A stretch of 45,296 nt of DNA, taken from Gemmatimonadales bacterium (GTDB lineage Bacteria; Gemmatimonadota; Gemmatimonadetes; Gemmatimonadales; JACORV01). The stretch's first letter is position 1. Every line of letters begins with the position of its first letter. Below are positions 1 through 45,296 of the stretch, piece after piece. Below the pieces are notes generated by a model, which saw only the letters and a program-made list of their open reading frames with translations, searched no databases and was not told where the DNA came from. The position numbers and the translations under genes were made by a program. Where the stretch lies: positions 1 to 45,296 of the forward strand of contig JBIOIA010000002.1 in the NCBI GenBank assembly GCA_044449445.1, read 5' to 3'.

Positions 1-79
1 CGTGCATCGGCTCCAGGGACAGTGCCTTCAACACCAGTAGTTCGAGAGTGCCCTGTAGAAGATCCGACGAGTCCGGCAC
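1..79 (-). CDS. PadR-family transcriptional regulator, N-terminal fragment (continues beyond window edge)
   Basis: Minus-strand translation from GTG at 79 gives VPDSSDLLQGTLELLVLKALSLEPMH, a typical PadR winged-helix N-terminus. GGAG lies 5 nt upstream of the GTG. Absent from the ORF track because the window edge truncates it. Confidence 0.6.
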   Translation of the reverse strand, partial: MPDSSDLLQGTLELLVLKALSLEPMH

Positions 80-100
80 GATGTCTCCTCTAGAACGTCT

Positions 101-115
101 GGAGTACGGTACTCC
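101..115. promoter_or_regulatory. 15-bp perfect palindrome GGAGTAC-G-GTACTCC centred on the PadR -10 box (candidate autoregulatory operator)
   Basis: Arms at 101-107 and 109-115 are exact reverse complements. A second arm pair TCTGGAG (98-104) / CTCCAGA (121-127) overlaps it. Confidence 0.4.
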
Positions 116-134
116 ATCTTCTCCAGAGCGTCAA
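106..134 (-). promoter_or_regulatory. Sigma-70-like promoter of the PadR gene (TTGACG-N17-TACCGT)
   Basis: On the minus strand, TTGACG lies at 134-129, followed by a 17-nt spacer and TACCGT at 111-106. A 26-nt leader with GGAG follows before GTG 79. Located in a locally AT-richer spacer. Confidence 0.5.
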
Positions 135-143
135 GAGGAGATC

Positions 144-1163
<1,020 letters not shown>

Positions 1164-1173
1164 GGCAGTCTTT

Positions 1174-1203
1174 AGGTTACCCCCGCGGGCGGCAAAGGGT
1201 CAA
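1174..1203 (-). promoter_or_regulatory. Sigma-70-like promoter of moxR (TTGACC-N18-TAACCT)
   Basis: On the minus strand, TTGACC lies at 1203-1198 and contains the TGA stop of the upstream gene. TAACCT lies at 1179-1174. The ATG at 1163 is 10 nt downstream with no SD in between. Confidence 0.45.
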
Positions 1204-2420
1204 TTGCGCGCCGCGGCGCGCCCCGCCGCGCGCCCGGTCGCCCACGCCCACAGGAAGTTGTAGCCACCGATCGGCCCGAACGCGTCCAGCGCTTCGCCGC
1301 AGATATAGAGCCCCGCGCGTTTCCTGCTTTCCATTGTCCTGGGGTCGATGTCCGCCAGGCTCACGCCGCCGCCGGTGACCTCCGCCTTCGCGTATCCGCC
1401 GTGGCCGGTCCAGGGCAGGTCGCAGCGGGCGAGCAGTCCCACCAGCTTCGCGCGGTCCTCGCGGCGCAGCTGCGAGAGCCGGGTGTCGGGCGCGACGCCG
1501 GCCATGACGAGGAGCGTGTCGGCTAGTCGAGCAGGCATGTGCTCACGCACGAGCGTCGCGACGTTGCGAGGGCCCGCGGGCCTGAGCGCCGCATCCCACG
1601 CCTCCTCATTCATCGTGGTCCACTGCACGAGGAGTCGAGCGCGATCGACTCCGGCGCCCTTCGAGCGCACCAGCACATGCGACACGTCGAGCACCGACGG
1701 ACCGCTGTAGCCGCGATGCGTGAACAGGAATCCACCCGTCGCCTCGGTGCGCCGCTCAGCGTCGGACGCGGTCAGCGTGACGGTCAGCGACACGCCGGAC
1801 AGCTCGCCGAACGCATTGGGGTTGGCAAGGACGGGCGTGAGCGCGGCGTAGGTGGGGTGCACCGTGTGGCCGAGCGCGCGCAGCCACGCCAGGCCGCGCC
1901 CGTCGCTGCCGGTGGCCGGGACGGACAGGCCGCCGGTCGCCACGATAACGGCCTCGGCCGCGATCAAGCGCCCGTCCTCGGTCGCGACCCGCCAGCCGGT
2001 GTCGCTCTGCTCAAGGCCGACGACGGTCGCGTCCGGCACCCACGTCGTGCCCTTGGCGATGGCGTGCGCGAGCAGGCCATCGCGCACGTCGCGCGCCTTG
2101 TTCGACACCGGAAACAGTTTCGCGGATTCCGTCTCTTCAGCAAGCGGGATGCCGAGGTCCTGCTCGAAGAAGGCGCGCTGCTCGGAGAGCGGCCACGAGC
2201 GGATGATGTTGCGCAGTGTGTGGGGCGAGGAATCGGTGACGAACCGGGTTTCGTCGAGGCGGGAGGGGAGGATGTTGCAGCGCCCGCCGCCGCTGATGAG
2301 GATCTTCCTGCCGCCATCGGGCGTGCGCTCGATCAGGAGCGTCTCGGCGCCGCCCTCGGCCGCGAAGATGGCGGCCATCATGCCCGCCGCGCCGCCGCCG
2401 ATCACCGCCACGCGCGCCAT
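1200..2420 (-). CDS. HI0933/YhiN (BaiN-like) family NAD(P)/FAD-dependent oxidoreductase
   Basis: 406 aa. N-terminal VAVIGGGAAG dinucleotide-binding fold and the ILISGGGRCN motif characteristic of this flavoprotein family. Confidence 0.85.
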   Translation of the reverse strand: MARVAVIGGGAAGMMAAIFAAEGGAETLLIERTPDGGRKILISGGGRCNILPSRLDETRFVTDSSPHTLRNIIRSWPLSEQRAFFEQDLGIPLAEETESAKLFPVSNKARDVRDGLLAHAIAKGTTWVPDATVVGLEQSDTGWRVATEDGRLIAAEAVIVATGGLSVPATGSDGRGLAWLRALGHTVHPTYAALTPVLANPNAFGELSGVSLTVTLTASDAERRTEATGGFLFTHRGYSGPSVLDVSHVLVRSKGAGVDRARLLVQWTTMNEEAWDAALRPAGPRNVATLVREHMPARLADTLLVMAGVAPDTRLSQLRREDRAKLVGLLARCDLPWTGHGGYAKAEVTGGGVSLADIDPRTMESRKRAGLYICGEALDAFGPIGGYNFLWAWATGRAAGRAAARN

Positions 2421-2474
2421 GCATAAGGATAGCCACTAGCCGCTCCCATACGGTCGCGGCATCTTCAACACCCA

Positions 2475-5078
2475 ATGCCAGGCATCGACGACCTGATTTC
2501 GGCGCTCGCGGACCGCTACCGCATCGAGCGCGAGCTCGGCGCAGGCGGCATGGCGACCGTGTACCTCGCGCACGACGTGCGGCACGACCGCAAGGTCGCG
2601 CTGAAGGTGCTGCGGCCCGAGCTCAGCGCCATCCTTGGCGCCGGGCGCTTCCTGGCCGAGATCAAGACGACGGCCAACCTGCAGCATCCCCACATCCTGT
2701 CGCTGTTCGATTCGGGCGAGGCCGACGGGCTCGTGTTCTACGTGATGCCGTACGTGGAGGGCGAGTCGCTGCGCGATCGCATCCATCGCGAGCACCAGCT
2801 GCCGGTCGAGGACGCCGTGCGCATCGCGCGTGAGGTGGCCGACGCGCTCCACTACGCGCACCAGCACGGCATCGTGCACCGCGACATCAAGCCGGAGAAC
2901 ATCCTGCTCCATGGCGGCCACGCGCAGGTGGCCGACTTCGGCATCGCGCTCGCCGCCAGCCGCAGCGAGGGCGGCACGCGGATGACCGAGACCGGCATGT
3001 CGCTCGGCACGCCGCAGTACATGAGCCCCGAGCAGGCGATGGGCGAGCGCGAGATCACGCCCAAGGCCGACGTGTACGCGCTGGGCTGCGTGCTGTACGA
3101 GATGCTGACGGGCGAGCCGCCGTTCACCGGCCCCACGGCGCAGGCGATCGTCGCGCGGGTGATGACCGAGGAGCCGCGCTCGCTGACGCTCCAGCGCCGC
3201 ACTGTGCCCCCGCACGTCGAGGCCGCGGTGCACACGGCGCTGTCCAAGCTGCCGGCCGACCGGTTCGGCTCGGCGGCCGAGTTCGCCTCGGCACTGGGCG
3301 ATGCCCGGGCGATGGCGACCGGCCGGGTTGCCGCCGGGCCCGTCCGCGCGCAGCCTGCTCCGACGCGCCGCCTGCTCGTTCCTGCGGCGGTCGTCGCGGC
3401 GCTCGCGGCGGGGATCGTGATCGGCGCCCGCGTGCTCTCGGGTCCGGCTTCCTCGCGGCTGCTCCGGATGTCCATGACGCTGCCTAACGAGACGCCGCCC
3501 GTCGCCATCCGCCTGTCGCCGGACGGACGCGTGCTGGCCTACATAACCGGGCAGGGCGACCGGCTGGCGATCTTCACGCGCCGCCTCGACGAGCTGGTGG
3601 CGCGTCGGATGGAAGGCACGGAGGACGCCGCGACCATCAGTTTCTCTCCGGACGGCCAGTGGATCGCGTTCGTGGTCGGGACGCAGGCGCGCAAGGTGCC
3701 GGTGGCGGGCGGCGCCCCGGTGAACATTCCGGTCCAGGGCGGCGCAGCGGTCACCGCCATCGAATGGGCGGGCAACGACCGCTACGTCGTGAGCGCGAAC
3801 GGCGGGCTGGCGACGCTGGCAGCGGACGGCGCCCTGCATTTCTTCGCCCGGCAGGATTCGGCGCATGGCGAATCGAACATGGTGGTGGACCAGATGCTGC
3901 CCGGCGGGCGCGTGCTGGCGCGTCCGTGGAGCTCGCCCCCCGACGGTCCCGTTCTCGCCATCGACGTCGCCTCGGGCCGGCGCGACACGATCGTGAGCGC
4001 CAACGTGGCGTGGTCGGGGTACGCCGATGGCCTGCTGGTCTGGACGCTCCCGGACGGCTCGCTGTACGGGGCAGTCTTCGAACCCGGCGCACACCGGCTG
4101 GCCGGCCAGGCGCAGCCGCTGGGCGGCAGCGTGCTGTCCATCCTGGGATTCACGCCGCCGGTCAGCATCGGAGTGGGCGGGCTCGCGTACGCCCCGACCC
4201 GTCCGCGTGCGCTGGTGCGCGTGGCTCGCAACGGGATCGTCACGCCGTTGCTCGTCACCGACCGCACCTATCACAACCCGCGCGTCTCGCCGGACGGCCG
4301 CCGCCTGTCGCTCGACTTCACCGACCAGGTGCGGGACGTCTGGCTGTTCGACATCGCGGACTCGACGCTCACGCGCTTCGGTTTCGACTCGACCGCGCAC
4401 GACGCCGAGTGGCTGCCGGACGGCCGAGGCCTCGTGTTCGCCGCGAGCCGCGGGGGCAACATCGGTGTGTTCCGGCGCCGGTTCGACACCGGCGCCCGTG
4501 CCGAGTCCGTGCTCGTGGCGGTCCAGCAGCTGTCGATGCACGCCTTCACGCCGGACGGTCGCACCGGCATAGCCGTGGCGATCGACAACGGCGCGTTCGA
4601 CCTTGTGGCGGTCGGGCTCGATCGGCACAGCTACGACACCGTGCTCGCCACGCGGTACAACGAGGGGTGGCCGGCGCTGTCCCCCAACGGGAAATGGCTG
4701 GCCTACGAATCGGACGAGTCGGGCCGCTACGAGGTCTATGTGCGCGCCTGGCCGGGCCTGGGCGGCAAGGTCCAGGTCTCGCAGAACGGCGGCAGCGAGC
4801 CGTGCTGGTCGCGCGACGGCCGGGAGCTGTTCTACCGCTCGGGGGGCGGGGCGGACCCCTGGCTGGTGGCGGCCGTTGTCGAGCCGGGCCCGCTGATGCG
4901 CGTGCGCTCGCGTACGCAGTTGTTCAACGTGGCCACCTACGAGTTTGCCACGCCCCACCGCAACTACGATGTGTTCCCCGACGGCCGCTCGTTCGTGATG
5001 GTGCGCCAAGGCAGCCCGGGGCAGCTCGCGGAAGTCGTGTACGTGCAGGACCCCAAGGCGCTGCTCGGCCGCCGCTGA
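2475..5078 (+). CDS. Ser/Thr protein kinase with one TM helix and a C-terminal PD40/TolB-like beta-propeller
   Basis: 867 aa. Kinase motifs GAGGMATVY, HRDIKPENIL, DFG and SPE. Hydrophobic segment LLVPAAVVAALAAGIVIGARVL. Repeated SPDG/TPDG/LPDG units typical of PD40 repeats. Confidence 0.9.
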   Translation: MPGIDDLISALADRYRIERELGAGGMATVYLAHDVRHDRKVALKVLRPELSAILGAGRFLAEIKTTANLQHPHILSLFDSGEADGLVFYVMPYVEGESLRDRIHREHQLPVEDAVRIAREVADALHYAHQHGIVHRDIKPENILLHGGHAQVADFGIALAASRSEGGTRMTETGMSLGTPQYMSPEQAMGEREITPKADVYALGCVLYEMLTGEPPFTGPTAQAIVARVMTEEPRSLTLQRRTVPPHVEAAVHTALSKLPADRFGSAAEFASALGDARAMATGRVAAGPVRAQPAPTRRLLVPAAVVAALAAGIVIGARVLSGPASSRLLRMSMTLPNETPPVAIRLSPDGRVLAYITGQGDRLAIFTRRLDELVARRMEGTEDAATISFSPDGQWIAFVVGTQARKVPVAGGAPVNIPVQGGAAVTAIEWAGNDRYVVSANGGLATLAADGALHFFARQDSAHGESNMVVDQMLPGGRVLARPWSSPPDGPVLAIDVASGRRDTIVSANVAWSGYADGLLVWTLPDGSLYGAVFEPGAHRLAGQAQPLGGSVLSILGFTPPVSIGVGGLAYAPTRPRALVRVARNGIVTPLLVTDRTYHNPRVSPDGRRLSLDFTDQVRDVWLFDIADSTLTRFGFDSTAHDAEWLPDGRGLVFAASRGGNIGVFRRRFDTGARAESVLVAVQQLSMHAFTPDGRTGIAVAIDNGAFDLVAVGLDRHSYDTVLATRYNEGWPALSPNGKWLAYESDESGRYEVYVRAWPGLGGKVQVSQNGGSEPCWSRDGRELFYRSGGGADPWLVAAVVEPGPLMRVRSRTQLFNVATYEFATPHRNYDVFPDGRSFVMVRQGSPGQLAEVVYVQDPKALLGRR

Positions 5079-5118
5079 GGCGGGCCGGCATTCCTCGCGC
5101 TATATTTCCGCCCGCCGC

Positions 5119-5358
5119 ATGGCCGAAGACCAGGACGCACAGAAGGAAGGCCGGGGTTTCGGGGCCGGCTACGCCATCGTCGGCGCCGGGTTCCAGTTGG
5201 TGTTTTCCATCCTCTTCTTCATGTGGATGGGTTCGCTCCTCGACCGGAAGACGCACACCGCGCCGTTGTTTCTGCTGATCGGCCTGGGCGTCGGTCTCGC
5301 GGCGGGCTTCTACGCCTTCTGGGTCCGCGTGATGGCGGAGTCGAAGGACCGGAAGTGA
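5119..5358 (+). CDS. atpZ: AtpZ/'ATPase gene 1'-like small membrane protein
   Basis: 79 aa with two TM helices (GFQLVFSILFFMWMGSLLD...LFLLIGLGVGLAAGFYAFW). First gene of the atp cluster. Confidence 0.7.
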   Translation: MAEDQDAQKEGRGFGAGYAIVGAGFQLVFSILFFMWMGSLLDRKTHTAPLFLLIGLGVGLAAGFYAFWVRVMAESKDRK

Positions 5359-5705
5359 AGCCGCTGACGCGGCTGGTGCTGACGGCGGCTTCGCTCGAGG
5401 TGTGCTGCGGCGCCTTCGGGTACGTGGCCGGCGGGGTGTACGCGATGGCCGCGGCGTTCGTCGGAGCGAGCATAGGGGCCGCCGCGCAGATCCTGGCTGT
5501 CGTGCTGCTCAGCCCCGCGATGCGGGCGGGCACCGCGCAGTTCCAGCAGCGCTGGGTCCTCGGCATGGCGGTGCGGTTCGCGAGCTTCCTGCTGTTCGCG
5601 GCCCTGCTCGTGCTGACGAAACAGACGCTGCCGCCGCTGTGGATGGCGGCCGGCTACCTCGGCACGCTGCTCGTTCTTCTCTTTGCGGAGACGCGATTTC
5701 TGTGA
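5355..5705 (+). CDS. atpI: ATP synthase protein I (AtpI-like membrane protein)
   Basis: GTG at 5355 overlaps the atpZ stop (GTGA). Hydrophobic 116-aa product lying directly before atpB. Start chosen by coupling, not verified. Confidence 0.55.
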   Translation: MKPLTRLVLTAASLEVCCGAFGYVAGGVYAMAAAFVGASIGAAAQILAVVLLSPAMRAGTAQFQQRWVLGMAVRFASFLLFAALLVLTKQTLPPLWMAAGYLGTLLVLLFAETRFL

Positions 5706-6574
5706 TGATGCAGGATCCCGACATCGGCGGGATGATTCTCCATCACACCTCGGACGCGCACGAAATCGAGCTGCCGTTCGCGGAGTGGCTGCACTGGGGG
5801 CCGATCCACTTGCCCCAGTGGGCGCCGGTGCACGTGGGTGGCATGGAGATCGACCTGTCGCCGACCAAGCACGTCGTGTTCATGATCCTGGCGGCGTTCC
5901 TGGTCTGGCTCACGATGTACCTGACGGGCCGCGCGCTGGAGAAACAGCGGCTGTCCGGGCGTGGGCCGCGCGGCATCCCGGGGATGATCGAGGCGATGGT
6001 GTTGTACGTGCGCAAGGACGTCGCGCTCGCCAACATCGGTCACGGAGGCGGGCCGTTCGTCCCGTACATCCTGACGCTGTTCTGGTTCATCCTGTACTGC
6101 AACATGCTCGGCCTGCTGCCGTGGGGTGCGACGCCGACGGGCAACCTCGCCGTCACGGGCGCGCTGGCACTGACGGCGTTCGCCACGATCGAGATTTCGG
6201 GGATGGTGGCCCTGGGGCCCAAGGGCTACATGAAGACGATCGTGTTCTCGCCGCCCGGCACCACCGGCGTCACCAGGGTGCTGCTTACGCTGATCATGAT
6301 CCCGGTCGAGCTGATCGGGAAGGTCGTGAAGCCGTTCGCGCTGATGCTCCGTCTGTTCGCGAACATGACGGCCGGCCACTTCGTCGTGCTGTCGCTACTC
6401 GGCCTGATCTTCCTGTTCGGCAACGTGGCCATCGTCAAGTGGCTGGTGGCCGGCGGGTCGGTCTTCTTCGTACTGTTCATGATGGCCCTGGAGCTGTTCG
6501 TGGCGCTGCTCCAGGCGTACATCTTCGCGCTGCTCACGAGTGTGTTCATCGGCCTGATGCAGCATGAACATTGA
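5705..6574 (+). CDS. atpB: F-type ATP synthase Fo subunit a
   Basis: In-frame ATG at 5705 overlaps the atpI stop. Contains conserved LRLFANMTAGH and LLQAYIFALLT segments of subunit a. Confidence 0.92.
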   Translation: MMQDPDIGGMILHHTSDAHEIELPFAEWLHWGPIHLPQWAPVHVGGMEIDLSPTKHVVFMILAAFLVWLTMYLTGRALEKQRLSGRGPRGIPGMIEAMVLYVRKDVALANIGHGGGPFVPYILTLFWFILYCNMLGLLPWGATPTGNLAVTGALALTAFATIEISGMVALGPKGYMKTIVFSPPGTTGVTRVLLTLIMIPVELIGKVVKPFALMLRLFANMTAGHFVVLSLLGLIFLFGNVAIVKWLVAGGSVFFVLFMMALELFVALLQAYIFALLTSVFIGLMQHEH

Positions 6575-6580
6575 GACTAG

Positions 6581-7448
<868 letters not shown>

Positions 7449-7452
<4 letters not shown>

Positions 7453-8003
7453 AGAACCCGGTCGTCGCCCGCAACTACGCTTCGGCCCTGCTCGCGCTCG
7501 CGCGCGAGGCCGACACGGTCGAGCGCTTCGGCGATCTGCTGGACGCCATGGCGGGCGCCGTCGCGGCAACGCCCGCGGTGAAGGCCGTGCTGATGTCGCC
7601 GCGGGTGCGCAAGGATGCCAAGCAGCAGGTGCTCGCGAAGGCGCTCAAGGGCGTCGCGCCCGAGACGTTCGTGCGGTTCCTTCAGGCCATCGTGCGGCGC
7701 GGCCGCCAGGGGATGCTGTCGGACATCAGCGCCGCCTACGGCGAGCTGGCCGACCAGCACTTCAACCGGGTGCACGCGAGCGTCACGACGGCGCGCGAAG
7801 TGGACAAGAAGCTCGCCAGGGAGATCGGGGAGCGGCTCGAGCGGGCGGTGGGCAAGACGGTGCTGCCGCACTTCCACGTGGACCCGGAGGTCGTGGGCGG
7901 GGTCGTGGTCCGGGTCGGCGACCGCGTGTTCGACGGCTCGCTCAGGCGTCGCCTGCAGACCCTGCGACGCGCCATGCTGACCTCGCGCGGGGCGGGCGCC
8001 TAG
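7449..8003 (+). CDS. atpH: F-type ATP synthase subunit delta (OSCP)
   Basis: GTG at 7449 overlaps the atpF stop (GTGA). N-terminus VARNYASALLALA and C-terminal GGVVVRVGDRVFDGSLRRRL are typical of delta subunits. Confidence 0.88.
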
Positions 8004-8019
8004 CGCGTAGATTTCCGGT

Positions 8020-8601
8020 GTGAGCGGGCCTGCTGACGGCAGTTTTTCGCGGCGCGGTTTTCTCGGTGAGGCCATCAAGCTGGTGGCCCAGCAGGCTGGC
8101 AGCCTGCTCGCCGAGAAAATGGCGCCGCGGCGCCATTTCCGGCCGCCCGGTGCGCTGCCGGAGCCGGCCTTCCTGGCCGTCTGCACGCGCTGCGGGTACT
8201 GCACGGAGGCCTGCCCGGTGCACGCGATCGTGTCGGCCCCGTCCCCGGCGGGCCTGGCGGCCGGCACGCCCATCATCGAGCCCACGGTGCAACCGTGCGT
8301 GGCCTGCGAGGGTATGTTCTGCGCGAGCGTGTGTCCGACCGGCGCGCTGGTGCCGCCGGTGGACGGCTGGGCGAAGGAGAAGCTCGGCGACCTCGTGCTG
8401 GACGCCGAGCGCTGCATCGCGTTTCAGGGCATCGAGTGCGGCGTGTGCGTGCGCGTCTGTCCCATAGGGCCGGACGCGCTGGACCTCGACGAAAAGGGAC
8501 GGCCGGTGATCCGGAGCGGGTGCGTGGGATGCGGCGTGTGCGTGCGGGCGTGCGTGACGAGTCCGAGCTCGCTCGGGCTCAGCCTCGCGGAGGATTATTG
8601 A
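8020..8601 (+). CDS. 4Fe-4S dicluster ferredoxin-type protein (NapF/NapG-like) with twin-arginine-like N-terminus
   Basis: 193 aa. SRRGFLG motif near the N-terminus. Several Cys clusters: CTRCGYCTEACP, CVACEGMFCASVCP, CGVCVRVCP, CVGCGVCVRAC. Confidence 0.8.
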   Translation: MSGPADGSFSRRGFLGEAIKLVAQQAGSLLAEKMAPRRHFRPPGALPEPAFLAVCTRCGYCTEACPVHAIVSAPSPAGLAAGTPIIEPTVQPCVACEGMFCASVCPTGALVPPVDGWAKEKLGDLVLDAERCIAFQGIECGVCVRVCPIGPDALDLDEKGRPVIRSGCVGCGVCVRACVTSPSSLGLSLAEDY

Positions 8602-8966
8602 TGGACCATCCGCACGGGTTCACACCGGAACGGACCGAGAAGCCCTGGGGGTACGAGATCCTGTGGGCGCACACGGATCGTTATGTGGGGAAGATCCTGC
8701 ATATCGAGCCGGGCCACATCCTGAGCCTGCAGTATCACAAGCAGAAGCACGAATCCATCTACGTGCTGCGAGGCCGCATGATCTTCCGCTACCAGGACGA
8801 AGCGGGCGAGATGAAGGAACGCGAGATGATCGCGGGCGACGCGCAGCAGGTGCCGACGGGAATGGTCCACCAGTTCGAGGCGATCGAGCGCACCGACGTG
8901 CTCGAGGCCTCGACCGATCACCTGGGCGACGTGGTCCGGCTCCAGGACCGGTACGGGAGGGCCTGA
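8601..8966 (+). CDS. Cupin-domain protein (type II mannose-6-phosphate isomerase-like cupin)
   Basis: ATG at 8601 overlaps the preceding stop (TGATG). KPWGYEILW...LSLQYHKQKHESIYVLRG...VHQFEA is a cupin signature. Confidence 0.8.
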   Translation: MDHPHGFTPERTEKPWGYEILWAHTDRYVGKILHIEPGHILSLQYHKQKHESIYVLRGRMIFRYQDEAGEMKEREMIAGDAQQVPTGMVHQFEAIERTDVLEASTDHLGDVVRLQDRYGRA

Positions 8967-9946
8967 TGCAGGTCATCATCCCGCTCGCCGGCAAGGGCAC
9001 CCGGATACGGCCGCACACCCACCTGGTGCCGAAGCCGCTCATCAAGGTGGCGGGCCGGCCCGTGATGGACTGGGTGATGGACACGCTCAAGGGTCTCGAT
9101 GTCTCCGAACTGATCTTCATCACGGGGCATCTCAAGGGGCAGGTCGAGTCGTACGTCCGCGAGCACTACAAGATCTCGGCGCGGTTCGTCGAGCAGCGCG
9201 TGCAGGACGGCACGGCGGGCGCGGTGAATCTCGCGCGTCCCTACGTCACGGGTCCGGTGCTGATCATCTTCGTGGACACCGTGTTCGAGGCCGACCTCTC
9301 GATCGTCGAAGGCGACCGCGACGACGGCATCATCTGGGCGAAGGAAGTCGAGGACTACCAGCGCTTCGGCGTGGTGGTGACCGACAAGCGCGGCTACATG
9401 ACGAGGATCGTCGAGAAGCCGAAGGATCCCATCTCGAAGCTCGCGAACATCGGGCTGTACTACATCCGCGACGTGGACGCGCTGTGGGCGGGCATCGACC
9501 ACGTCCTCAAGAGCCCGCAGAACAAGGGCGAGTGGTACCTGACCGACGCGTTCCAGCACATGATCGAGCACGGCAAGCGGATCAAGACCGCCAAGGTGGC
9601 GGGCTGGTACGACTGCGGCGCCCTGAGCACGACGCTCGAGACCAACGCGATCCTGCTCGAGAAGACGAAAGGCGGCGGCCCGCGCAATTTCCCGAGCCAC
9701 GTGAAGATCGTGGAGCCGTGCCTGATCGAGGAAGGCGTCATGATCGAGCGCTCGACGGTCGGGCCGCACGTGGTGCTGGAGGCGGGCACCGTGGTGCGCG
9801 ACAGCTCGATTCGCGAGTCGATGGTGGGCCGCAAGTGCCGCATCGAGCGCGCCGAGCTCCGGGACTCGATGCTCGGCGACGAGGTGGTGGTGGTGGGGCT
9901 GCTGGGAACCGCGTCGCTGGGCTCCCACAGCGAGGTACTGGTCTAG
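8966..9946 (+). CDS. Sugar-phosphate nucleotidyltransferase with C-terminal left-handed beta-helix-like region
   Basis: ATG at 8966 overlaps the cupin stop. Has the N-terminal IPLAGKGTRIRP (GxGTRxxP) motif. The sugar specificity cannot be read from sequence. Confidence 0.8.
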   Translation: MQVIIPLAGKGTRIRPHTHLVPKPLIKVAGRPVMDWVMDTLKGLDVSELIFITGHLKGQVESYVREHYKISARFVEQRVQDGTAGAVNLARPYVTGPVLIIFVDTVFEADLSIVEGDRDDGIIWAKEVEDYQRFGVVVTDKRGYMTRIVEKPKDPISKLANIGLYYIRDVDALWAGIDHVLKSPQNKGEWYLTDAFQHMIEHGKRIKTAKVAGWYDCGALSTTLETNAILLEKTKGGGPRNFPSHVKIVEPCLIEEGVMIERSTVGPHVVLEAGTVVRDSSIRESMVGRKCRIERAELRDSMLGDEVVVVGLLGTASLGSHSEVLV

Positions 9947-9949
9947 CCG

Positions 9950-11014
9950 CTACTCGTTGCGCGCCATCGCGAGGTCCACGATGGCGCCCATCGCCTCGGC
10001 GTAGGAACGGCCCGACTTGCGCGCGGCCATCGCGAACTCGGCGCCCGAGCTGAGCCACGGGTTCGGGTTCGCCTCGATGACGTAGATCTTTCCCTCCCCG
10101 GTCAGCCGCAGGTCGATGCGCCCGTAGTCGCGCAGCTGGAGCGCCTGGTAGGCGGCCACCGCGGTCTGCTGCAGGCTCTCGGCGGTCTCGCCGTCCAGGT
10201 CTTCGGCGATCCTCGAGCGCGTCTTCCTGTACGCCTCGGTGTCCTTGTCCCACTTCACCTCGGTGCCCGCGATCCGCGGCGTGCCCTCGGGCAGCTTCGA
10301 GAGGTCCATCTCGACCAGGGGCAGCGCCTCCGGCTGCTCGTTGCCGAGGATCGAGGCGTAGATCTCGCGGCCCTCGATGTACTCCTCGATCAGCGCCGGC
10401 GTGTCGAATTCCTCGTGGATGTAGTGGATGCGCTCCATCAGCTCCTTGACGCTCGAGACCACGGACCCCGCGTCGATGCCGATCGAGCCGTCCTCGCTCT
10501 GCGGCTTCACGATGAGCGGGAACGCGATGTCGTGGGCGTGCTCGCTGAAGCCCTTGTAGCTGACGGCGAAGAACGGCGTGCGGATGTCGTGGAAATGGAA
10601 CAGCTTCTTGGCGAGCGACTTGTTCTGGGCGAGGTAGAGGCCCTGCGGGCCGGCGCCGGTGTAGGGCAGGTCGAGCAGGTCGAGGTACGCGGCGACGTTC
10701 ATGTCCTTGGTGTCGTCGCCGGCGTACGACTCCGACAGGTTGAAGATCAGATCCGCCCGCGTCTTGGCGACGGCCAGGAGGGAAGGATCCGCGCCGTCGA
10801 TGACGAGGTAGCTCGGCTGGTGGCCCAGCCTGCCTAACGCTTCGAAGATCTCTTCGCGGTCGAGCTTGGGCCGGCGCACCTTCCTGGTCTTCCGGCCCTT
10901 GCGGCGGCGCCGGCGAGGCGCGGGCTCCTGGACCAGCACGTCCGCGGTCGGCTCCTCGGCGCCATCGTCCCAGGTGTCGTAGAGGATCGCGACCTTCAGG
11001 CCCTCGTATGCCAC
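9950..11014 (-). CDS. ATP-grasp ligase, D-Ala-D-Ala ligase-like family, with polybasic insert
   Basis: 354 aa. Motifs PLIVKPQSEDGSIGI, EEYIEGREIY and IYVIEANPNPWL. Residues 34-50 read RRRRRKGRKTRKVRRPK. Confidence 0.85.
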   Translation of the reverse strand: MAYEGLKVAILYDTWDDGAEEPTADVLVQEPAPRRRRRKGRKTRKVRRPKLDREEIFEALGRLGHQPSYLVIDGADPSLLAVAKTRADLIFNLSESYAGDDTKDMNVAAYLDLLDLPYTGAGPQGLYLAQNKSLAKKLFHFHDIRTPFFAVSYKGFSEHAHDIAFPLIVKPQSEDGSIGIDAGSVVSSVKELMERIHYIHEEFDTPALIEEYIEGREIYASILGNEQPEALPLVEMDLSKLPEGTPRIAGTEVKWDKDTEAYRKTRSRIAEDLDGETAESLQQTAVAAYQALQLRDYGRIDLRLTGEGKIYVIEANPNPWLSSGAEFAMAARKSGRSYAEAMGAIVDLAMARNE

Positions 11015-11021
11015 GGATCTC

Positions 11022-12044
11022 CTAGGGCTGGGTGAAGCGGCCGCGGGCGAGGTAGTTCATCGCGAGCGCGGTCGTGTACGCGGTGACCTCCACCACGTGG
11101 GCCTGCTCGCGGCCGTGCTGCGTGGCCAGCTTGAGGTGCCGCACGCGGTCCTCGATGGATTCCACCAGCTTCTTCACCAGCGGCCGCCGCACGCCGGTCC
11201 AGTACGTCACCTTGTCCACGATGTCCTTGCGGCGCTCGGCGAGCAGGTCCGCAGCGGGGCGCACGTGGTTGCGCCGGACTCCGCGTTTCCGGACAAAGAT
11301 GTCCGCGAGGTCCGTATCGAGGGCGAGATCGGCGATGGCCTGGGACTCGTCGGGCATGGTCTGCCGGTAGAACTCACCCAGCGTGACCGCCATGTCGTCC
11401 ACCGTCACGTCGGTCTCGCCCATGGCGCGGACCGGCTCGCGGTTTGCGCACTGGCGCGCCATCCGGTCCACGTAGCGCAGTTTGCGCAGCGCGCCCCAAC
11501 CCTTGTAGCGCCGGCGCCAGTTGGACCGCGGCGTGAGCCACACGGCGAACGTCTCGGCGAAGTCCTCGTCGGGGTGCTTTTGCGCGTACCAGCCGGCGAT
11601 GTGCCTGACGTGGCGGCGCGAAAACGGCACGGGGCGGTAACGGTCGCGGTAGGGGCGGCGGAACGGGCCGAACACCGCCTTCCAGTCGTCCCGCTTGTAG
11701 AGCTCGTAGGCGTAGTTGAACGCGTGCCCGGCCTCGTGGCGCAGGTACATCATGATCTCGCGCTCGTCCTCGAGGTCGTTGATTTCGCGCTCAAGCGCCT
11801 GGAGCTTGGGATCGGCGAGGTAGAATGGAATGCCGATGACGGGCTCCTGATCGGGGCAGCCCCACTCGTCGGTGAGGTAGCAGCGCGGGCGGAAGTGCTT
11901 CAGTCCCTTGCGCTCGAGCTCCGCCTGGAGCTGCACGACGTACTTCTCGAGTGGCGAGCCCTCGAGGCGCAGGCCGAGGTCCTTGATGGGCCTGCCGAGC
12001 AGCTCGGGATCGGCGTGGGGCGCTTCGAAGGGATGCACGCTCAC
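11022..12044 (-). CDS. Putative zinc-dependent metallopeptidase (HEAGH ... HPDEDFAETFAVW), uncharacterised family
   Basis: 340 aa. HExxH motif in MYLRHEAGHAFNYAY plus a downstream acidic EDFAE segment. GTGA overlap with the upstream M20 gene. Confidence 0.7.
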   Translation of the reverse strand: MSVHPFEAPHADPELLGRPIKDLGLRLEGSPLEKYVVQLQAELERKGLKHFRPRCYLTDEWGCPDQEPVIGIPFYLADPKLQALEREINDLEDEREIMMYLRHEAGHAFNYAYELYKRDDWKAVFGPFRRPYRDRYRPVPFSRRHVRHIAGWYAQKHPDEDFAETFAVWLTPRSNWRRRYKGWGALRKLRYVDRMARQCANREPVRAMGETDVTVDDMAVTLGEFYRQTMPDESQAIADLALDTDLADIFVRKRGVRRNHVRPAADLLAERRKDIVDKVTYWTGVRRPLVKKLVESIEDRVRHLKLATQHGREQAHVVEVTAYTTALAMNYLARGRFTQP

Positions 12045-13285
12045 GCCTCGCCGGCGGCGACGGCCACGACCAGCGCCCTGAACACGCCGTCAGGACCGTT
12101 CGCGTTCTCGTACCACTCGGTCTCGAGGTGCGCGTCGCCGCCCTTGCCGCCGGCGCCGAGCGCGATGCCCGGCACGCCGCGGCTGATGGGCACGTTGGCA
12201 TCGGTGGACGCGGCGGCGAGCTGCGGGTTGGCGCCGAGGGCGCGCGTGGCGGCGAGCGCGGCCTGGACGAGCGGGTGCTTCTCGCTGGTCGCGCCCGAAG
12301 GGCGCTGGCCCAGCGGCGTCAGGTCGAGCGTCAGGGGCGGCGTTCCCGCCGAGCGACTGCGGTTCACGAGGTCAAGGGCGCGCGCGAGCGCGTTGGTTGC
12401 CGACTCGTAGAGGCGCTCGAGCGCGGCCTCGGACTCCGAGCGCAGGTCGAACTCGAGCCACGCTTCCTGCGGAATCGTGTTCAGCGAGCTGCCGCCGCCG
12501 ATGCGCACGACGCTGAGCGACGCGCGCGGGCTCGCCGGCAGCGGGATCTCGGCGATGCGCGCGGCGGCGAGGCCGACGGCGTGCGCGGGATTGGCGACGC
12601 CGAAGGCGGCCCACGAGTGCCCGCCGGGTCCCTTGAACGCGGCGCGCAGGCGCCGCGATCCCAGCGCCCGGTGGACCACGCGTTCCATGCCGGGCCCGTC
12701 CAGCGCGATGAACGCGTCGGGCGTGAACGCGGGATCTTCGAACAGGTGCTTGACGCCCTTGAGGTCGCCGTGCCCCTCCTCACCGACCGACGCGATGAAG
12801 GTGATCGGCTTGGCGGGGACGACGTCGCAGGCGCGGCACGCCTCGGCGACGGTGAGCAGCGCCGCGAGCCCGCGGGCGTTGTCGCCTATTCCGGGCGCGG
12901 CGATGCGCCCGTTGGTCTCCCGCACGTCGAGCGCGACGGAGGACGCGAAGACGGTGTCGAGGTGGGAGCACAGCACGACGCCGGGGCCGGTACCCCCGCC
13001 CAGCCGCCCGTGCACGTTGCCGGCCCGGTCGATCCGGGTTCCGGCGAGCCCCAGCGCCTCGAACCGCTCGGCGACGAAGGCACCGCGCCGGCCCTCGTCG
13101 CCCGTCGGGGCGGGGATCTTCACGATTGCGCGCTGAAGCTCGAGCACCCGCGCATCGTGGCCGAGCAGCCAGCCCCGGGCGCGCTCGATGTCGGCGCGGG
13201 CGAGGAGAGAGGTGACAGTGCGCTCCACGGCCGGAGCGTAACGTTCGGGCGGGTCCGCGGCAAGCGCGCTTGACGCGCTTTCCAC
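12041..13285 (-). CDS. M20-family metallopeptidase/deacylase
   Basis: 414 aa. CSHLDTVF, GIGDNARG and SVGEEGHGD metal-ligand motifs typical of M20 enzymes (ArgE/DapE/PepT-like). Confidence 0.85.
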   Translation of the reverse strand: MESASSALAADPPERYAPAVERTVTSLLARADIERARGWLLGHDARVLELQRAIVKIPAPTGDEGRRGAFVAERFEALGLAGTRIDRAGNVHGRLGGGTGPGVVLCSHLDTVFASSVALDVRETNGRIAAPGIGDNARGLAALLTVAEACRACDVVPAKPITFIASVGEEGHGDLKGVKHLFEDPAFTPDAFIALDGPGMERVVHRALGSRRLRAAFKGPGGHSWAAFGVANPAHAVGLAAARIAEIPLPASPRASLSVVRIGGGSSLNTIPQEAWLEFDLRSESEAALERLYESATNALARALDLVNRSRSAGTPPLTLDLTPLGQRPSGATSEKHPLVQAALAATRALGANPQLAAASTDANVPISRGVPGIALGAGGKGGDAHLETEWYENANGPDGVFRALVVAVAAGEA

Positions 13286-13297
13286 CTACCTTAGACT
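13270..13297 (+). promoter_or_regulatory. Sigma-70-like promoter of the LeuA-like/DUF885/MFS unit (TTGACG-N16-TAGACT)
   Basis: TTGACG at 13270-13275 and TAGACT at 13292-13297. ATG 13308 lies 10 nt downstream. Confidence 0.45.
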
Positions 13298-13307
13298 GGT
13301 GACGGCG

Positions 13308-14543
13308 ATGGAATACCGCGATCTCATTTACGACTGGAATGCCGAGGGCCCGGGCTTCGACTGGCCCGGCGCGCGCGTCGACCTCAACGACGAGACCCTG
13401 CGCGACGGCCTCCAGTGCCCGTCCGTGAAGGACCCGACGATGGACCAGAAGGTGCGGCTGCTGCACCTGATGGCCGAGCTGGGGATCGTCGCGGCCGACA
13501 TCGGCCTGCCGGGCGCCGGGCCAAGGGTCAGGGAGCAGGTGCTACGGCTCGCGCGCGAAATCGCGAGCGCGAAGCTCACCATCGCGCCCAACTGCGCGGC
13601 GCGCACCCACCTCAACGACGTCAGGCCGATCGTCGAGATCAGCCAGCAGGTCGGCATCGCGATCGAGGCCGCCACGTTCATCGGCAGCTCGCCGATCCGC
13701 CAGTACGCCGAGGACTGGACGCTCGACAAGATGTTGAAGACGAGCGAGGAGGCCGTGACGTTCGCCGTGAAGAACGGCCTGCCGGTCATGTTCGTCACCG
13801 AGGATACCACGCGCGCCCGGCCCGACGTGCTGAAGGCGCTCTACGGCAACGCGATCTCGTGGGGTGCGCGCCGCATCTGCCTGGCCGACACCGTGGGGCA
13901 CGCGACCCCCGACGGCGTGAGGCGGCTGGTGAAGTTCGTGAAAGAGCAGGTCGTCGCGCCCTCGGGCGAGGCCGTGAAGGTGGACTGGCACGGGCACCGG
14001 GACCGCGGGATGGGCGTGATCAACTGCCTGGCCGCGATCGAGGCCGGCGCGGACCGCGTGCACGCCACCGCGCTCGGCGTCGGCGAACGCGTGGGCAACG
14101 CCGAGATGGACCTGCTGATCGTGAACCTCCACCTGCTCGGCGCGTACCGCGGCGACCTGACGCGGCTGCCCGAGTATTGCCGGCTCGCCGCCGAGGCCGT
14201 GGGTCGCCCGATCGCCGTGGATTACCCGGTGATGGGCGCCGACGCGTTCCGCACCGGCACCGGCGTCCACGCGGCCGCGATCGTGAAGGCGCGCGCCAAG
14301 GGCGATGCCTGGCTCGCGGACCGCGTCTACTCCAGCGTGCCCGCGGGCGAGCTCGGCATGAGCCAGAAGATCGAGATCTCTCCGGTCTCGGGGCTCTCGA
14401 ACGTGCAGTTCTGGCTGGAAGCGCACGGCTACGACCCGATGAACGAGCGCGCCGCGCAGGCGCTGTTCGACGCGGCGAAGCACGCCGAGCGCGTTCTCAC
14501 GGACGAGGAGTGCCACAGGCTCGTGGCCGGCGCCAAGTCCTAG
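13308..14543 (+). CDS. LeuA-family DRE-TIM (HMGL-like) synthase/aldolase
   Basis: DETLRDGLQ motif and HGHRDRG...A. About 410 aa, with no obvious LeuA regulatory domain. ATG at 13308 is preferred over the track's GTG at 13299 because a promoter-like -10 box ends at 13297. Confidence 0.8.
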   Translation: MEYRDLIYDWNAEGPGFDWPGARVDLNDETLRDGLQCPSVKDPTMDQKVRLLHLMAELGIVAADIGLPGAGPRVREQVLRLAREIASAKLTIAPNCAARTHLNDVRPIVEISQQVGIAIEAATFIGSSPIRQYAEDWTLDKMLKTSEEAVTFAVKNGLPVMFVTEDTTRARPDVLKALYGNAISWGARRICLADTVGHATPDGVRRLVKFVKEQVVAPSGEAVKVDWHGHRDRGMGVINCLAAIEAGADRVHATALGVGERVGNAEMDLLIVNLHLLGAYRGDLTRLPEYCRLAAEAVGRPIAVDYPVMGADAFRTGTGVHAAAIVKARAKGDAWLADRVYSSVPAGELGMSQKIEISPVSGLSNVQFWLEAHGYDPMNERAAQALFDAAKHAERVLTDEECHRLVAGAKS

Positions 14544-16147
14544 TGGCCCCCGCGAGCTATCGCGAGCTGGTTCGCAGTTACCTCGACCTCAGGTGGCAGC
14601 TCGATCCGGTCGCCGCCACTCTGGCCGGGGTCCCGACACACGACGCGCACCTGGGCCGGTTCTCGCGCCCCGACGTCAAAATCCAGATCGCGGCGCTCAA
14701 GGCGATGGCGACCGCATTCGAGGCCGCTGAAGTGGACGCGCTCGCCGACCAGGTGGATCTCACGGCCGTCCTCAACGACACCCGGATATGGATCGCGCGG
14801 CTCGAGACGGAGAAGCCGCACGAGCTGAACCCCGAGTTCCATCTCTCGCACCTCCTGACCGGACTGTTCGCGCTGATGATCCGCGACGGCCAGCCGGTGG
14901 ACCTGCGCGGCCGCGCGCTCGCCGCGCGGCTGCTCGATACGCCGCGGTTCCTCACCGACGCCAGGACCGCGCTCCAGCGGCCGGCATCGGTCTTCACCGA
15001 GACGGCGGTGTCGGTTTCGCGCGGCGGGCGCACCCTGCTCCGGGAGGCGATCCCGCAATTCGCGACGGCGCTTCCGGTCGTCGTGAGGAAGCAGATCGAG
15101 GAGGCGCTGGTCCCGGCGCGCGATGCGTACGAGGAGTTCGCGGAGTTCCTGGCCGGCGAGCTGATCGACCGCTCGGACGGCGACTTCGCGATCGGGCGCG
15201 ACGCGTTCGACTTCCGGCTCCACTTCGAGCACGCGCTGCGCGAGAGCGCGCCCCAGCTGCTGCGCTACGGCGAATCGCTGGCCGCGGAGCTCACAGCCGA
15301 TCTCGAGCGCCGGGCCGAGGCGATCGCGCCGGGTACGCCGTGGCGGGCGCTCGCCGAGCGCCTGCGCAGGAACACGCCGCCGGCCGCCGGCCTGGTCGGG
15401 CGTTACGCCTCCGAGATGCAGCGCGCCCGCGAGTTCGTCGTGGGCAAGGGCCTGGTCAGCGTTCCCGACGGGCCGCTGGAAGTGGTTCCAACGCCCCCGT
15501 TCATGGAGCCGCTGATCCCGTTCGCCGCGTACGATCCTCCCGGCGCGTTCGCGGAGGAGCGCCGCGGCTGGTTCTACGTCACGGTTCCCGGCGCGGAGCG
15601 ACTCACGGACCACTGCGTGCACGAGATCGCGTGCACGGCGCTGCACGAGGGCTATCCGGGCCATCACCTGCAGTTCCTGCGCGCCTTCGAGCAACCCTCG
15701 CCGGTGCGGCGCGTCGTCAGCTCGCCGCTCACGGTCGAGGGCTGGGCGCTCTACTGCGAGGAGCTGATGGCCGACCAGGGTTTCCTCGCTTCGCAGGAAG
15801 AGGTGTTCTTCCAGCGGCTGCACCTGCTGTGGCGCGCGGTGCGCATCGTGCTCGACGTGCGGCTCCACACCATGGGGATGCCGATGGACGAGGCGGTGCG
15901 CTACATGACCGAATCGTTAGGCATCGGAAAGGGCAGCGCCGATGCCGAGGTGCGGCGGTACTGCGGCGCGCCGGCGTACCAGTTGTGCTACGCGGTGGGC
16001 CGCCGGGAGCTGCTGCGGCTGCGCGAGGACGCGAAGCGGCGCGCGGGTGCGTCCTTCTCGTTGCGGGGTTTCCACGATGAGGTGCTCTCGTACGGCGGGC
16101 TGCCGGTGTCGCTCATCCGGTGGGGGATGGGACTGGGCGATGGCTGA
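14543..16147 (+). CDS. DUF885-family protein (metallopeptidase-like HEGYPGHH motif)
   Basis: GTG at 14543 overlaps the upstream TAG by 1 nt. CTALHEGYPGHHLQF matches the DUF885 signature. Confidence 0.75.
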   Translation: MAPASYRELVRSYLDLRWQLDPVAATLAGVPTHDAHLGRFSRPDVKIQIAALKAMATAFEAAEVDALADQVDLTAVLNDTRIWIARLETEKPHELNPEFHLSHLLTGLFALMIRDGQPVDLRGRALAARLLDTPRFLTDARTALQRPASVFTETAVSVSRGGRTLLREAIPQFATALPVVVRKQIEEALVPARDAYEEFAEFLAGELIDRSDGDFAIGRDAFDFRLHFEHALRESAPQLLRYGESLAAELTADLERRAEAIAPGTPWRALAERLRRNTPPAAGLVGRYASEMQRAREFVVGKGLVSVPDGPLEVVPTPPFMEPLIPFAAYDPPGAFAEERRGWFYVTVPGAERLTDHCVHEIACTALHEGYPGHHLQFLRAFEQPSPVRRVVSSPLTVEGWALYCEELMADQGFLASQEEVFFQRLHLLWRAVRIVLDVRLHTMGMPMDEAVRYMTESLGIGKGSADAEVRRYCGAPAYQLCYAVGRRELLRLREDAKRRAGASFSLRGFHDEVLSYGGLPVSLIRWGMGLGDG

Positions 16148-17330
16148 GCGCTCCCGGCTCCCGCGCGCGGTCTACTGGTTCGGCGCGACCTCGCTCGCCA
16201 ACGACTTCGCGTCCGAGATCATCTACCCGCTGCTGCCGGCGTTCGTGACCCAGACGCTGGGCGGCGGCGCGCTCGCCCTGGGCGTCCTGGACGGGGTCGC
16301 GGATGCGGTCGCGGCGTCGTTCAAGCTGATCAGCGGCTACCTCGCCGAGCTCCGATGGACGCGCGGCATCATGGTGGTGCTCGGCTACGGGATCGCGACG
16401 CTGGTGCGCCCGCTGATCGCCATGGCGAGCGCGGCCTGGCACGTGATCGTGCTGCGGGCCGCCGACCGCGTCGGCAAGGGGATCCGCACGGCGCCCCGCG
16501 ACGTGATGATCGCGGACGTCACGGTGGACGAGATCCGCGGGCGCGCGTTCGGCCTGCACCGTGCGGCCGATCACGTCGGCGCGATTCTCGGCCCGCTCGC
16601 GGCAGCGCTCCTGCTCGCGCGCGGCTTCGCGGTGCGCGACGTGTTCTGGGTGGCGGCACTGCCCGGGGCGGCGGCGGTCATTCTGTCGTGGGTCGCCGTG
16701 CTCGCGGCGCGGCGCGCCGGATCCGGTTCGGGCGAGGGCCCCTCGCCTTGGGCGCAGACGGAACGGCAGGGTCGCGCGCCCGGCTTCGTATCGCTGGTGC
16801 TCGTCCTCGCGCTCGGCACGTTGCTGCGCGCACCGGAGACGCTCCTGATCCTGCGCACGCAGGACCTGGGGGTAGCGGTCGGCGCGGTGCCGCTCCTGTG
16901 GGCCGCGCTGCACGTGGTGCGATCGAGCGCGAGTTACGGCGGCGGCACGCTGGCCGACCGCTGGGGACCGCGCCGGACGATGGCGGTTGGCTGGGTGCTG
17001 TACGCGGCGTTGGCGGTGGGCTTCGCGCGCGCCACGACGATGGCGCAGGCGATCGCGCTGTTTCTGGCTTACGGACTCGTCGCCGCGCTGACCGAGAGCC
17101 CCGAGCGCAAGCTGATCGCGCACGTCTCGGGCGGCGCCAGGCGCGGCCGCGGCTTCGGCTGGTACCACGGAACGCTGAGCGCGGTGGCGCTTCCCGGCGC
17201 AGCGCTGTTCGGCTGGCTGTACCAGGCGCACGGCGCGGCGTTGGCCTTTGAAGTCAGCGCCGCGGCGACGATGCTGGCGGTGGCGTCGCTCGCGGCCGCA
17301 GGTGCGGCGCGCACCGGCGAGGCGGCCTAG
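16140..17330 (+). CDS. MFS transporter
   Basis: ATG at 16140 overlaps the DUF885 stop. About 12 hydrophobic segments. N-terminus YWFGATSLANDFASEIIYPLLPAF. Confidence 0.8.
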   Translation: MAERSRLPRAVYWFGATSLANDFASEIIYPLLPAFVTQTLGGGALALGVLDGVADAVAASFKLISGYLAELRWTRGIMVVLGYGIATLVRPLIAMASAAWHVIVLRAADRVGKGIRTAPRDVMIADVTVDEIRGRAFGLHRAADHVGAILGPLAAALLLARGFAVRDVFWVAALPGAAAVILSWVAVLAARRAGSGSGEGPSPWAQTERQGRAPGFVSLVLVLALGTLLRAPETLLILRTQDLGVAVGAVPLLWAALHVVRSSASYGGGTLADRWGPRRTMAVGWVLYAALAVGFARATTMAQAIALFLAYGLVAALTESPERKLIAHVSGGARRGRGFGWYHGTLSAVALPGAALFGWLYQAHGAALAFEVSAAATMLAVASLAAAGAARTGEAA

Positions 17331-19357
17331 TCCCCCGAGGCGAGCGCCGTCTGCACGAACGGCGTCTCGCTCATCCGCGGCAGCTTGCGCTTGCTGAGCA
17401 CCAGGAACCACTCCCACAGGCTCGCGACGATCACCAGCACGACCACCGCCATGAACGCCAGCGCCAGCGCCGCATCGAGGCGGTCGTTGAACATCAGCCG
17501 CTGGGCGCCGGGGGCTCCCGAGCCCGCGAGCGAGCGCGCGTGCGAGAGAAACCCGAGCCGCGGATCGAGCGCGAAGACCTTCTCGATGCCGGCCGTGAGC
17601 GTCACGGTGGTGACGAAAGCCAGGGGGACGAGCGTCACCCACGCGTAGCGGACCCGGTTCATCTTGATGATGATCGTCGTGGTGACGCACAGCGCGATGC
17701 ATGCCAGCAGCTGGTTGGCGATGCCGAACAGCGGCCACAGCGAGTTGATGCCGCCCAGCGGATCCACCACGCCCTGGTAGAGGACGTAGCCCCAGCCGGC
17801 CACGAACAACCCGCTCGCCACGACGTTGGCCGGATACCACGACAGCTCGCCGAGTCGCTTCCACCCGTGCCCGAGCAGCTCCTGCACCATGAACCGGCCG
17901 ACCCGCGTGCCGGCGTCCACCGTCGTCAGGATGAACAGCGCCTCGAACATGATGGCGAAGTGGTACCACAGGGCGAGTGCGCCGGGCGAAAACAGCCCGC
18001 CCAGGATGTGCGCCATGCCCACGGCGAGGCTCGGCGCGCCGCCGGTGCGTGAGTACAGCGACACCTCGCCCATCTGGCGCGCGAGCGCCTCCATCTGTCC
18101 CGGCTCCAGCACGAAGCCCCATGCCGCCACCGTGCGGATCGCCGCCTCGCCCGTGCCCACCGTGGCGGCCGGCGCGTTCATCGCGAAGTAGACGCCGGGT
18201 TGGAGCGTCGTCGCGGCGATCATCGCCATCAGGCCGACGAACGACTCGGTCAGCATGGCGCCGTAGCCGATCAGCCGGGCGTGCGATTCGCGCGTGACCA
18301 TTTTCGGGGTCGTGCCGCTCGCCACCAGCGCGTGGAATCCCGAAATCGCGCCGCACGCTATGGTGATGAACGCGAACGGAAACAGCTTGCCCGCGAACAC
18401 CGGACCGGTGCCGTTGACGAACGGCGTCACGGCGGGCATCCGGATCGGCGGCAGCAGGATCAGGATCGCCGCGGCCAGAACGACCACGGTGCCGACCTTG
18501 AGGAACGTCGAGAGGTAATCGCGCGGGGCCAGCAGCAGCCACACCGGCAGCACCGAAGCCGCGAATCCGTAGACGATCACGGCCCAGGCCAGCGAGGTGC
18601 CCGACCAGGTGAACCAGCCCGACCAGGTCGGGTCCTGCGCGACCCAGCGCCCGCCCAGCAGCGCCACGGCCAGCAGCGCCACGCCGACGAGCGACGCCTC
18701 GAGCACGCGGCCCGGCCGGAAGCGGCGCATCCACCAGCCCATCAGCAGCGCGATCGGGATCGTGCACGCGATGGTGAACAGGCCCCAGGGGCTGGCGCGC
18801 AGCGCGTTGACCACCACGAGCCCGAGCACCGCGATCAGGATGACGAGGATCGCGATGATCGCGACCAGCGCCGCGCTGCCCGTCGCGGGGCCGATCTCCT
18901 CGGCCGCCATCTTGCCCAGCGACTTGCCGTCGCGGCGCAGCGAGCAGCACAGGATCGTGAAGTCCTGCACCGCTCCGCCCAGCACCACTCCGGCCACCAG
19001 CCACAGCGTCCCCGGCAGGAAGCCGAACTGTGCCGCCAGCGTCGGTCCGACCAGCGGACCGGCGCCCGCGATCGCCGCGAAGTGGTGGCCGTAGAGCACC
19101 CACTTGTTGGTCGGCACGAAGTCGCGGCCGTTGGCGAGGCGCTCGGCGGGCGTGGCCCTCCGGTCATCGAGGCCGAAGACCTTGAGCGACACGAAGCGCG
19201 AGTAGAAGCGGTACCCGATGACGTAGGAGCAGATGCCGGCGACCAGGATCCAGGCGGCGCTGATGGTCTCGCCCCGCGCCGTGGCCATGACGGCGAATCC
19301 GGCGGCGCCCAGGGCGGCGACGAGGAACCAGGCGATTCGGCGAAGCAGCGGCTGCAT
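17327..19357 (-). CDS. cstA: Carbon starvation protein A (peptide/pyruvate transporter family)
   Basis: Strong CstA N-terminal signature (YRFYSRF...GHHFAAIAGAGPLVGP). Start moved to the second ATG (19357) because the first ATG (19372) lies inside a -10-like hexamer. Confidence 0.9.
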   Translation of the reverse strand: MQPLLRRIAWFLVAALGAAGFAVMATARGETISAAWILVAGICSYVIGYRFYSRFVSLKVFGLDDRRATPAERLANGRDFVPTNKWVLYGHHFAAIAGAGPLVGPTLAAQFGFLPGTLWLVAGVVLGGAVQDFTILCCSLRRDGKSLGKMAAEEIGPATGSAALVAIIAILVILIAVLGLVVVNALRASPWGLFTIACTIPIALLMGWWMRRFRPGRVLEASLVGVALLAVALLGGRWVAQDPTWSGWFTWSGTSLAWAVIVYGFAASVLPVWLLLAPRDYLSTFLKVGTVVVLAAAILILLPPIRMPAVTPFVNGTGPVFAGKLFPFAFITIACGAISGFHALVASGTTPKMVTRESHARLIGYGAMLTESFVGLMAMIAATTLQPGVYFAMNAPAATVGTGEAAIRTVAAWGFVLEPGQMEALARQMGEVSLYSRTGGAPSLAVGMAHILGGLFSPGALALWYHFAIMFEALFILTTVDAGTRVGRFMVQELLGHGWKRLGELSWYPANVVASGLFVAGWGYVLYQGVVDPLGGINSLWPLFGIANQLLACIALCVTTTIIIKMNRVRYAWVTLVPLAFVTTVTLTAGIEKVFALDPRLGFLSHARSLAGSGAPGAQRLMFNDRLDAALALAFMAVVVLVIVASLWEWFLVLSKRKLPRMSETPFVQTALASGD

Positions 19358-19367
19358 GTTGGCCGCT

Positions 19368-19397
19368 AGCATACGGTTGGGCGGGTGGCCCGGTCAA
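19368..19397 (-). promoter_or_regulatory. Sigma-70-like promoter of cstA (TTGACC-N18-TATGCT)
   Basis: On the minus strand, TTGACC lies at 19397-19392 and TATGCT at 19373-19368. The first ORF ATG (19372) is inside the -10 box. The next ATG (19357) is 10 nt downstream. Confidence 0.5.
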
Positions 19398-19406
19398 TGA
19401 CCTGCC

Positions 19407-19435
19407 TTGCGGCCGGTTTGGGCCCGGGATACGTT
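19407..19435 (+). promoter_or_regulatory. Weaker promoter-like motif before the SDR gene (TTGCGG-N17-TACGTT)
   Basis: TTGCGG at 19407-19412 and TACGTT at 19430-19435. GTG 19443 lies 7 nt downstream. Confidence 0.3.
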
Positions 19436-19442
19436 CGCCGCC

Positions 19443-20294
19443 GTGAGCCCCCGGGACAAGACCGACGCCGTGACCGCGCTGCTCGAGGAAGTGACCCACC
19501 GCGAGCAGGCGCAGCAGGTCGCGCCGCTCAAGCACGACCTCCACGGCAAGTCCGCGATCGTCACCGGCGCGGCCACCGGGATCGGCCGCGCCACCGCGCT
19601 CGAGCTGGCGCGGCGCGGCTGCGCGGTCGCCTTCAATTACGTGGATCTGCCGGGCCGGGACGTCTCGGTCCAGGCGGCCATGACCGAGGCGATCCTCAAG
19701 AGCCTCAACGTGGCCGTGTTCTGCGACCGCTGCGACGTCAGGCACCGCACGGAGGTCGAGAAGTTCGTGAAGGCCGCAAAGGAAGCGATCGGCGGCGTGC
19801 ACATCCTCGTCAACAACGCCGGGATCTCGCGCGACGCCGCGCTGTGGAAGACCGACGACTCCGCCTGGCGAGACGTCGTGGATACGAACCTCACGGGCGC
19901 GTTCAACATGATCCACTGCGTGGCGCCGATCTTCCGGAACCAGCACTACGGCAAGATCGTGAACGTGGCCTCGATCATGGCGATGAAGCCGGGTTTCGGC
20001 GTCGCCAACTACGCAGCCTCCAAGGCCGGCCTCATCGGCCTGACCCATGCGGCCGCCGTCGAGCTCGGCCCCGCCAACGTGAACGTGAACGCGGTCGCGC
20101 CGGGGTTCGTGAAGACCGAGCTGACCGAGCACTTGAGCGAAGAGCTGGTGACCCGGGCCCGCGGCCAGACGCCTCTGGGGCGCCTCGCCGAGGCCGACGA
20201 CGTCGCCCAGCTGATCGTGTTCCTCTGCTCCGACGCCGCGCGCCACATTACGGGCGAGATCATTCGCGTGGACGGAGGCCAGACCCTCAGTTAG
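19443..20294 (+). CDS. SDR-family oxidoreductase (FabG-like)
   Basis: TGAATGIGRA cofactor motif and YAASKAG catalytic motif. Start uncertain: GTG at 19443 lies 7 nt after a TACGTT box, while the track uses TTG at 19407. Confidence 0.8.
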   Translation: MSPRDKTDAVTALLEEVTHREQAQQVAPLKHDLHGKSAIVTGAATGIGRATALELARRGCAVAFNYVDLPGRDVSVQAAMTEAILKSLNVAVFCDRCDVRHRTEVEKFVKAAKEAIGGVHILVNNAGISRDAALWKTDDSAWRDVVDTNLTGAFNMIHCVAPIFRNQHYGKIVNVASIMAMKPGFGVANYAASKAGLIGLTHAAAVELGPANVNVNAVAPGFVKTELTEHLSEELVTRARGQTPLGRLAEADDVAQLIVFLCSDAARHITGEIIRVDGGQTLS

Positions 20295-20326
20295 GTTTCC
20301 CGCTGCTTCATGGGCCCGCCCCCGGA

Positions 20327-20992
20327 ATGGTGTTAATGTCGCGTTACTACCGTGATGTTGTCGTGATGGTGACTCTACTTGCCGCAGCTGGCTGCCGTGG
20401 CCACCATCCTAGTCAGGCCCACCCAACGGATCCCTTTGCGGCTATTGCAGTTGCGCCACTCCCAGTCAGCTCGCTCAATGGCTCGAACGTGCTGCTCCTG
20501 GTGGTCGGCGGGCTGTCCCTGGGCGATTCGACGGGCACCCTTCCGGATCTCGAGCCCCGGCGCGCCGCCCTGCTCCTGGAGGCCAATTCCGCCCTGGACA
20601 CCGCCGTGCGCCTGACCGGCCGCGGGGTGACCTGGATGGGTCTCGAGGAGCAGCGACGTGCCGCTCGCCGCAACCCGACCCTGGGGCTCGATCCCGACCA
20701 ATTCGTCACGTCCTACCTGGTCGGGAGCACGGTAGACCGGGTCCCCGACCCGCTGTGGGGCCAGGTGCGCACCCTGGGGGCCATCACCGGGGCCCGGTTC
20801 GCCGTTGTGCCAGCGGCCGTGCGGGTTTCCGGGACCCCAGGCGCTCTGACTGCCTCCTACATCGTGGTCGTGGCGGACATCCGTACCGGGGCGGTGATGT
20901 TCCGGGCCCGGGCGGCCGGCCGGCCGATGGCGACCGCCGAGGCGGCGCTCGCCAGCGCCGCCGGCACGGTCATCGCCGCACCCCTTCACTGA
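20327..20992 (+). CDS. Hypothetical lipoprotein
   Basis: Signal peptide with lipobox (MVTLLAAAGC). No recognisable domain. Confidence 0.55.
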   Translation: MVLMSRYYRDVVVMVTLLAAAGCRGHHPSQAHPTDPFAAIAVAPLPVSSLNGSNVLLLVVGGLSLGDSTGTLPDLEPRRAALLLEANSALDTAVRLTGRGVTWMGLEEQRRAARRNPTLGLDPDQFVTSYLVGSTVDRVPDPLWGQVRTLGAITGARFAVVPAAVRVSGTPGALTASYIVVVADIRTGAVMFRARAAGRPMATAEAALASAAGTVIAAPLH

Positions 20993-21005
20993 TTGGGACG
21001 CGAGC

Positions 21006-22043
21006 ATGCGACGCGAGAGCCAGAGCGCCATTCACAGCGTGACCCTGCTGCCCGGCGACGGCATCGGTCCCGAGATCATCGAGGCCACGCTGCTGGTCCT
21101 CGAGGCGACCGGCGCCGAGTTCGCCTGGGACCGGCAGGCAGCGGGCAAGGTCGGCGTCGAGCGGCGCGGCGATCCGCTGCCCGATCCCGCGATCGAGTCC
21201 ATCCGGATGACGAAGTGCGCGCTGAAAGGGCCATTTGAAACGCCGGTGGGCGGCGGCTACCGGTCCGTGAACGTCGCGCTCCGGAAGGAATTCCAGCTGT
21301 ACGCGAACCTGCGGCCGGTGCGCTCCATCATCCCGTTCCGCTCGTACGACAAGATCGACGTCGTGCTGGTGCGCGAGAACACGCAGGGGCTCTACGCGGG
21401 CGTGGAGCACTTCGTGCAGATCGGCGACGATCCGAAGGCGGTCGCCGAATCGGTGGCCATCGTCACGCGCGAGGGCTGCGAGCGGATCTGCCGCTTCGCG
21501 TTCGAGTACGCGGTGCACCATGCGCGACGGAAGGTCACGCTCGTGCACAAGGCCAACATCCTGAAAATGGTGAGCGGACTGTTTCTCGAAGAGGGACGTC
21601 GCATCGCGAAGGAGTTCGACGGCCGCATCGAGTGCGACGAGAAGATCATCGACAACGCAGCGATGCAGATCGTGATGAAGCCCGAGAGCTTCGACGTGAT
21701 CGTGACGACCAACATGTTCGGCGACATTCTGTCGGACCAGATCGCGGGTCTCGTCGGCGGACTCGGCCTGGCGCCGAGCGCCAACATCGGGACGAGGGCG
21801 TCCATCTTCGAGGCGGTGCACGGCACGGCGCCCGACATCGCGGGCCAGGGCAAGGCGAACCCGACGGCCCTGATGCTCTCGGCCGCGATGATGCTCGAGC
21901 ACCTGGGCGAGATGGACGCGGGGCGGCGCCTGCGCGACGCCATCGTGGCGACGATCCGGGACGACGGGATCCGCACCGGGGACCTGGGCGGCAAAGCGTC
22001 GACGATGGAGTTCGCCAAGGCCGTCGCGAAGCGGGTGGCTTGA
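21006..22043 (+). CDS. NAD-dependent isocitrate dehydrogenase-like (isocitrate/isopropylmalate dehydrogenase family)
   Basis: 345 aa. LLPGDGIGPEI and LRKEFQLYANLRP resemble IDH3-type enzymes. Substrate is not provable from sequence. Confidence 0.8.
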   Translation: MRRESQSAIHSVTLLPGDGIGPEIIEATLLVLEATGAEFAWDRQAAGKVGVERRGDPLPDPAIESIRMTKCALKGPFETPVGGGYRSVNVALRKEFQLYANLRPVRSIIPFRSYDKIDVVLVRENTQGLYAGVEHFVQIGDDPKAVAESVAIVTREGCERICRFAFEYAVHHARRKVTLVHKANILKMVSGLFLEEGRRIAKEFDGRIECDEKIIDNAAMQIVMKPESFDVIVTTNMFGDILSDQIAGLVGGLGLAPSANIGTRASIFEAVHGTAPDIAGQGKANPTALMLSAAMMLEHLGEMDAGRRLRDAIVATIRDDGIRTGDLGGKASTMEFAKAVAKRVA

Positions 22044-22081
22044 GGAGTCTCGCAACCGGGTCGTCGGCGTTCTCGACGTTC

Positions 22082-22717
22082 GTGCAGGTGGTGCCGCGGC
22101 TGCCGACGCTGATCCGGCGCATGCAGCCGACGTGGCACCTCCGGGCACTCGCGGCGCTCGACGGGCCGTTTCTCGAGGCGAACGGGATCCGCGGGCTGAT
22201 CTGGGACGTGGACGGGGTGCTCGCCGCCGATCGCGGCCCGCTCATTCCCGAGGCCGCGCAGACGTTTCGCGCGCTGCGGGGGCGACCGGGTCTGAAGCAC
22301 GTGATTCTGTCCAACGCGGGCGAGGAGCGGTTTCGGCAGCTTGGCGACATCTTCCCGGCAGTGCCGATCGTTCGTGGCTATCTGCTTGGGGAAAGCGTGC
22401 TGTATCGACGTCGCCTCGGCAGGGCGGACAGCTGGAGCGGGGCCGAGCTCGAGCAGCGGCTGGGCGAGGGCGCGCGGATGATCAGGAAGCCGAGCGCGCA
22501 GCTCGTGGACTACGCCATTCAGGAGCTGGGGTGCCGCAAGGATGAGACGGTGATGATCGGTGATCAGTACTTCACGGACGTGGCGGGCGCGAACCTCGCC
22601 GGCGTCCGCTCGATCAAGCTGCCGACCCTGGCGAAGGAGACGTTCCGGCTCTCAGTGCGGCTCTCGCACGCGCTCGAGTCGGCGATTTACGCCCTCCTGT
22701 ACGGACGCGCCGCGTGA
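22082..22717 (+). CDS. YqeG/GEP4-like HAD-superfamily phosphatase
   Basis: DVDGVL (DxDxV), KPS and GDQYFTDV motifs. Start uncertain (GTG 22082, TTG 22040 or ATG 22121). Confidence 0.65.
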   Translation: MQVVPRLPTLIRRMQPTWHLRALAALDGPFLEANGIRGLIWDVDGVLAADRGPLIPEAAQTFRALRGRPGLKHVILSNAGEERFRQLGDIFPAVPIVRGYLLGESVLYRRRLGRADSWSGAELEQRLGEGARMIRKPSAQLVDYAIQELGCRKDETVMIGDQYFTDVAGANLAGVRSIKLPTLAKETFRLSVRLSHALESAIYALLYGRAA

Positions 22718-23343
22718 CCGCCGAGGAGCTGCGCGCGCGCCTGGAATCGCTCGGTGTCGGCCGCATCGGGCGCCTGCGGCTGACCGACAACCACTCGGTG
22801 ATGGTGAGCCTCTCGCGGCGCGGCGTGCTGAGCGTGCATCGTGGCTACGCTTCGGCGCCCGATCACGTGCTCAAGGCGATCGTGCGCTTCGTGTCGCGTG
22901 GCACGCCGCGGCGCGCGCGCGCGGCCGCCCGGCACGAGATCCTCGGCTACCGCGTGGTCCTGCGCGAAAACACGCCGGCCCGCCACCCTGACAGGGCGCT
23001 TCCCGGAGACCGGGAGCTGGCGGAGCGGCTGGCCGCTGCGTTCCGGTCGCTGAACGTGCGACATTTCGGCGGTGTGTTGGCCGAGTTGCCGATCAGGCTG
23101 TCCGGGCGCATGCGCTCGCGGCTGGGCCATCTGGCCCTCGACGAGAGCGGCCGGCCGGTGGAGATCACGATCGGCCGCGGGCACGTCATGCAGCACGACT
23201 GGTCGGAGGTGACGCAGACGCTGTTGCACGAGATGGTTCACTTGTGGCAGTTCGCGAACGGCCATCCCGTGAATCACGGAGCGACCTTCCGGGCCAAGGC
23301 TCGCGAAGTGGGCGCTCATGCTGCGGCCCGACGGACGCTCTAA
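22714..23343 (+). CDS. SprT-like zinc metalloprotease-domain protein
   Basis: LLHEMVHLWQ HExxH motif in an SprT-like context. 4-nt overlap with the upstream gene. Confidence 0.7.
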   Translation: MTAEELRARLESLGVGRIGRLRLTDNHSVMVSLSRRGVLSVHRGYASAPDHVLKAIVRFVSRGTPRRARAAARHEILGYRVVLRENTPARHPDRALPGDRELAERLAAAFRSLNVRHFGGVLAELPIRLSGRMRSRLGHLALDESGRPVEITIGRGHVMQHDWSEVTQTLLHEMVHLWQFANGHPVNHGATFRAKAREVGAHAAARRTL

Positions 23344-23357
23344 CGAAGGCGACGACC

Positions 23358-24545
23358 ATGGCAGCTCGGTTCGACGGCGTGGACTACTACAACATGGATG
23401 GCCTCCTCAGCGAGGAGGAGCGTGCGGTCCGGGATACCGTCCGGCAGTGGGTGGACGACCGGCTCGCGCCGGTCATCAACGAGTGCTACCTCGAGGGCCG
23501 TTTCCCGGTGCAGCTCATCCCGGAAATGGCGGAGCTGGGCTTCCTAGGGGCGAACCTGCCGGAGGAATACGGCTGCGCCGGGCTCAACAACGTCGCCTAC
23601 GGCCTGATCATGCAGGAGCTCGAGCGCGGCGATTCGGGCGTGCGCTCCTTCGCTTCGGTGCAGGGCGGGCTCGTCATGTATCCGATCTACACCTTCGGCT
23701 CCGAGGAGCAGCGGAAGCACTGGCTGCCGAAGCTGGCGAAGGGCGAGGTCATCGGCTGCTTCGGCCTGACCGAGCCGGATTTCGGCTCCAATCCCGGCGG
23801 CATGATCACGACGGCCAGGGAGACCAAGGACGGCTGGGTGCTGAACGGCGCCAAGATGTGGATCACCAGCGGCTCGATGGCGCAGCTCGCCGTGATCTGG
23901 GCCAAGACCGGCGATCCCAAGGACGTCTCGTCCATCCGCGGCTTCCTGGTTCCGACCGACGCCAAGGGCTTCACGGCGAAGGACCAGAAGGGGAAGCTGT
24001 CGCTGCGGGCCTCCGACACGTCCGAGCTGGTGCTCGAGAGCGTGAAGGTCCCGAAGGACGCGATTCTCCCGAAATCCTCCGGGATCAAGTCGCCGCTGAT
24101 GTGCCTGACGCAGGCGCGCTACGGCATCGCGTGGGGCGCGATCGGCGCCGCGATGGGCTGCTACTGCGAGGCGCTGAGCTACGGCAAGCAGCGCGTCATG
24201 TTCGACAAGCCGATCGCCGGCTTCCAGCTCCAGCAGCTGCGCTTCGCGGAAATGCTGACGGAGATCACCAAGGCCCAGCTGCTGTGTCTCCAGCTCGGCC
24301 GGCTCAAGGACGCGGGGACGATGCGGCCGCAGCAGGTGTCGCTCGCCAAGCGGAACAACGTGAACATGGCGTGCGAGTGCGCGCGCGAGGCGCGCCGCCT
24401 GCTCGGCGCCAACGGCATCCTGGCCGAATACAGCGCGATGCGTCATCTCGCGAACCTCGAGAGCGTCTACACCTACGAGGGCACGCACGACATGCACACG
24501 CTGATCCTGGGCGAGGACGTCACGGGACTTTCGGCATTCGAATGA
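23358..24545 (+). CDS. gcdH: Glutaryl-CoA dehydrogenase (acyl-CoA dehydrogenase family)
   Basis: ATG at 23358. CFGLTEPDFGSNPGGM and YEGTHDMHTLILG resemble GCDH-type ACADs. Confidence 0.85.
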   Translation: MAARFDGVDYYNMDGLLSEEERAVRDTVRQWVDDRLAPVINECYLEGRFPVQLIPEMAELGFLGANLPEEYGCAGLNNVAYGLIMQELERGDSGVRSFASVQGGLVMYPIYTFGSEEQRKHWLPKLAKGEVIGCFGLTEPDFGSNPGGMITTARETKDGWVLNGAKMWITSGSMAQLAVIWAKTGDPKDVSSIRGFLVPTDAKGFTAKDQKGKLSLRASDTSELVLESVKVPKDAILPKSSGIKSPLMCLTQARYGIAWGAIGAAMGCYCEALSYGKQRVMFDKPIAGFQLQQLRFAEMLTEITKAQLLCLQLGRLKDAGTMRPQQVSLAKRNNVNMACECAREARRLLGANGILAEYSAMRHLANLESVYTYEGTHDMHTLILGEDVTGLSAFE

Positions 24546-24558
24546 CGGGGACCACCGA

Positions 24559-25311
24559 GTGAAAATCGCCGTGTGCATCAAGCGCGTGCCGGACACGGAG
24601 ACGCGCATCAAGATCGCCGCCGACGGCGTCTCGATCGACGAGGCCGGCGTCAAGTTCATCCTCAATCCCTTCGACGAGTACGCGGTCGAGGAGGCGCTCC
24701 AGCGACGCGAGAAGGCCGGCGCCGGCGAGGTTGTGATCGTCACCCTGGGCGGCGAGTCCGCGCAGGAGACGATCCGCACCGCGCTCGCGATGGGCGCGGA
24801 CCGCGGCGTTCTGCTCACGGCGCCGGCCATTCCGGCCGACGGCCTGGCGACCGCGAAGGCGCTCGCCGCCGAGCTCAAGGGTGGCGGCTACGACCTGATC
24901 CTGTTCGGCAAGATGGCCGCGGACGACTACAACCATCAGGTCGGCCCGATGGTCGCCGAGCTGCTCGGCGTGCCGTGCGCGAGCGCCGTCGTCAAGCTCC
25001 AGATCGAGGGCGGCACAGCGACTGCGGAGCGCGAGGTCGAGGGCGGCATCGAGGTCGTCGAGTGCTCGCTGCCGGCGGTCTTCACGGCCGACAAGGGCCT
25101 CAACACGCCGCGCTATCCGGCCCTCAAGGGAATCATGGCCGCGAAGAAGAAGCCGATCGAGGTGAAGCCCGCCGCGCTCGGGCCGGTGCGCGCCCGAGTG
25201 AAATCGCTCGGCTCGCCCCCTTTGCGGAAGGAAGGGCGCATCGTGGGTGAGGGCCCCGGCGCGGTGGGCGAGCTGGTGCGGTTGCTCCGCCAGGAAGCGA
25301 GGGTGATCTGA
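24559..25311 (+). CDS. etfB: Electron transfer flavoprotein beta subunit
   Basis: MKIAVCIKRVPDTETRIKI... is a classical EtfB N-terminus. 250 aa. Confidence 0.92.
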   Translation: MKIAVCIKRVPDTETRIKIAADGVSIDEAGVKFILNPFDEYAVEEALQRREKAGAGEVVIVTLGGESAQETIRTALAMGADRGVLLTAPAIPADGLATAKALAAELKGGGYDLILFGKMAADDYNHQVGPMVAELLGVPCASAVVKLQIEGGTATAEREVEGGIEVVECSLPAVFTADKGLNTPRYPALKGIMAAKKKPIEVKPAALGPVRARVKSLGSPPLRKEGRIVGEGPGAVGELVRLLRQEARVI

Positions 25312-26285
25312 TGGCGAAGATCCTCGTGGTCTGTGAGCAGAAGGGCGGCACGGTGCGGAAGGTGAGCCGCGAGGTCGTCGCCGCGGCGCGGCAGCTCGCC
25401 GATGCGTCGGGCACCGTGGACGCCATCGTCCTGGGCGCTCCCGGCCTCGACGCCGCGGGCGCGAAACTCGGCGAGGCCGGCGCCGACCGCGTGCTGGTCG
25501 CCGCCGCCGCCGGTTTCGGCAACTACGCGCCGGACGGCTACGCGGCGACCATCGCCGCGCAGGTGAAATCAGGCGGCTACTCCGCCGTGCTGCTGGGCGC
25601 GACCGCGATGGGGCGCGACCTCGCCGCGCGGCTTGCGGTGCAGGTGGACGCGCCGCTCGCGATGGACGCGACCGCGGTTGCAATGGAGGGCGGCAAGGTC
25701 GTCGCCACGCGGCCGGTGTTTGCGGGCAAGGCGATCCAGCAGCTCGTGCTCGATGCGGCCACGGTCCTGGTCGCGATCAGGCCGAACATCTTCGCGGTGG
25801 GAGCGGCCGGAAAGGCCGGTACGGTGGAGAACGTCACGGTCAGCGCGGTCACGCCGCGGACCCTCGTCAAGGAGGTCAAGGCGGCGGAGCAGGGCGCGCT
25901 GGACGTCTCGGAGGCGGCGGTCGTCGTGTCGGGCGGCCGCGGCATGAAGGGCCCCGAGCATTTCCATCTGATCGAGGAACTCGCGAAGGCGTTCGGGAAC
26001 GCGGCGGTGGGCGCCTCGCGCGCGGTCGTGGATGCGGGGTGGCGGCCGCACGGTGAGCAGGTGGGGCAGACCGGCAAGACGGTCAGCCCGCAGCTCTACA
26101 TCGCGATCGGCATCTCGGGAGCGATCCAGCACCTGGCGGGCATGCGCACGGCGAAGGTCATCGTGGCGATCAACAAGGACAAGGACGCACCGATCTTCAA
26201 GGTCGCCGACTACGGCATCGTGGGTGACGCGTTCGAGATCGTCCCGAAGCTCGCCGAGGAAATCCGCAAGGCGCGCGCCGGCTAG
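25311..26285 (+). CDS. etfA: Electron transfer flavoprotein alpha subunit
   Basis: ATG overlaps the etfB stop. C-terminal FAD-binding region ...[16 protein letters not shown]... Confidence 0.92.
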
Positions 26286-27214
26286 AGGCCGGGCGGCGGG
26301 TCGGCGCCGTAGAGATCGCCGGCGAGGTACTTCATCCCGCTGTCCACGGCTACCGTCACCACGGTCTTGCCCTCGCCGAGCTCGCGCGCGATCTGGAGCG
26401 CGCCGACGACGTTCAGCCCGGTGGAGGTGCCGGCGAAGATCCCCTCCTCGCGCGCCAGCCGCCACGCCATCAGCCGGCCTTCCTTCTCGTCGATGGCCCG
26501 CGCCTCGCCGACCTGGGCGACGTCGAAGAGCGGCGGGACGAAGCCGGGCGCCGTGCCTTCGACCCGGTGTGCGCCCGGCGCGCCTCCCGACAGCACGGCT
26601 GAGGTGGACGGCTCGAGCGCGACGAGGCGCGGCCGCGGCCGGCGGGAGTTGAGCACGCGCGCCACGCCCATCAGCATGCCCGACGTCCCCGTGCAGGCGC
26701 AGAATGCGTCGATCGAACCGTTCGTCTGCGCGAGGAGCTCTTCGCCGAGGCCGGCGTAGCCCGCGAGCATGTCCTTGTTGCGCATCTGATCGGTGAAGTA
26801 GCTCGGAGCCTCGGCCGCGACGCTTCGGGCACGCTCCGTCATCCGGGGCACCAGGTCCGGCGTGAGCTTGCCGGTCGGGCTGTCGACGATGTCCAGCTCC
26901 GCCCCGAACACCTGCATGCTTCGCAGCTTCTCGGCGGCGACCGCGTTGGACGAGACGACGCGGAACCGGTAGCCCTTCACGGCGCAGACGAACGCGAGCG
27001 AGATGCCGGTGCTGCCGCCCGTCCACTCGACCACCGTCATGCCCGGCTTGAGGTCGCCGCGCCGCTCGGCCGCGGCGATCATGGCGAGCGCCATGCGATC
27101 CTTGTACGAGCCGGTCGGGCTCAAGTACTCGAGCTTCACGAGCACCGCGGCGCTCTTCTCCGGCACGACGCGCCCAAGCCGCACCAGCGGCGTGTTCCCG
27201 ATGGCGTCGAGCAT
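26282..27214 (-). CDS. PLP-dependent cysteine synthase/CBS-family enzyme
   Basis: MLDAIGNTPLVRL... and the SPTGSYKDR lysine motif. ATG at 27214 chosen (alternative GTG at 27238). The ORF-track N-terminal extension is Arg/Ser-rich and looks spurious. Confidence 0.8.
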   Translation of the reverse strand: MLDAIGNTPLVRLGRVVPEKSAAVLVKLEYLSPTGSYKDRMALAMIAAAERRGDLKPGMTVVEWTGGSTGISLAFVCAVKGYRFRVVSSNAVAAEKLRSMQVFGAELDIVDSPTGKLTPDLVPRMTERARSVAAEAPSYFTDQMRNKDMLAGYAGLGEELLAQTNGSIDAFCACTGTSGMLMGVARVLNSRRPRPRLVALEPSTSAVLSGGAPGAHRVEGTAPGFVPPLFDVAQVGEARAIDEKEGRLMAWRLAREEGIFAGTSTGLNVVGALQIARELGEGKTVVTVAVDSGMKYLAGDLYGADPPPGL

Positions 27215-27242
27215 CGACGGGACCCCGGGCGCCGTCACGCGC

Positions 27243-27917
27243 TCAGGTCCTGAAGAGGCCGACGATGCGCAACGTCTCGGCGGCGAACGCCGGGACCTCC
27301 GCGGGATCGACGAGCTTGTCGCCGCGGAAGGCGAGCAACCGGCCGCCGCGCGTCTGGACGCGCCAGCCCGGCGCGGCGGCGAACCATGCCAGCGCATCGA
27401 TCGTGAAGGCCCGGCGGATCGCCGCTTCGTCCGGTCCCTTCAGCAGGTAGCGCTTCGAAAACTCTTCGTTCTGCTCGAAGTCGATGTCCTGCGCCCCGAA
27501 CACCTCGGCCAGTCCATGCAGGAGCCCCTCGGGCGACAGCTGGAATTCCGGCAGTCCCTTCGCGCCGTCGGTGAACACGACGACGGTCTGGCGATGCGTA
27601 TGCGCACTCTTGCCGGAGCCGGTCGTGTACCGATAGTCGATGATGGCGGTGTCGCGATCCGCGAGCTTGCCTCGGAGTATGCGCGCGGCCTTGCGGCTGT
27701 GCCCGATCCCGAACAGAGGGAGGTCGAACCCGGTGATATCGAGCGGCCGCCGGTTCGCCTGCTCCTCGTAGGCGAAGCCCATGGCCTGCGCGACCGCCCT
27801 CATGGCCGCGTTGCGCTTCTTCTCGGCCAGATACGAGGCGTACGCGGTGCCGGCGATACCGACGCCCACGACACCGAACACGATCAGGCCCGGCCAGGGC
27901 GAGCCCGAGCTCGCCAC
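27243..27917 (-). CDS. Hypothetical membrane-anchored protein
   Basis: GTG at 27917 overlaps the TAG of the upstream small gene. One N-terminal TM helix (PWPGLIVFGVVGVGIAGTAYASYL) followed by a soluble domain of about 190 aa with no motif I recognise. Confidence 0.5.
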   Translation of the reverse strand: MASSGSPWPGLIVFGVVGVGIAGTAYASYLAEKKRNAAMRAVAQAMGFAYEEQANRRPLDITGFDLPLFGIGHSRKAARILRGKLADRDTAIIDYRYTTGSGKSAHTHRQTVVVFTDGAKGLPEFQLSPEGLLHGLAEVFGAQDIDFEQNEEFSKRYLLKGPDEAAIRRAFTIDALAWFAAAPGWRVQTRGGRLLAFRGDKLVDPAEVPAFAAETLRIVGLFRT

Positions 27918-28174
27918 TAGAGCTGCGCCTCGTCGATCAGCCGGACCAGCTCGGCGAATGGCGCGGTTTCCTTCGTGGGCTTGTGGGTGGCGGGGTCGGT
28001 GCGGATGTGCCATTGCACCAGCTCGGCGAGCGCCATCGCATCGTCGTCGGTGAGCTTCAGGACGTGGCCGCCGTCACTCCCGGTCATCGCGTCGAAACGC
28101 GAACGGAGGCCGTCCGGCACGTCCGTGAGCGTCTTCAGCGCGTCCACGATGGGCTGCGTGAGCCTGACCTGCAT
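27917..28174 (-). CDS. Hypothetical 85-aa acidic protein
   Basis: ATG at 28174 preceded by GGAGGA (28181-28186 on plus). Coding-like composition. No recognisable domain. Confidence 0.5.
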   Translation of the reverse strand: MQVRLTQPIVDALKTLTDVPDGLRSRFDAMTGSDGGHVLKLTDDDAMALAELVQWHIRTDPATHKPTKETAPFAELVRLIDEAQL

Positions 28175-28185
28175 GATCGCTCCTC

Positions 28186-29436
28186 CTAGACCGGCGGCTG
28201 GGAGCCGAATGCCTGCGCGTCTCCCAGCAGGATGGCGGTGATCGTCTCGCCCGGCAGCACCGCGTCGCGTCCCTCGGGAATCACGAGCAGCGCGTTGGCC
28301 CGCGCCATGCTCGTGAGAATGCCCGAGCCCTGCGGTCCCGTCAACGTCGCCCTGAGCGTTCCGTTCTCCTCGCGGATGACGCCGCGCAGGAAGTGCGTCA
28401 GCCGACCCGGCGTTTTCGCGGGCTCGTCCATGACCACGCGCACGGTGCGACGGAACAGGTCGCGATAACCCTGCATCTTCCGCACGGCGGGCCGCACGAA
28501 CAATTCGAAGCACACCATGGTGCTCACCGGGTTGCCCGGCAGCCCGATCCACGGGACGCCGGCCAGGTGGGCGAATCCCAGCGGCGAGCCCGGGCGCATC
28601 TGCACGCGCCAGAAGTCCATCGTCGCGCCGAGCTTCTCGAGCGCGGTGCGCATGAAGTCGTGCTCGCCGACGCTGACGCCCGCCGTGGAGACGACCAGGT
28701 CGGACTCGCGCGCGCCGCGCTCGAGCAGGGCCGCCACGCTGTCCAGCGGGTCGGCCGCGATGCCTAACGGAACCGGCGTGGCGCCGGCGTCCAGGGCCAG
28801 CGCGTGGAGGGTGTACGAGTTCGAGGACGCGATCTTGTCGCCGGCCAGGATCGCCGCCGCCTGGTCGAGTTCGGCGATCTCGTCGCCGGAGGCGAGGATC
28901 GCGACCCGCGCGCGCCGGTGCACGCGCACCCGCGGCATCGCCATGGAGGCGAGCACGCCGAGCTGCGCCGCGCCGAGCACCGTGCCCGGCTCGAAAACGC
29001 GCGCGCCCTTCTTCAGGTCTTCGCCGGCCAGGCGCAGGTTCTTGCCCGCGTCACGCTCGTCGAAAACCGCGACCCTGTCGCCCGCGCGCTCGGTGTCCTC
29101 CTGGCGGATGACGCCGTCGGAGCCCTCGGGGAGCGCCGCGCCGGTGAAGATGCGCGCGCACTGGCCCGCGCCCAGCACTTTCGCCGGCAGCCGGCCCGCC
29201 GGGATTTCCTCGATGATGGCGAGCCGTTTCGGCGCGGCCTTCGTGGCGCCGCGCACGTCCGTCGAGCGAACCGCGTAGCCGTCCATCGCGGAGTTGGTGC
29301 GGGGCGGCAGCACGAGTGGGGAATCCACCGGCTCGGCGAGGACACGGTCCCTGGCCTCGAGGAGCGCGACTTCCTCGACGCCCAGGACTTTCACGCCGGC
29401 GACGATGCGCTCTGTCGCCTCGCGGACGCTGGTCAC
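28186..29436 (-). CDS. moeA: Molybdopterin molybdenumtransferase MoeA
   Basis: GTG at 29436 within a GTGA overlap with dacB. NSAMDGYAV, GDEI and STAGVSVGEHDF motifs. The rest of the 920-aa track ORF is out-of-frame read-through of dacB. Confidence 0.9.
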   Translation of the reverse strand: MTSVREATERIVAGVKVLGVEEVALLEARDRVLAEPVDSPLVLPPRTNSAMDGYAVRSTDVRGATKAAPKRLAIIEEIPAGRLPAKVLGAGQCARIFTGAALPEGSDGVIRQEDTERAGDRVAVFDERDAGKNLRLAGEDLKKGARVFEPGTVLGAAQLGVLASMAMPRVRVHRRARVAILASGDEIAELDQAAAILAGDKIASSNSYTLHALALDAGATPVPLGIAADPLDSVAALLERGARESDLVVSTAGVSVGEHDFMRTALEKLGATMDFWRVQMRPGSPLGFAHLAGVPWIGLPGNPVSTMVCFELFVRPAVRKMQGYRDLFRRTVRVVMDEPAKTPGRLTHFLRGVIREENGTLRATLTGPQGSGILTSMARANALLVIPEGRDAVLPGETITAILLGDAQAFGSQPPV

Positions 29437-30962
29437 CGCCGCCGGCGCGCGAAGTTGGCCAGCCGCTCGACGACGTGGTCTTGCGCGCGCTCCACGACGC
29501 GGCGACTCGCGGTGAAGTGATTGCACAGCAGCACGAACACCAGCCGCTCGCCGTCCAGGGTCGTGACGTAGCCCGACAGGCTGCGCACGTTCGCGATCGA
29601 TCCGGTCTTGGCGTGCACGTTGCCCTGGGCCGCCGTGCCGCGCAGGCGCTGGTCGATCGTCCCATCCACGCCCGCGATGGGGAGCGCGGCGTAGAAGGCG
29701 TTGAAGTCCGGATTGCGCGTGATCGAGACCAGCGCCTGCGCGATCGCTTCGGGCGCCACGTAGTTGTAGCGCGAGAGCCCGGACCCGTCGATGTAGACGT
29801 AGGCGTCCTCGGGAATCCCCCAGCCGGTCAGCGTTTCGTGCACGACCACGCGGCCGCTGTCGACGGACGCGACGTTCTTGACCACGCCGCCGAGCGTGCG
29901 CAAGAGCGCCTCGGCGATCTGGTTCTGGCTGGGCTTGAGGAGAAGCGTGAGGACGCTGTCCAGCCGCGGCGACTGCCAGGCGAACAGCGTGTCGATCCGC
30001 GGACTGCACAGGCAGCACGAACAACCGGGACCCGAAAGCGGCGAGGCGGGGACGATCGTCGTCGAGGGCGGCAGCCGCGGGCCGAGCACGCTGATGCCGG
30101 CTTCGCGCAGGGCCTGAGTCAGCGCATCCTCGAAGAAGCGCGTGGGGTCGGTGACCGCGGCCTCGAACTGCATGGGCGGGTGGCCTGCCGACAGCCGGCC
30201 GCTGAGCAGCACCGAGTCGGTGTAGAAGGCGCGCGAGTAGTGCACGTCCCGGATGTTCGAGTCCCGGCTCGCCGTAGTGACTTGCGAGAACACCCTGAGC
30301 GGAGCGCCTTCGGGCCACAGGCGAGCGTGCGCCGTGTCGCCGGGGTTGGCACCCGGCGTCACGTCGATCACGGCGAAGCCCTCGTTGAACTGGAGCGCGC
30401 CCACCGGTGCCGAGTATGAGTCCTGGAGGTCGTCCCACATCCATCCCTCGCCGAGGACCGGGCCCTGGAACCAGCTCGCGTCGCCGACCACGCGCCCCGT
30501 GATCACGCGGATGCCGCGCGCCTTGAGCGAGTCGGCCCACGGCCGCAGCGGGGCCAGGATGTCGCCGTTGGCGCTGGCGTGCTGCGACAGTGCGGGATCG
30601 CCGTGCCCGACGACGACCAGGTCGCCGCTCAGCGTGTCGCCGCTGCGCGCTCCGCGCGCGAGAATCACGGTCCGCCACCTGAAGTCGGCGCCCAGCCGCG
30701 CGAGCGCGACGGTGCCGGTGACGATCTTCTGGTTGGACGCCGGCATGAACAGCCGCGCCGCGTTGCGTCGGTAGAGGACCTGCCCGTTGGTGGCCGACTG
30801 CACGACGACGCCCCACTGCGCGCGGGCGAACTCGGGGCCGTCGAACGTGCTGTCGAGCTCGGCGGCGAGGCTGCGGACTTCTGGAGCGAGGGGTTCGGTT
30901 GGATGACGGGCGGCGCAGCCCGCCACGAGGATCGCGGCGAGCGCGCACGCCCCGCGCCTCAC
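29433..30962 (-). CDS. dacB: D-alanyl-D-alanine carboxypeptidase/endopeptidase (PBP4, peptidase S13), lipoprotein
   Basis: Active-site ASNQK, plus HGDPAL and KTGS motifs. GTG at 30962 within a GTGA overlap with mobB gives VRRGACALAAILVAGC (lipobox). Confidence 0.85.
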   Translation of the reverse strand: MRRGACALAAILVAGCAARHPTEPLAPEVRSLAAELDSTFDGPEFARAQWGVVVQSATNGQVLYRRNAARLFMPASNQKIVTGTVALARLGADFRWRTVILARGARSGDTLSGDLVVVGHGDPALSQHASANGDILAPLRPWADSLKARGIRVITGRVVGDASWFQGPVLGEGWMWDDLQDSYSAPVGALQFNEGFAVIDVTPGANPGDTAHARLWPEGAPLRVFSQVTTASRDSNIRDVHYSRAFYTDSVLLSGRLSAGHPPMQFEAAVTDPTRFFEDALTQALREAGISVLGPRLPPSTTIVPASPLSGPGCSCCLCSPRIDTLFAWQSPRLDSVLTLLLKPSQNQIAEALLRTLGGVVKNVASVDSGRVVVHETLTGWGIPEDAYVYIDGSGLSRYNYVAPEAIAQALVSITRNPDFNAFYAALPIAGVDGTIDQRLRGTAAQGNVHAKTGSIANVRSLSGYVTTLDGERLVFVLLCNHFTASRRVVERAQDHVVERLANFARRRR

Positions 30963-31480
30963 CGGGCGCCCTGCAACACGATGTCGATCAGGCGGTACAT
31001 CCATGCGGTGTCGGAGAAGCGCAGGATCGGCACCGCAGCGCGGAACTCGCGATCATCCGTCACGATCGCGAGAAACTTCTCGGAGCCCGGAACGCCGGCC
31101 TGGTAGAGCGGTTCGGCGTGCACGGCCTTGCGGAACACTTCGATCTTCGGCAGGTCGGATTCCTTGAATCCCTCGACCACCACGAACTGCGCCTCGGCGA
31201 GGTACTTGTCGGCCAGCTCGCGCGGTCCCATCGGCTCCTCGGGCTTCGCGAGCAGCACGCGCATCGTCGGCGTCTCCATCACGACGCGGCTCGATCCGCC
31301 CTCGTGCATGTGGCGCCACGTGTCCCGGCCCTGCTGGTCGATCTCGAACGGATGACTTCCGTGCTTGATCGTCATCACCTTGTGACCGCGGCGGACGAGC
31401 TCCTTCACCAGCGCGACCACGAGCGTGGTCTTGCCGGCGTTCTTCTTGCCTACGATCGCGATCAGCCGGGGACCCGGCAT
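30959..31480 (-). CDS. mobB: Molybdopterin-guanine dinucleotide biosynthesis adapter MobB
   Basis: 173 aa. P-loop IVGKKNAGKTT and KHGSH segment. Confidence 0.85.
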   Translation of the reverse strand: MPGPRLIAIVGKKNAGKTTLVVALVKELVRRGHKVMTIKHGSHPFEIDQQGRDTWRHMHEGGSSRVVMETPTMRVLLAKPEEPMGPRELADKYLAEAQFVVVEGFKESDLPKIEVFRKAVHAEPLYQAGVPGSEKFLAIVTDDREFRAAVPILRFSDTAWMYRLIDIVLQGAR

Positions 31481-32064
31481 AGCGACTCCGCTCGCTCGAG
31501 GTCAGACGGTGAATTGACGTTGAAGAATAGAACGTCCGGGTCGCCGTACTGCAACACGCGCTCCCGGCCGAGCCGCGCCACGCGCACGTCGTTGTGGAAC
31601 GCGATCGCGCGCTGGTCGCCACGGGCCAGGGCCGCGCGGATCGCCGGGCCGCAGGCGGGCCCGTAGGCGGCACACAGCGGCTCCACGCCGCGCCGAGAGT
31701 CGCTCTCGGGTATCGCGACGTCGGCCCCTTCCAGCATCTCCGCCAGCGTGCCGAGCAGCGGGGCGGGCACGAACGGCATGTCCCAGGCGACGCACAGGAC
31801 GCTTCCGCTCGTCTCGACCGCCGTGAGTATGCCGCCCAGGGATCCCATGCCGGGGGCGACGTCCCGATGCACGGTGAGACCGGGCCGCCACTCCGGAGCT
31901 CCCGGGTCGTTCGCGATGAGGATGGGCGGTTTCCCCGTGGCCGCGGTGAGCGCGTCCACCACGCGGTCGATGACCCTTCGCCCGCCGACTCTGACCAGGC
32001 CCTTCGGGGCGCCGCCGTAGCGCGTGGCGGAGCCGCCGGCGATGACGGCGCCCGTGAGCGTCAG
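31462..32064 (-). CDS. mobA: Molybdenum cofactor guanylyltransferase MobA
   Basis: VIAGGSATRYGG (LAGGxxxRMG-type motif) and WDMPF segment. The only possible initiator upstream of the motif is a CTG at 32064, so the start is uncertain. Confidence 0.75.
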   Translation of the reverse strand: MTLTGAVIAGGSATRYGGAPKGLVRVGGRRVIDRVVDALTAATGKPPILIANDPGAPEWRPGLTVHRDVAPGMGSLGGILTAVETSGSVLCVAWDMPFVPAPLLGTLAEMLEGADVAIPESDSRRGVEPLCAAYGPACGPAIRAALARGDQRAIAFHNDVRVARLGRERVLQYGDPDVLFFNVNSPSDLERAESLCRVPG

Positions 32065-32921
32065 TAGCGCCTGGGATGCCGGCGCTCGAGCACAACGTCG
32101 AGGCCGATCAGGAAGGTGGGCAGGTGGCGCACGATGGTCGTCATCGGCGGCTCGGCCGCCGGGTTGTTGGGGTCTCGCGGACCCGTCGCGACGGACAGCT
32201 GGGTGATGACGTCGCGGAACTCCATCCTCGCGCGGTAGCCCGGAGCGAGCGACACCGACATTCCCACGGCCAGGTTGAGCACCCACGTGATGTCGGGCTT
32301 CGACGGGTTCTGGACGATGCTTTCCTCGCAGCCCAGGACGCACGTGGCCGTGTCCTGAAACACGCCGACCGTCTCGATGAACGAGCTGTTGCCCAGCAGC
32401 CCGGGCCCGCCCGTGACGCGCACGAAGGGCTGCACCGGGGCGTCTGGGGCCGTCGGCCGATAGGTGACGCCGCCCAGAAGGCCCACCACGTAGGTGCTGA
32501 CGTGTGCGCCGTTCGCGGTATTGCAGACCTGCTCGTTCTCGCGCTGCGGATCGGACTGCCAGGCCGCGGGCCCGGTGCAGCGTTGCTCGGAGCCGATGCC
32601 GAAGAACGCGACGTCCGCGGTCCAACCCCAGTGCCGTGACGCGTAGTAGGTGGTCACCAGTCCCGTGACGAGACCGGGCCGCAGCAGCCGGGCGAGGGAC
32701 AGCGTGTCGTGCTGGAAGTTCGGCGCGCTCACTGCCTGCGCCGGGATTTTCCACAGGTCGCTGCCCTCGCTCAGTCCGCCGTAGATCGTGAACACGAGCT
32801 GCGCCTCGTCGCTCGATTGTGCGTGAGCAGCGGGCACGGCCGCGAACAGCGGCAGCAGGGTGAGCAGCGTGAGCAGCGCGACGTGCGCGCACCCGGCTCT
32901 CACGTCGCGGCCGCTACGCAT
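32061..32921 (-). CDS. Hypothetical secreted beta-barrel-like outer-membrane protein
   Basis: Sec signal peptide ending AHA-QS. Alternating hydrophobic beta-strand pattern. Weak similarity to the 35743-36525 product. Confidence 0.55.
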   Translation of the reverse strand: MRSGRDVRAGCAHVALLTLLTLLPLFAAVPAAHAQSSDEAQLVFTIYGGLSEGSDLWKIPAQAVSAPNFQHDTLSLARLLRPGLVTGLVTTYYASRHWGWTADVAFFGIGSEQRCTGPAAWQSDPQRENEQVCNTANGAHVSTYVVGLLGGVTYRPTAPDAPVQPFVRVTGGPGLLGNSSFIETVGVFQDTATCVLGCEESIVQNPSKPDITWVLNLAVGMSVSLAPGYRARMEFRDVITQLSVATGPRDPNNPAAEPPMTTIVRHLPTFLIGLDVVLERRHPRRY

Positions 32922-33645
32922 CGGGGCGATGGAGTTGGGCGTTGCCCGAAACTGCGCGACCGACGAGGACGACGCCCGCGCGCCGCGCGATCGTGACGGC
33001 GAGCGTCGTCGGCACCGAAACCGTCGCCACCCACGCGAGGCCCGCGCGCGCGGCCTTGAACGCCAGCTCGGCAGAGATGCGGCCGGTCACGAGCAGGCCG
33101 AGGCCGGCCGGATCGAGCTTCCTGAGCAACGCGGCGCCGATGACCTTGTCCACCGCGTTGTGTCGCCCGACGTCCTCGGCGTGCGAAACGAGTGCGGTGC
33201 CATCGGTGAGTGCCGCGGCGTGGATCCCGCCCGTCTCGTGATACCGTGATCCCTTGCCGAACATTTCCTTGAACAGAACCCGCAGTGTCGCCGTGTCCGG
33301 CGGCTCGCCCTTCGCGGGCGTCTTGCGCAGCGATTCGGGATCCGCGAGCGCGACGCTCACGGCGCCGCAGCCCGAGGCCAGGACGCGCCGCCGGTCGTCG
33401 GCGGCGACCGCTGCAAGGCGTTCCGCGGGCACCTCGGCCCAGAAGCCGAGGTCGGTCGCGCACGGCCGGAGCGAGAGCAGCTCGTCCACGCGGGCGATGT
33501 AGCCCTCGCCGTGCAGCCACCCGACCACGAGCTCCTCGAGCTGGTCGGGAGTGCACATCCAGGTCACCGCGGGCCGGCGATTGACCTCGAGCCACACCGT
33601 CACTTCCTCGACCGCGGCGAGCTGGTCCGTCGTGGTGTGCGACAT
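32914..33645 (-). CDS. fdhD: Formate dehydrogenase accessory sulfurtransferase FdhD
   Basis: ATG at 33645 overlaps the upstream stop. ASGCGA loop, HAAAL, and the DVGRHNAVDKVIG signature. Confidence 0.85.
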   Translation of the reverse strand: MSHTTTDQLAAVEEVTVWLEVNRRPAVTWMCTPDQLEELVVGWLHGEGYIARVDELLSLRPCATDLGFWAEVPAERLAAVAADDRRRVLASGCGAVSVALADPESLRKTPAKGEPPDTATLRVLFKEMFGKGSRYHETGGIHAAALTDGTALVSHAEDVGRHNAVDKVIGAALLRKLDPAGLGLLVTGRISAELAFKAARAGLAWVATVSVPTTLAVTIARRAGVVLVGRAVSGNAQLHRPDA

Positions 33646-34070
33646 CAGGTCTCGCCCCGGTATTCGGCGAACAGCGACGGCTCTTCCTCGACGCGCACCA
33701 GCGAGAGCGCGCATCCCTTCGGCAGCCGGGCGGCGACGCGCCGCCACACGTCGAGGCACAGCATCTCGCCGGTCGGCACGATGCCGCCGTACGCGAACTC
33801 GGCGACGTCGAGGTTGATGTGCCGGTGATCGAAGCGCCGCACGACCTCCTCGTCCAGGACGCGGTCGAGCAGCGCCAGGTCCACGACCATGCCGGAAGCC
33901 TGATCCGGCGTGCCGCGCACCGTCACGGCGCACCGGTAGGTGTGTCCGTGGCCGTGCTCGCGCGAGGACGTACCGAACACCTCGGCGTTCCGCTCCGCGC
34001 TCCACTCGGGCCGGAAGTAGCGGTGCGCGGCGCTGAACTGAACCACGCGCGTGAGGTAGCAGGTCGGCAT
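33645..34070 (-). CDS. 6-pyruvoyl-tetrahydropterin synthase / QueD-family protein (atypical)
   Basis: 141 aa. FSAAHRY, HGHGHTY, GMVVDLALL and DHRHIN segments of the PTPS fold. No Cys upstream of the HGH motif. Confidence 0.75.
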   Translation of the reverse strand: MPTCYLTRVVQFSAAHRYFRPEWSAERNAEVFGTSSREHGHGHTYRCAVTVRGTPDQASGMVVDLALLDRVLDEEVVRRFDHRHINLDVAEFAYGGIVPTGEMLCLDVWRRVAARLPKGCALSLVRVEEEPSLFAEYRGET

Positions 34071-34084
34071 CGTCGCAAGATACC

Positions 34085-35086
34085 TCAGAAGACGCGCACG
34101 GCGACACTCTTGAACGCCGCGTACACGCTCCCGCCGACCGAGAGTCCCAGCTCCTCGAAGCTGCGCCGCGTGATGAGCGAAACGAGCTCGATGCCGCCGG
34201 CGGCCGCGACCGTCACCCGCATGGCCGCGCCCTGCTCGGAGACGCGCACGATGCGCCCCTCGATGACGTTGCGCGCCGAGGAATGGAGCGGCTCCGTCGA
34301 GAGCAGGATGTCTTCGGGCGCGACCGCCAGCGTCGCCGGCCCCTCGCGATCCGTCACGACCTCGATCATGAGCGGGCCGACCGGGATGATCTTCTCCGGG
34401 TTGCCGCCCGAGAGCTCGACCCGGAACAGATTCTCCGGGGTGACAGGCGTCGGGACGCCGTTCAGCAGCGCGAGCAGCCGGTCAGCCCAGCGATAGGCGT
34501 CCTCGAGCAGGTGCGAAGCGACGCACACGGCCATCGGCCGCCGACCCTGCGCGGTCGTGATCGCCGTGTAGAGCGCGTGCTGCGCCGCGCGATCGGCGCC
34601 TGAGACCGGTTCGTCGAGCAGCAGCACGTCCGGCGCCACCGCGAGAGCGCGCGCGACCGCGACGCGCTGGATCTCGCCCTCGGAGAGCGAGCGCGACTCG
34701 CGCGCGGCGAGCGTCTTCGCCTGGAGCAGCGTGAGCGCGTCGAGCGCGGCGCGACGCGCCTCCTCGGCCGACACGCCGCGCGCGCGCTGTCCCCAGGCGA
34801 CGTTCTCGAGCACCGTGCCGCGAAACAGGAACGGGCGCTGCTCGACCATCGTGACGCGGCGGCGCGCGCGGCGGCGCTGGCGCGCGGTCACGATCGGCAT
34901 CTCATCGAGCGCGAGCGTCCCCGACGCGGGGCGATCGAGGAACGCGAGCAGCCGGAGCAGGGTGCTCTTGCCGGCGCCGTTCGGCCCGACCACCGCGAGG
35001 CGCGTGCCGGGCTCGAGCCGCAGCGACGGCACATCGAGCACCGTGCGCCCCTCGCGCTCCTGTCGGAGCGAGGTGACCTCAAGCAT
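34085..35086 (-). CDS. ABC transporter ATP-binding protein with C-terminal TOBE (molybdate/tungstate-type) domain
   Basis: Walker A GPNGAGKST, signature LSEGE and Walker B LLLDEP. C-terminal SARNVIEGRIVRV...AAFKSVAV resembles TOBE. Confidence 0.85.
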   Translation of the reverse strand: MLEVTSLRQEREGRTVLDVPSLRLEPGTRLAVVGPNGAGKSTLLRLLAFLDRPASGTLALDEMPIVTARQRRRARRRVTMVEQRPFLFRGTVLENVAWGQRARGVSAEEARRAALDALTLLQAKTLAARESRSLSEGEIQRVAVARALAVAPDVLLLDEPVSGADRAAQHALYTAITTAQGRRPMAVCVASHLLEDAYRWADRLLALLNGVPTPVTPENLFRVELSGGNPEKIIPVGPLMIEVVTDREGPATLAVAPEDILLSTEPLHSSARNVIEGRIVRVSEQGAAMRVTVAAAGGIELVSLITRRSFEELGLSVGGSVYAAFKSVAVRVF

Positions 35087-35732
35087 CGCCGCGCCCGTGC
35101 AGCATCTGGAGGATCGCGTTCACCGTCAGGGCGAGCGCGAGCAGGATCAGGCCCAGCGCGACCGCGAGCCCGAAGTCGCCCTGCGACGTGGCCAGCGTGA
35201 TCGCCGTGGTGAGCGTCCGGGTCTCGCCCTTGATGTTGCCGCCCACGATCAGCGCCGCCCCGACCTCGGACAGCACGCGTCCGAACGCGACCGCGACGGC
35301 GGCCGCGAGCGCCAGTTTCGCCTCGCGCAACACCGCCCACGCCGAGCGCAGCGGGCCGGCGCCGAGCGTCAGCGCGGTGCGCAGCACGCGCGGGTCCACC
35401 GCCTGCACGGCCGCGGCCGACAGCGAGGCGGCGATCGGGAAGGCGAGCACGGCCTCGGCCGCGACGATCGCGCGCCAGGTGAACAGCAGCTGGAGCTCGC
35501 CGAACGGCCCGCGGCGCGCCAGCAGCAGGTAGAGGACGAGACCGACCACGACGGTCGGCAGCGCGAGGGCCGTGTTGAGCGCGGTGAGCAGGACGCGGCG
35601 GCCGCGGAACGTGGTGCTGCCCAGCCACGCGCCGGCCGGGATGCCGAGCGCGCACGCCACGAGCGTGGCGAGCACCGCGACCCTCAGCGACAGCGCCGCG
35701 ATCCCGAGGATCTCGGCGTGCAGCCAGCTCAT
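35079..35732 (-). CDS. ABC transporter permease, tungstate/molybdate/sulfate-uptake type (TupB/ModB-like)
   Basis: 217 aa with 5-6 TM segments. LTLGAG and IVGGNIKGETRTLTTAI segments resemble TupB-type permeases. 8-nt overlap with the ATPase gene. Confidence 0.75.
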   Translation of the reverse strand: MSWLHAEILGIAALSLRVAVLATLVACALGIPAGAWLGSTTFRGRRVLLTALNTALALPTVVVGLVLYLLLARRGPFGELQLLFTWRAIVAAEAVLAFPIAASLSAAAVQAVDPRVLRTALTLGAGPLRSAWAVLREAKLALAAAVAVAFGRVLSEVGAALIVGGNIKGETRTLTTAITLATSQGDFGLAVALGLILLALALTVNAILQMLHGRGDA

Positions 35733-35742
35733 GCGCCGGCGT

Positions 35743-36525
35743 CTAGAGGTTGAAGTGGAACGTCAATCCGGCCGTCAGCGTGAAGTTGTGCGTCATCTGC
35801 GTGTCCTTCTCGCTGTTGGGATCGAGCACCGGCGGCGTGATCGGGACGCCATTGGCGTCGGTCGGGAAGAAGTAGGTGGAGGGCCAGGAATACTGGATCG
35901 TGTTGTCGCGCGCCTCGATCGTCAGCGAGATGGATCGTCCGATACGCGCCCGGGTCCCGATCGTCGGCACGAACGTCAGGTGGGAGTTCGGGCTGAAGCC
36001 GCCCGGGTCGGTCACGGTCTTCGTGGGCGCGACGATGCCGAACGCGACGCCGACGTAGGGCTCGAGCCCGTGAAACGACCGGGCGCCGGTGAGCCGGAGC
36101 GCGAGTCCCAGGTCGGCCGATACGAGCTTCAGGTCGATGGGCCCGGTCATGCGCGTGGCCGCAGGCTGTGAGGGATCGATCACGTTGCGCTTGCTGCTGA
36201 TCTCCGCGAACGTGACCCACAGTTCCAACGCATTCGAGAGCGACTGCGTGAACCGGGCGCCGATCTCCGGGCCCGCCTGCGACCCGACGCCCGCGTTGGC
36301 TCGATTGCCGAAGAATTCGCTGACGAACGGGGTGATCGTCTGGTGCGTGGTCACGTCCTGGAAAGGCGAGTGCTCGGGATCGTGGCCCACCTGGGCGGAC
36401 AGGCGGATGGGCGGCCGGGCGGACAGCAGGACCAGGGTCAGGAGCACCCACGCCCCCGCTCCAGGTGACCTGCGCCGGGTCCGTCCGCCAGTCCGCCTGT
36501 TCGCCTGTCCGCCTGCGTTTGACAT
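35743..36525 (-). CDS. Hypothetical secreted beta-barrel-like outer-membrane protein
   Basis: ATG at 36525 preceded by GGGAG. Signal peptide ...LLTLVLLSARPPIRLSA-QV. C-terminal ...LTAGLTFHFNL has a beta-barrel-like ending. Confidence 0.55.
   Translation of the reverse strand: MSNAGGQANRRTGGRTRRRSPGAGAWVLLTLVLLSARPPIRLSAQVGHDPEHSPFQDVTTHQTITPFVSEFFGNRANAGVGSQAGPEIGARFTQSLSNALELWVTFAEISSKRNVIDPSQPAATRMTGPIDLKLVSADLGLALRLTGARSFHGLEPYVGVAFGIVAPTKTVTDPGGFSPNSHLTFVPTIGTRARIGRSISLTIEARDNTIQYSWPSTYFFPTDANGVPITPPVLDPNSEKDTQMTHNFTLTAGLTFHFNL
36483..36514. repeat. Tandem octanucleotide repeat, 4 units (GTCCGCCA GTCCGCCT GTTCGCCT GTCCGCCT)
   Basis: Read directly from the sequence. It lies in codons 4-15 of the minus-strand beta-barrel gene, just upstream of the plus-strand -35 box. 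Confidence 0.9.
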
Positions 36526-36547
36526 CGCTACTCCCATGTTCTACAAT
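36519..36547 (+). promoter_or_regulatory. Near-consensus sigma-70 promoter (TTGACA-N17-TACAAT)
   Basis: TTGACA at 36519-36524 and TACAAT at 36542-36547, in the divergent junction. GTG 36555 is 7 nt downstream. The ATG at 36546 is embedded in the -10 box. Confidence 0.6.
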
Positions 36548-36554
36548 GACTTTC

Positions 36555-37613
36555 GTGCGGTCCAGAACGGCACAATCTACCGCCGCTCGGCGTCACCTAC
36601 CAGCCGCACGCGCCGCCCGTTTCCTGTTTCTCCTCGGTGCGCTCGCGTGGCTGACGGCCCGCCAGGCGCGCACCCAGCAGGCGACCCGGACCTTCGGGGC
36701 CGACGAGCCGATCTACGGCACGATCGGCGGGCCGCGCCTCGGCGAGGTCGTCGGCGGTGCCGCCGTGCGCGCCGGCGAGTCGCAACAGAACCATACTCAG
36801 ATCACCCTCGACGGCTGGGTGTTCAAGCGGTCGCTCCAGGCGATGCAGCGCGACGGGCACACGCTCGCCGTCAAGCCGGCGGTCGAAAATCTCCGCGCCG
36901 CGCCTAACGGTCACGTCCTCGCGCGCCTGGTGCAGGGCTTCATGCTCGACGAAGTCGAGCGCAACGGGGCGTGGGTCCACGTGAGCCGCCAGGTGTGGGT
37001 CCGCTCCGCCGCGCTCGGCGGCCAGACGAGCGTCGCGGCCGTCCCGGCGCGTTCGCCGCCGCCGCGTCCCGCTCGCCCGAGCCCGGCGGTGCAGGAGCCG
37101 CCCCAGCCGGTGGACCCGCGGCGCGCGGTCGCGCGGCGCCGCATCGAGCTGTTCCGCGCGCCCGATTCGACTGCCATCGGCTCGCTCGAGGCCGGCCAGC
37201 CGCTGCGCATCACCGCGCGCGCGGGCGAGTGGGTCCGCATCGAGGCCCAGGCCTGGGTGCGCGAGAACGAGATCCGCCTCACCGACTCCGCGATACTCAC
37301 CGGGCTCTCGGCTGCCGAGCTGCGCGGCGCACCCGCGGAGTTCCGCGGCAGGCTGCTGCGCTGGACGATCCAGTTCCTGTCGCTCCAGACCGCCGACGAG
37401 CTGCGCTCCGACTTCCAGCCCGGCCAGCGCTACATCCTCGCGCGCGGTCCCGCGCCCGAGTACGCCTTCGTCTACATCATCGTCCCGCCCGAACGGCTCG
37501 CCGAGGTACAGAAGCTCGAGCCGCTGGCGAGCGTCCAGATCGTGGCGCGCGTCGTGAACGGACGCAGCCAGTACCTCGCCAATCCCATCCTCGAGCTCGT
37601 GGAGCTCCAATGA
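36555..37613 (+). CDS. Hypothetical secreted protein with two SH3b-like segments and a Pro-rich linker
   Basis: Signal-like N-terminus (RFLFLLGALAWLTA). Two segments look SH3b-like: GHVLARLVQGFMLDEVERNGAWVHV and AIGSLEAGQPLRITARAGEWVRIEAQAWV. Start is either GTG 36555 (7 nt after the -10 box) or ATG 36546 (inside the -10 box). Confidence 0.55.
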   Translation: MRSRTAQSTAARRHLPAARAARFLFLLGALAWLTARQARTQQATRTFGADEPIYGTIGGPRLGEVVGGAAVRAGESQQNHTQITLDGWVFKRSLQAMQRDGHTLAVKPAVENLRAAPNGHVLARLVQGFMLDEVERNGAWVHVSRQVWVRSAALGGQTSVAAVPARSPPPRPARPSPAVQEPPQPVDPRRAVARRRIELFRAPDSTAIGSLEAGQPLRITARAGEWVRIEAQAWVRENEIRLTDSAILTGLSAAELRGAPAEFRGRLLRWTIQFLSLQTADELRSDFQPGQRYILARGPAPEYAFVYIIVPPERLAEVQKLEPLASVQIVARVVNGRSQYLANPILELVELQ

Positions 37614-38026
37614 ATGAGTTCCTGAAGAAGCGTCTCGATCGCAAGCTCGAGTCCCTCAGCGACGAGCGGGTGTACCAGGTCCTCGACTACATCGAGTTCC
37701 TCGAGTCGAAGTACGGCGCGAAGGCGGCCGAGGCGCCCACCGCATTCCAGAAGCTGGCCGAGACGGTGGAGGACACGCTGCGCGCGGGCCGCGTCTCGGC
37801 CTCCGCGATCCGCGGCACGATGGACGCGATGTCGTCGGCCGGTCGCATGATGAGCGGGCTCGCCGCGGCGGGGAAGTCGGTCGTGGACCAGGTGGCGGGC
37901 AGCGCCGCAACGAAGCCCGAAGACGCGAAGCCGGCGCCGGGCAGCGCGCCGCCGGCCGCGCAGGACGGGACGCCATCGCCCGAAAAGGGCGGCACGCCGC
38001 CGGAGTCCGCGCCCCGGTCTGCTTGA
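37610..38026 (+). CDS. Hypothetical protein (helical N-terminus, low-complexity Ala/Pro-rich tail)
   Basis: ATG at 37610 overlaps the upstream stop (ATGA). The N-terminus [20 protein letters not shown] resembles short DUF2281-like helical domains (weak). Confidence 0.45.
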
Positions 38027-38052
38027 CCCGTCCCGCGGCGGCCCTTTACATT
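38023..38052 (+). promoter_or_regulatory. Sigma-70-like promoter of guaB (TTGACC-N18-TACATT), leaderless geometry
   Basis: TTGACC at 38023-38028 contains the TGA stop of the upstream gene. TACATT lies at 38047-38052. ATG 38058 is only 5 nt downstream. Confidence 0.5.
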
Positions 38053-38057
38053 CCGCC

Positions 38058-39518
38058 ATGGAGACCCGGATTCGCGCCACGGAAGGACTCGCGTTCGACG
38101 ACGTCCTCCTGGTGCCCCGCCATTCGACGGTCCATCCCCGGCAGGTGGACGTCTCAAGCAGGCTGACCCGCGACATCCCGCTCAACATTCCGTTCCTCTC
38201 GGCCGCCATGGACACGGTGACCGAGGCGGAGATGGCCATCGCGATGGCGCGTCACGGCGGCATCGGCGTCATCCACAAGAACATGCCGATCGACCGGCAG
38301 GTTGCCGAAGTCGATCGCGTGAAGCGCTCCGAGAGCGGGATGATCCTCGATCCGATCACGCTGCCCGCGGACCGGCCGATCCGCGAGGCGATGCAGCTCA
38401 TGGCGCGCTTCCGCATCTCCGGCGTGCCGATCGTGGACGATCGCCGCCGGCTCATCGGCATCATCACCAACCGCGATCTCCAGTTCGAACGCGACCCCAA
38501 CCGGCTGATCCGGGACGTCATGACGTCGGCCGACCTGGTCACCGCGCCCGTGGGCACGACGCTCGACGAGGCGCAGAAGATCCTGGGCCGCCACAAGGTC
38601 GAGAAGCTCCCGGTCGTCGCGAAGGACGGCACGCTCAAGGGCCTCATCACGGTCAAGGACATCTTCAAGCGCCAGCAGTTTCCGGACGCGAACAAGGACA
38701 AGCACGGCCGCCTGAGGGTCGCCGCGGCGGTCGGGGCGACCAAGGACTCGGTGATCAGGGCGCGAGCGCTCTGCGACGCGGGCTGCGACGTGCTGGTGCT
38801 CGATTCCGCGCATGGCCACGCCGAGGGCGTGCTCAAGGCCGTCGCCGAGCTGCGCGAGGCGCTGCCCGAGGCGCAGATCGTCGGCGGCAACGTGGCCACG
38901 AGCGACGGCGCGCGCGCGATGGTCGAGCGCGGCGCGGACGCCGTGAAGGTCGGCGTCGGCCCGGGCTCGATCTGCACGACGCGCGTCGTCACCGGCGTCG
39001 GCGTGCCCCAGCTCACGGCCATCATCGACGCGGTGCGCGGGGCGGGTGACGTGCCCGTGATCGCCGACGGCGGCGTGAAGTACTCGGGCGACGCCGTGAA
39101 GGCGCTCGCCGCGGGCGCCGCCAGCGTGATGATGGGATCGATGTTCGCCGGCACCGAGGAGAGCCCGGGCGAGTCGCTGCTGATGGAAGGCCGCCGCTTC
39201 AAGGTGATCCGCGGCATGGGCTCGCTGGGCGCGATGCAGGAGGGCTCGGCCGACCGCTATTTCCAGGAAGGCGAGATGGCCGCCTCGAAGCTGGTCCCCG
39301 AGGGCATCGAGGGGCGCGTCCCCTACAAGGGCCCGGTGGCGGACGTGATCTACCAGATGGTCGGCGGCCTGAAGAGCGGGATGGGCTACTGCGGCGTCGG
39401 CACGATCAAGGCGCTCCAGACCGAGACCGAGCTGGTGCGCCAGACCGCGTCGGGCCTGCGCGAGTCGCATCCCCACGACGTGACGATCACGCGCGAGGCC
39501 CCGAACTACAGCGTCTGA
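38058..39518 (+). CDS. guaB: IMP dehydrogenase
   Basis: 486 aa. FDDVLLVP, the catalytic GSICTTR loop, an inserted CBS pair, and [11 protein letters not shown]. Confidence 0.95.
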
Positions 39519-39625
39519 CCGGCCTTCGCGCCGTTCCGCCGTGCACCTCCCGGGGGCGCGAGGTCTTGCCCCGCCGTCCGATTAGCGGTAGTTAAGGCCA
39601 CCCCAAATCCGAGTCCGGAGTGTTC

Positions 39626-41131
39626 ATGAGCCTGACGGCGACCAAGTCCATCACGGCCCTGCGTGCCGAGGCCGATGCAGTCGGCGAGAAATCGCTGAAG
39701 CGCACGCTCGGACCGCTGAACCTGACCACGCTCGGCATCGGCGCCATCATCGGCGCGGGCATCTTCGTGCTGACGGGCCAGGCCGCGGCGCTGCACGCGG
39801 GACCGGCGGTTCCGATTTCGATGATCCTGGTCGGCATCGCCTGCGCCTTCGCCGGCCTGTGCTACGCCGAGATGGCGAGCGCGGTCCCGGTGGCGGGCAG
39901 CGCATACACCTACTCGTATGCGACCATGGGCGAGCTGGTCGCCTGGATCATCGGGTGGGACCTGGTCCTCGAGTACGCGGCGGGCGCCGCGACGGTGGGC
40001 GTGGGCTGGTCCGGCCATTTCGTCAGCCTGCTGAAGCAGTTCGGCTTCGCGCTCCCCGCCAACCTCACCAGTGCCCCCACGCTCTGGTGTTCGGCGGCCC
40101 AGGTCGGCACGATGGTCTCGGGCTGCGCGCACTCGGGCCTGAACCTGACGGGCGCCATTGTCAACCTGCCGGCCGTCTTCATCGTGGCACTGATGTCCAC
40201 GATCCTGGTGATCGGCATCAAGGAGTCGGCGTCGGTCAACAACGTGATCGTGATGCTCAAGCTGACGATCATTCTGCTGATCGTCGGGGTCGGCCTGTTC
40301 CACATCACCCCCGCCAACTGGAAGCCCTTCATTCCGCCGAACACCGGCGAGTGGGGCACCTACGGGTACTCCGGCATTCTGCGCGGTGCCGGCCTGGTCT
40401 TCTTCGCCTATATCGGATTCGACGCCGTGTCCACGGCCGCGCAGGAAGCGCGCAATCCCCAGAAGGACATGGCCATCGGCATTCTGGGCTCGCTGGCGAT
40501 CTGCACGCTGCTCTACGTCGTGGTGTCGGCGGTGCTGACCGGCATGGTCTCGTACAAGGACCTGAACGTCGCGGCCCCGATGGCCCTCGCAATGGAGCGC
40601 ATCGGCGCGCCCGGCTGGGTGCGTGTCTCGGTGGACGTCGGGGCGGTGCTCGGCCTGGGCTCCGTCATCCTCGTGATGCTCCTCGGCCAGTCGCGCGTGT
40701 TCTACTCGATGTCGCGCGACGGCCTGCTCGGCAAGTGGGCCGGCTCGGTGCACCCGAAGTTCCGCACGCCGTATCTCTCCACGATCTTCACCGGGATCGC
40801 CGTCGGTCTCGCGACCGGCATCCTGCCGCTCCAGCTCCTGGGACAGCTGGTGAACATCGGCACGCTGCTCGCGTTCGTGCTGGTGTGCATCGGCGTCATG
40901 GTGCTGCGGAAGACCCGGCCCGACCTCGAGCGTCCGTTCCGGACCCCATGGGTGCCGTTCGTGCCGATCATGGGCGTGCTGTGTTGCCTCGGCCTGATGG
41001 CGACGCTGCCCGTCGACACCTGGATCCGGCTGGTGGTCTGGCTGCTGATCGGATTCGCCATCTACTTCGGGTACAGCCGCAGGCACAGTGTCCTGCAGCA
41101 GGAGCTGGCGAACGGCAAGACCACGACGTAG
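39626..41131 (+). CDS. APC-superfamily amino acid permease (cationic amino acid transporter-like)
   Basis: GGAG 7 nt upstream of ATG 39626. GIGAIIGAGIFVLTG motif. About 12-14 TM segments. Confidence 0.85.
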   Translation: MSLTATKSITALRAEADAVGEKSLKRTLGPLNLTTLGIGAIIGAGIFVLTGQAAALHAGPAVPISMILVGIACAFAGLCYAEMASAVPVAGSAYTYSYATMGELVAWIIGWDLVLEYAAGAATVGVGWSGHFVSLLKQFGFALPANLTSAPTLWCSAAQVGTMVSGCAHSGLNLTGAIVNLPAVFIVALMSTILVIGIKESASVNNVIVMLKLTIILLIVGVGLFHITPANWKPFIPPNTGEWGTYGYSGILRGAGLVFFAYIGFDAVSTAAQEARNPQKDMAIGILGSLAICTLLYVVVSAVLTGMVSYKDLNVAAPMALAMERIGAPGWVRVSVDVGAVLGLGSVILVMLLGQSRVFYSMSRDGLLGKWAGSVHPKFRTPYLSTIFTGIAVGLATGILPLQLLGQLVNIGTLLAFVLVCIGVMVLRKTRPDLERPFRTPWVPFVPIMGVLCCLGLMATLPVDTWIRLVVWLLIGFAIYFGYSRRHSVLQQELANGKTTT

Positions 41132-41142
41132 CGCAAGAACTC

Positions 41143-41171
41143 TTGGCCCCGGGGCGGCGCATCGGTAGGTT
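41143..41171 (+). promoter_or_regulatory. Weaker promoter-like motif before nrnA (TTGGCC-N17-TAGGTT)
   Basis: TTGGCC at 41143-41148 and TAGGTT at 41166-41171. ATG 41181 is 9 nt downstream with no SD. Confidence 0.3.
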
Positions 41172-41180
41172 CCATCGCCG

Positions 41181-42212
41181 ATGAGCCGCCCCGCGCATTT
41201 GGAAGCAGTCCCCGAAAACCGCCGCGCCCCCGCGCGCGATGTCGCCGCCGCGTTGCTCGGCGCACGCCGCATCGCCCTGACCACGCACGTCAACTCCGAC
41301 GGCGACGGACTCGGCAGCGAGATCGCGCTGCTGCACCTGCTCGCCGCGCAGGGCCGCGAGGCGGTGATCGTCAATCCCACGCCGATCCCCGACCGCTATC
41401 AGTTCCTGGTCGAGAAGGTCGCCGAACGCGACCGGAGCTCCGGCGCTTCCGCCGCGATCAAGGCGGCGGATCTCATCCTCGTCCTCGACATCTCGGACTT
41501 AGGGCGCCTCGGCAACCTGGCCGAGCTCGTGCGCGCGCGGGGCGTGAAGGTCGCGTGCATCGACCACCACGCCTCGCCAGGCACGTTGCCCGAGGGCCCC
41601 AGGCTCGTGGACCCCGAGGCGAGCGCGACGGCCGAGCTGGTGTACGACCTCGCCGTCGAGGCGGGCTGGCCGATCGAGTCGGAGGCCGCGCGCGCTCTGT
41701 ACGTCGGGCTGATGACCGACACGGGCGGGTTCCGCTTCGGCAACACGACGCCGCGGGTACTGCGCCTGGCGGCCTCGCTGCTCGAGGCGGGCGTGCATCC
41801 CGAGCGGCTCTACGAGCAGGTCTACGCGACCGCGCCGGTCGGGCGGATCCGGCTGACGGCGCAGGTGCTCGACACGCTCGTCGTCGAGCCGGAGTTCGGG
41901 CTCTCGTGGGTGACGGTGCCGGCGGGCGCGCTCGAGCGGCACGACGCGAGCGCCGACGACCTCGACGGCCTGGTCGAGTTCGCGCGGTCGGTGCAGGGAA
42001 CGCGGCTCGCGCTGCTGTTCCGCAACCTGGCGAACGGCAAGGTGAAGGTGTCGTTCCGCTCGGTCGGCGACTTCGACGTCTCCGCGTTCGCGCACCAGTT
42101 CGGCGGCGGCGGCCACGCCAAGGCGTCGGGCGCGTCCATCGCGGGCAGCCTGGACGAGGTGCAACAGAAGGTCCTCGCGGCCGCGCGCGCCGCGCTGCTT
42201 CCCTCCCGCTAG
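41181..42212 (+). CDS. nrnA: DHH-family phosphoesterase (NrnA-like oligoribonuclease/pAp phosphatase)
   Basis: HVNSDGDGLGS, the DHH motif in CIDHHAS, and the DHHA1 motif GGGGHAKASG. Confidence 0.85.
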   Translation: MSRPAHLEAVPENRRAPARDVAAALLGARRIALTTHVNSDGDGLGSEIALLHLLAAQGREAVIVNPTPIPDRYQFLVEKVAERDRSSGASAAIKAADLILVLDISDLGRLGNLAELVRARGVKVACIDHHASPGTLPEGPRLVDPEASATAELVYDLAVEAGWPIESEAARALYVGLMTDTGGFRFGNTTPRVLRLAASLLEAGVHPERLYEQVYATAPVGRIRLTAQVLDTLVVEPEFGLSWVTVPAGALERHDASADDLDGLVEFARSVQGTRLALLFRNLANGKVKVSFRSVGDFDVSAFAHQFGGGGHAKASGASIAGSLDEVQQKVLAAARAALLPSR

Positions 42213-42221
42213 ATTCGTGTC

Positions 42222-43310
42222 ATGACGGACGTGCAGCAGCTCAAGGCCCGCGTCGCCGCGGCCCTGACCGGCGTCGTGAACCCGCGCACCGGAACGGATC
42301 TCATCACGGCCGGGACGGTGAGCGAGGTCGCGGTGGATCCGGACGGCACCGTGCGGATCGCCGTCGCGCTCCTGGCCGAAGATCCGGGGAACCTGGCGCG
42401 CGAGGCGCGGCGGGCCGTGCAGCAGGTCGAGGGTGTAACGTCGGTGAAGGTCGGCGTCACGTCGACCGCGCCGCAGGCCACCACGCCCAAGGCCGTGCCC
42501 GCGCCGCAGCCGCGCGAGCTGCCGCACCTCGGCCGCGTGATCGCGGTGTCGAGCGGCAAGGGCGGCGTCGGCAAGTCCACCGTCTCGGTGAACCTCGCGG
42601 CCGCGCTTGCCGCGCGCGGACTGCGCGTCGGGCTGATGGACGCGGACATCTACGGCCCCAACGTGCCTCGCATGCTCGGCGTGGTGGGCAAGGAGCCGTC
42701 GATTTCCCCCGAGCGCCGCATCATGCCGCTGGAGGCGCACGGCATCAAGCTGATCTCGCTCGGCAACCTCGTGGGCCGCGACGTCGCCACGATCTGGCGC
42801 GGGCCCATCATCACCAAGATCATCCAGCAGTTCCTGGCCGACGTGGCGTGGGGCCAGCTCGACGCGCTCGTCGTGGACCTGCCGCCGGGGACCGGCGACG
42901 CGCAGCTCTCGCTGGTGCAGAACGTGCACGTCGCGGCCGGCATCATCGTGACCACGCCGCAGGAAGTCGCGGTGGGCGACGCGTTGCGCGGCGCGAAGAT
43001 GTTCGAGAAGGTCGGCGTGCCGGTGCTCGGTATCGTGGAGAACATGTCGTACTTCGTGGTCCCCGGTACCGGGGCGCGCGAGTACGTCTTCGGGAAGGGC
43101 GGCGGTGGGCGGCTCGCGGCCGAGCTGGGCGTGCCGTTGCTCGCGGAGATTCCGCTGGCGACCCGCGTGCAGGAATTGGGCGAAGCTGGAACGCCGGTCG
43201 TCCTGGCCGACCCCGACTCTCCCGCGGCGCAGGCGTTGCGGACGATGGCCGAGCGCGTGCTCGCGCTGGTCGAAGAGCACGCCGTCCGCCTCCCGATCGT
43301 CGCCGACTGA
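42222..43310 (+). CDS. apbC: Mrp/NBP35 (ApbC) iron-sulfur cluster carrier ATPase
   Basis: N-terminal DUF59-like domain, deviant Walker A SGKGGVGKST, and ENMSYF. Confidence 0.9.
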   Translation: MTDVQQLKARVAAALTGVVNPRTGTDLITAGTVSEVAVDPDGTVRIAVALLAEDPGNLAREARRAVQQVEGVTSVKVGVTSTAPQATTPKAVPAPQPRELPHLGRVIAVSSGKGGVGKSTVSVNLAAALAARGLRVGLMDADIYGPNVPRMLGVVGKEPSISPERRIMPLEAHGIKLISLGNLVGRDVATIWRGPIITKIIQQFLADVAWGQLDALVVDLPPGTGDAQLSLVQNVHVAAGIIVTTPQEVAVGDALRGAKMFEKVGVPVLGIVENMSYFVVPGTGAREYVFGKGGGGRLAAELGVPLLAEIPLATRVQELGEAGTPVVLADPDSPAAQALRTMAERVLALVEEHAVRLPIVAD

Positions 43311-43321
43311 CCCCGCCCCCG

Positions 43322-44131
43322 CTGTCACCGACCGGCGCGCGACGCGTTCTATGCGTCTTATGCGTCTCTCTCTTGTGCGCCGCTCCCCTCACGCTCGCCG
43401 CGCAGGCCTCGAACGCGGACCTGCTCCGGGGCCAGGAGCTCATCTACGGCGGCCGCTTCGATTCGGCGCGCGCGCGTTTCGCCGTTCTCTCGCGCGAGCA
43501 TCCGAGCGATGCCGCGCCGCTCGCGCTCGCGGCCACCGCGCTGATCTGGTCGGGTGCGGCCCGGAACGATGACGACTTTCAAGCCGACACCGTCGATCTC
43601 CTGCTCACCGATGCCATCAGGCTCGCCCAGGCCGCCCTCGACAGTGCCGGGAACGATTCGGTTCGCGTACGCGCGCTGTTCTGGCTCGGTACCGCCTACG
43701 GCTCGCGCGCCCGTCAGGCCGAGCTGCACGGACGGGTATGGCGCGCCATGGGTGACGCGAAGGGCATGCGTGGTGCACTGCAACACGCTGTCGCGATCGA
43801 CTCCTCGTGCGTGGACTGCCGGCTGGGGCTCGGCGCGATCGACTACGGTCTTGCGCACGAGAACGCGATCGCGCGGCTGGTGGCGAAGCTCGTCGGCCTG
43901 GGCGGCAGCAATGCCGAGCGTGGGCTCGCGCTCGTTCTCCGCTGTACCGAATCGTGCGTGTTCATGCGGACCGAGGCGCGCTGGCTGTACGCCAACGCCA
44001 TGCTCCGCGAGGCGGAGCACGACCCGACCGCGCGCGAGCGCGGCGAGCAGCTGATCGCCGAGCTCGCCCAGCAGTTCCCCGACAACCCGGTGTTCCAGCG
44101 CGCCGCTAGGGGCGAGGCCGCCTCGCCTTGA
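43322..44131 (+). CDS. Hypothetical secreted protein (start codon unresolved)
   Basis: The coding-like frame carries ...VLCVLCVSLLCAAPLTLAAQA (signal peptide) but has no in-frame ATG or GTG upstream. CTG at 43322 or 43307 is possible. ATGs at 43351 and 43360 are out of frame by +1. Confidence 0.5.
   Translation: MSPTGARRVLCVLCVSLLCAAPLTLAAQASNADLLRGQELIYGGRFDSARARFAVLSREHPSDAAPLALAATALIWSGAARNDDDFQADTVDLLLTDAIRLAQAALDSAGNDSVRVRALFWLGTAYGSRARQAELHGRVWRAMGDAKGMRGALQHAVAIDSSCVDCRLGLGAIDYGLAHENAIARLVAKLVGLGGSNAERGLALVLRCTESCVFMRTEARWLYANAMLREAEHDPTARERGEQLIAELAQQFPDNPVFQRAARGEAASP
43350..43373. repeat. Tandem 9-mer TATGCGTCT x2 running into a (TC)4 dinucleotide tract
   Basis: Units at 43350-43358 and 43359-43367. 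TCTCTCTCT lies at 43365-43373. Read directly from the sequence. Confidence 0.9.
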
Positions 44132-45296
44132 TCACGGCCACGGCGCCGGCCGAGGCCCGCCGGATCCTGGTCGCGGGCCCGCTCGGGCAGGCCATCATGC
44201 GGCTGTCGCTGCCGGCCGTTGGCTCGAGTCTGCTCACGCTCGTGTTCCTGTTGGTGGACATCTTCTGGGTGGGTCGCATCCTCGGCCCGCCGGCGCTCGC
44301 CGCCGTCTCGACCGCGGGCTTCGCGGTGTGGATCATCGCCGCGCTCGCCGAGATGATCGGGGTCGGGCTGACCGCGGTCGCCGCGCGCCGCCACGGCGAG
44401 GGCGCGCACGGGCTCGCCGCGGTCGTCGCGGGCACCACCCTGCTGCTGGCCCTGAGTCTCGGGTTCCTCGTCGCGGCGCTCGGGCCGCTCCTGGTCCCAT
44501 CGTTGTTCGCGGTGATGCAGACGCCGGCCGAAGTCACGTCGCTCGGGCGGACCTACCTCACCGCGTACCTGGTCGGCACGCCGCTGATCTTCGGGTTCTT
44601 CGCCGCCGAGGCGACGTTCCGCTCCTCCGGCGACACGCGCACGCCGCTCATCCTGCTCGGCCTGTCGGTGACGCTCAACGTCGTGCTCGACCCGCTGCTG
44701 ATCCGCGGTTTCGGACCGCTGCCGGCCCTGGGCATCGCGGGCGCGGCGGTGGCCGCGATCCTGACGCGCGGCGGCGCGCTCGTCATGGGCCTCGTGATCC
44801 TGGTGCGGCGCGGCCTGGTGCGGTTCGGCGTGCTCGATCTTCGCTCCGCGCTCACGGCGCTCCGCGTCGGCCTGCCCACCGCGGGGACCGGCGTCTTCTT
44901 CTCATTCGTGTACATCGGGCTGACGCGGATCACGACGCGCTTCGGCGTGAGCGCGCTCGCCGCGCTCGGCATCGGGCACAAGCTCGAGGGGCTCTCGTTC
45001 ATGATCGCCACGGGCTTCGGCATGGCATCGGCCGCCGCGGTGGGGCAGAACATCGGCGCGGGCCGGCTCGACCGGGCGCGGCGCGCCGGCTGGATCACGG
45101 CGTCGTACGCGTGCGCGGCCGGCACGGTGGTCGCGTTCGCGTTCGTCGCGTTCCCCGGCGCGATGGTCGGCATCTTCGTGCGCGACCCCGGGGTCATCGC
45201 CGACGGCGCACTGTACCTGCGCGCGATGGCGCTTGCGCAGATCACCATGGGACTCGAGATCGTCCTCGAGTCGGCGCTCGGCGGCGCGGGTTACAC
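44128..45296 (+). CDS. MATE-family efflux transporter (3' end beyond window)
   Basis: TTG at 44128 overlaps the upstream TGA (TTGA). The open frame runs to the window end. RLSLPAVGSSLL, FRSSGDTRTP and ALGIGHKLE are MATE-like. Absent from the ORF track because there is no stop codon. Confidence 0.8.
   Translation, partial: MITATAPAEARRILVAGPLGQAIMRLSLPAVGSSLLTLVFLLVDIFWVGRILGPPALAAVSTAGFAVWIIAALAEMIGVGLTAVAARRHGEGAHGLAAVVAGTTLLLALSLGFLVAALGPLLVPSLFAVMQTPAEVTSLGRTYLTAYLVGTPLIFGFFAAEATFRSSGDTRTPLILLGLSVTLNVVLDPLLIRGFGPLPALGIAGAAVAAILTRGGALVMGLVILVRRGLVRFGVLDLRSALTALRVGLPTAGTGVFFSFVYIGLTRITTRFGVSALAALGIGHKLEGLSFMIATGFGMASAAAVGQNIGAGRLDRARRAGWITASYACAAGTVVAFAFVAFPGAMVGIFVRDPGVIADGALYLRAMALAQITMGLEIVLESALGGAGY

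Follow-up and report, generated by a model that had tools for sequence, protein, structure and literature searches.

The DNA analysed here, a stretch of 45,296 nucleotides from a Gemmatimonadales bacterium (referred to as the window), contained three adjacent minus-strand genes, which encode an M20 metallohydrolase (M20), a predicted zinc metallopeptidase of the Peptidase_Mx family (Mx) and a putative ATP-grasp amide ligase (ligase). The features of the locus were as follows.

12041–13285, minus strand: M20 metallohydrolase gene, ORF of 414 aa; PahZ2-like homologue, lineage-specific neighbour and possible accessory
11022–12044, minus strand: Mx gene for a predicted zinc metallopeptidase of the Peptidase_Mx family, ORF of 340 aa; member of the core pair
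9950–11014, minus strand: ligase gene for a putative Ddl-derived ATP-grasp amide ligase, ORF of 354 aa; member of the core pair
12041–12044, minus strand: GTGA, in which the stop codon of M20 (TGA) overlaps the annotated start codon of Mx (GTG), read from the sequence
11015–11023, minus strand: Mx–ligase junction, where 7 nt separate the two genes and a ribosome-binding-like AGGAG motif overlaps the stop codon of Mx, read from the sequence
11724–11738, minus strand: HEAGH, predicted zinc-binding and catalytic motif of Mx, from the motif and its conservation in homologues
11538–11576, minus strand: HPDEDFAETFAVW motif of Mx with the presumed third zinc ligand (Glu), from the motif and its conserved spacing
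10865–10966, minus strand: charged loop of the ligase, residues 17–50 (DGAEEPTADVLVQEPAPRRRRRKGRKTRKVRRPK), probably disordered, from comparison of homologues

The stop codon of Mx (TAG, 11024–11022) was followed by GAGATCC (11021–11015) and by the GTG start codon of the ligase at 11014, and a Shine-Dalgarno-like AGGAG (11023–11019) was located ahead of this start. An alternative GTG start of Mx, two codons downstream (12038), would give a protein of 338 aa, which is the length of most homologues; the coupling of M20 and Mx was tight with either start codon. The GC3 values of the three ORFs were 0.92–0.96, a coding-type composition in each case, and no internal promoter-like or terminator-like sites were seen when the three-gene block was scanned. 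The minus-strand trio with its GTGA overlap and 7-nt gap, as described in an earlier sequence-only reading of this DNA, was borne out by the ORFs and the junction sequence. The motifs named in that reading, HLDTV, GDNARG and GEEGHGD in M20 and HEAGH and HPDEDFAETFAVW in Mx, were all found in the translations, and its family assignments (Ddl-like ATP-grasp, putative zinc-binding metallopeptidase and M20) agreed with a Pfam profile search.

The conserved unit was composed of two genes, Mx followed by the ligase, and not of the triad. In Gemmatimonadota, Terriglobia and Thermoanaerobaculia, Mx was followed by the ligase in 76 of 80 loci (60–82% identity), the other four being interrupted by contig ends; 75 of these 76 pairs were co-directional, with a single convergent exception (L022). 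Blastocatellia had the same order in 76 of 80 loci, with identities of 37–40% for Mx and 35–37% for the ligase, so that the two genes were neighbours in 152 of 160 genome loci overall. Among eight distant cluster representatives, the pair was present in five, one of them from Melioribacteraceae, with the genes often overlapping by 4 nt, and three Mx homologues had no adjoining ligase. The pairing was kept down to ~31–32% identity, and the adjacency was far above chance. Mx and the ligase also co-diverged, with a correlation of their pairwise identities of r = 0.99 overall and of 0.90 and 0.97 within clades. The pairing was not obligatory, because two Gemmatimonadales loci (L167 and L169) kept M20 and the ligase and lacked Mx.

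The two proteins also occurred as a natural single chain, which confirms the link between them. The fusion protein P0215 (568 aa) contained the Mx catalytic part at residues 10 to ~235 and the full ligase at residues ~245 to 568. Its cluster comprised four members of independent origin, the contigs being up to 256 kb long. The fusion gene stood alone, and M20 was absent from the fusion loci. Mx and the ligase constitute an uncharacterised two-gene unit that is shared by several bacterial phyla and fused in some genomes. The association of Mx with an ATP-grasp ligase, which the sequence-only reading had attributed to comparative genomics, proved strong and evolutionarily deep.

No other conserved neighbour of the pair was found across the lineages surveyed, and no conserved small ORF or gene for a precursor, substrate, carrier or export function was found near it in the related loci, in agreement with the earlier remark that an adjacent precursor or substrate gene is missing. 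With respect to graspetides (RiPPs), no conserved small ORF served as an adjacent precursor, and the ligase was Ddl-like instead. None of M20, Mx and the ligase was matched by the PADLOC defence-system models. A literature search found no experimental characterisation of the pair members, consistent with the earlier statement that no experimentally defined product is known for the gene combination. The pair resembles the ATP-grasp amidoligase and peptidase systems that comparative genomics has predicted for peptide metabolites or peptide tags in its conserved neighbourhood across distant lineages, which holds for Mx and the ligase and not for M20. It differs from them in that no gene for a substrate, a precursor, a carrier or export is associated with it.

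The best Pfam domain of the ligase was Dala_Dala_lig_C (3e-29), and its nearest solved relatives were Ddl and VanA. The residues for ATP/Mg binding and the acyl-phosphate step were retained: K170, K254, R299, D301, E314 and N316 correspond to K144, K215, R255, D257, E270 and N272 of E. coli DdlB, respectively, and all six were invariant across the pair-linked ligases. The residues of the D-Ala1 and D-Ala2 sites were replaced, with S150, Y216, G276, S281 and L282 of DdlB changed to G176, W255, W320, A325 and E326, respectively. The N-terminal GGxSxE region of Ddl (the E15 loop of DdlB) had no aligned counterpart, and its position in the ligase is probably occupied by the charged loop of ~34 residues. 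The character of this loop, acidic and proline-rich and then K/R-rich, was conserved in 69 homologues of the Gemmatimonadota/Terriglobia type, whose best 15-residue window held 9.6 K/R on average, whereas the Blastocatellia type, the L162 type and the fusion had a short, uncharged loop there. The structure prediction of the ligase had a pLDDT of 40.

JGI pipelines label the ligase homologues 'D-alanine-D-alanine ligase', and this name and the Pfam domain would suit an ordinary D-Ala-D-Ala ligase that lies by chance beside two unrelated peptidases. However, the ligase scored far below the cut-off of all 25 Ddl/Van NCBIfam models listed, the best of which (NF002378) gave 121 bits, about half of its cut-off of 243. 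These scores, the replaced specificity residues, the pairing with Mx to ~31–32% identity, the co-divergence and the fusion in one lineage leave this explanation hardly credible, and it was regarded as effectively refuted by the sequence evidence. No RimK/LysX-type family was among the matches. The ligase, which the sequence-only reading had suggested comparing with genuine Ddl and RimK enzymes, is neither, and on its scores and residues is best assigned to a Ddl-derived subfamily that is distinct from the bona fide D-Ala-D-Ala ligases.

A role in the cell wall was also considered, in which the ligase would make an alternative dipeptide or extend the peptidoglycan stem peptide, and Mx would remove a competing or recycled peptide, as in VanA/VanX or Ddl/DdpX. 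VanA and VanX are a pair of a ligase and a zinc peptidase, and the gene logic of Ddl or VanA with VanX or DdpX, a zinc dipeptidase, is similar to that of the present pair. The closest solved relatives of the ligase are Ddl and VanA, whose ATP/Mg residues it keeps. In addition, 35 of 80 Blastocatellia loci had an NlpC/P60 gene downstream. However, this neighbour was limited to one lineage, and neither the window nor ~190 related loci of any lineage had a mur, fts, vanH, vanR or vanS gene near the pair. The ligase also differs from Ddl and VanA in the replaced D-Ala residues and in the charged insert in place of the N-terminal substrate loop, and Mx is unrelated to VanX, an M15 peptidase. A role of this kind is very unlikely.

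Mx matched the Pfam family Peptidase_Mx (PF15887; 1.4e-8) with 34.9 bits, above the gathering threshold of 27, over residues 91–171 only. The match upheld its earlier placement in the 'putative zinc-binding metallopeptidase' family. PF15887 matched all 59 diverse Mx homologues, in which residues His103, Glu104, His107, Glu160, Asp161 and Glu164 were invariant. The spacing from the HExxH motif to HPDEDFAETFAVW was 54 residues and was constant among representatives of the family. Peptidase_Mx1 was matched weakly by 45 of the 59 family members and the ATLF family by 14 of the 59 (best 3.8e-4). The AF2 model of Mx had a pLDDT of 93.6, and its top Foldseek neighbours were anthrax lethal factor, the structure with PDB code 4l7a, and MtfA, all of them non-significant (best E = 0.087, TM about 0.2–0.3). 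The local alignments covered 114–143 columns with r.m.s.d. values of 3.8–5.5, a probability of up to 0.94 and E values of at least 0.087. Mx resembles MtfA (M90), lethal factor (M34) and BACCAC_01431 of Bacteroides (4l7a, Peptidase_Mx1) in the HExxH motif and the downstream Glu in an E-x-F-A-type helix, and differs from them by an N-terminal part of its own and by a helical domain of ~110 residues at the C-terminus. No characterised member of PF15887 was found in the PDB or in the literature searched.

The preferred explanation, held with modest confidence, is a make-and-break module in which an amide derived from amino acids is formed by the ligase and hydrolysed by Mx. The ligase would activate a carboxylate through an acyl-phosphate in an ATP-dependent manner, with the machinery fully kept from a D-Ala-D-Ala ligase ancestor. 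Since its substrate pockets are rebuilt, the carboxylate and amine that are joined would not be D-Ala and D-Ala; amino acids or a short peptide are the likeliest substrates, and would yield a small amide-linked product. Mx is a putative gluzincin of the lethal-factor/MtfA type that would be cytoplasmic and has kept its active site; it most likely cleaves bonds of this class. Both enzymes would act on one product, and the pair would set its level, or edit it, by making and breaking the bond. The substrates would be expected to be ordinary cell constituents, because the pair shifts between unrelated contexts without a conserved third gene and the fusion is self-contained. Against the module, if Mx hydrolysed the very bond that the ligase forms, the two would run a futile cycle unless regulated, and no regulator was evident.

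The closest analogy for the pair is glutathionylspermidine synthetase/amidase. In GspSA of E. coli and in trypanothione synthetase-amidase, an ATP-grasp synthetase is fused to a hydrolase of the same bond, and the substrates are common metabolites. The coupling of an ATP-dependent amide synthetase to a hydrolase is shared with the conserved gene pair and the fusion P0215. However, the hydrolase of GspSA is a CHAP cysteine amidase whereas Mx is a predicted zinc peptidase, the synthetase of GspSA is not Ddl-like, and no redox-switch cysteine is implied for the pair.

In a further explanation, protein tagging, the ligase would attach a single amino acid or several to a conserved protein, at its C-terminus or on a side chain, in the manner of RimK or the tubulin-tyrosine-ligase-like enzymes, with Mx as the eraser. 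In its favour, proteins and peptides are the targets or binding partners of lethal factor and MtfA. Mx and the ligase were unusually conserved, with 60–80% identity between Gemmatimonadota and Terriglobia, and this high conservation across phyla fits a conserved macromolecular partner. The loop, K/R-rich and probably disordered, might bind to RNA or to the acidic surface of a protein, but it is missing in other subclades, and no conserved target gene was located near the pair. The ligase falls in the Ddl/VanA sequence group, outside the RimK/LysX group; to our knowledge, all characterised members of the Ddl/VanA group act on small molecules. Precedents for ATP-grasp peptide tags exist and are summarised in PMC4431377; RimK, which adds poly-alpha-glutamate tails to ribosomal protein S6, and the tubulin tyrosine ligase-like enzymes with their carboxypeptidases combine an ATP-grasp writer with a metallopeptidase eraser and possibly share an acidic product with the pair (PMC4431377). 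On balance, protein tagging is unlikely.

M20 matched Peptidase_M20 (PF01546) and M20_dimer (PF07687). Its alignment with PahZ2, a characterised poly(aspartic acid) hydrolase from Sphingomonas sp. KT-1 (PDB code 7ljh; E = 1.8e-74, 38% identity over 351 residues), shows that the two are clearly homologous. The next PDB match was DapE, at 4e-11. The HLDTV, GDNARG, GEEGHGD and GGDAH sequences of M20 aligned with the PahZ2 motifs, and the metal-binding motifs were conserved. PahZ2 cleaves oligo-aspartate to aspartate and was reported to be periplasmic (PMC13017698), whereas the 41 residues of M20 before the aligned region showed no hydrophobic signal-peptide-like stretch by eye, the start codon being uncertain, and no PahZ1 partner was found here. 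The homology to PahZ2 was absent from the sequence-only reading.

The proposal of that reading that the three genes act as a unit was upheld for Mx and the ligase by the mapping of gene neighbourhoods across distant lineages and failed for M20, which adjoined the pair in Gemmatimonadales only. In such a triad, an oligo- or poly-amino acid, for example rich in aspartate or glutamate, would be built by the ligase, cut internally or trimmed by Mx and returned to monomers by M20 as an exopeptidase. The genes are co-directional in the window, with the 4-nt overlap and the 7-nt gap, and M20 lay next to the pair in every Gemmatimonadales locus with an M20 of at least 61% identity. The homology to an oligo-Asp exopeptidase points the same way, the K/R-rich loop of the ligase could hold a polyanion, and the loci L167 and L169 with M20 and the ligase alone are compatible with partly redundant hydrolases. 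However, M20 was absent from all 160 Acidobacteriota loci, the other pair-bearing lineages sampled and the fusion loci, and in L171 and L001 unrelated genes (chorismate mutase/prephenate dehydrogenase and an RCC1-repeat protein) intervened between it and Mx. No Mx–ligase pair lay near the more distant M20 homologues (L176 and Thermanaerothrix). A convergent NTP-transferase gene was just as syntenic within Gemmatimonadales, so adjacency within one order is weak evidence. The 4-nt overlap of M20 and Mx occurred in this window alone; the gap was a few nt in the closest relative (L166) and roughly 80–130 nt in other loci. A triad is a tentative possibility, on the unlikely side.

For the make-and-break module, the PahZ2-like M20 and the K/R-rich loop of the ligase together hint weakly at an acidic product, containing Asp or Glu. 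M20 is a lineage-specific neighbour and the charged loop is missing in other subclades, both of which count against this hint. Cyanophycin synthetase with cyanophycinase and isoaspartyl dipeptidase offers a partial parallel, in which an ATP-grasp domain builds an Asp backbone that dedicated peptidases recycle, and a PahZ2-like enzyme acts on Asp–Asp bonds. However, the present locus has no Mur-ligase-like domain, CphA N-domain or S51 peptidase, and the link rests solely on the lineage-specific M20. If involved in the module, the Gemmatimonadales M20, directly upstream of the pair and translationally coupled to it in the window, would probably complete the degradation to free amino acids.

The three ORFs, all on the minus strand, were found exactly at the coordinates given by the sequence-only reading, which had proposed them as a triad forming a candidate amide-ligase system:

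9950–11014, minus strand, Ddl-like ATP-grasp ligase, 354 aa
11022–12044, minus strand, Mx, predicted zinc peptidase, 340 aa
12041–13285, minus strand, M20, PahZ2-like hydrolase, 414 aa

The window was a chromosomal stretch with a G+C content of 70%, its closest relatives were Gemmatimonadales metagenome-assembled genomes, and the codon-position G+C pattern of the three ORFs was of the real-gene type. Both junctions were also as described in that reading. M20 and Mx shared a GTGA stop/start overlap, and the Mx/ligase junction was TAG-GAGATCC-GTG, in which an AGGAG motif overlapped the Mx stop codon. A second GTG two codons downstream offered an alternative Mx start, giving 338 residues, the length of most homologues. 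No promoter-like or terminator-like sites were found inside the three-gene block. All the motifs quoted earlier were present in the proteins, and a Pfam profile search bore out the family calls: Dala_Dala_lig_C for the ligase (3e-29), Peptidase_Mx (PF15887) for Mx (1.4e-8, slightly over threshold and limited to residues 91–171), and Peptidase_M20 plus M20_dimer for M20. A signal peptide was absent by inspection from all three proteins, and the chemistry is therefore predicted to be cytoplasmic.

The conserved unit was the Mx–ligase pair and not the triad. A first scan, with Mx as the query and one genome per species, gave 80 loci from Gemmatimonadota, Terriglobia, Thermoanaerobaculia, and relatives. 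A ligase orthologue immediately followed Mx in 76 of them, on the same strand in 75 and convergent in L022 alone, and the remaining four loci ended at contig edges. Mx and the ligase were each 60–82% identical to the window proteins across phyla, whereas M20 adjoined the pair in only five of the 80 loci, all from Gemmatimonadota. A second scan, with the distant Mx representative P0188, gave 80 Blastocatellia/Pyrinomonadaceae loci, in which the identities to the window proteins were 37–40% for Mx and 35–37% for the ligase; the pair was present in 76 of these loci, often with a 4-nt overlap, and M20 was absent beside it throughout the 80. An exhaustive HMMER search gave about 1,900 Mx clusters at 50% identity. 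When the contigs of eight distant Mx representatives were examined, Mx was followed by a Dala_Dala_lig_C gene of 326–346 residues in five, one of them from Melioribacteraceae, and no ligase was near Mx in the other three. A genome scan with P0204 gave a single locus, the one from Melioribacteraceae. Pairwise over 70 loci, the identities of Mx and the ligase were correlated with r = 0.99, and with 0.90 and 0.97 inside the two large clades; the two genes were therefore inherited together. The proposed neighbourhood thus stood as far as the Mx–ligase pair, which was kept across phyla, and failed for M20, which adjoined the pair only in Gemmatimonadales.

The best PDB match of M20 was PahZ2, a poly(aspartic acid) hydrolase of Sphingomonas sp. 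KT-1 (PDB code 7ljh; E = 1.8e-74, 38% identity over 351 residues), followed by DapE at 4e-11. PahZ2 degrades oligo-aspartate with α or β linkages to free aspartate (PMC13017698). A true triad of M20, Mx, and ligase would suit the M20 scan, in which orthologues of at least 61% identity were found in Gemmatimonadales only and always adjoined the pair. The detail of these and related loci qualified this result. M20 was separated from Mx by a chorismate mutase/prephenate dehydrogenase gene in L171 and by an RCC1-repeat gene in L001, and in two Gemmatimonadales loci (L167:5001–7367 and L169:5001–7353) M20 was followed directly by the ligase with a gap of about 100 nt, Mx being missing at the locus. 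No pair was found near more distant M20 homologues (L176, Thermanaerothrix), and the convergent NTP-transferase gene downstream showed synteny within the order equal to that of M20. M20 is therefore an accessory specific to its lineage at most, and plain synteny could explain why it adjoins the pair.

The annotated M20 start lay 13 nt from the start of a divergent HMGL-like gene (13285–13299), a plus-strand promoter-like site (13270–13297) fell inside the M20 ORF, and homology to PahZ2 began at residue 42 of M20. The annotation therefore probably places the M20 start too far upstream. Two further genes were located less than 6 kb from M20:

14546–16147, plus strand, DUF885 protein with a zincin-like HEGYPGHH motif
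17327–19372, minus strand, CstA carbon-starvation (peptide/pyruvate) transporter

With these neighbours, M20 could equally be part of a loose peptide-catabolism neighbourhood.

Among the longer Mx homologues, a natural fusion protein, P0215 (568 aa), contained the catalytic part of Mx and a complete ligase in a single chain. The Mx part (residues 10 to about 235) was 39% identical to the window Mx and kept the HEAGH and D-F-A-E-T-F-A motifs, and the ligase part (from about 245 to 568) was 39% identical to the window ligase. The gene, which occurred in several independent metagenome assemblies, was found at L196:7001–8707 and L197:363–2069; it was solitary in two independent contigs, and its 90% cluster had four members (JGI, Logan, ENA, and NCBI) on contigs of up to 256 kb. 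No other single line of evidence argues as strongly as this Rosetta-stone fusion that both activities would serve one process for which a third component is not needed. P0215 lacked the helical domain that forms the C-terminal part of Mx (about residues 235–340), and for this reason the domain may dock the separate Mx onto the ligase.

The closest solved relatives of the ligase were Ddl and VanA. All curated Ddl/Van models were far under their cut-off for this protein, the best reaching 121 bits against 243. In the alignment with E. coli DdlB, in which the positions were counted, the catalytic residues Lys144, Lys215, Arg255, Asp257, Glu270, and Asn272 of DdlB were kept as Lys170, Lys254, Arg299, Asp301, Glu314, and Asn316 of the ligase, respectively. 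The residues of the D-Ala sites were changed, with Ser150, Tyr216, Gly276, Ser281, and Leu282 of DdlB replaced by Gly176, Trp255, Trp320, Ala325, and Glu326, respectively. A new and invariant arginine, Arg303, occupied the position of DdlB Met259. The ligase thus did not group with bona fide Ddl enzymes, as judged by both scores and D-Ala-site residues, and an ordinary Ddl was the sole rival to be effectively excluded. The low model scores, the kept catalytic residues, and the changed D-Ala sites together indicate a putatively active ATP-dependent carboxylate–amine ligase with a new specificity. An improbable rival reading, a cell-wall logic resembling that of VanA/VanX, would be in keeping with the sequence relation to VanA but not with the changed D-Ala sites. 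The homologues (P0276 and many others) were labelled "D-alanine-D-alanine ligase" by JGI pipelines and "ATP-grasp domain-containing protein" or hypothetical by NCBI; by the residue and score tests, the Ddl label is a mis-annotation of the family. A Peptidase_S13 gene (PBP4-type D-Ala-D-Ala carboxypeptidase; 29433–31004, minus strand) was about 16 kb from the ligase with no sign of linkage.

The ligase also contained a distinctive loop:

10865–10966, minus strand, charged loop of about 34 residues after the first β-strand, at the presumed position of the GGxSxE loop of Ddl

Its sequence, DGAEEPTADVLVQEPAPRRRRRKGRKTRKVRRPK, was acidic and proline-rich and then extremely basic, with 12 Lys/Arg within 15 residues. 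This character was kept in 69 homologues, whose best 15-residue windows held 9.6 Lys/Arg on average. The charged loop was conserved within the Gemmatimonadota/Terriglobia subclade and not outside it; the Blastocatellia type, the type of locus L162, and the fusion P0215 had a short, uncharged loop instead. The predicted model of the ligase, made from an alignment of close homologues, was of low confidence (pLDDT 40, pTM 0.31).

In Mx, residues His103, Glu104, His107, Glu160, Asp161, and Glu164 were invariant among 59 homologues down to 31% identity, and the spacing from HExxH to HP(D)EDFAETFAVW was a constant 54 residues. The AlphaFold model of Mx was confident (pLDDT 93.6, pTM 0.89), and no close structural relative was found in the PDB. 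The best structural matches, all non-significant, were anthrax lethal factor, the Bacteroides "putative zinc-binding metallo-peptidase" (PDB code 4l7a), and MtfA, and they agreed with weak profile matches in the family to Peptidase_Mx1 (45 of 59 members) and ATLF (14 of 59). A PDB sequence search with the single Mx sequence gave no match, and a search with the Mx profile gave only marginal matches, 4l7a and 9urd, with E of about 0.8.

Clustering of all neighbouring ORFs revealed no conserved third gene beside the pair past lineage-local synteny, and no conserved small ORF fit to be a precursor peptide was found near it. A RiPP/precursor reading was rejected, as every small ORF that looked conserved was either the ligase N-terminus read in another frame or a lineage-local sequence, and a defence system was rejected after PADLOC gave no matches. 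Endonuclease III, an AlkA-like glycosylase, an MFS transporter, NlpC/P60, and a secreted protein in Blastocatellia, and a metallo-β-lactamase-fold protein, an FAD oxidoreductase, and others in Thermoanaerobaculia/Terriglobia, were all lineage-local and were rejected as a conserved third partner. Three distant lineages had co-directional genes upstream of the pair, each a one-off without recurrence:

L161:6523–8004, Peripla_BP_6/ANF_receptor-type binding protein, with a 4-nt overlap with Mx
L191:305–4139, four-gene ABC transporter
L193:4144–4944, Peptidase_M48

We consider it somewhat better than an even chance that the ligase makes, and Mx cleaves, the same type of bond. The ligase would link ordinary cell constituents, carboxylate to amine, by an amide bond, Mx would hydrolyse the same kind of bond, and jointly they would set the level of, or edit, a small amide-linked product. 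The glutathionylspermidine synthetase/amidase is the best-known self-contained unit of a synthetase and a hydrolase, and is also found in fusion form. The Mx–ligase pair resembles it in combining a predicted synthetase with a predicted hydrolase, in being self-contained, and in occurring as a fusion. Amide formation on a protein would make a rival of protein tagging of the RimK/TTL kind, against which the kinship of the ligase to Ddl and VanA has to be set. An acidic product is weakly suggested by the PahZ2-like neighbour, the polybasic loop, and the additional invariant arginine, and we hold it to be doubtful at best. A more specific and quite improbable reading is an unrecognised, widespread system of soil oligotrophs (Acidobacteriota, Gemmatimonadota, and others), in which the ligase would polymerise Asp/Glu as a free oligomer or a protein tail, the Lys/Arg-rich loop would hold the growing polyanion, Mx would trim the product, and in Gemmatimonadales the PahZ2-like M20 exopeptidase would return it to monomers. 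If true, an acidic oligomer would provide a natural role and substrate for the PahZ2-type "polyaspartate hydrolases".

The general kind to which the pair belongs, a peptidase in genomic linkage with an ATP-grasp amide ligase, is familiar. Particular to this pair are that a Peptidase_Mx zincin accompanies a rebuilt ligase of the Ddl type, that the two are distributed over several phyla, and that a natural fusion exists. No experimentally studied member of this pairing was found in the PDB or the searchable literature (coverage without Iyer et al. 2009), and the literature searched gave no publications on PF15887/Peptidase_Mx, "putative zinc-binding metallopeptidase", or ATP-grasp with metallopeptidase in these phyla. 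One text match to "Peptidase_MX" was a Pfam clan in a toxin–antitoxin paper, and a Tenacibaculum note had no established tie to the Mx family. The pair is less a surprise than an "unknown" that is clean, abundant, and easy to test. Its conservation is strong in phyla that, though dominant in soils, are poorly studied, and thousands of close relatives were present in soil and freshwater metagenomes. Some annotations of its ligase wrongly give it as Ddl, an essential enzyme of the cell wall, and this label can distort metabolic reconstructions as well as the way antibiotic targets are interpreted. Once identified, the product would add to bacterial physiology either a novel ATP-grasp chemistry or a novel regulated metabolite, and the natural fusion and the lack of accessory genes should make the system easy to reconstitute.

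Two minor observations concerned the surroundings of the pair. In 35 of the 80 Blastocatellia loci, an NlpC/P60 cell-wall endopeptidase gene was located a few hundred bases 3′ of the ligase on the same strand, as a lineage-local feature (for example, L141:8703–9404, in loci of the L123–L160 type). In the window, the atp operon was split, with the alpha, gamma, beta, and epsilon genes not next after those for a, c, b, and delta:

5402–8003, plus strand, ATP synthase subunits a, c, b, and delta, then polyferredoxin, cupin, and NTP-transferase

Follow-up and report, generated by a model that had tools for sequence, protein, structure and literature searches.

In Methylorubrum extorquens the proteins MoeA1, MobB, MobA and FdhD make up one route by which a W-formate dehydrogenase matures (PMC13197769). 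The window analysed here is a stretch of 45,296 nucleotides from a Gemmatimonadales bacterium. Its minus strand carries, at 26282-36525, a unit of 13 genes (g1 through g13) joined by eight start/stop overlaps and four gaps of at most 14 nt. We consider it fairly likely that the genes form a string which was inherited vertically, is probably transcribed as one and is specific to the order Gemmatimonadales, with late bis-MGD genes and a Tup-like importer as its core and with housekeeping genes as passengers.

According to codon-position GC profiling, coding on the minus strand is unbroken between about 26250 and 36550 and follows the frames of the 13 ORFs. The gene calls and the gene order of the preliminary description are right, Pfam and NCBIfam lead to the same family assignments, and inspection of the junctions found all overlaps which it had listed in place. 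From g1 onward the junctions are a 10-nt gap (g1/g2), an 8-nt overlap at 35079-35086 (g2/g3), a 14-nt gap (g3/g4), TGATG with a 1-nt overlap at 33645 (g4/g5), an 8-nt overlap at 32914-32921 (g5/g6), CTGA with a 4-nt overlap at 32061-32064 (g6/g7), a 19-nt overlap at 31462-31480 (g7/g8), GTGA at 30959-30962 (g8/g9) and again at 29433-29436 (g9/g10), an 11-nt gap (g10/g11), TAGTG with a 1-nt overlap (g11/g12), and finally a 4-nt gap if g13 starts with GTG at 27238, or 28 nt if it starts with ATG at 27214.

Four of these minus-strand genes encode late steps of cofactor assembly. MoeA, the molybdopterin Mo/W insertase (g10; 28186..29436; 416 aa), matches the MoeA_N, MoCF_biosynth and MoeA_C domains and aligns over its full length with E. 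coli MoeA (E 1.5e-65); its oxyanion loop reads MRPGSP in place of IKPGKP. The molybdenum-cofactor guanylyltransferase MobA (g7; 31462..32064; about 200 aa; PF12804, E 1e-25) scores 83.8 bits against TIGR02665, which is under the cutoff. MobB (g8; 30959..31480; 173 aa; PF03205, 114.9 bits) is a P-loop GTPase adaptor, with the P-loop GKKNAGKTT readable in the sequence. FdhD (g5; 32914..33645; 243 aa; PF02634, 187.7 bits), the formate-dehydrogenase sulfurtransferase and bis-MGD chaperone, reaches 132.6 against TIGR00129, below the cutoff of 140.9. It is a single-Cys variant (LASGCGAV), and this motif is invariant in every orthologue examined. MoeA would insert the metal, Mo or W; MobA with MobB would attach GMP; FdhD would sulfurate the cofactor and then deliver it to formate dehydrogenase. 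That late genes occur without the early steps, as initially described, is borne out by Pfam and NCBIfam: moaA/C/D/E, mogA, a molybdoenzyme subunit or a solute-binding protein were not detected by Pfam in the unit or among the candidate ORFs of the window, a set chosen by codon-position profile and not comprising all possible ORFs.

The start of MobA is unusual. Upstream of its N-terminal AVIAGGSATRYGG motif inspection found no ATG, GTG or TTG, and the start is probably the CTG contained in the CTGA by which MobA overlaps the stop of g6 (O2). The CTG is kept in relatives which bear O2; relatives devoid of O2, e.g., the loci L033 and L070, have an ATG start. Because the CTG lies within the O2 stop, translation of MobA appears to be coupled to that of O2.

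The importer consists of two genes. The permease g2 (35079..35732; 217 aa; PF00528, E 5e-15) is TupB-like and belongs to the NCBIfam ABC-importer subfamily NF038017, with 218.9 bits at a cutoff of 100; against TupB it scores 174.7 (cutoff 320) and against ModB 118 (cutoff 183). The ATPase g3 (34085..35086; 333 aa; PF00005, E 1e-30) is WtpC/ModC-like and has a C-terminal TOBE domain (PF03459, E 4e-16); its scores against WtpC (193.5 bits) and ModC (149.6 bits) are both under the equivalog cutoffs. The two genes are always paired and always located between O1 and PTPS (25 of 49 complete loci). FdhD is present in all 25 loci with the pair and in 8 of the 24 without it (Fisher p = 2e-7, from loci which are not phylogenetically independent). 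The absence of an accompanying binding-protein gene, which had been pointed out before, was confirmed by the Pfam scan of the unit and the candidate ORFs: there is none within 10 kb in the window, nor in three relatives whose gene tables carry Pfam annotation, and about 90 Gemmatimonadales loci yielded no TupA-like sequence. In Vibrio hepatarius an NF038017 permease is flanked by a TupA-like binding protein (TTTS motif) and by mobB-moeA. We assume that permease and ATPase operate as a working importer. They would constitute the membrane half of a Tup/Wtp/Mod-class system for an oxyanion, i.e., molybdate or tungstate, with the binding protein encoded elsewhere.

Two genes code for putative outer-membrane β-barrels. 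O1 (g1; 35743..36525; 260 aa) is of the OmpW/OmpA transmembrane class and opens the unit in the source genome; homologues back the start at 36525 (MS...), and the signal peptide ends at RLSAQ/VGHDP. O1 has no match in Pfam or NCBIfam. Its family comprises 83 clusters, in which all named and genome-derived members are from Gemmatimonadota and the most distant ones match PF13505. The AlphaFold model (pLDDT 88.5) retrieves OmpW with Foldseek (2f1t/8qxp; E ~1e-6, target TM-score 0.69-0.74), and the family profile gives a weak sequence match to AlkL (6qam; E 8e-5). O2 (g6; 32061..32921; 286 aa) has a signal peptide and a conserved pair Cys115/Cys133. None of the 42 clusters of its family is named, and the genome loci carrying it are all from Gemmatimonadota. 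Foldseek searches with its model (pLDDT 89.0) return OprG, OmpW, the OmpA transmembrane domain and Legionella porin III (E 4e-6 to 3e-4). O2 is weakly paralogous to O1 (81% probability when aligned with the O1 family by hhalign). Both proteins are confidently modelled as OmpW/OmpA-type barrels. Neither of them is the binding protein which the importer lacks.

Between ATPase and FdhD lies g4 (33645..34070; 141 aa), a T-fold zinc enzyme of the PTPS/COG0720 family. It shares with this family PF01242 (96.7 bits), the zinc ligands H...HxH and an Asp-His dyad. Among solved structures, rat PTPS (1b66; E 1.6e-25; FGKCNNPNGHGH aligned with FGTSSREHGHGH) is its closest relative. Judged by the published subfamily motifs (PMC5041015), Ser replaces the nucleophile Cys of PTPS-II and the QueD motif CxxxHGH is missing; a Glu at position -3 matches the PTPS-III motif ExxHGH. 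Orthologues at the same position of the string have Cys, Cys plus Glu, or neither. Because the active-site loop varies in this way, no published signature covers the whole group (PMC5041015). g4 itself is probably a PTPS-III-like, folate-related pterin enzyme.

The remaining genes are diverse. g9 (29433..30962; 509 aa; PF02113, 340 bits) is PBP4, a D-Ala-D-Ala carboxypeptidase/endopeptidase of family S13; lipobox (LVAGC), which marks it as a lipoprotein, and active-site motif (SNQK) were read from the sequence. g11 (27917..28174) is a conserved cytoplasmic protein of 85 aa, preceded by a GGAGG ribosome-binding site and without a relative in Pfam, NCBIfam or PDB. Its family has 34 clusters of 61-99% identity, nearly all exactly 85-86 aa long, and its three named members are Gemmatimonadales MAGs. 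g12 (27243..27917; 224 aa) is membrane-anchored by one transmembrane helix; with no match in Pfam or NCBIfam, it is a member of an uncharacterised and very large family (4367 clusters at 50% identity). g13 (26282..27238; 318 aa; PF00291, 216 bits) is a CysK/CysM-like PLP enzyme (TIGR01136: 261.6, cutoff 344), whose gene shares 4 nt at its 3' end with the stop of the convergent ETF-alpha gene. At this position a CysK-like gene is found only in the window and in locus L003.

The gene order is not unique to the source genome. About 90 Gemmatimonadales species loci have the backbone (gpmI)-O1-[permease-ATPase]-PTPS-[FdhD]-[O2]-MobA-MobB-[PBP4]-MoeA in common, in which square brackets denote optional genes and in which the non-cofactor genes O1 and PTPS are retained. 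Counted over the 49 complete, O1-anchored loci spanning O1 to MoeA, which are not phylogenetically independent, PTPS is present in 45, MobA in 48, MobB in 46, FdhD in 33, permease plus ATPase in 25 and O2 in 21. A MoeA-anchored scan, independent of O1, recovered the same array in 19/20 Gemmatimonadota loci; in none of the roughly 60 loci scanned in other phyla did O1, PTPS or PBP4 lie beside MoeA. O1 and PTPS stay next to MobA, MobB and MoeA down to a MoeA identity of about 40-50%, a retention which could mean function instead of inertia. The view that embedding in the string signifies a functional association of the non-Moco members is not sustained by these loci: PBP4 occurs in 11/49, the 85-aa gene in 5/49, g12 at this position in 3/49 and the CysK-like gene in 1/49, and the link between the cofactor genes and O1 and PTPS holds within one order only and is no better kept than the divergent IMPDH neighbour (44/44 loci with enough flank). 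O1 and PTPS are best read as ancient residents of the string, PBP4 as patchy, and g11, g12 and g13 as recent, clade-limited additions.

Tight packing is not special to the 13 genes. The plus-strand runs at 19407-26285 (SDR, unknown, isocitrate dehydrogenase, HAD, SprT, acyl-CoA dehydrogenase, ETF beta, ETF alpha) and at 36.6-45.3 kb (SH3, DUF2281, IMPDH, amino-acid permease, DHH, Mrp/ApbC, unknown, MatE) are as tight, with most genes overlapping or at most some 50 nt apart and with one gap of about 77 nt, and their functions are obviously unrelated. Since such runs lie in the window and gpmI, a glycolysis gene, heads the string in 53 loci, i.e., in most relatives, a shared function of the non-cofactor members is unsupported. 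Neither a Moco riboswitch nor another known regulatory RNA was found for the unit, a result which lends no support to Mo/W-responsive control. The co-expression which was earlier argued from start/stop overlaps is plausible, given the tight junctions, the MobA CTG in the O2 stop and the lack of terminator-like sites (0 in 12 kb, where shuffled sequence lets one expect 3.0, by an E. coli-type consensus that is weak at 70% GC).

One may also regard the genes as a co-directional run of several transcription units, e.g., O1; permease-ATPase; PTPS; FdhD-O2-MobA-MobB-(PBP4)-MoeA; and g11-g13, which are tight because the genome is compact. Modules were gained and lost independently among relatives, true gaps of 10-14 nt occur beside g1, g4 and g11, g11 has a strong GGAGG of its own, unrelated genes are densely packed throughout the window, and the promoter and terminator scans used E. 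coli-type patterns which do not model Gemmatimonadota promoters. Yet intergenic space of at most 14 nt leaves no room for promoter or terminator, the scan of the unit yielded no terminator-like hairpin, one of the eight overlaps extends over 19 nt, the non-canonical MobA start implies coupling to O2, and PBP4 is spliced in by 4-nt overlaps on both sides in the window as well as in L003. We consider separate units rather unlikely.

Quite improbable, in our opinion, is a single integrated Mo/W-cofactor system, in which O1 and O2 would admit molybdate or tungstate through the outer membrane and pass it to an importer that lacks a conventional binding protein, PTPS would act on a pterin or cofactor intermediate, CysK would supply cysteine sulfur for FdhD and the small proteins would be chaperones. 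Such a system would explain why MobA, MobB and MoeA are accompanied by O1 and PTPS almost everywhere in the order, why O1 directly precedes the permease wherever the latter is present, and why no tupA, modA or wtpA is nearby. O2 always is directly upstream of MobA, the MobA-less locus L117 being the sole exception, with the MobA start inside its stop; further, it is enriched with the ABC pair (16/25 versus 5/24 of the 49 complete, non-independent loci; p = 0.004). PTPS keeps zinc ligands, dyad and a pterin-anchoring Glu, while the nucleophile Cys often is missing. However, 24/49 loci devoid of the ABC pair retain O1 and PTPS, and so does L008, where MobA and MobB are missing. The association is missing from every other phylum sampled, CysK, g11 and g12 are limited to a small clade, and the neighbours IMPDH and gpmI, for which no part in the cofactor pathway is conceivable, are conserved to the same degree. 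Moreover, from the structures of OmpW, OprG and AlkL such barrels are known to form narrow hydrophobic channels, not anion pores. In the reading we favour, a co-transcribed string with a cofactor and importer core, O1, O2, PTPS, PBP4, the 85-aa protein, g12 and the CysK-like enzyme would be passengers, transcribed together with the core and here and there coupled in translation, yet outside the pathway.

How does this string compare with known systems? With OmpW, OprG, AlkL and the OmpA transmembrane domain the two barrels share signal peptides, all-β barrel models and the top Foldseek matches. They are larger, however (260 and 286 aa versus 170-220 aa in the classic members; query TM-scores about 0.5), neither matches Pfam, and their families are found only in Gemmatimonadota, at a fixed place in the string. 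The importer resembles TupABC, WtpABC and ModABC in that the next-best models of g2 are TupB and ModB and in the TOBE domain of g3, typical of ModC/WtpC. It differs by the lack of an adjacent binding-protein gene and by equivalog scores which are all below cutoff.

The cofactor genes represent the same four families as the M. extorquens route (PMC13197769) and E. coli mobAB/moeA/fdhD, covering metal insertion, guanylylation and sulfuration with delivery, and as in other bacteria they are set apart from early moaABCDE. The CTG start of MobA and the lack of a nearby formate-dehydrogenase structural gene distinguish the window from the known route. FdhD here has one Cys in place of CXXC, and the MoeA loop MRPG(S/A)P departs from both canonical IKPGK and W-biased IKPGR. 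Finally, unlike in M. extorquens and E. coli, all four genes stand in a single string, with envelope and other genes placed between them.

Coding on the minus strand of the window, which has a GC content of about 70%, is unbroken from about 26250 to 36550, and third-position GC profiling resolves the frames into 13 open reading frames (g1 to g13, 36525 down to 26282). Mapping of starts and stops reproduced every junction listed in the preliminary description: the 8-nt overlaps at 35079-35086 and 32914-32921, TGATG at 33645, the 19-nt overlap at 31462-31480, and GTGA at 30959-30962 and 29433-29436, all on the minus strand. The same mapping yields two further minus-strand overlaps, CTGA at 32061-32064 and TAGTG at 27917, and four gaps of 10, 14, 11 and 4 nt between the other gene pairs. 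The gene identities were upheld by Pfam and NCBIfam scans, i.e., a TupB-like permease (NF038017), a TOBE ABC ATPase, PTPS, FdhD, MobA, MobB, a PBP4/S13 protein, MoeA and a CysK-like PLP enzyme; g1, g6, g11 and g12 match no family in either collection. In line with what had been described for the unit, none of the candidate open reading frames scanned across the window encodes moaA/C/D/E, mogA, a molybdoenzyme or a solute-binding protein.

The window is tightly packed throughout. The flanking plus-strand runs join unrelated genes, mostly with overlaps or gaps of at most roughly 50 nt and one of about 77 nt. One comprises isocitrate dehydrogenase, HAD, SprT and acyl-CoA dehydrogenase/ETF genes, the other IMPDH, permease, DHH, Mrp and MatE genes. 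Three plus-strand open reading frames (20297-20992, 5223-5705 and 43307-44131) have a coding-like codon bias and no Pfam match. At the distal end of the string the stop codons of g13 and of the convergent ETF-alpha gene overlap by 4 nt (26282-26285), so that no terminator can fit between these converging units. Scans with E. coli-type consensus patterns, which are weak for a genome of 70% GC, found no terminator-like hairpins in the 12 kb scanned and neither internal terminators nor sigma-70 promoters on the minus strand. A single strong sigma-70-like site was detected, a near-perfect one (36519-36547, plus strand, TTGACA-17 nt-TACAAT, 11/12 positions). It overlaps the g1 5' end and is directed toward the divergent gene for the SH3-domain protein; the control region between the g1 and SH3 units measures only about 70 nt. 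Rfam elements, including the Moco riboswitch, are absent from the window at gathering thresholds, and around the 5' end none appears at E up to 5. The overlaps are a sign of a compact genome and of probable co-transcription, not of a common pathway.

A different scale of evidence comes from the relatives. Genomes were scanned with the g1 family as anchor, using search patterns from a closer homologue subset because the full g1 alignment is too diverse; this returned 63 species-level loci, 63/63 from Gemmatimonadota. Mapping the proteins of the window onto these loci gave a common backbone (optional genes in round brackets). On one strand it runs DHH, amino-acid permease, IMPDH, (DUF2281), SH3; divergently it continues (gpmI), O1, (permease, ATPase), PTPS, (FdhD), (CoA-binding), (O2), MobA, MobB, (PBP4), MoeA, (85-aa), (g12), (CysK), where O1 and O2 are the barrel proteins g1 and g6. 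In the 49 loci holding both O1 and MoeA, PTPS is present in 45, MobA in 48, MobB in 46 and FdhD in 33; the permease-ATPase pair (ABC pair) follows with 25, O2 with 21, PBP4 with 11, the 85-aa gene with 5, g12 with 3 and the CysK-like gene with 1. The fullest version (L072) reads gpmI, O1, permease, ATPase, PTPS, FdhD, O2, MobA, MobB, PBP4, MoeA, 85-aa gene, g12. A second scan was anchored on MoeA to remove the bias from O1 anchoring, and the same array was found in 19/20 Gemmatimonadota loci; in about 60 loci of other phyla neither O1, PTPS nor PBP4 ever lies beside MoeA. In 19 loci a gene encoding a PF13380 CoA-binding domain (137 aa, e.g., L004 9588-10001) follows FdhD or PTPS and precedes O2 or MobA; the window lacks it. 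The gene order thus is not unique to the genome of the window, and on this point the preliminary description stands. Within Gemmatimonadales the unit is both genuine and old.

Does a real and old unit constitute a 13-gene cofactor system? This is not supported. A divergent IMPDH gene lies upstream in 44/44 loci with enough flank, in most of them followed by the amino-acid permease and then the DHH gene; regional synteny in Gemmatimonadales is therefore strong regardless of function. Further, the string starts in 53 loci (including L004, L006 and L008) with gpmI, the glycolytic cofactor-independent phosphoglycerate mutase, which abuts O1 or overlaps it in an ATGA-type junction; in the subclade of the window gpmI is not at this position. 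Taken together with the equally tight runs of unrelated genes in the window, the constant IMPDH neighbor and the glycolytic head gene argue against a single pathway. The gene content supports a mixed housekeeping operon with a predicted Mo/W-cofactor and importer core. For annotators this is a warning: start/stop overlaps and gene-order conservation in one lineage do not establish shared function.

One can also ask whether O1 (and O2) and the nucleophile-variable PTPS may be true lineage-specific Mo/W-handling components in Gemmatimonadales. O1 could, for example, be the outer-membrane entry route for a Tup-like importer working without a locally encoded binding protein, and a pterin protein of the T-fold type could carry an intermediate of the cofactor or act on it. 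Such a role would explain why O1 and PTPS stay fused to MobA-MobB-MoeA across the whole order. We regard this as improbable, and prefer the mixed housekeeping operon.

The two barrel proteins had been recognized as such from the sequence, rightly so according to the structure models. AlphaFold models, built from alignments of 44 (g1) and 36 (g6) homologues, are all-beta with pLDDT values of 88.5 and 89.0, and both proteins have a signal peptide and a predicted closed antiparallel beta-barrel. Foldseek places them among the small outer-membrane barrels OmpW, OprG, the OmpA transmembrane domain and NspA (E about 1e-6), with a probability of 1.00 to OmpW, OprG and OmpA. The models and this placement indicate that the barrel calls are right and that g1 is no disguised binding protein. 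We had considered g1 as the missing binding protein and rejected it; the model is a membrane barrel, not two-lobed, and g1 is kept in loci which have no importer. At the sequence level the g1 and g6 proteins of the window are missed by the Pfam models OmpW and OMP_b-brl, the g1 profile weakly matches AlkL, and the g1 and g6 families are remote paralogues (hhalign 81%). A single-protein scan of genome contigs confirmed no relatives of g6. Homologues of g1, g6 and g11 are mostly metagenomic, the few named ones being Gemmatimonadales MAGs. Both barrel families, found only in Gemmatimonadota, are candidates for characterization.

The closest solved relative of g4 (PTPS) is mammalian PTPS (E 1.6e-25). 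The PTPS-II motif CxxxxxHGH (PMC5041015) is broken by a Ser at the position of the nucleophilic Cys (FGTSSREHGHGH vs FGKCNNPNGHGH in rat). The QueD (PTPS-I) motif CxxxHGH is missing as well, with Arg at -4 and a TIGR03367 score of 51.5, below the cutoff of 89.25. A Glu at -3 creates the PTPS-III signature ExxHGH, which is present in the window, L003, L006 and others, and absent from L001, L008 and many distant orthologues with other loop lengths. Among orthologues at the same position in the array, some have Cys, some Cys together with Glu, and others a shorter loop with Asp/Glu adjacent to HxH; the zinc ligands are retained in all of them. The group fits no single published PTPS subfamily and is itself a candidate for characterization. 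Our best guess, judging from these motifs, would be a folate-branch, PTPS-III-like activity. Literature searches turned up nothing relevant on a connection between PTPS and Moco or on cofactor operons in Gemmatimonadota.

The remaining accessory genes are sparsely distributed. PBP4 carries an S13 domain (PF02113, 340 bits), its SxxK active-site serine motif (PASNQK) and the lipobox LVAGC; it is patchy in occurrence and, where present, is inserted between MobB and MoeA and overlaps each of them by 4 nt. The 85-aa protein g11 is real and strongly conserved, confined to a subclade beyond which no relatives are detectable in Pfam, NCBIfam or PDB. We considered g11 as a MoaD-like sulfur carrier and discarded the idea, since the protein lacks a C-terminal Gly-Gly and no relatives of it are detectable in these databases. 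g12 (27243-27917), a 224-aa single-pass membrane protein, is at this position in three loci only. It belongs to a very large uncharacterized family (at 50% identity 4367 clusters with E up to 1e-3, 2143 with E up to 1e-10) that has no Pfam or NCBIfam model, and this family too is a candidate for characterization. One member (P0298) is fused to ankyrin repeats. The CysK-like gene occupies this position in two loci only, those of the window and of its closest relative, L003.

Within the cofactor core the most telling junction is that of MobA. Its NTP-transferase domain is evident (PF12804, E 1e-25), the nucleotide loop xAGGxSxRxG is present as AVIAGGSATRYGG, and TIGR02665 scores 83.8 bits, below the cutoff of 151.85. 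No ATG, GTG or TTG precedes the essential N-terminal nucleotide loop. The sole candidate start is the CTG in the CTGA overlap with the O2 stop (32061-32064), a codon dictated by the invariant RRY-TGA terminus of g6. This CTG is conserved in O2-bearing relatives (such as L003, L009, L002, L006, L007, L013, L014 and L032); in O2-less relatives (such as L033 and L070) MobA starts with ATG. This candidate CTG start within the O2 stop is the strongest individual indication of coupled expression. With the overlaps and the lack of terminator-like sites it gives indirect support to a probable single transcript spanning all 12 junctions.

MobB scores 114.9 bits on PF03205 (cutoff 26.6) and contains the P-loop GKKNAGKTT. 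FdhD has the FdhD/NarQ domain (PF02634, 187.7 bits) and falls slightly below the TIGR00129 cutoff (132.6 vs 140.9). Of the CXXC pair (E. coli C121/C124), the window protein and every orthologue examined retain only the first Cys (LASGCGAV). Published data report this pair to be dispensable in FdsC and for some formate dehydrogenases (PMC6239281). In MoeA, MoeA_N, MoCF_biosynth and MoeA_C all exceed the Pfam gathering cutoffs, and it aligns over the full length with E. coli MoeA (E 1.5e-65). Its oxyanion loop, however, differs. E. coli and plant MoeA carry (I/M)KPGK, whereas the Gemmatimonadales lineage has MRPG(S/A)P, i.e., MRPGSP in the window and MRPGAP in 36 relatives. The oxyanion-pocket Lys (Cnx1E K297) is discussed as a determinant of molybdate versus tungstate, and the W-biased MoeA1 of Methylorubrum extorquens has Arg (PMC13197769). 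The Gemmatimonadales loop matches neither, and a prediction of Mo versus W preference from the pocket was abandoned. These are lineage-wide departures at residues under discussion as determinants of the choice between Mo and W in MoeA and of sulfur transfer in FdhD.

The importer can be assigned with reservation. The permease scores 174.7 bits on the TupB-equivalent model NF041773 (cutoff 320) and 218.9 on the broader subfamily NF038017 (cutoff 100). The ATPase has the C-terminal TOBE architecture (PF00005, PF03459) and stays below the equivalog cutoffs for WtpC (193.5 vs 440) and ModC (149.6 vs 285). That the importer has no local binding-protein gene, as initially described, agrees with all searches: no TupA, ModA or WtpA gene accompanies the permease among the window ORFs scanned, none is present in the Pfam gene tables of three relatives (L003, L006, L007), on which the result for the ModA and WtpA types rests, and tblastn with a Vibrio TupA-like query (E up to 10) found no TupA-like sequence in about 150 loci. 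This is a conserved case of a putative oxyanion importer with no adjacent binding-protein gene. The ABC pair is never split and in its 25 loci always lies between O1 and PTPS. FdhD is present in 25/25 loci with the pair vs 8/24 without it (Fisher p = 2e-7, not corrected for phylogeny). Such strict pairing points to a formate-dehydrogenase-directed metal supply. From the TOBE domain, the co-occurrence with FdhD and the context of a Vibrio NF038017 permease, we infer that the ABC pair is probably a molybdate or tungstate importer serving formate-dehydrogenase maturation.

The Vibrio hepatarius permease has nearly the same score profile and is paired with a TupA-like protein. At this locus (L149, 6613-11197) a TupA-like binding protein with a TTTS motif, the NF038017 permease and an ATPase immediately precede an open reading frame of 591 aa in which MobB-like and MoeA-like regions are combined. 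The locus represents, in proteobacteria, a counterpart of the linkage of importer and insertase, one which includes the binding protein. Across the order Gemmatimonadales, genes of late bis-MGD assembly occur together with FdhD and a Tup-like importer. Genetic work in Methylorubrum extorquens showed that MoeA, MobB, MobA and FdhD mature a W-bis-MGD formate dehydrogenase (PMC13197769), and this maturation set is exactly the MoeA, MobB, MobA and FdhD of the string.
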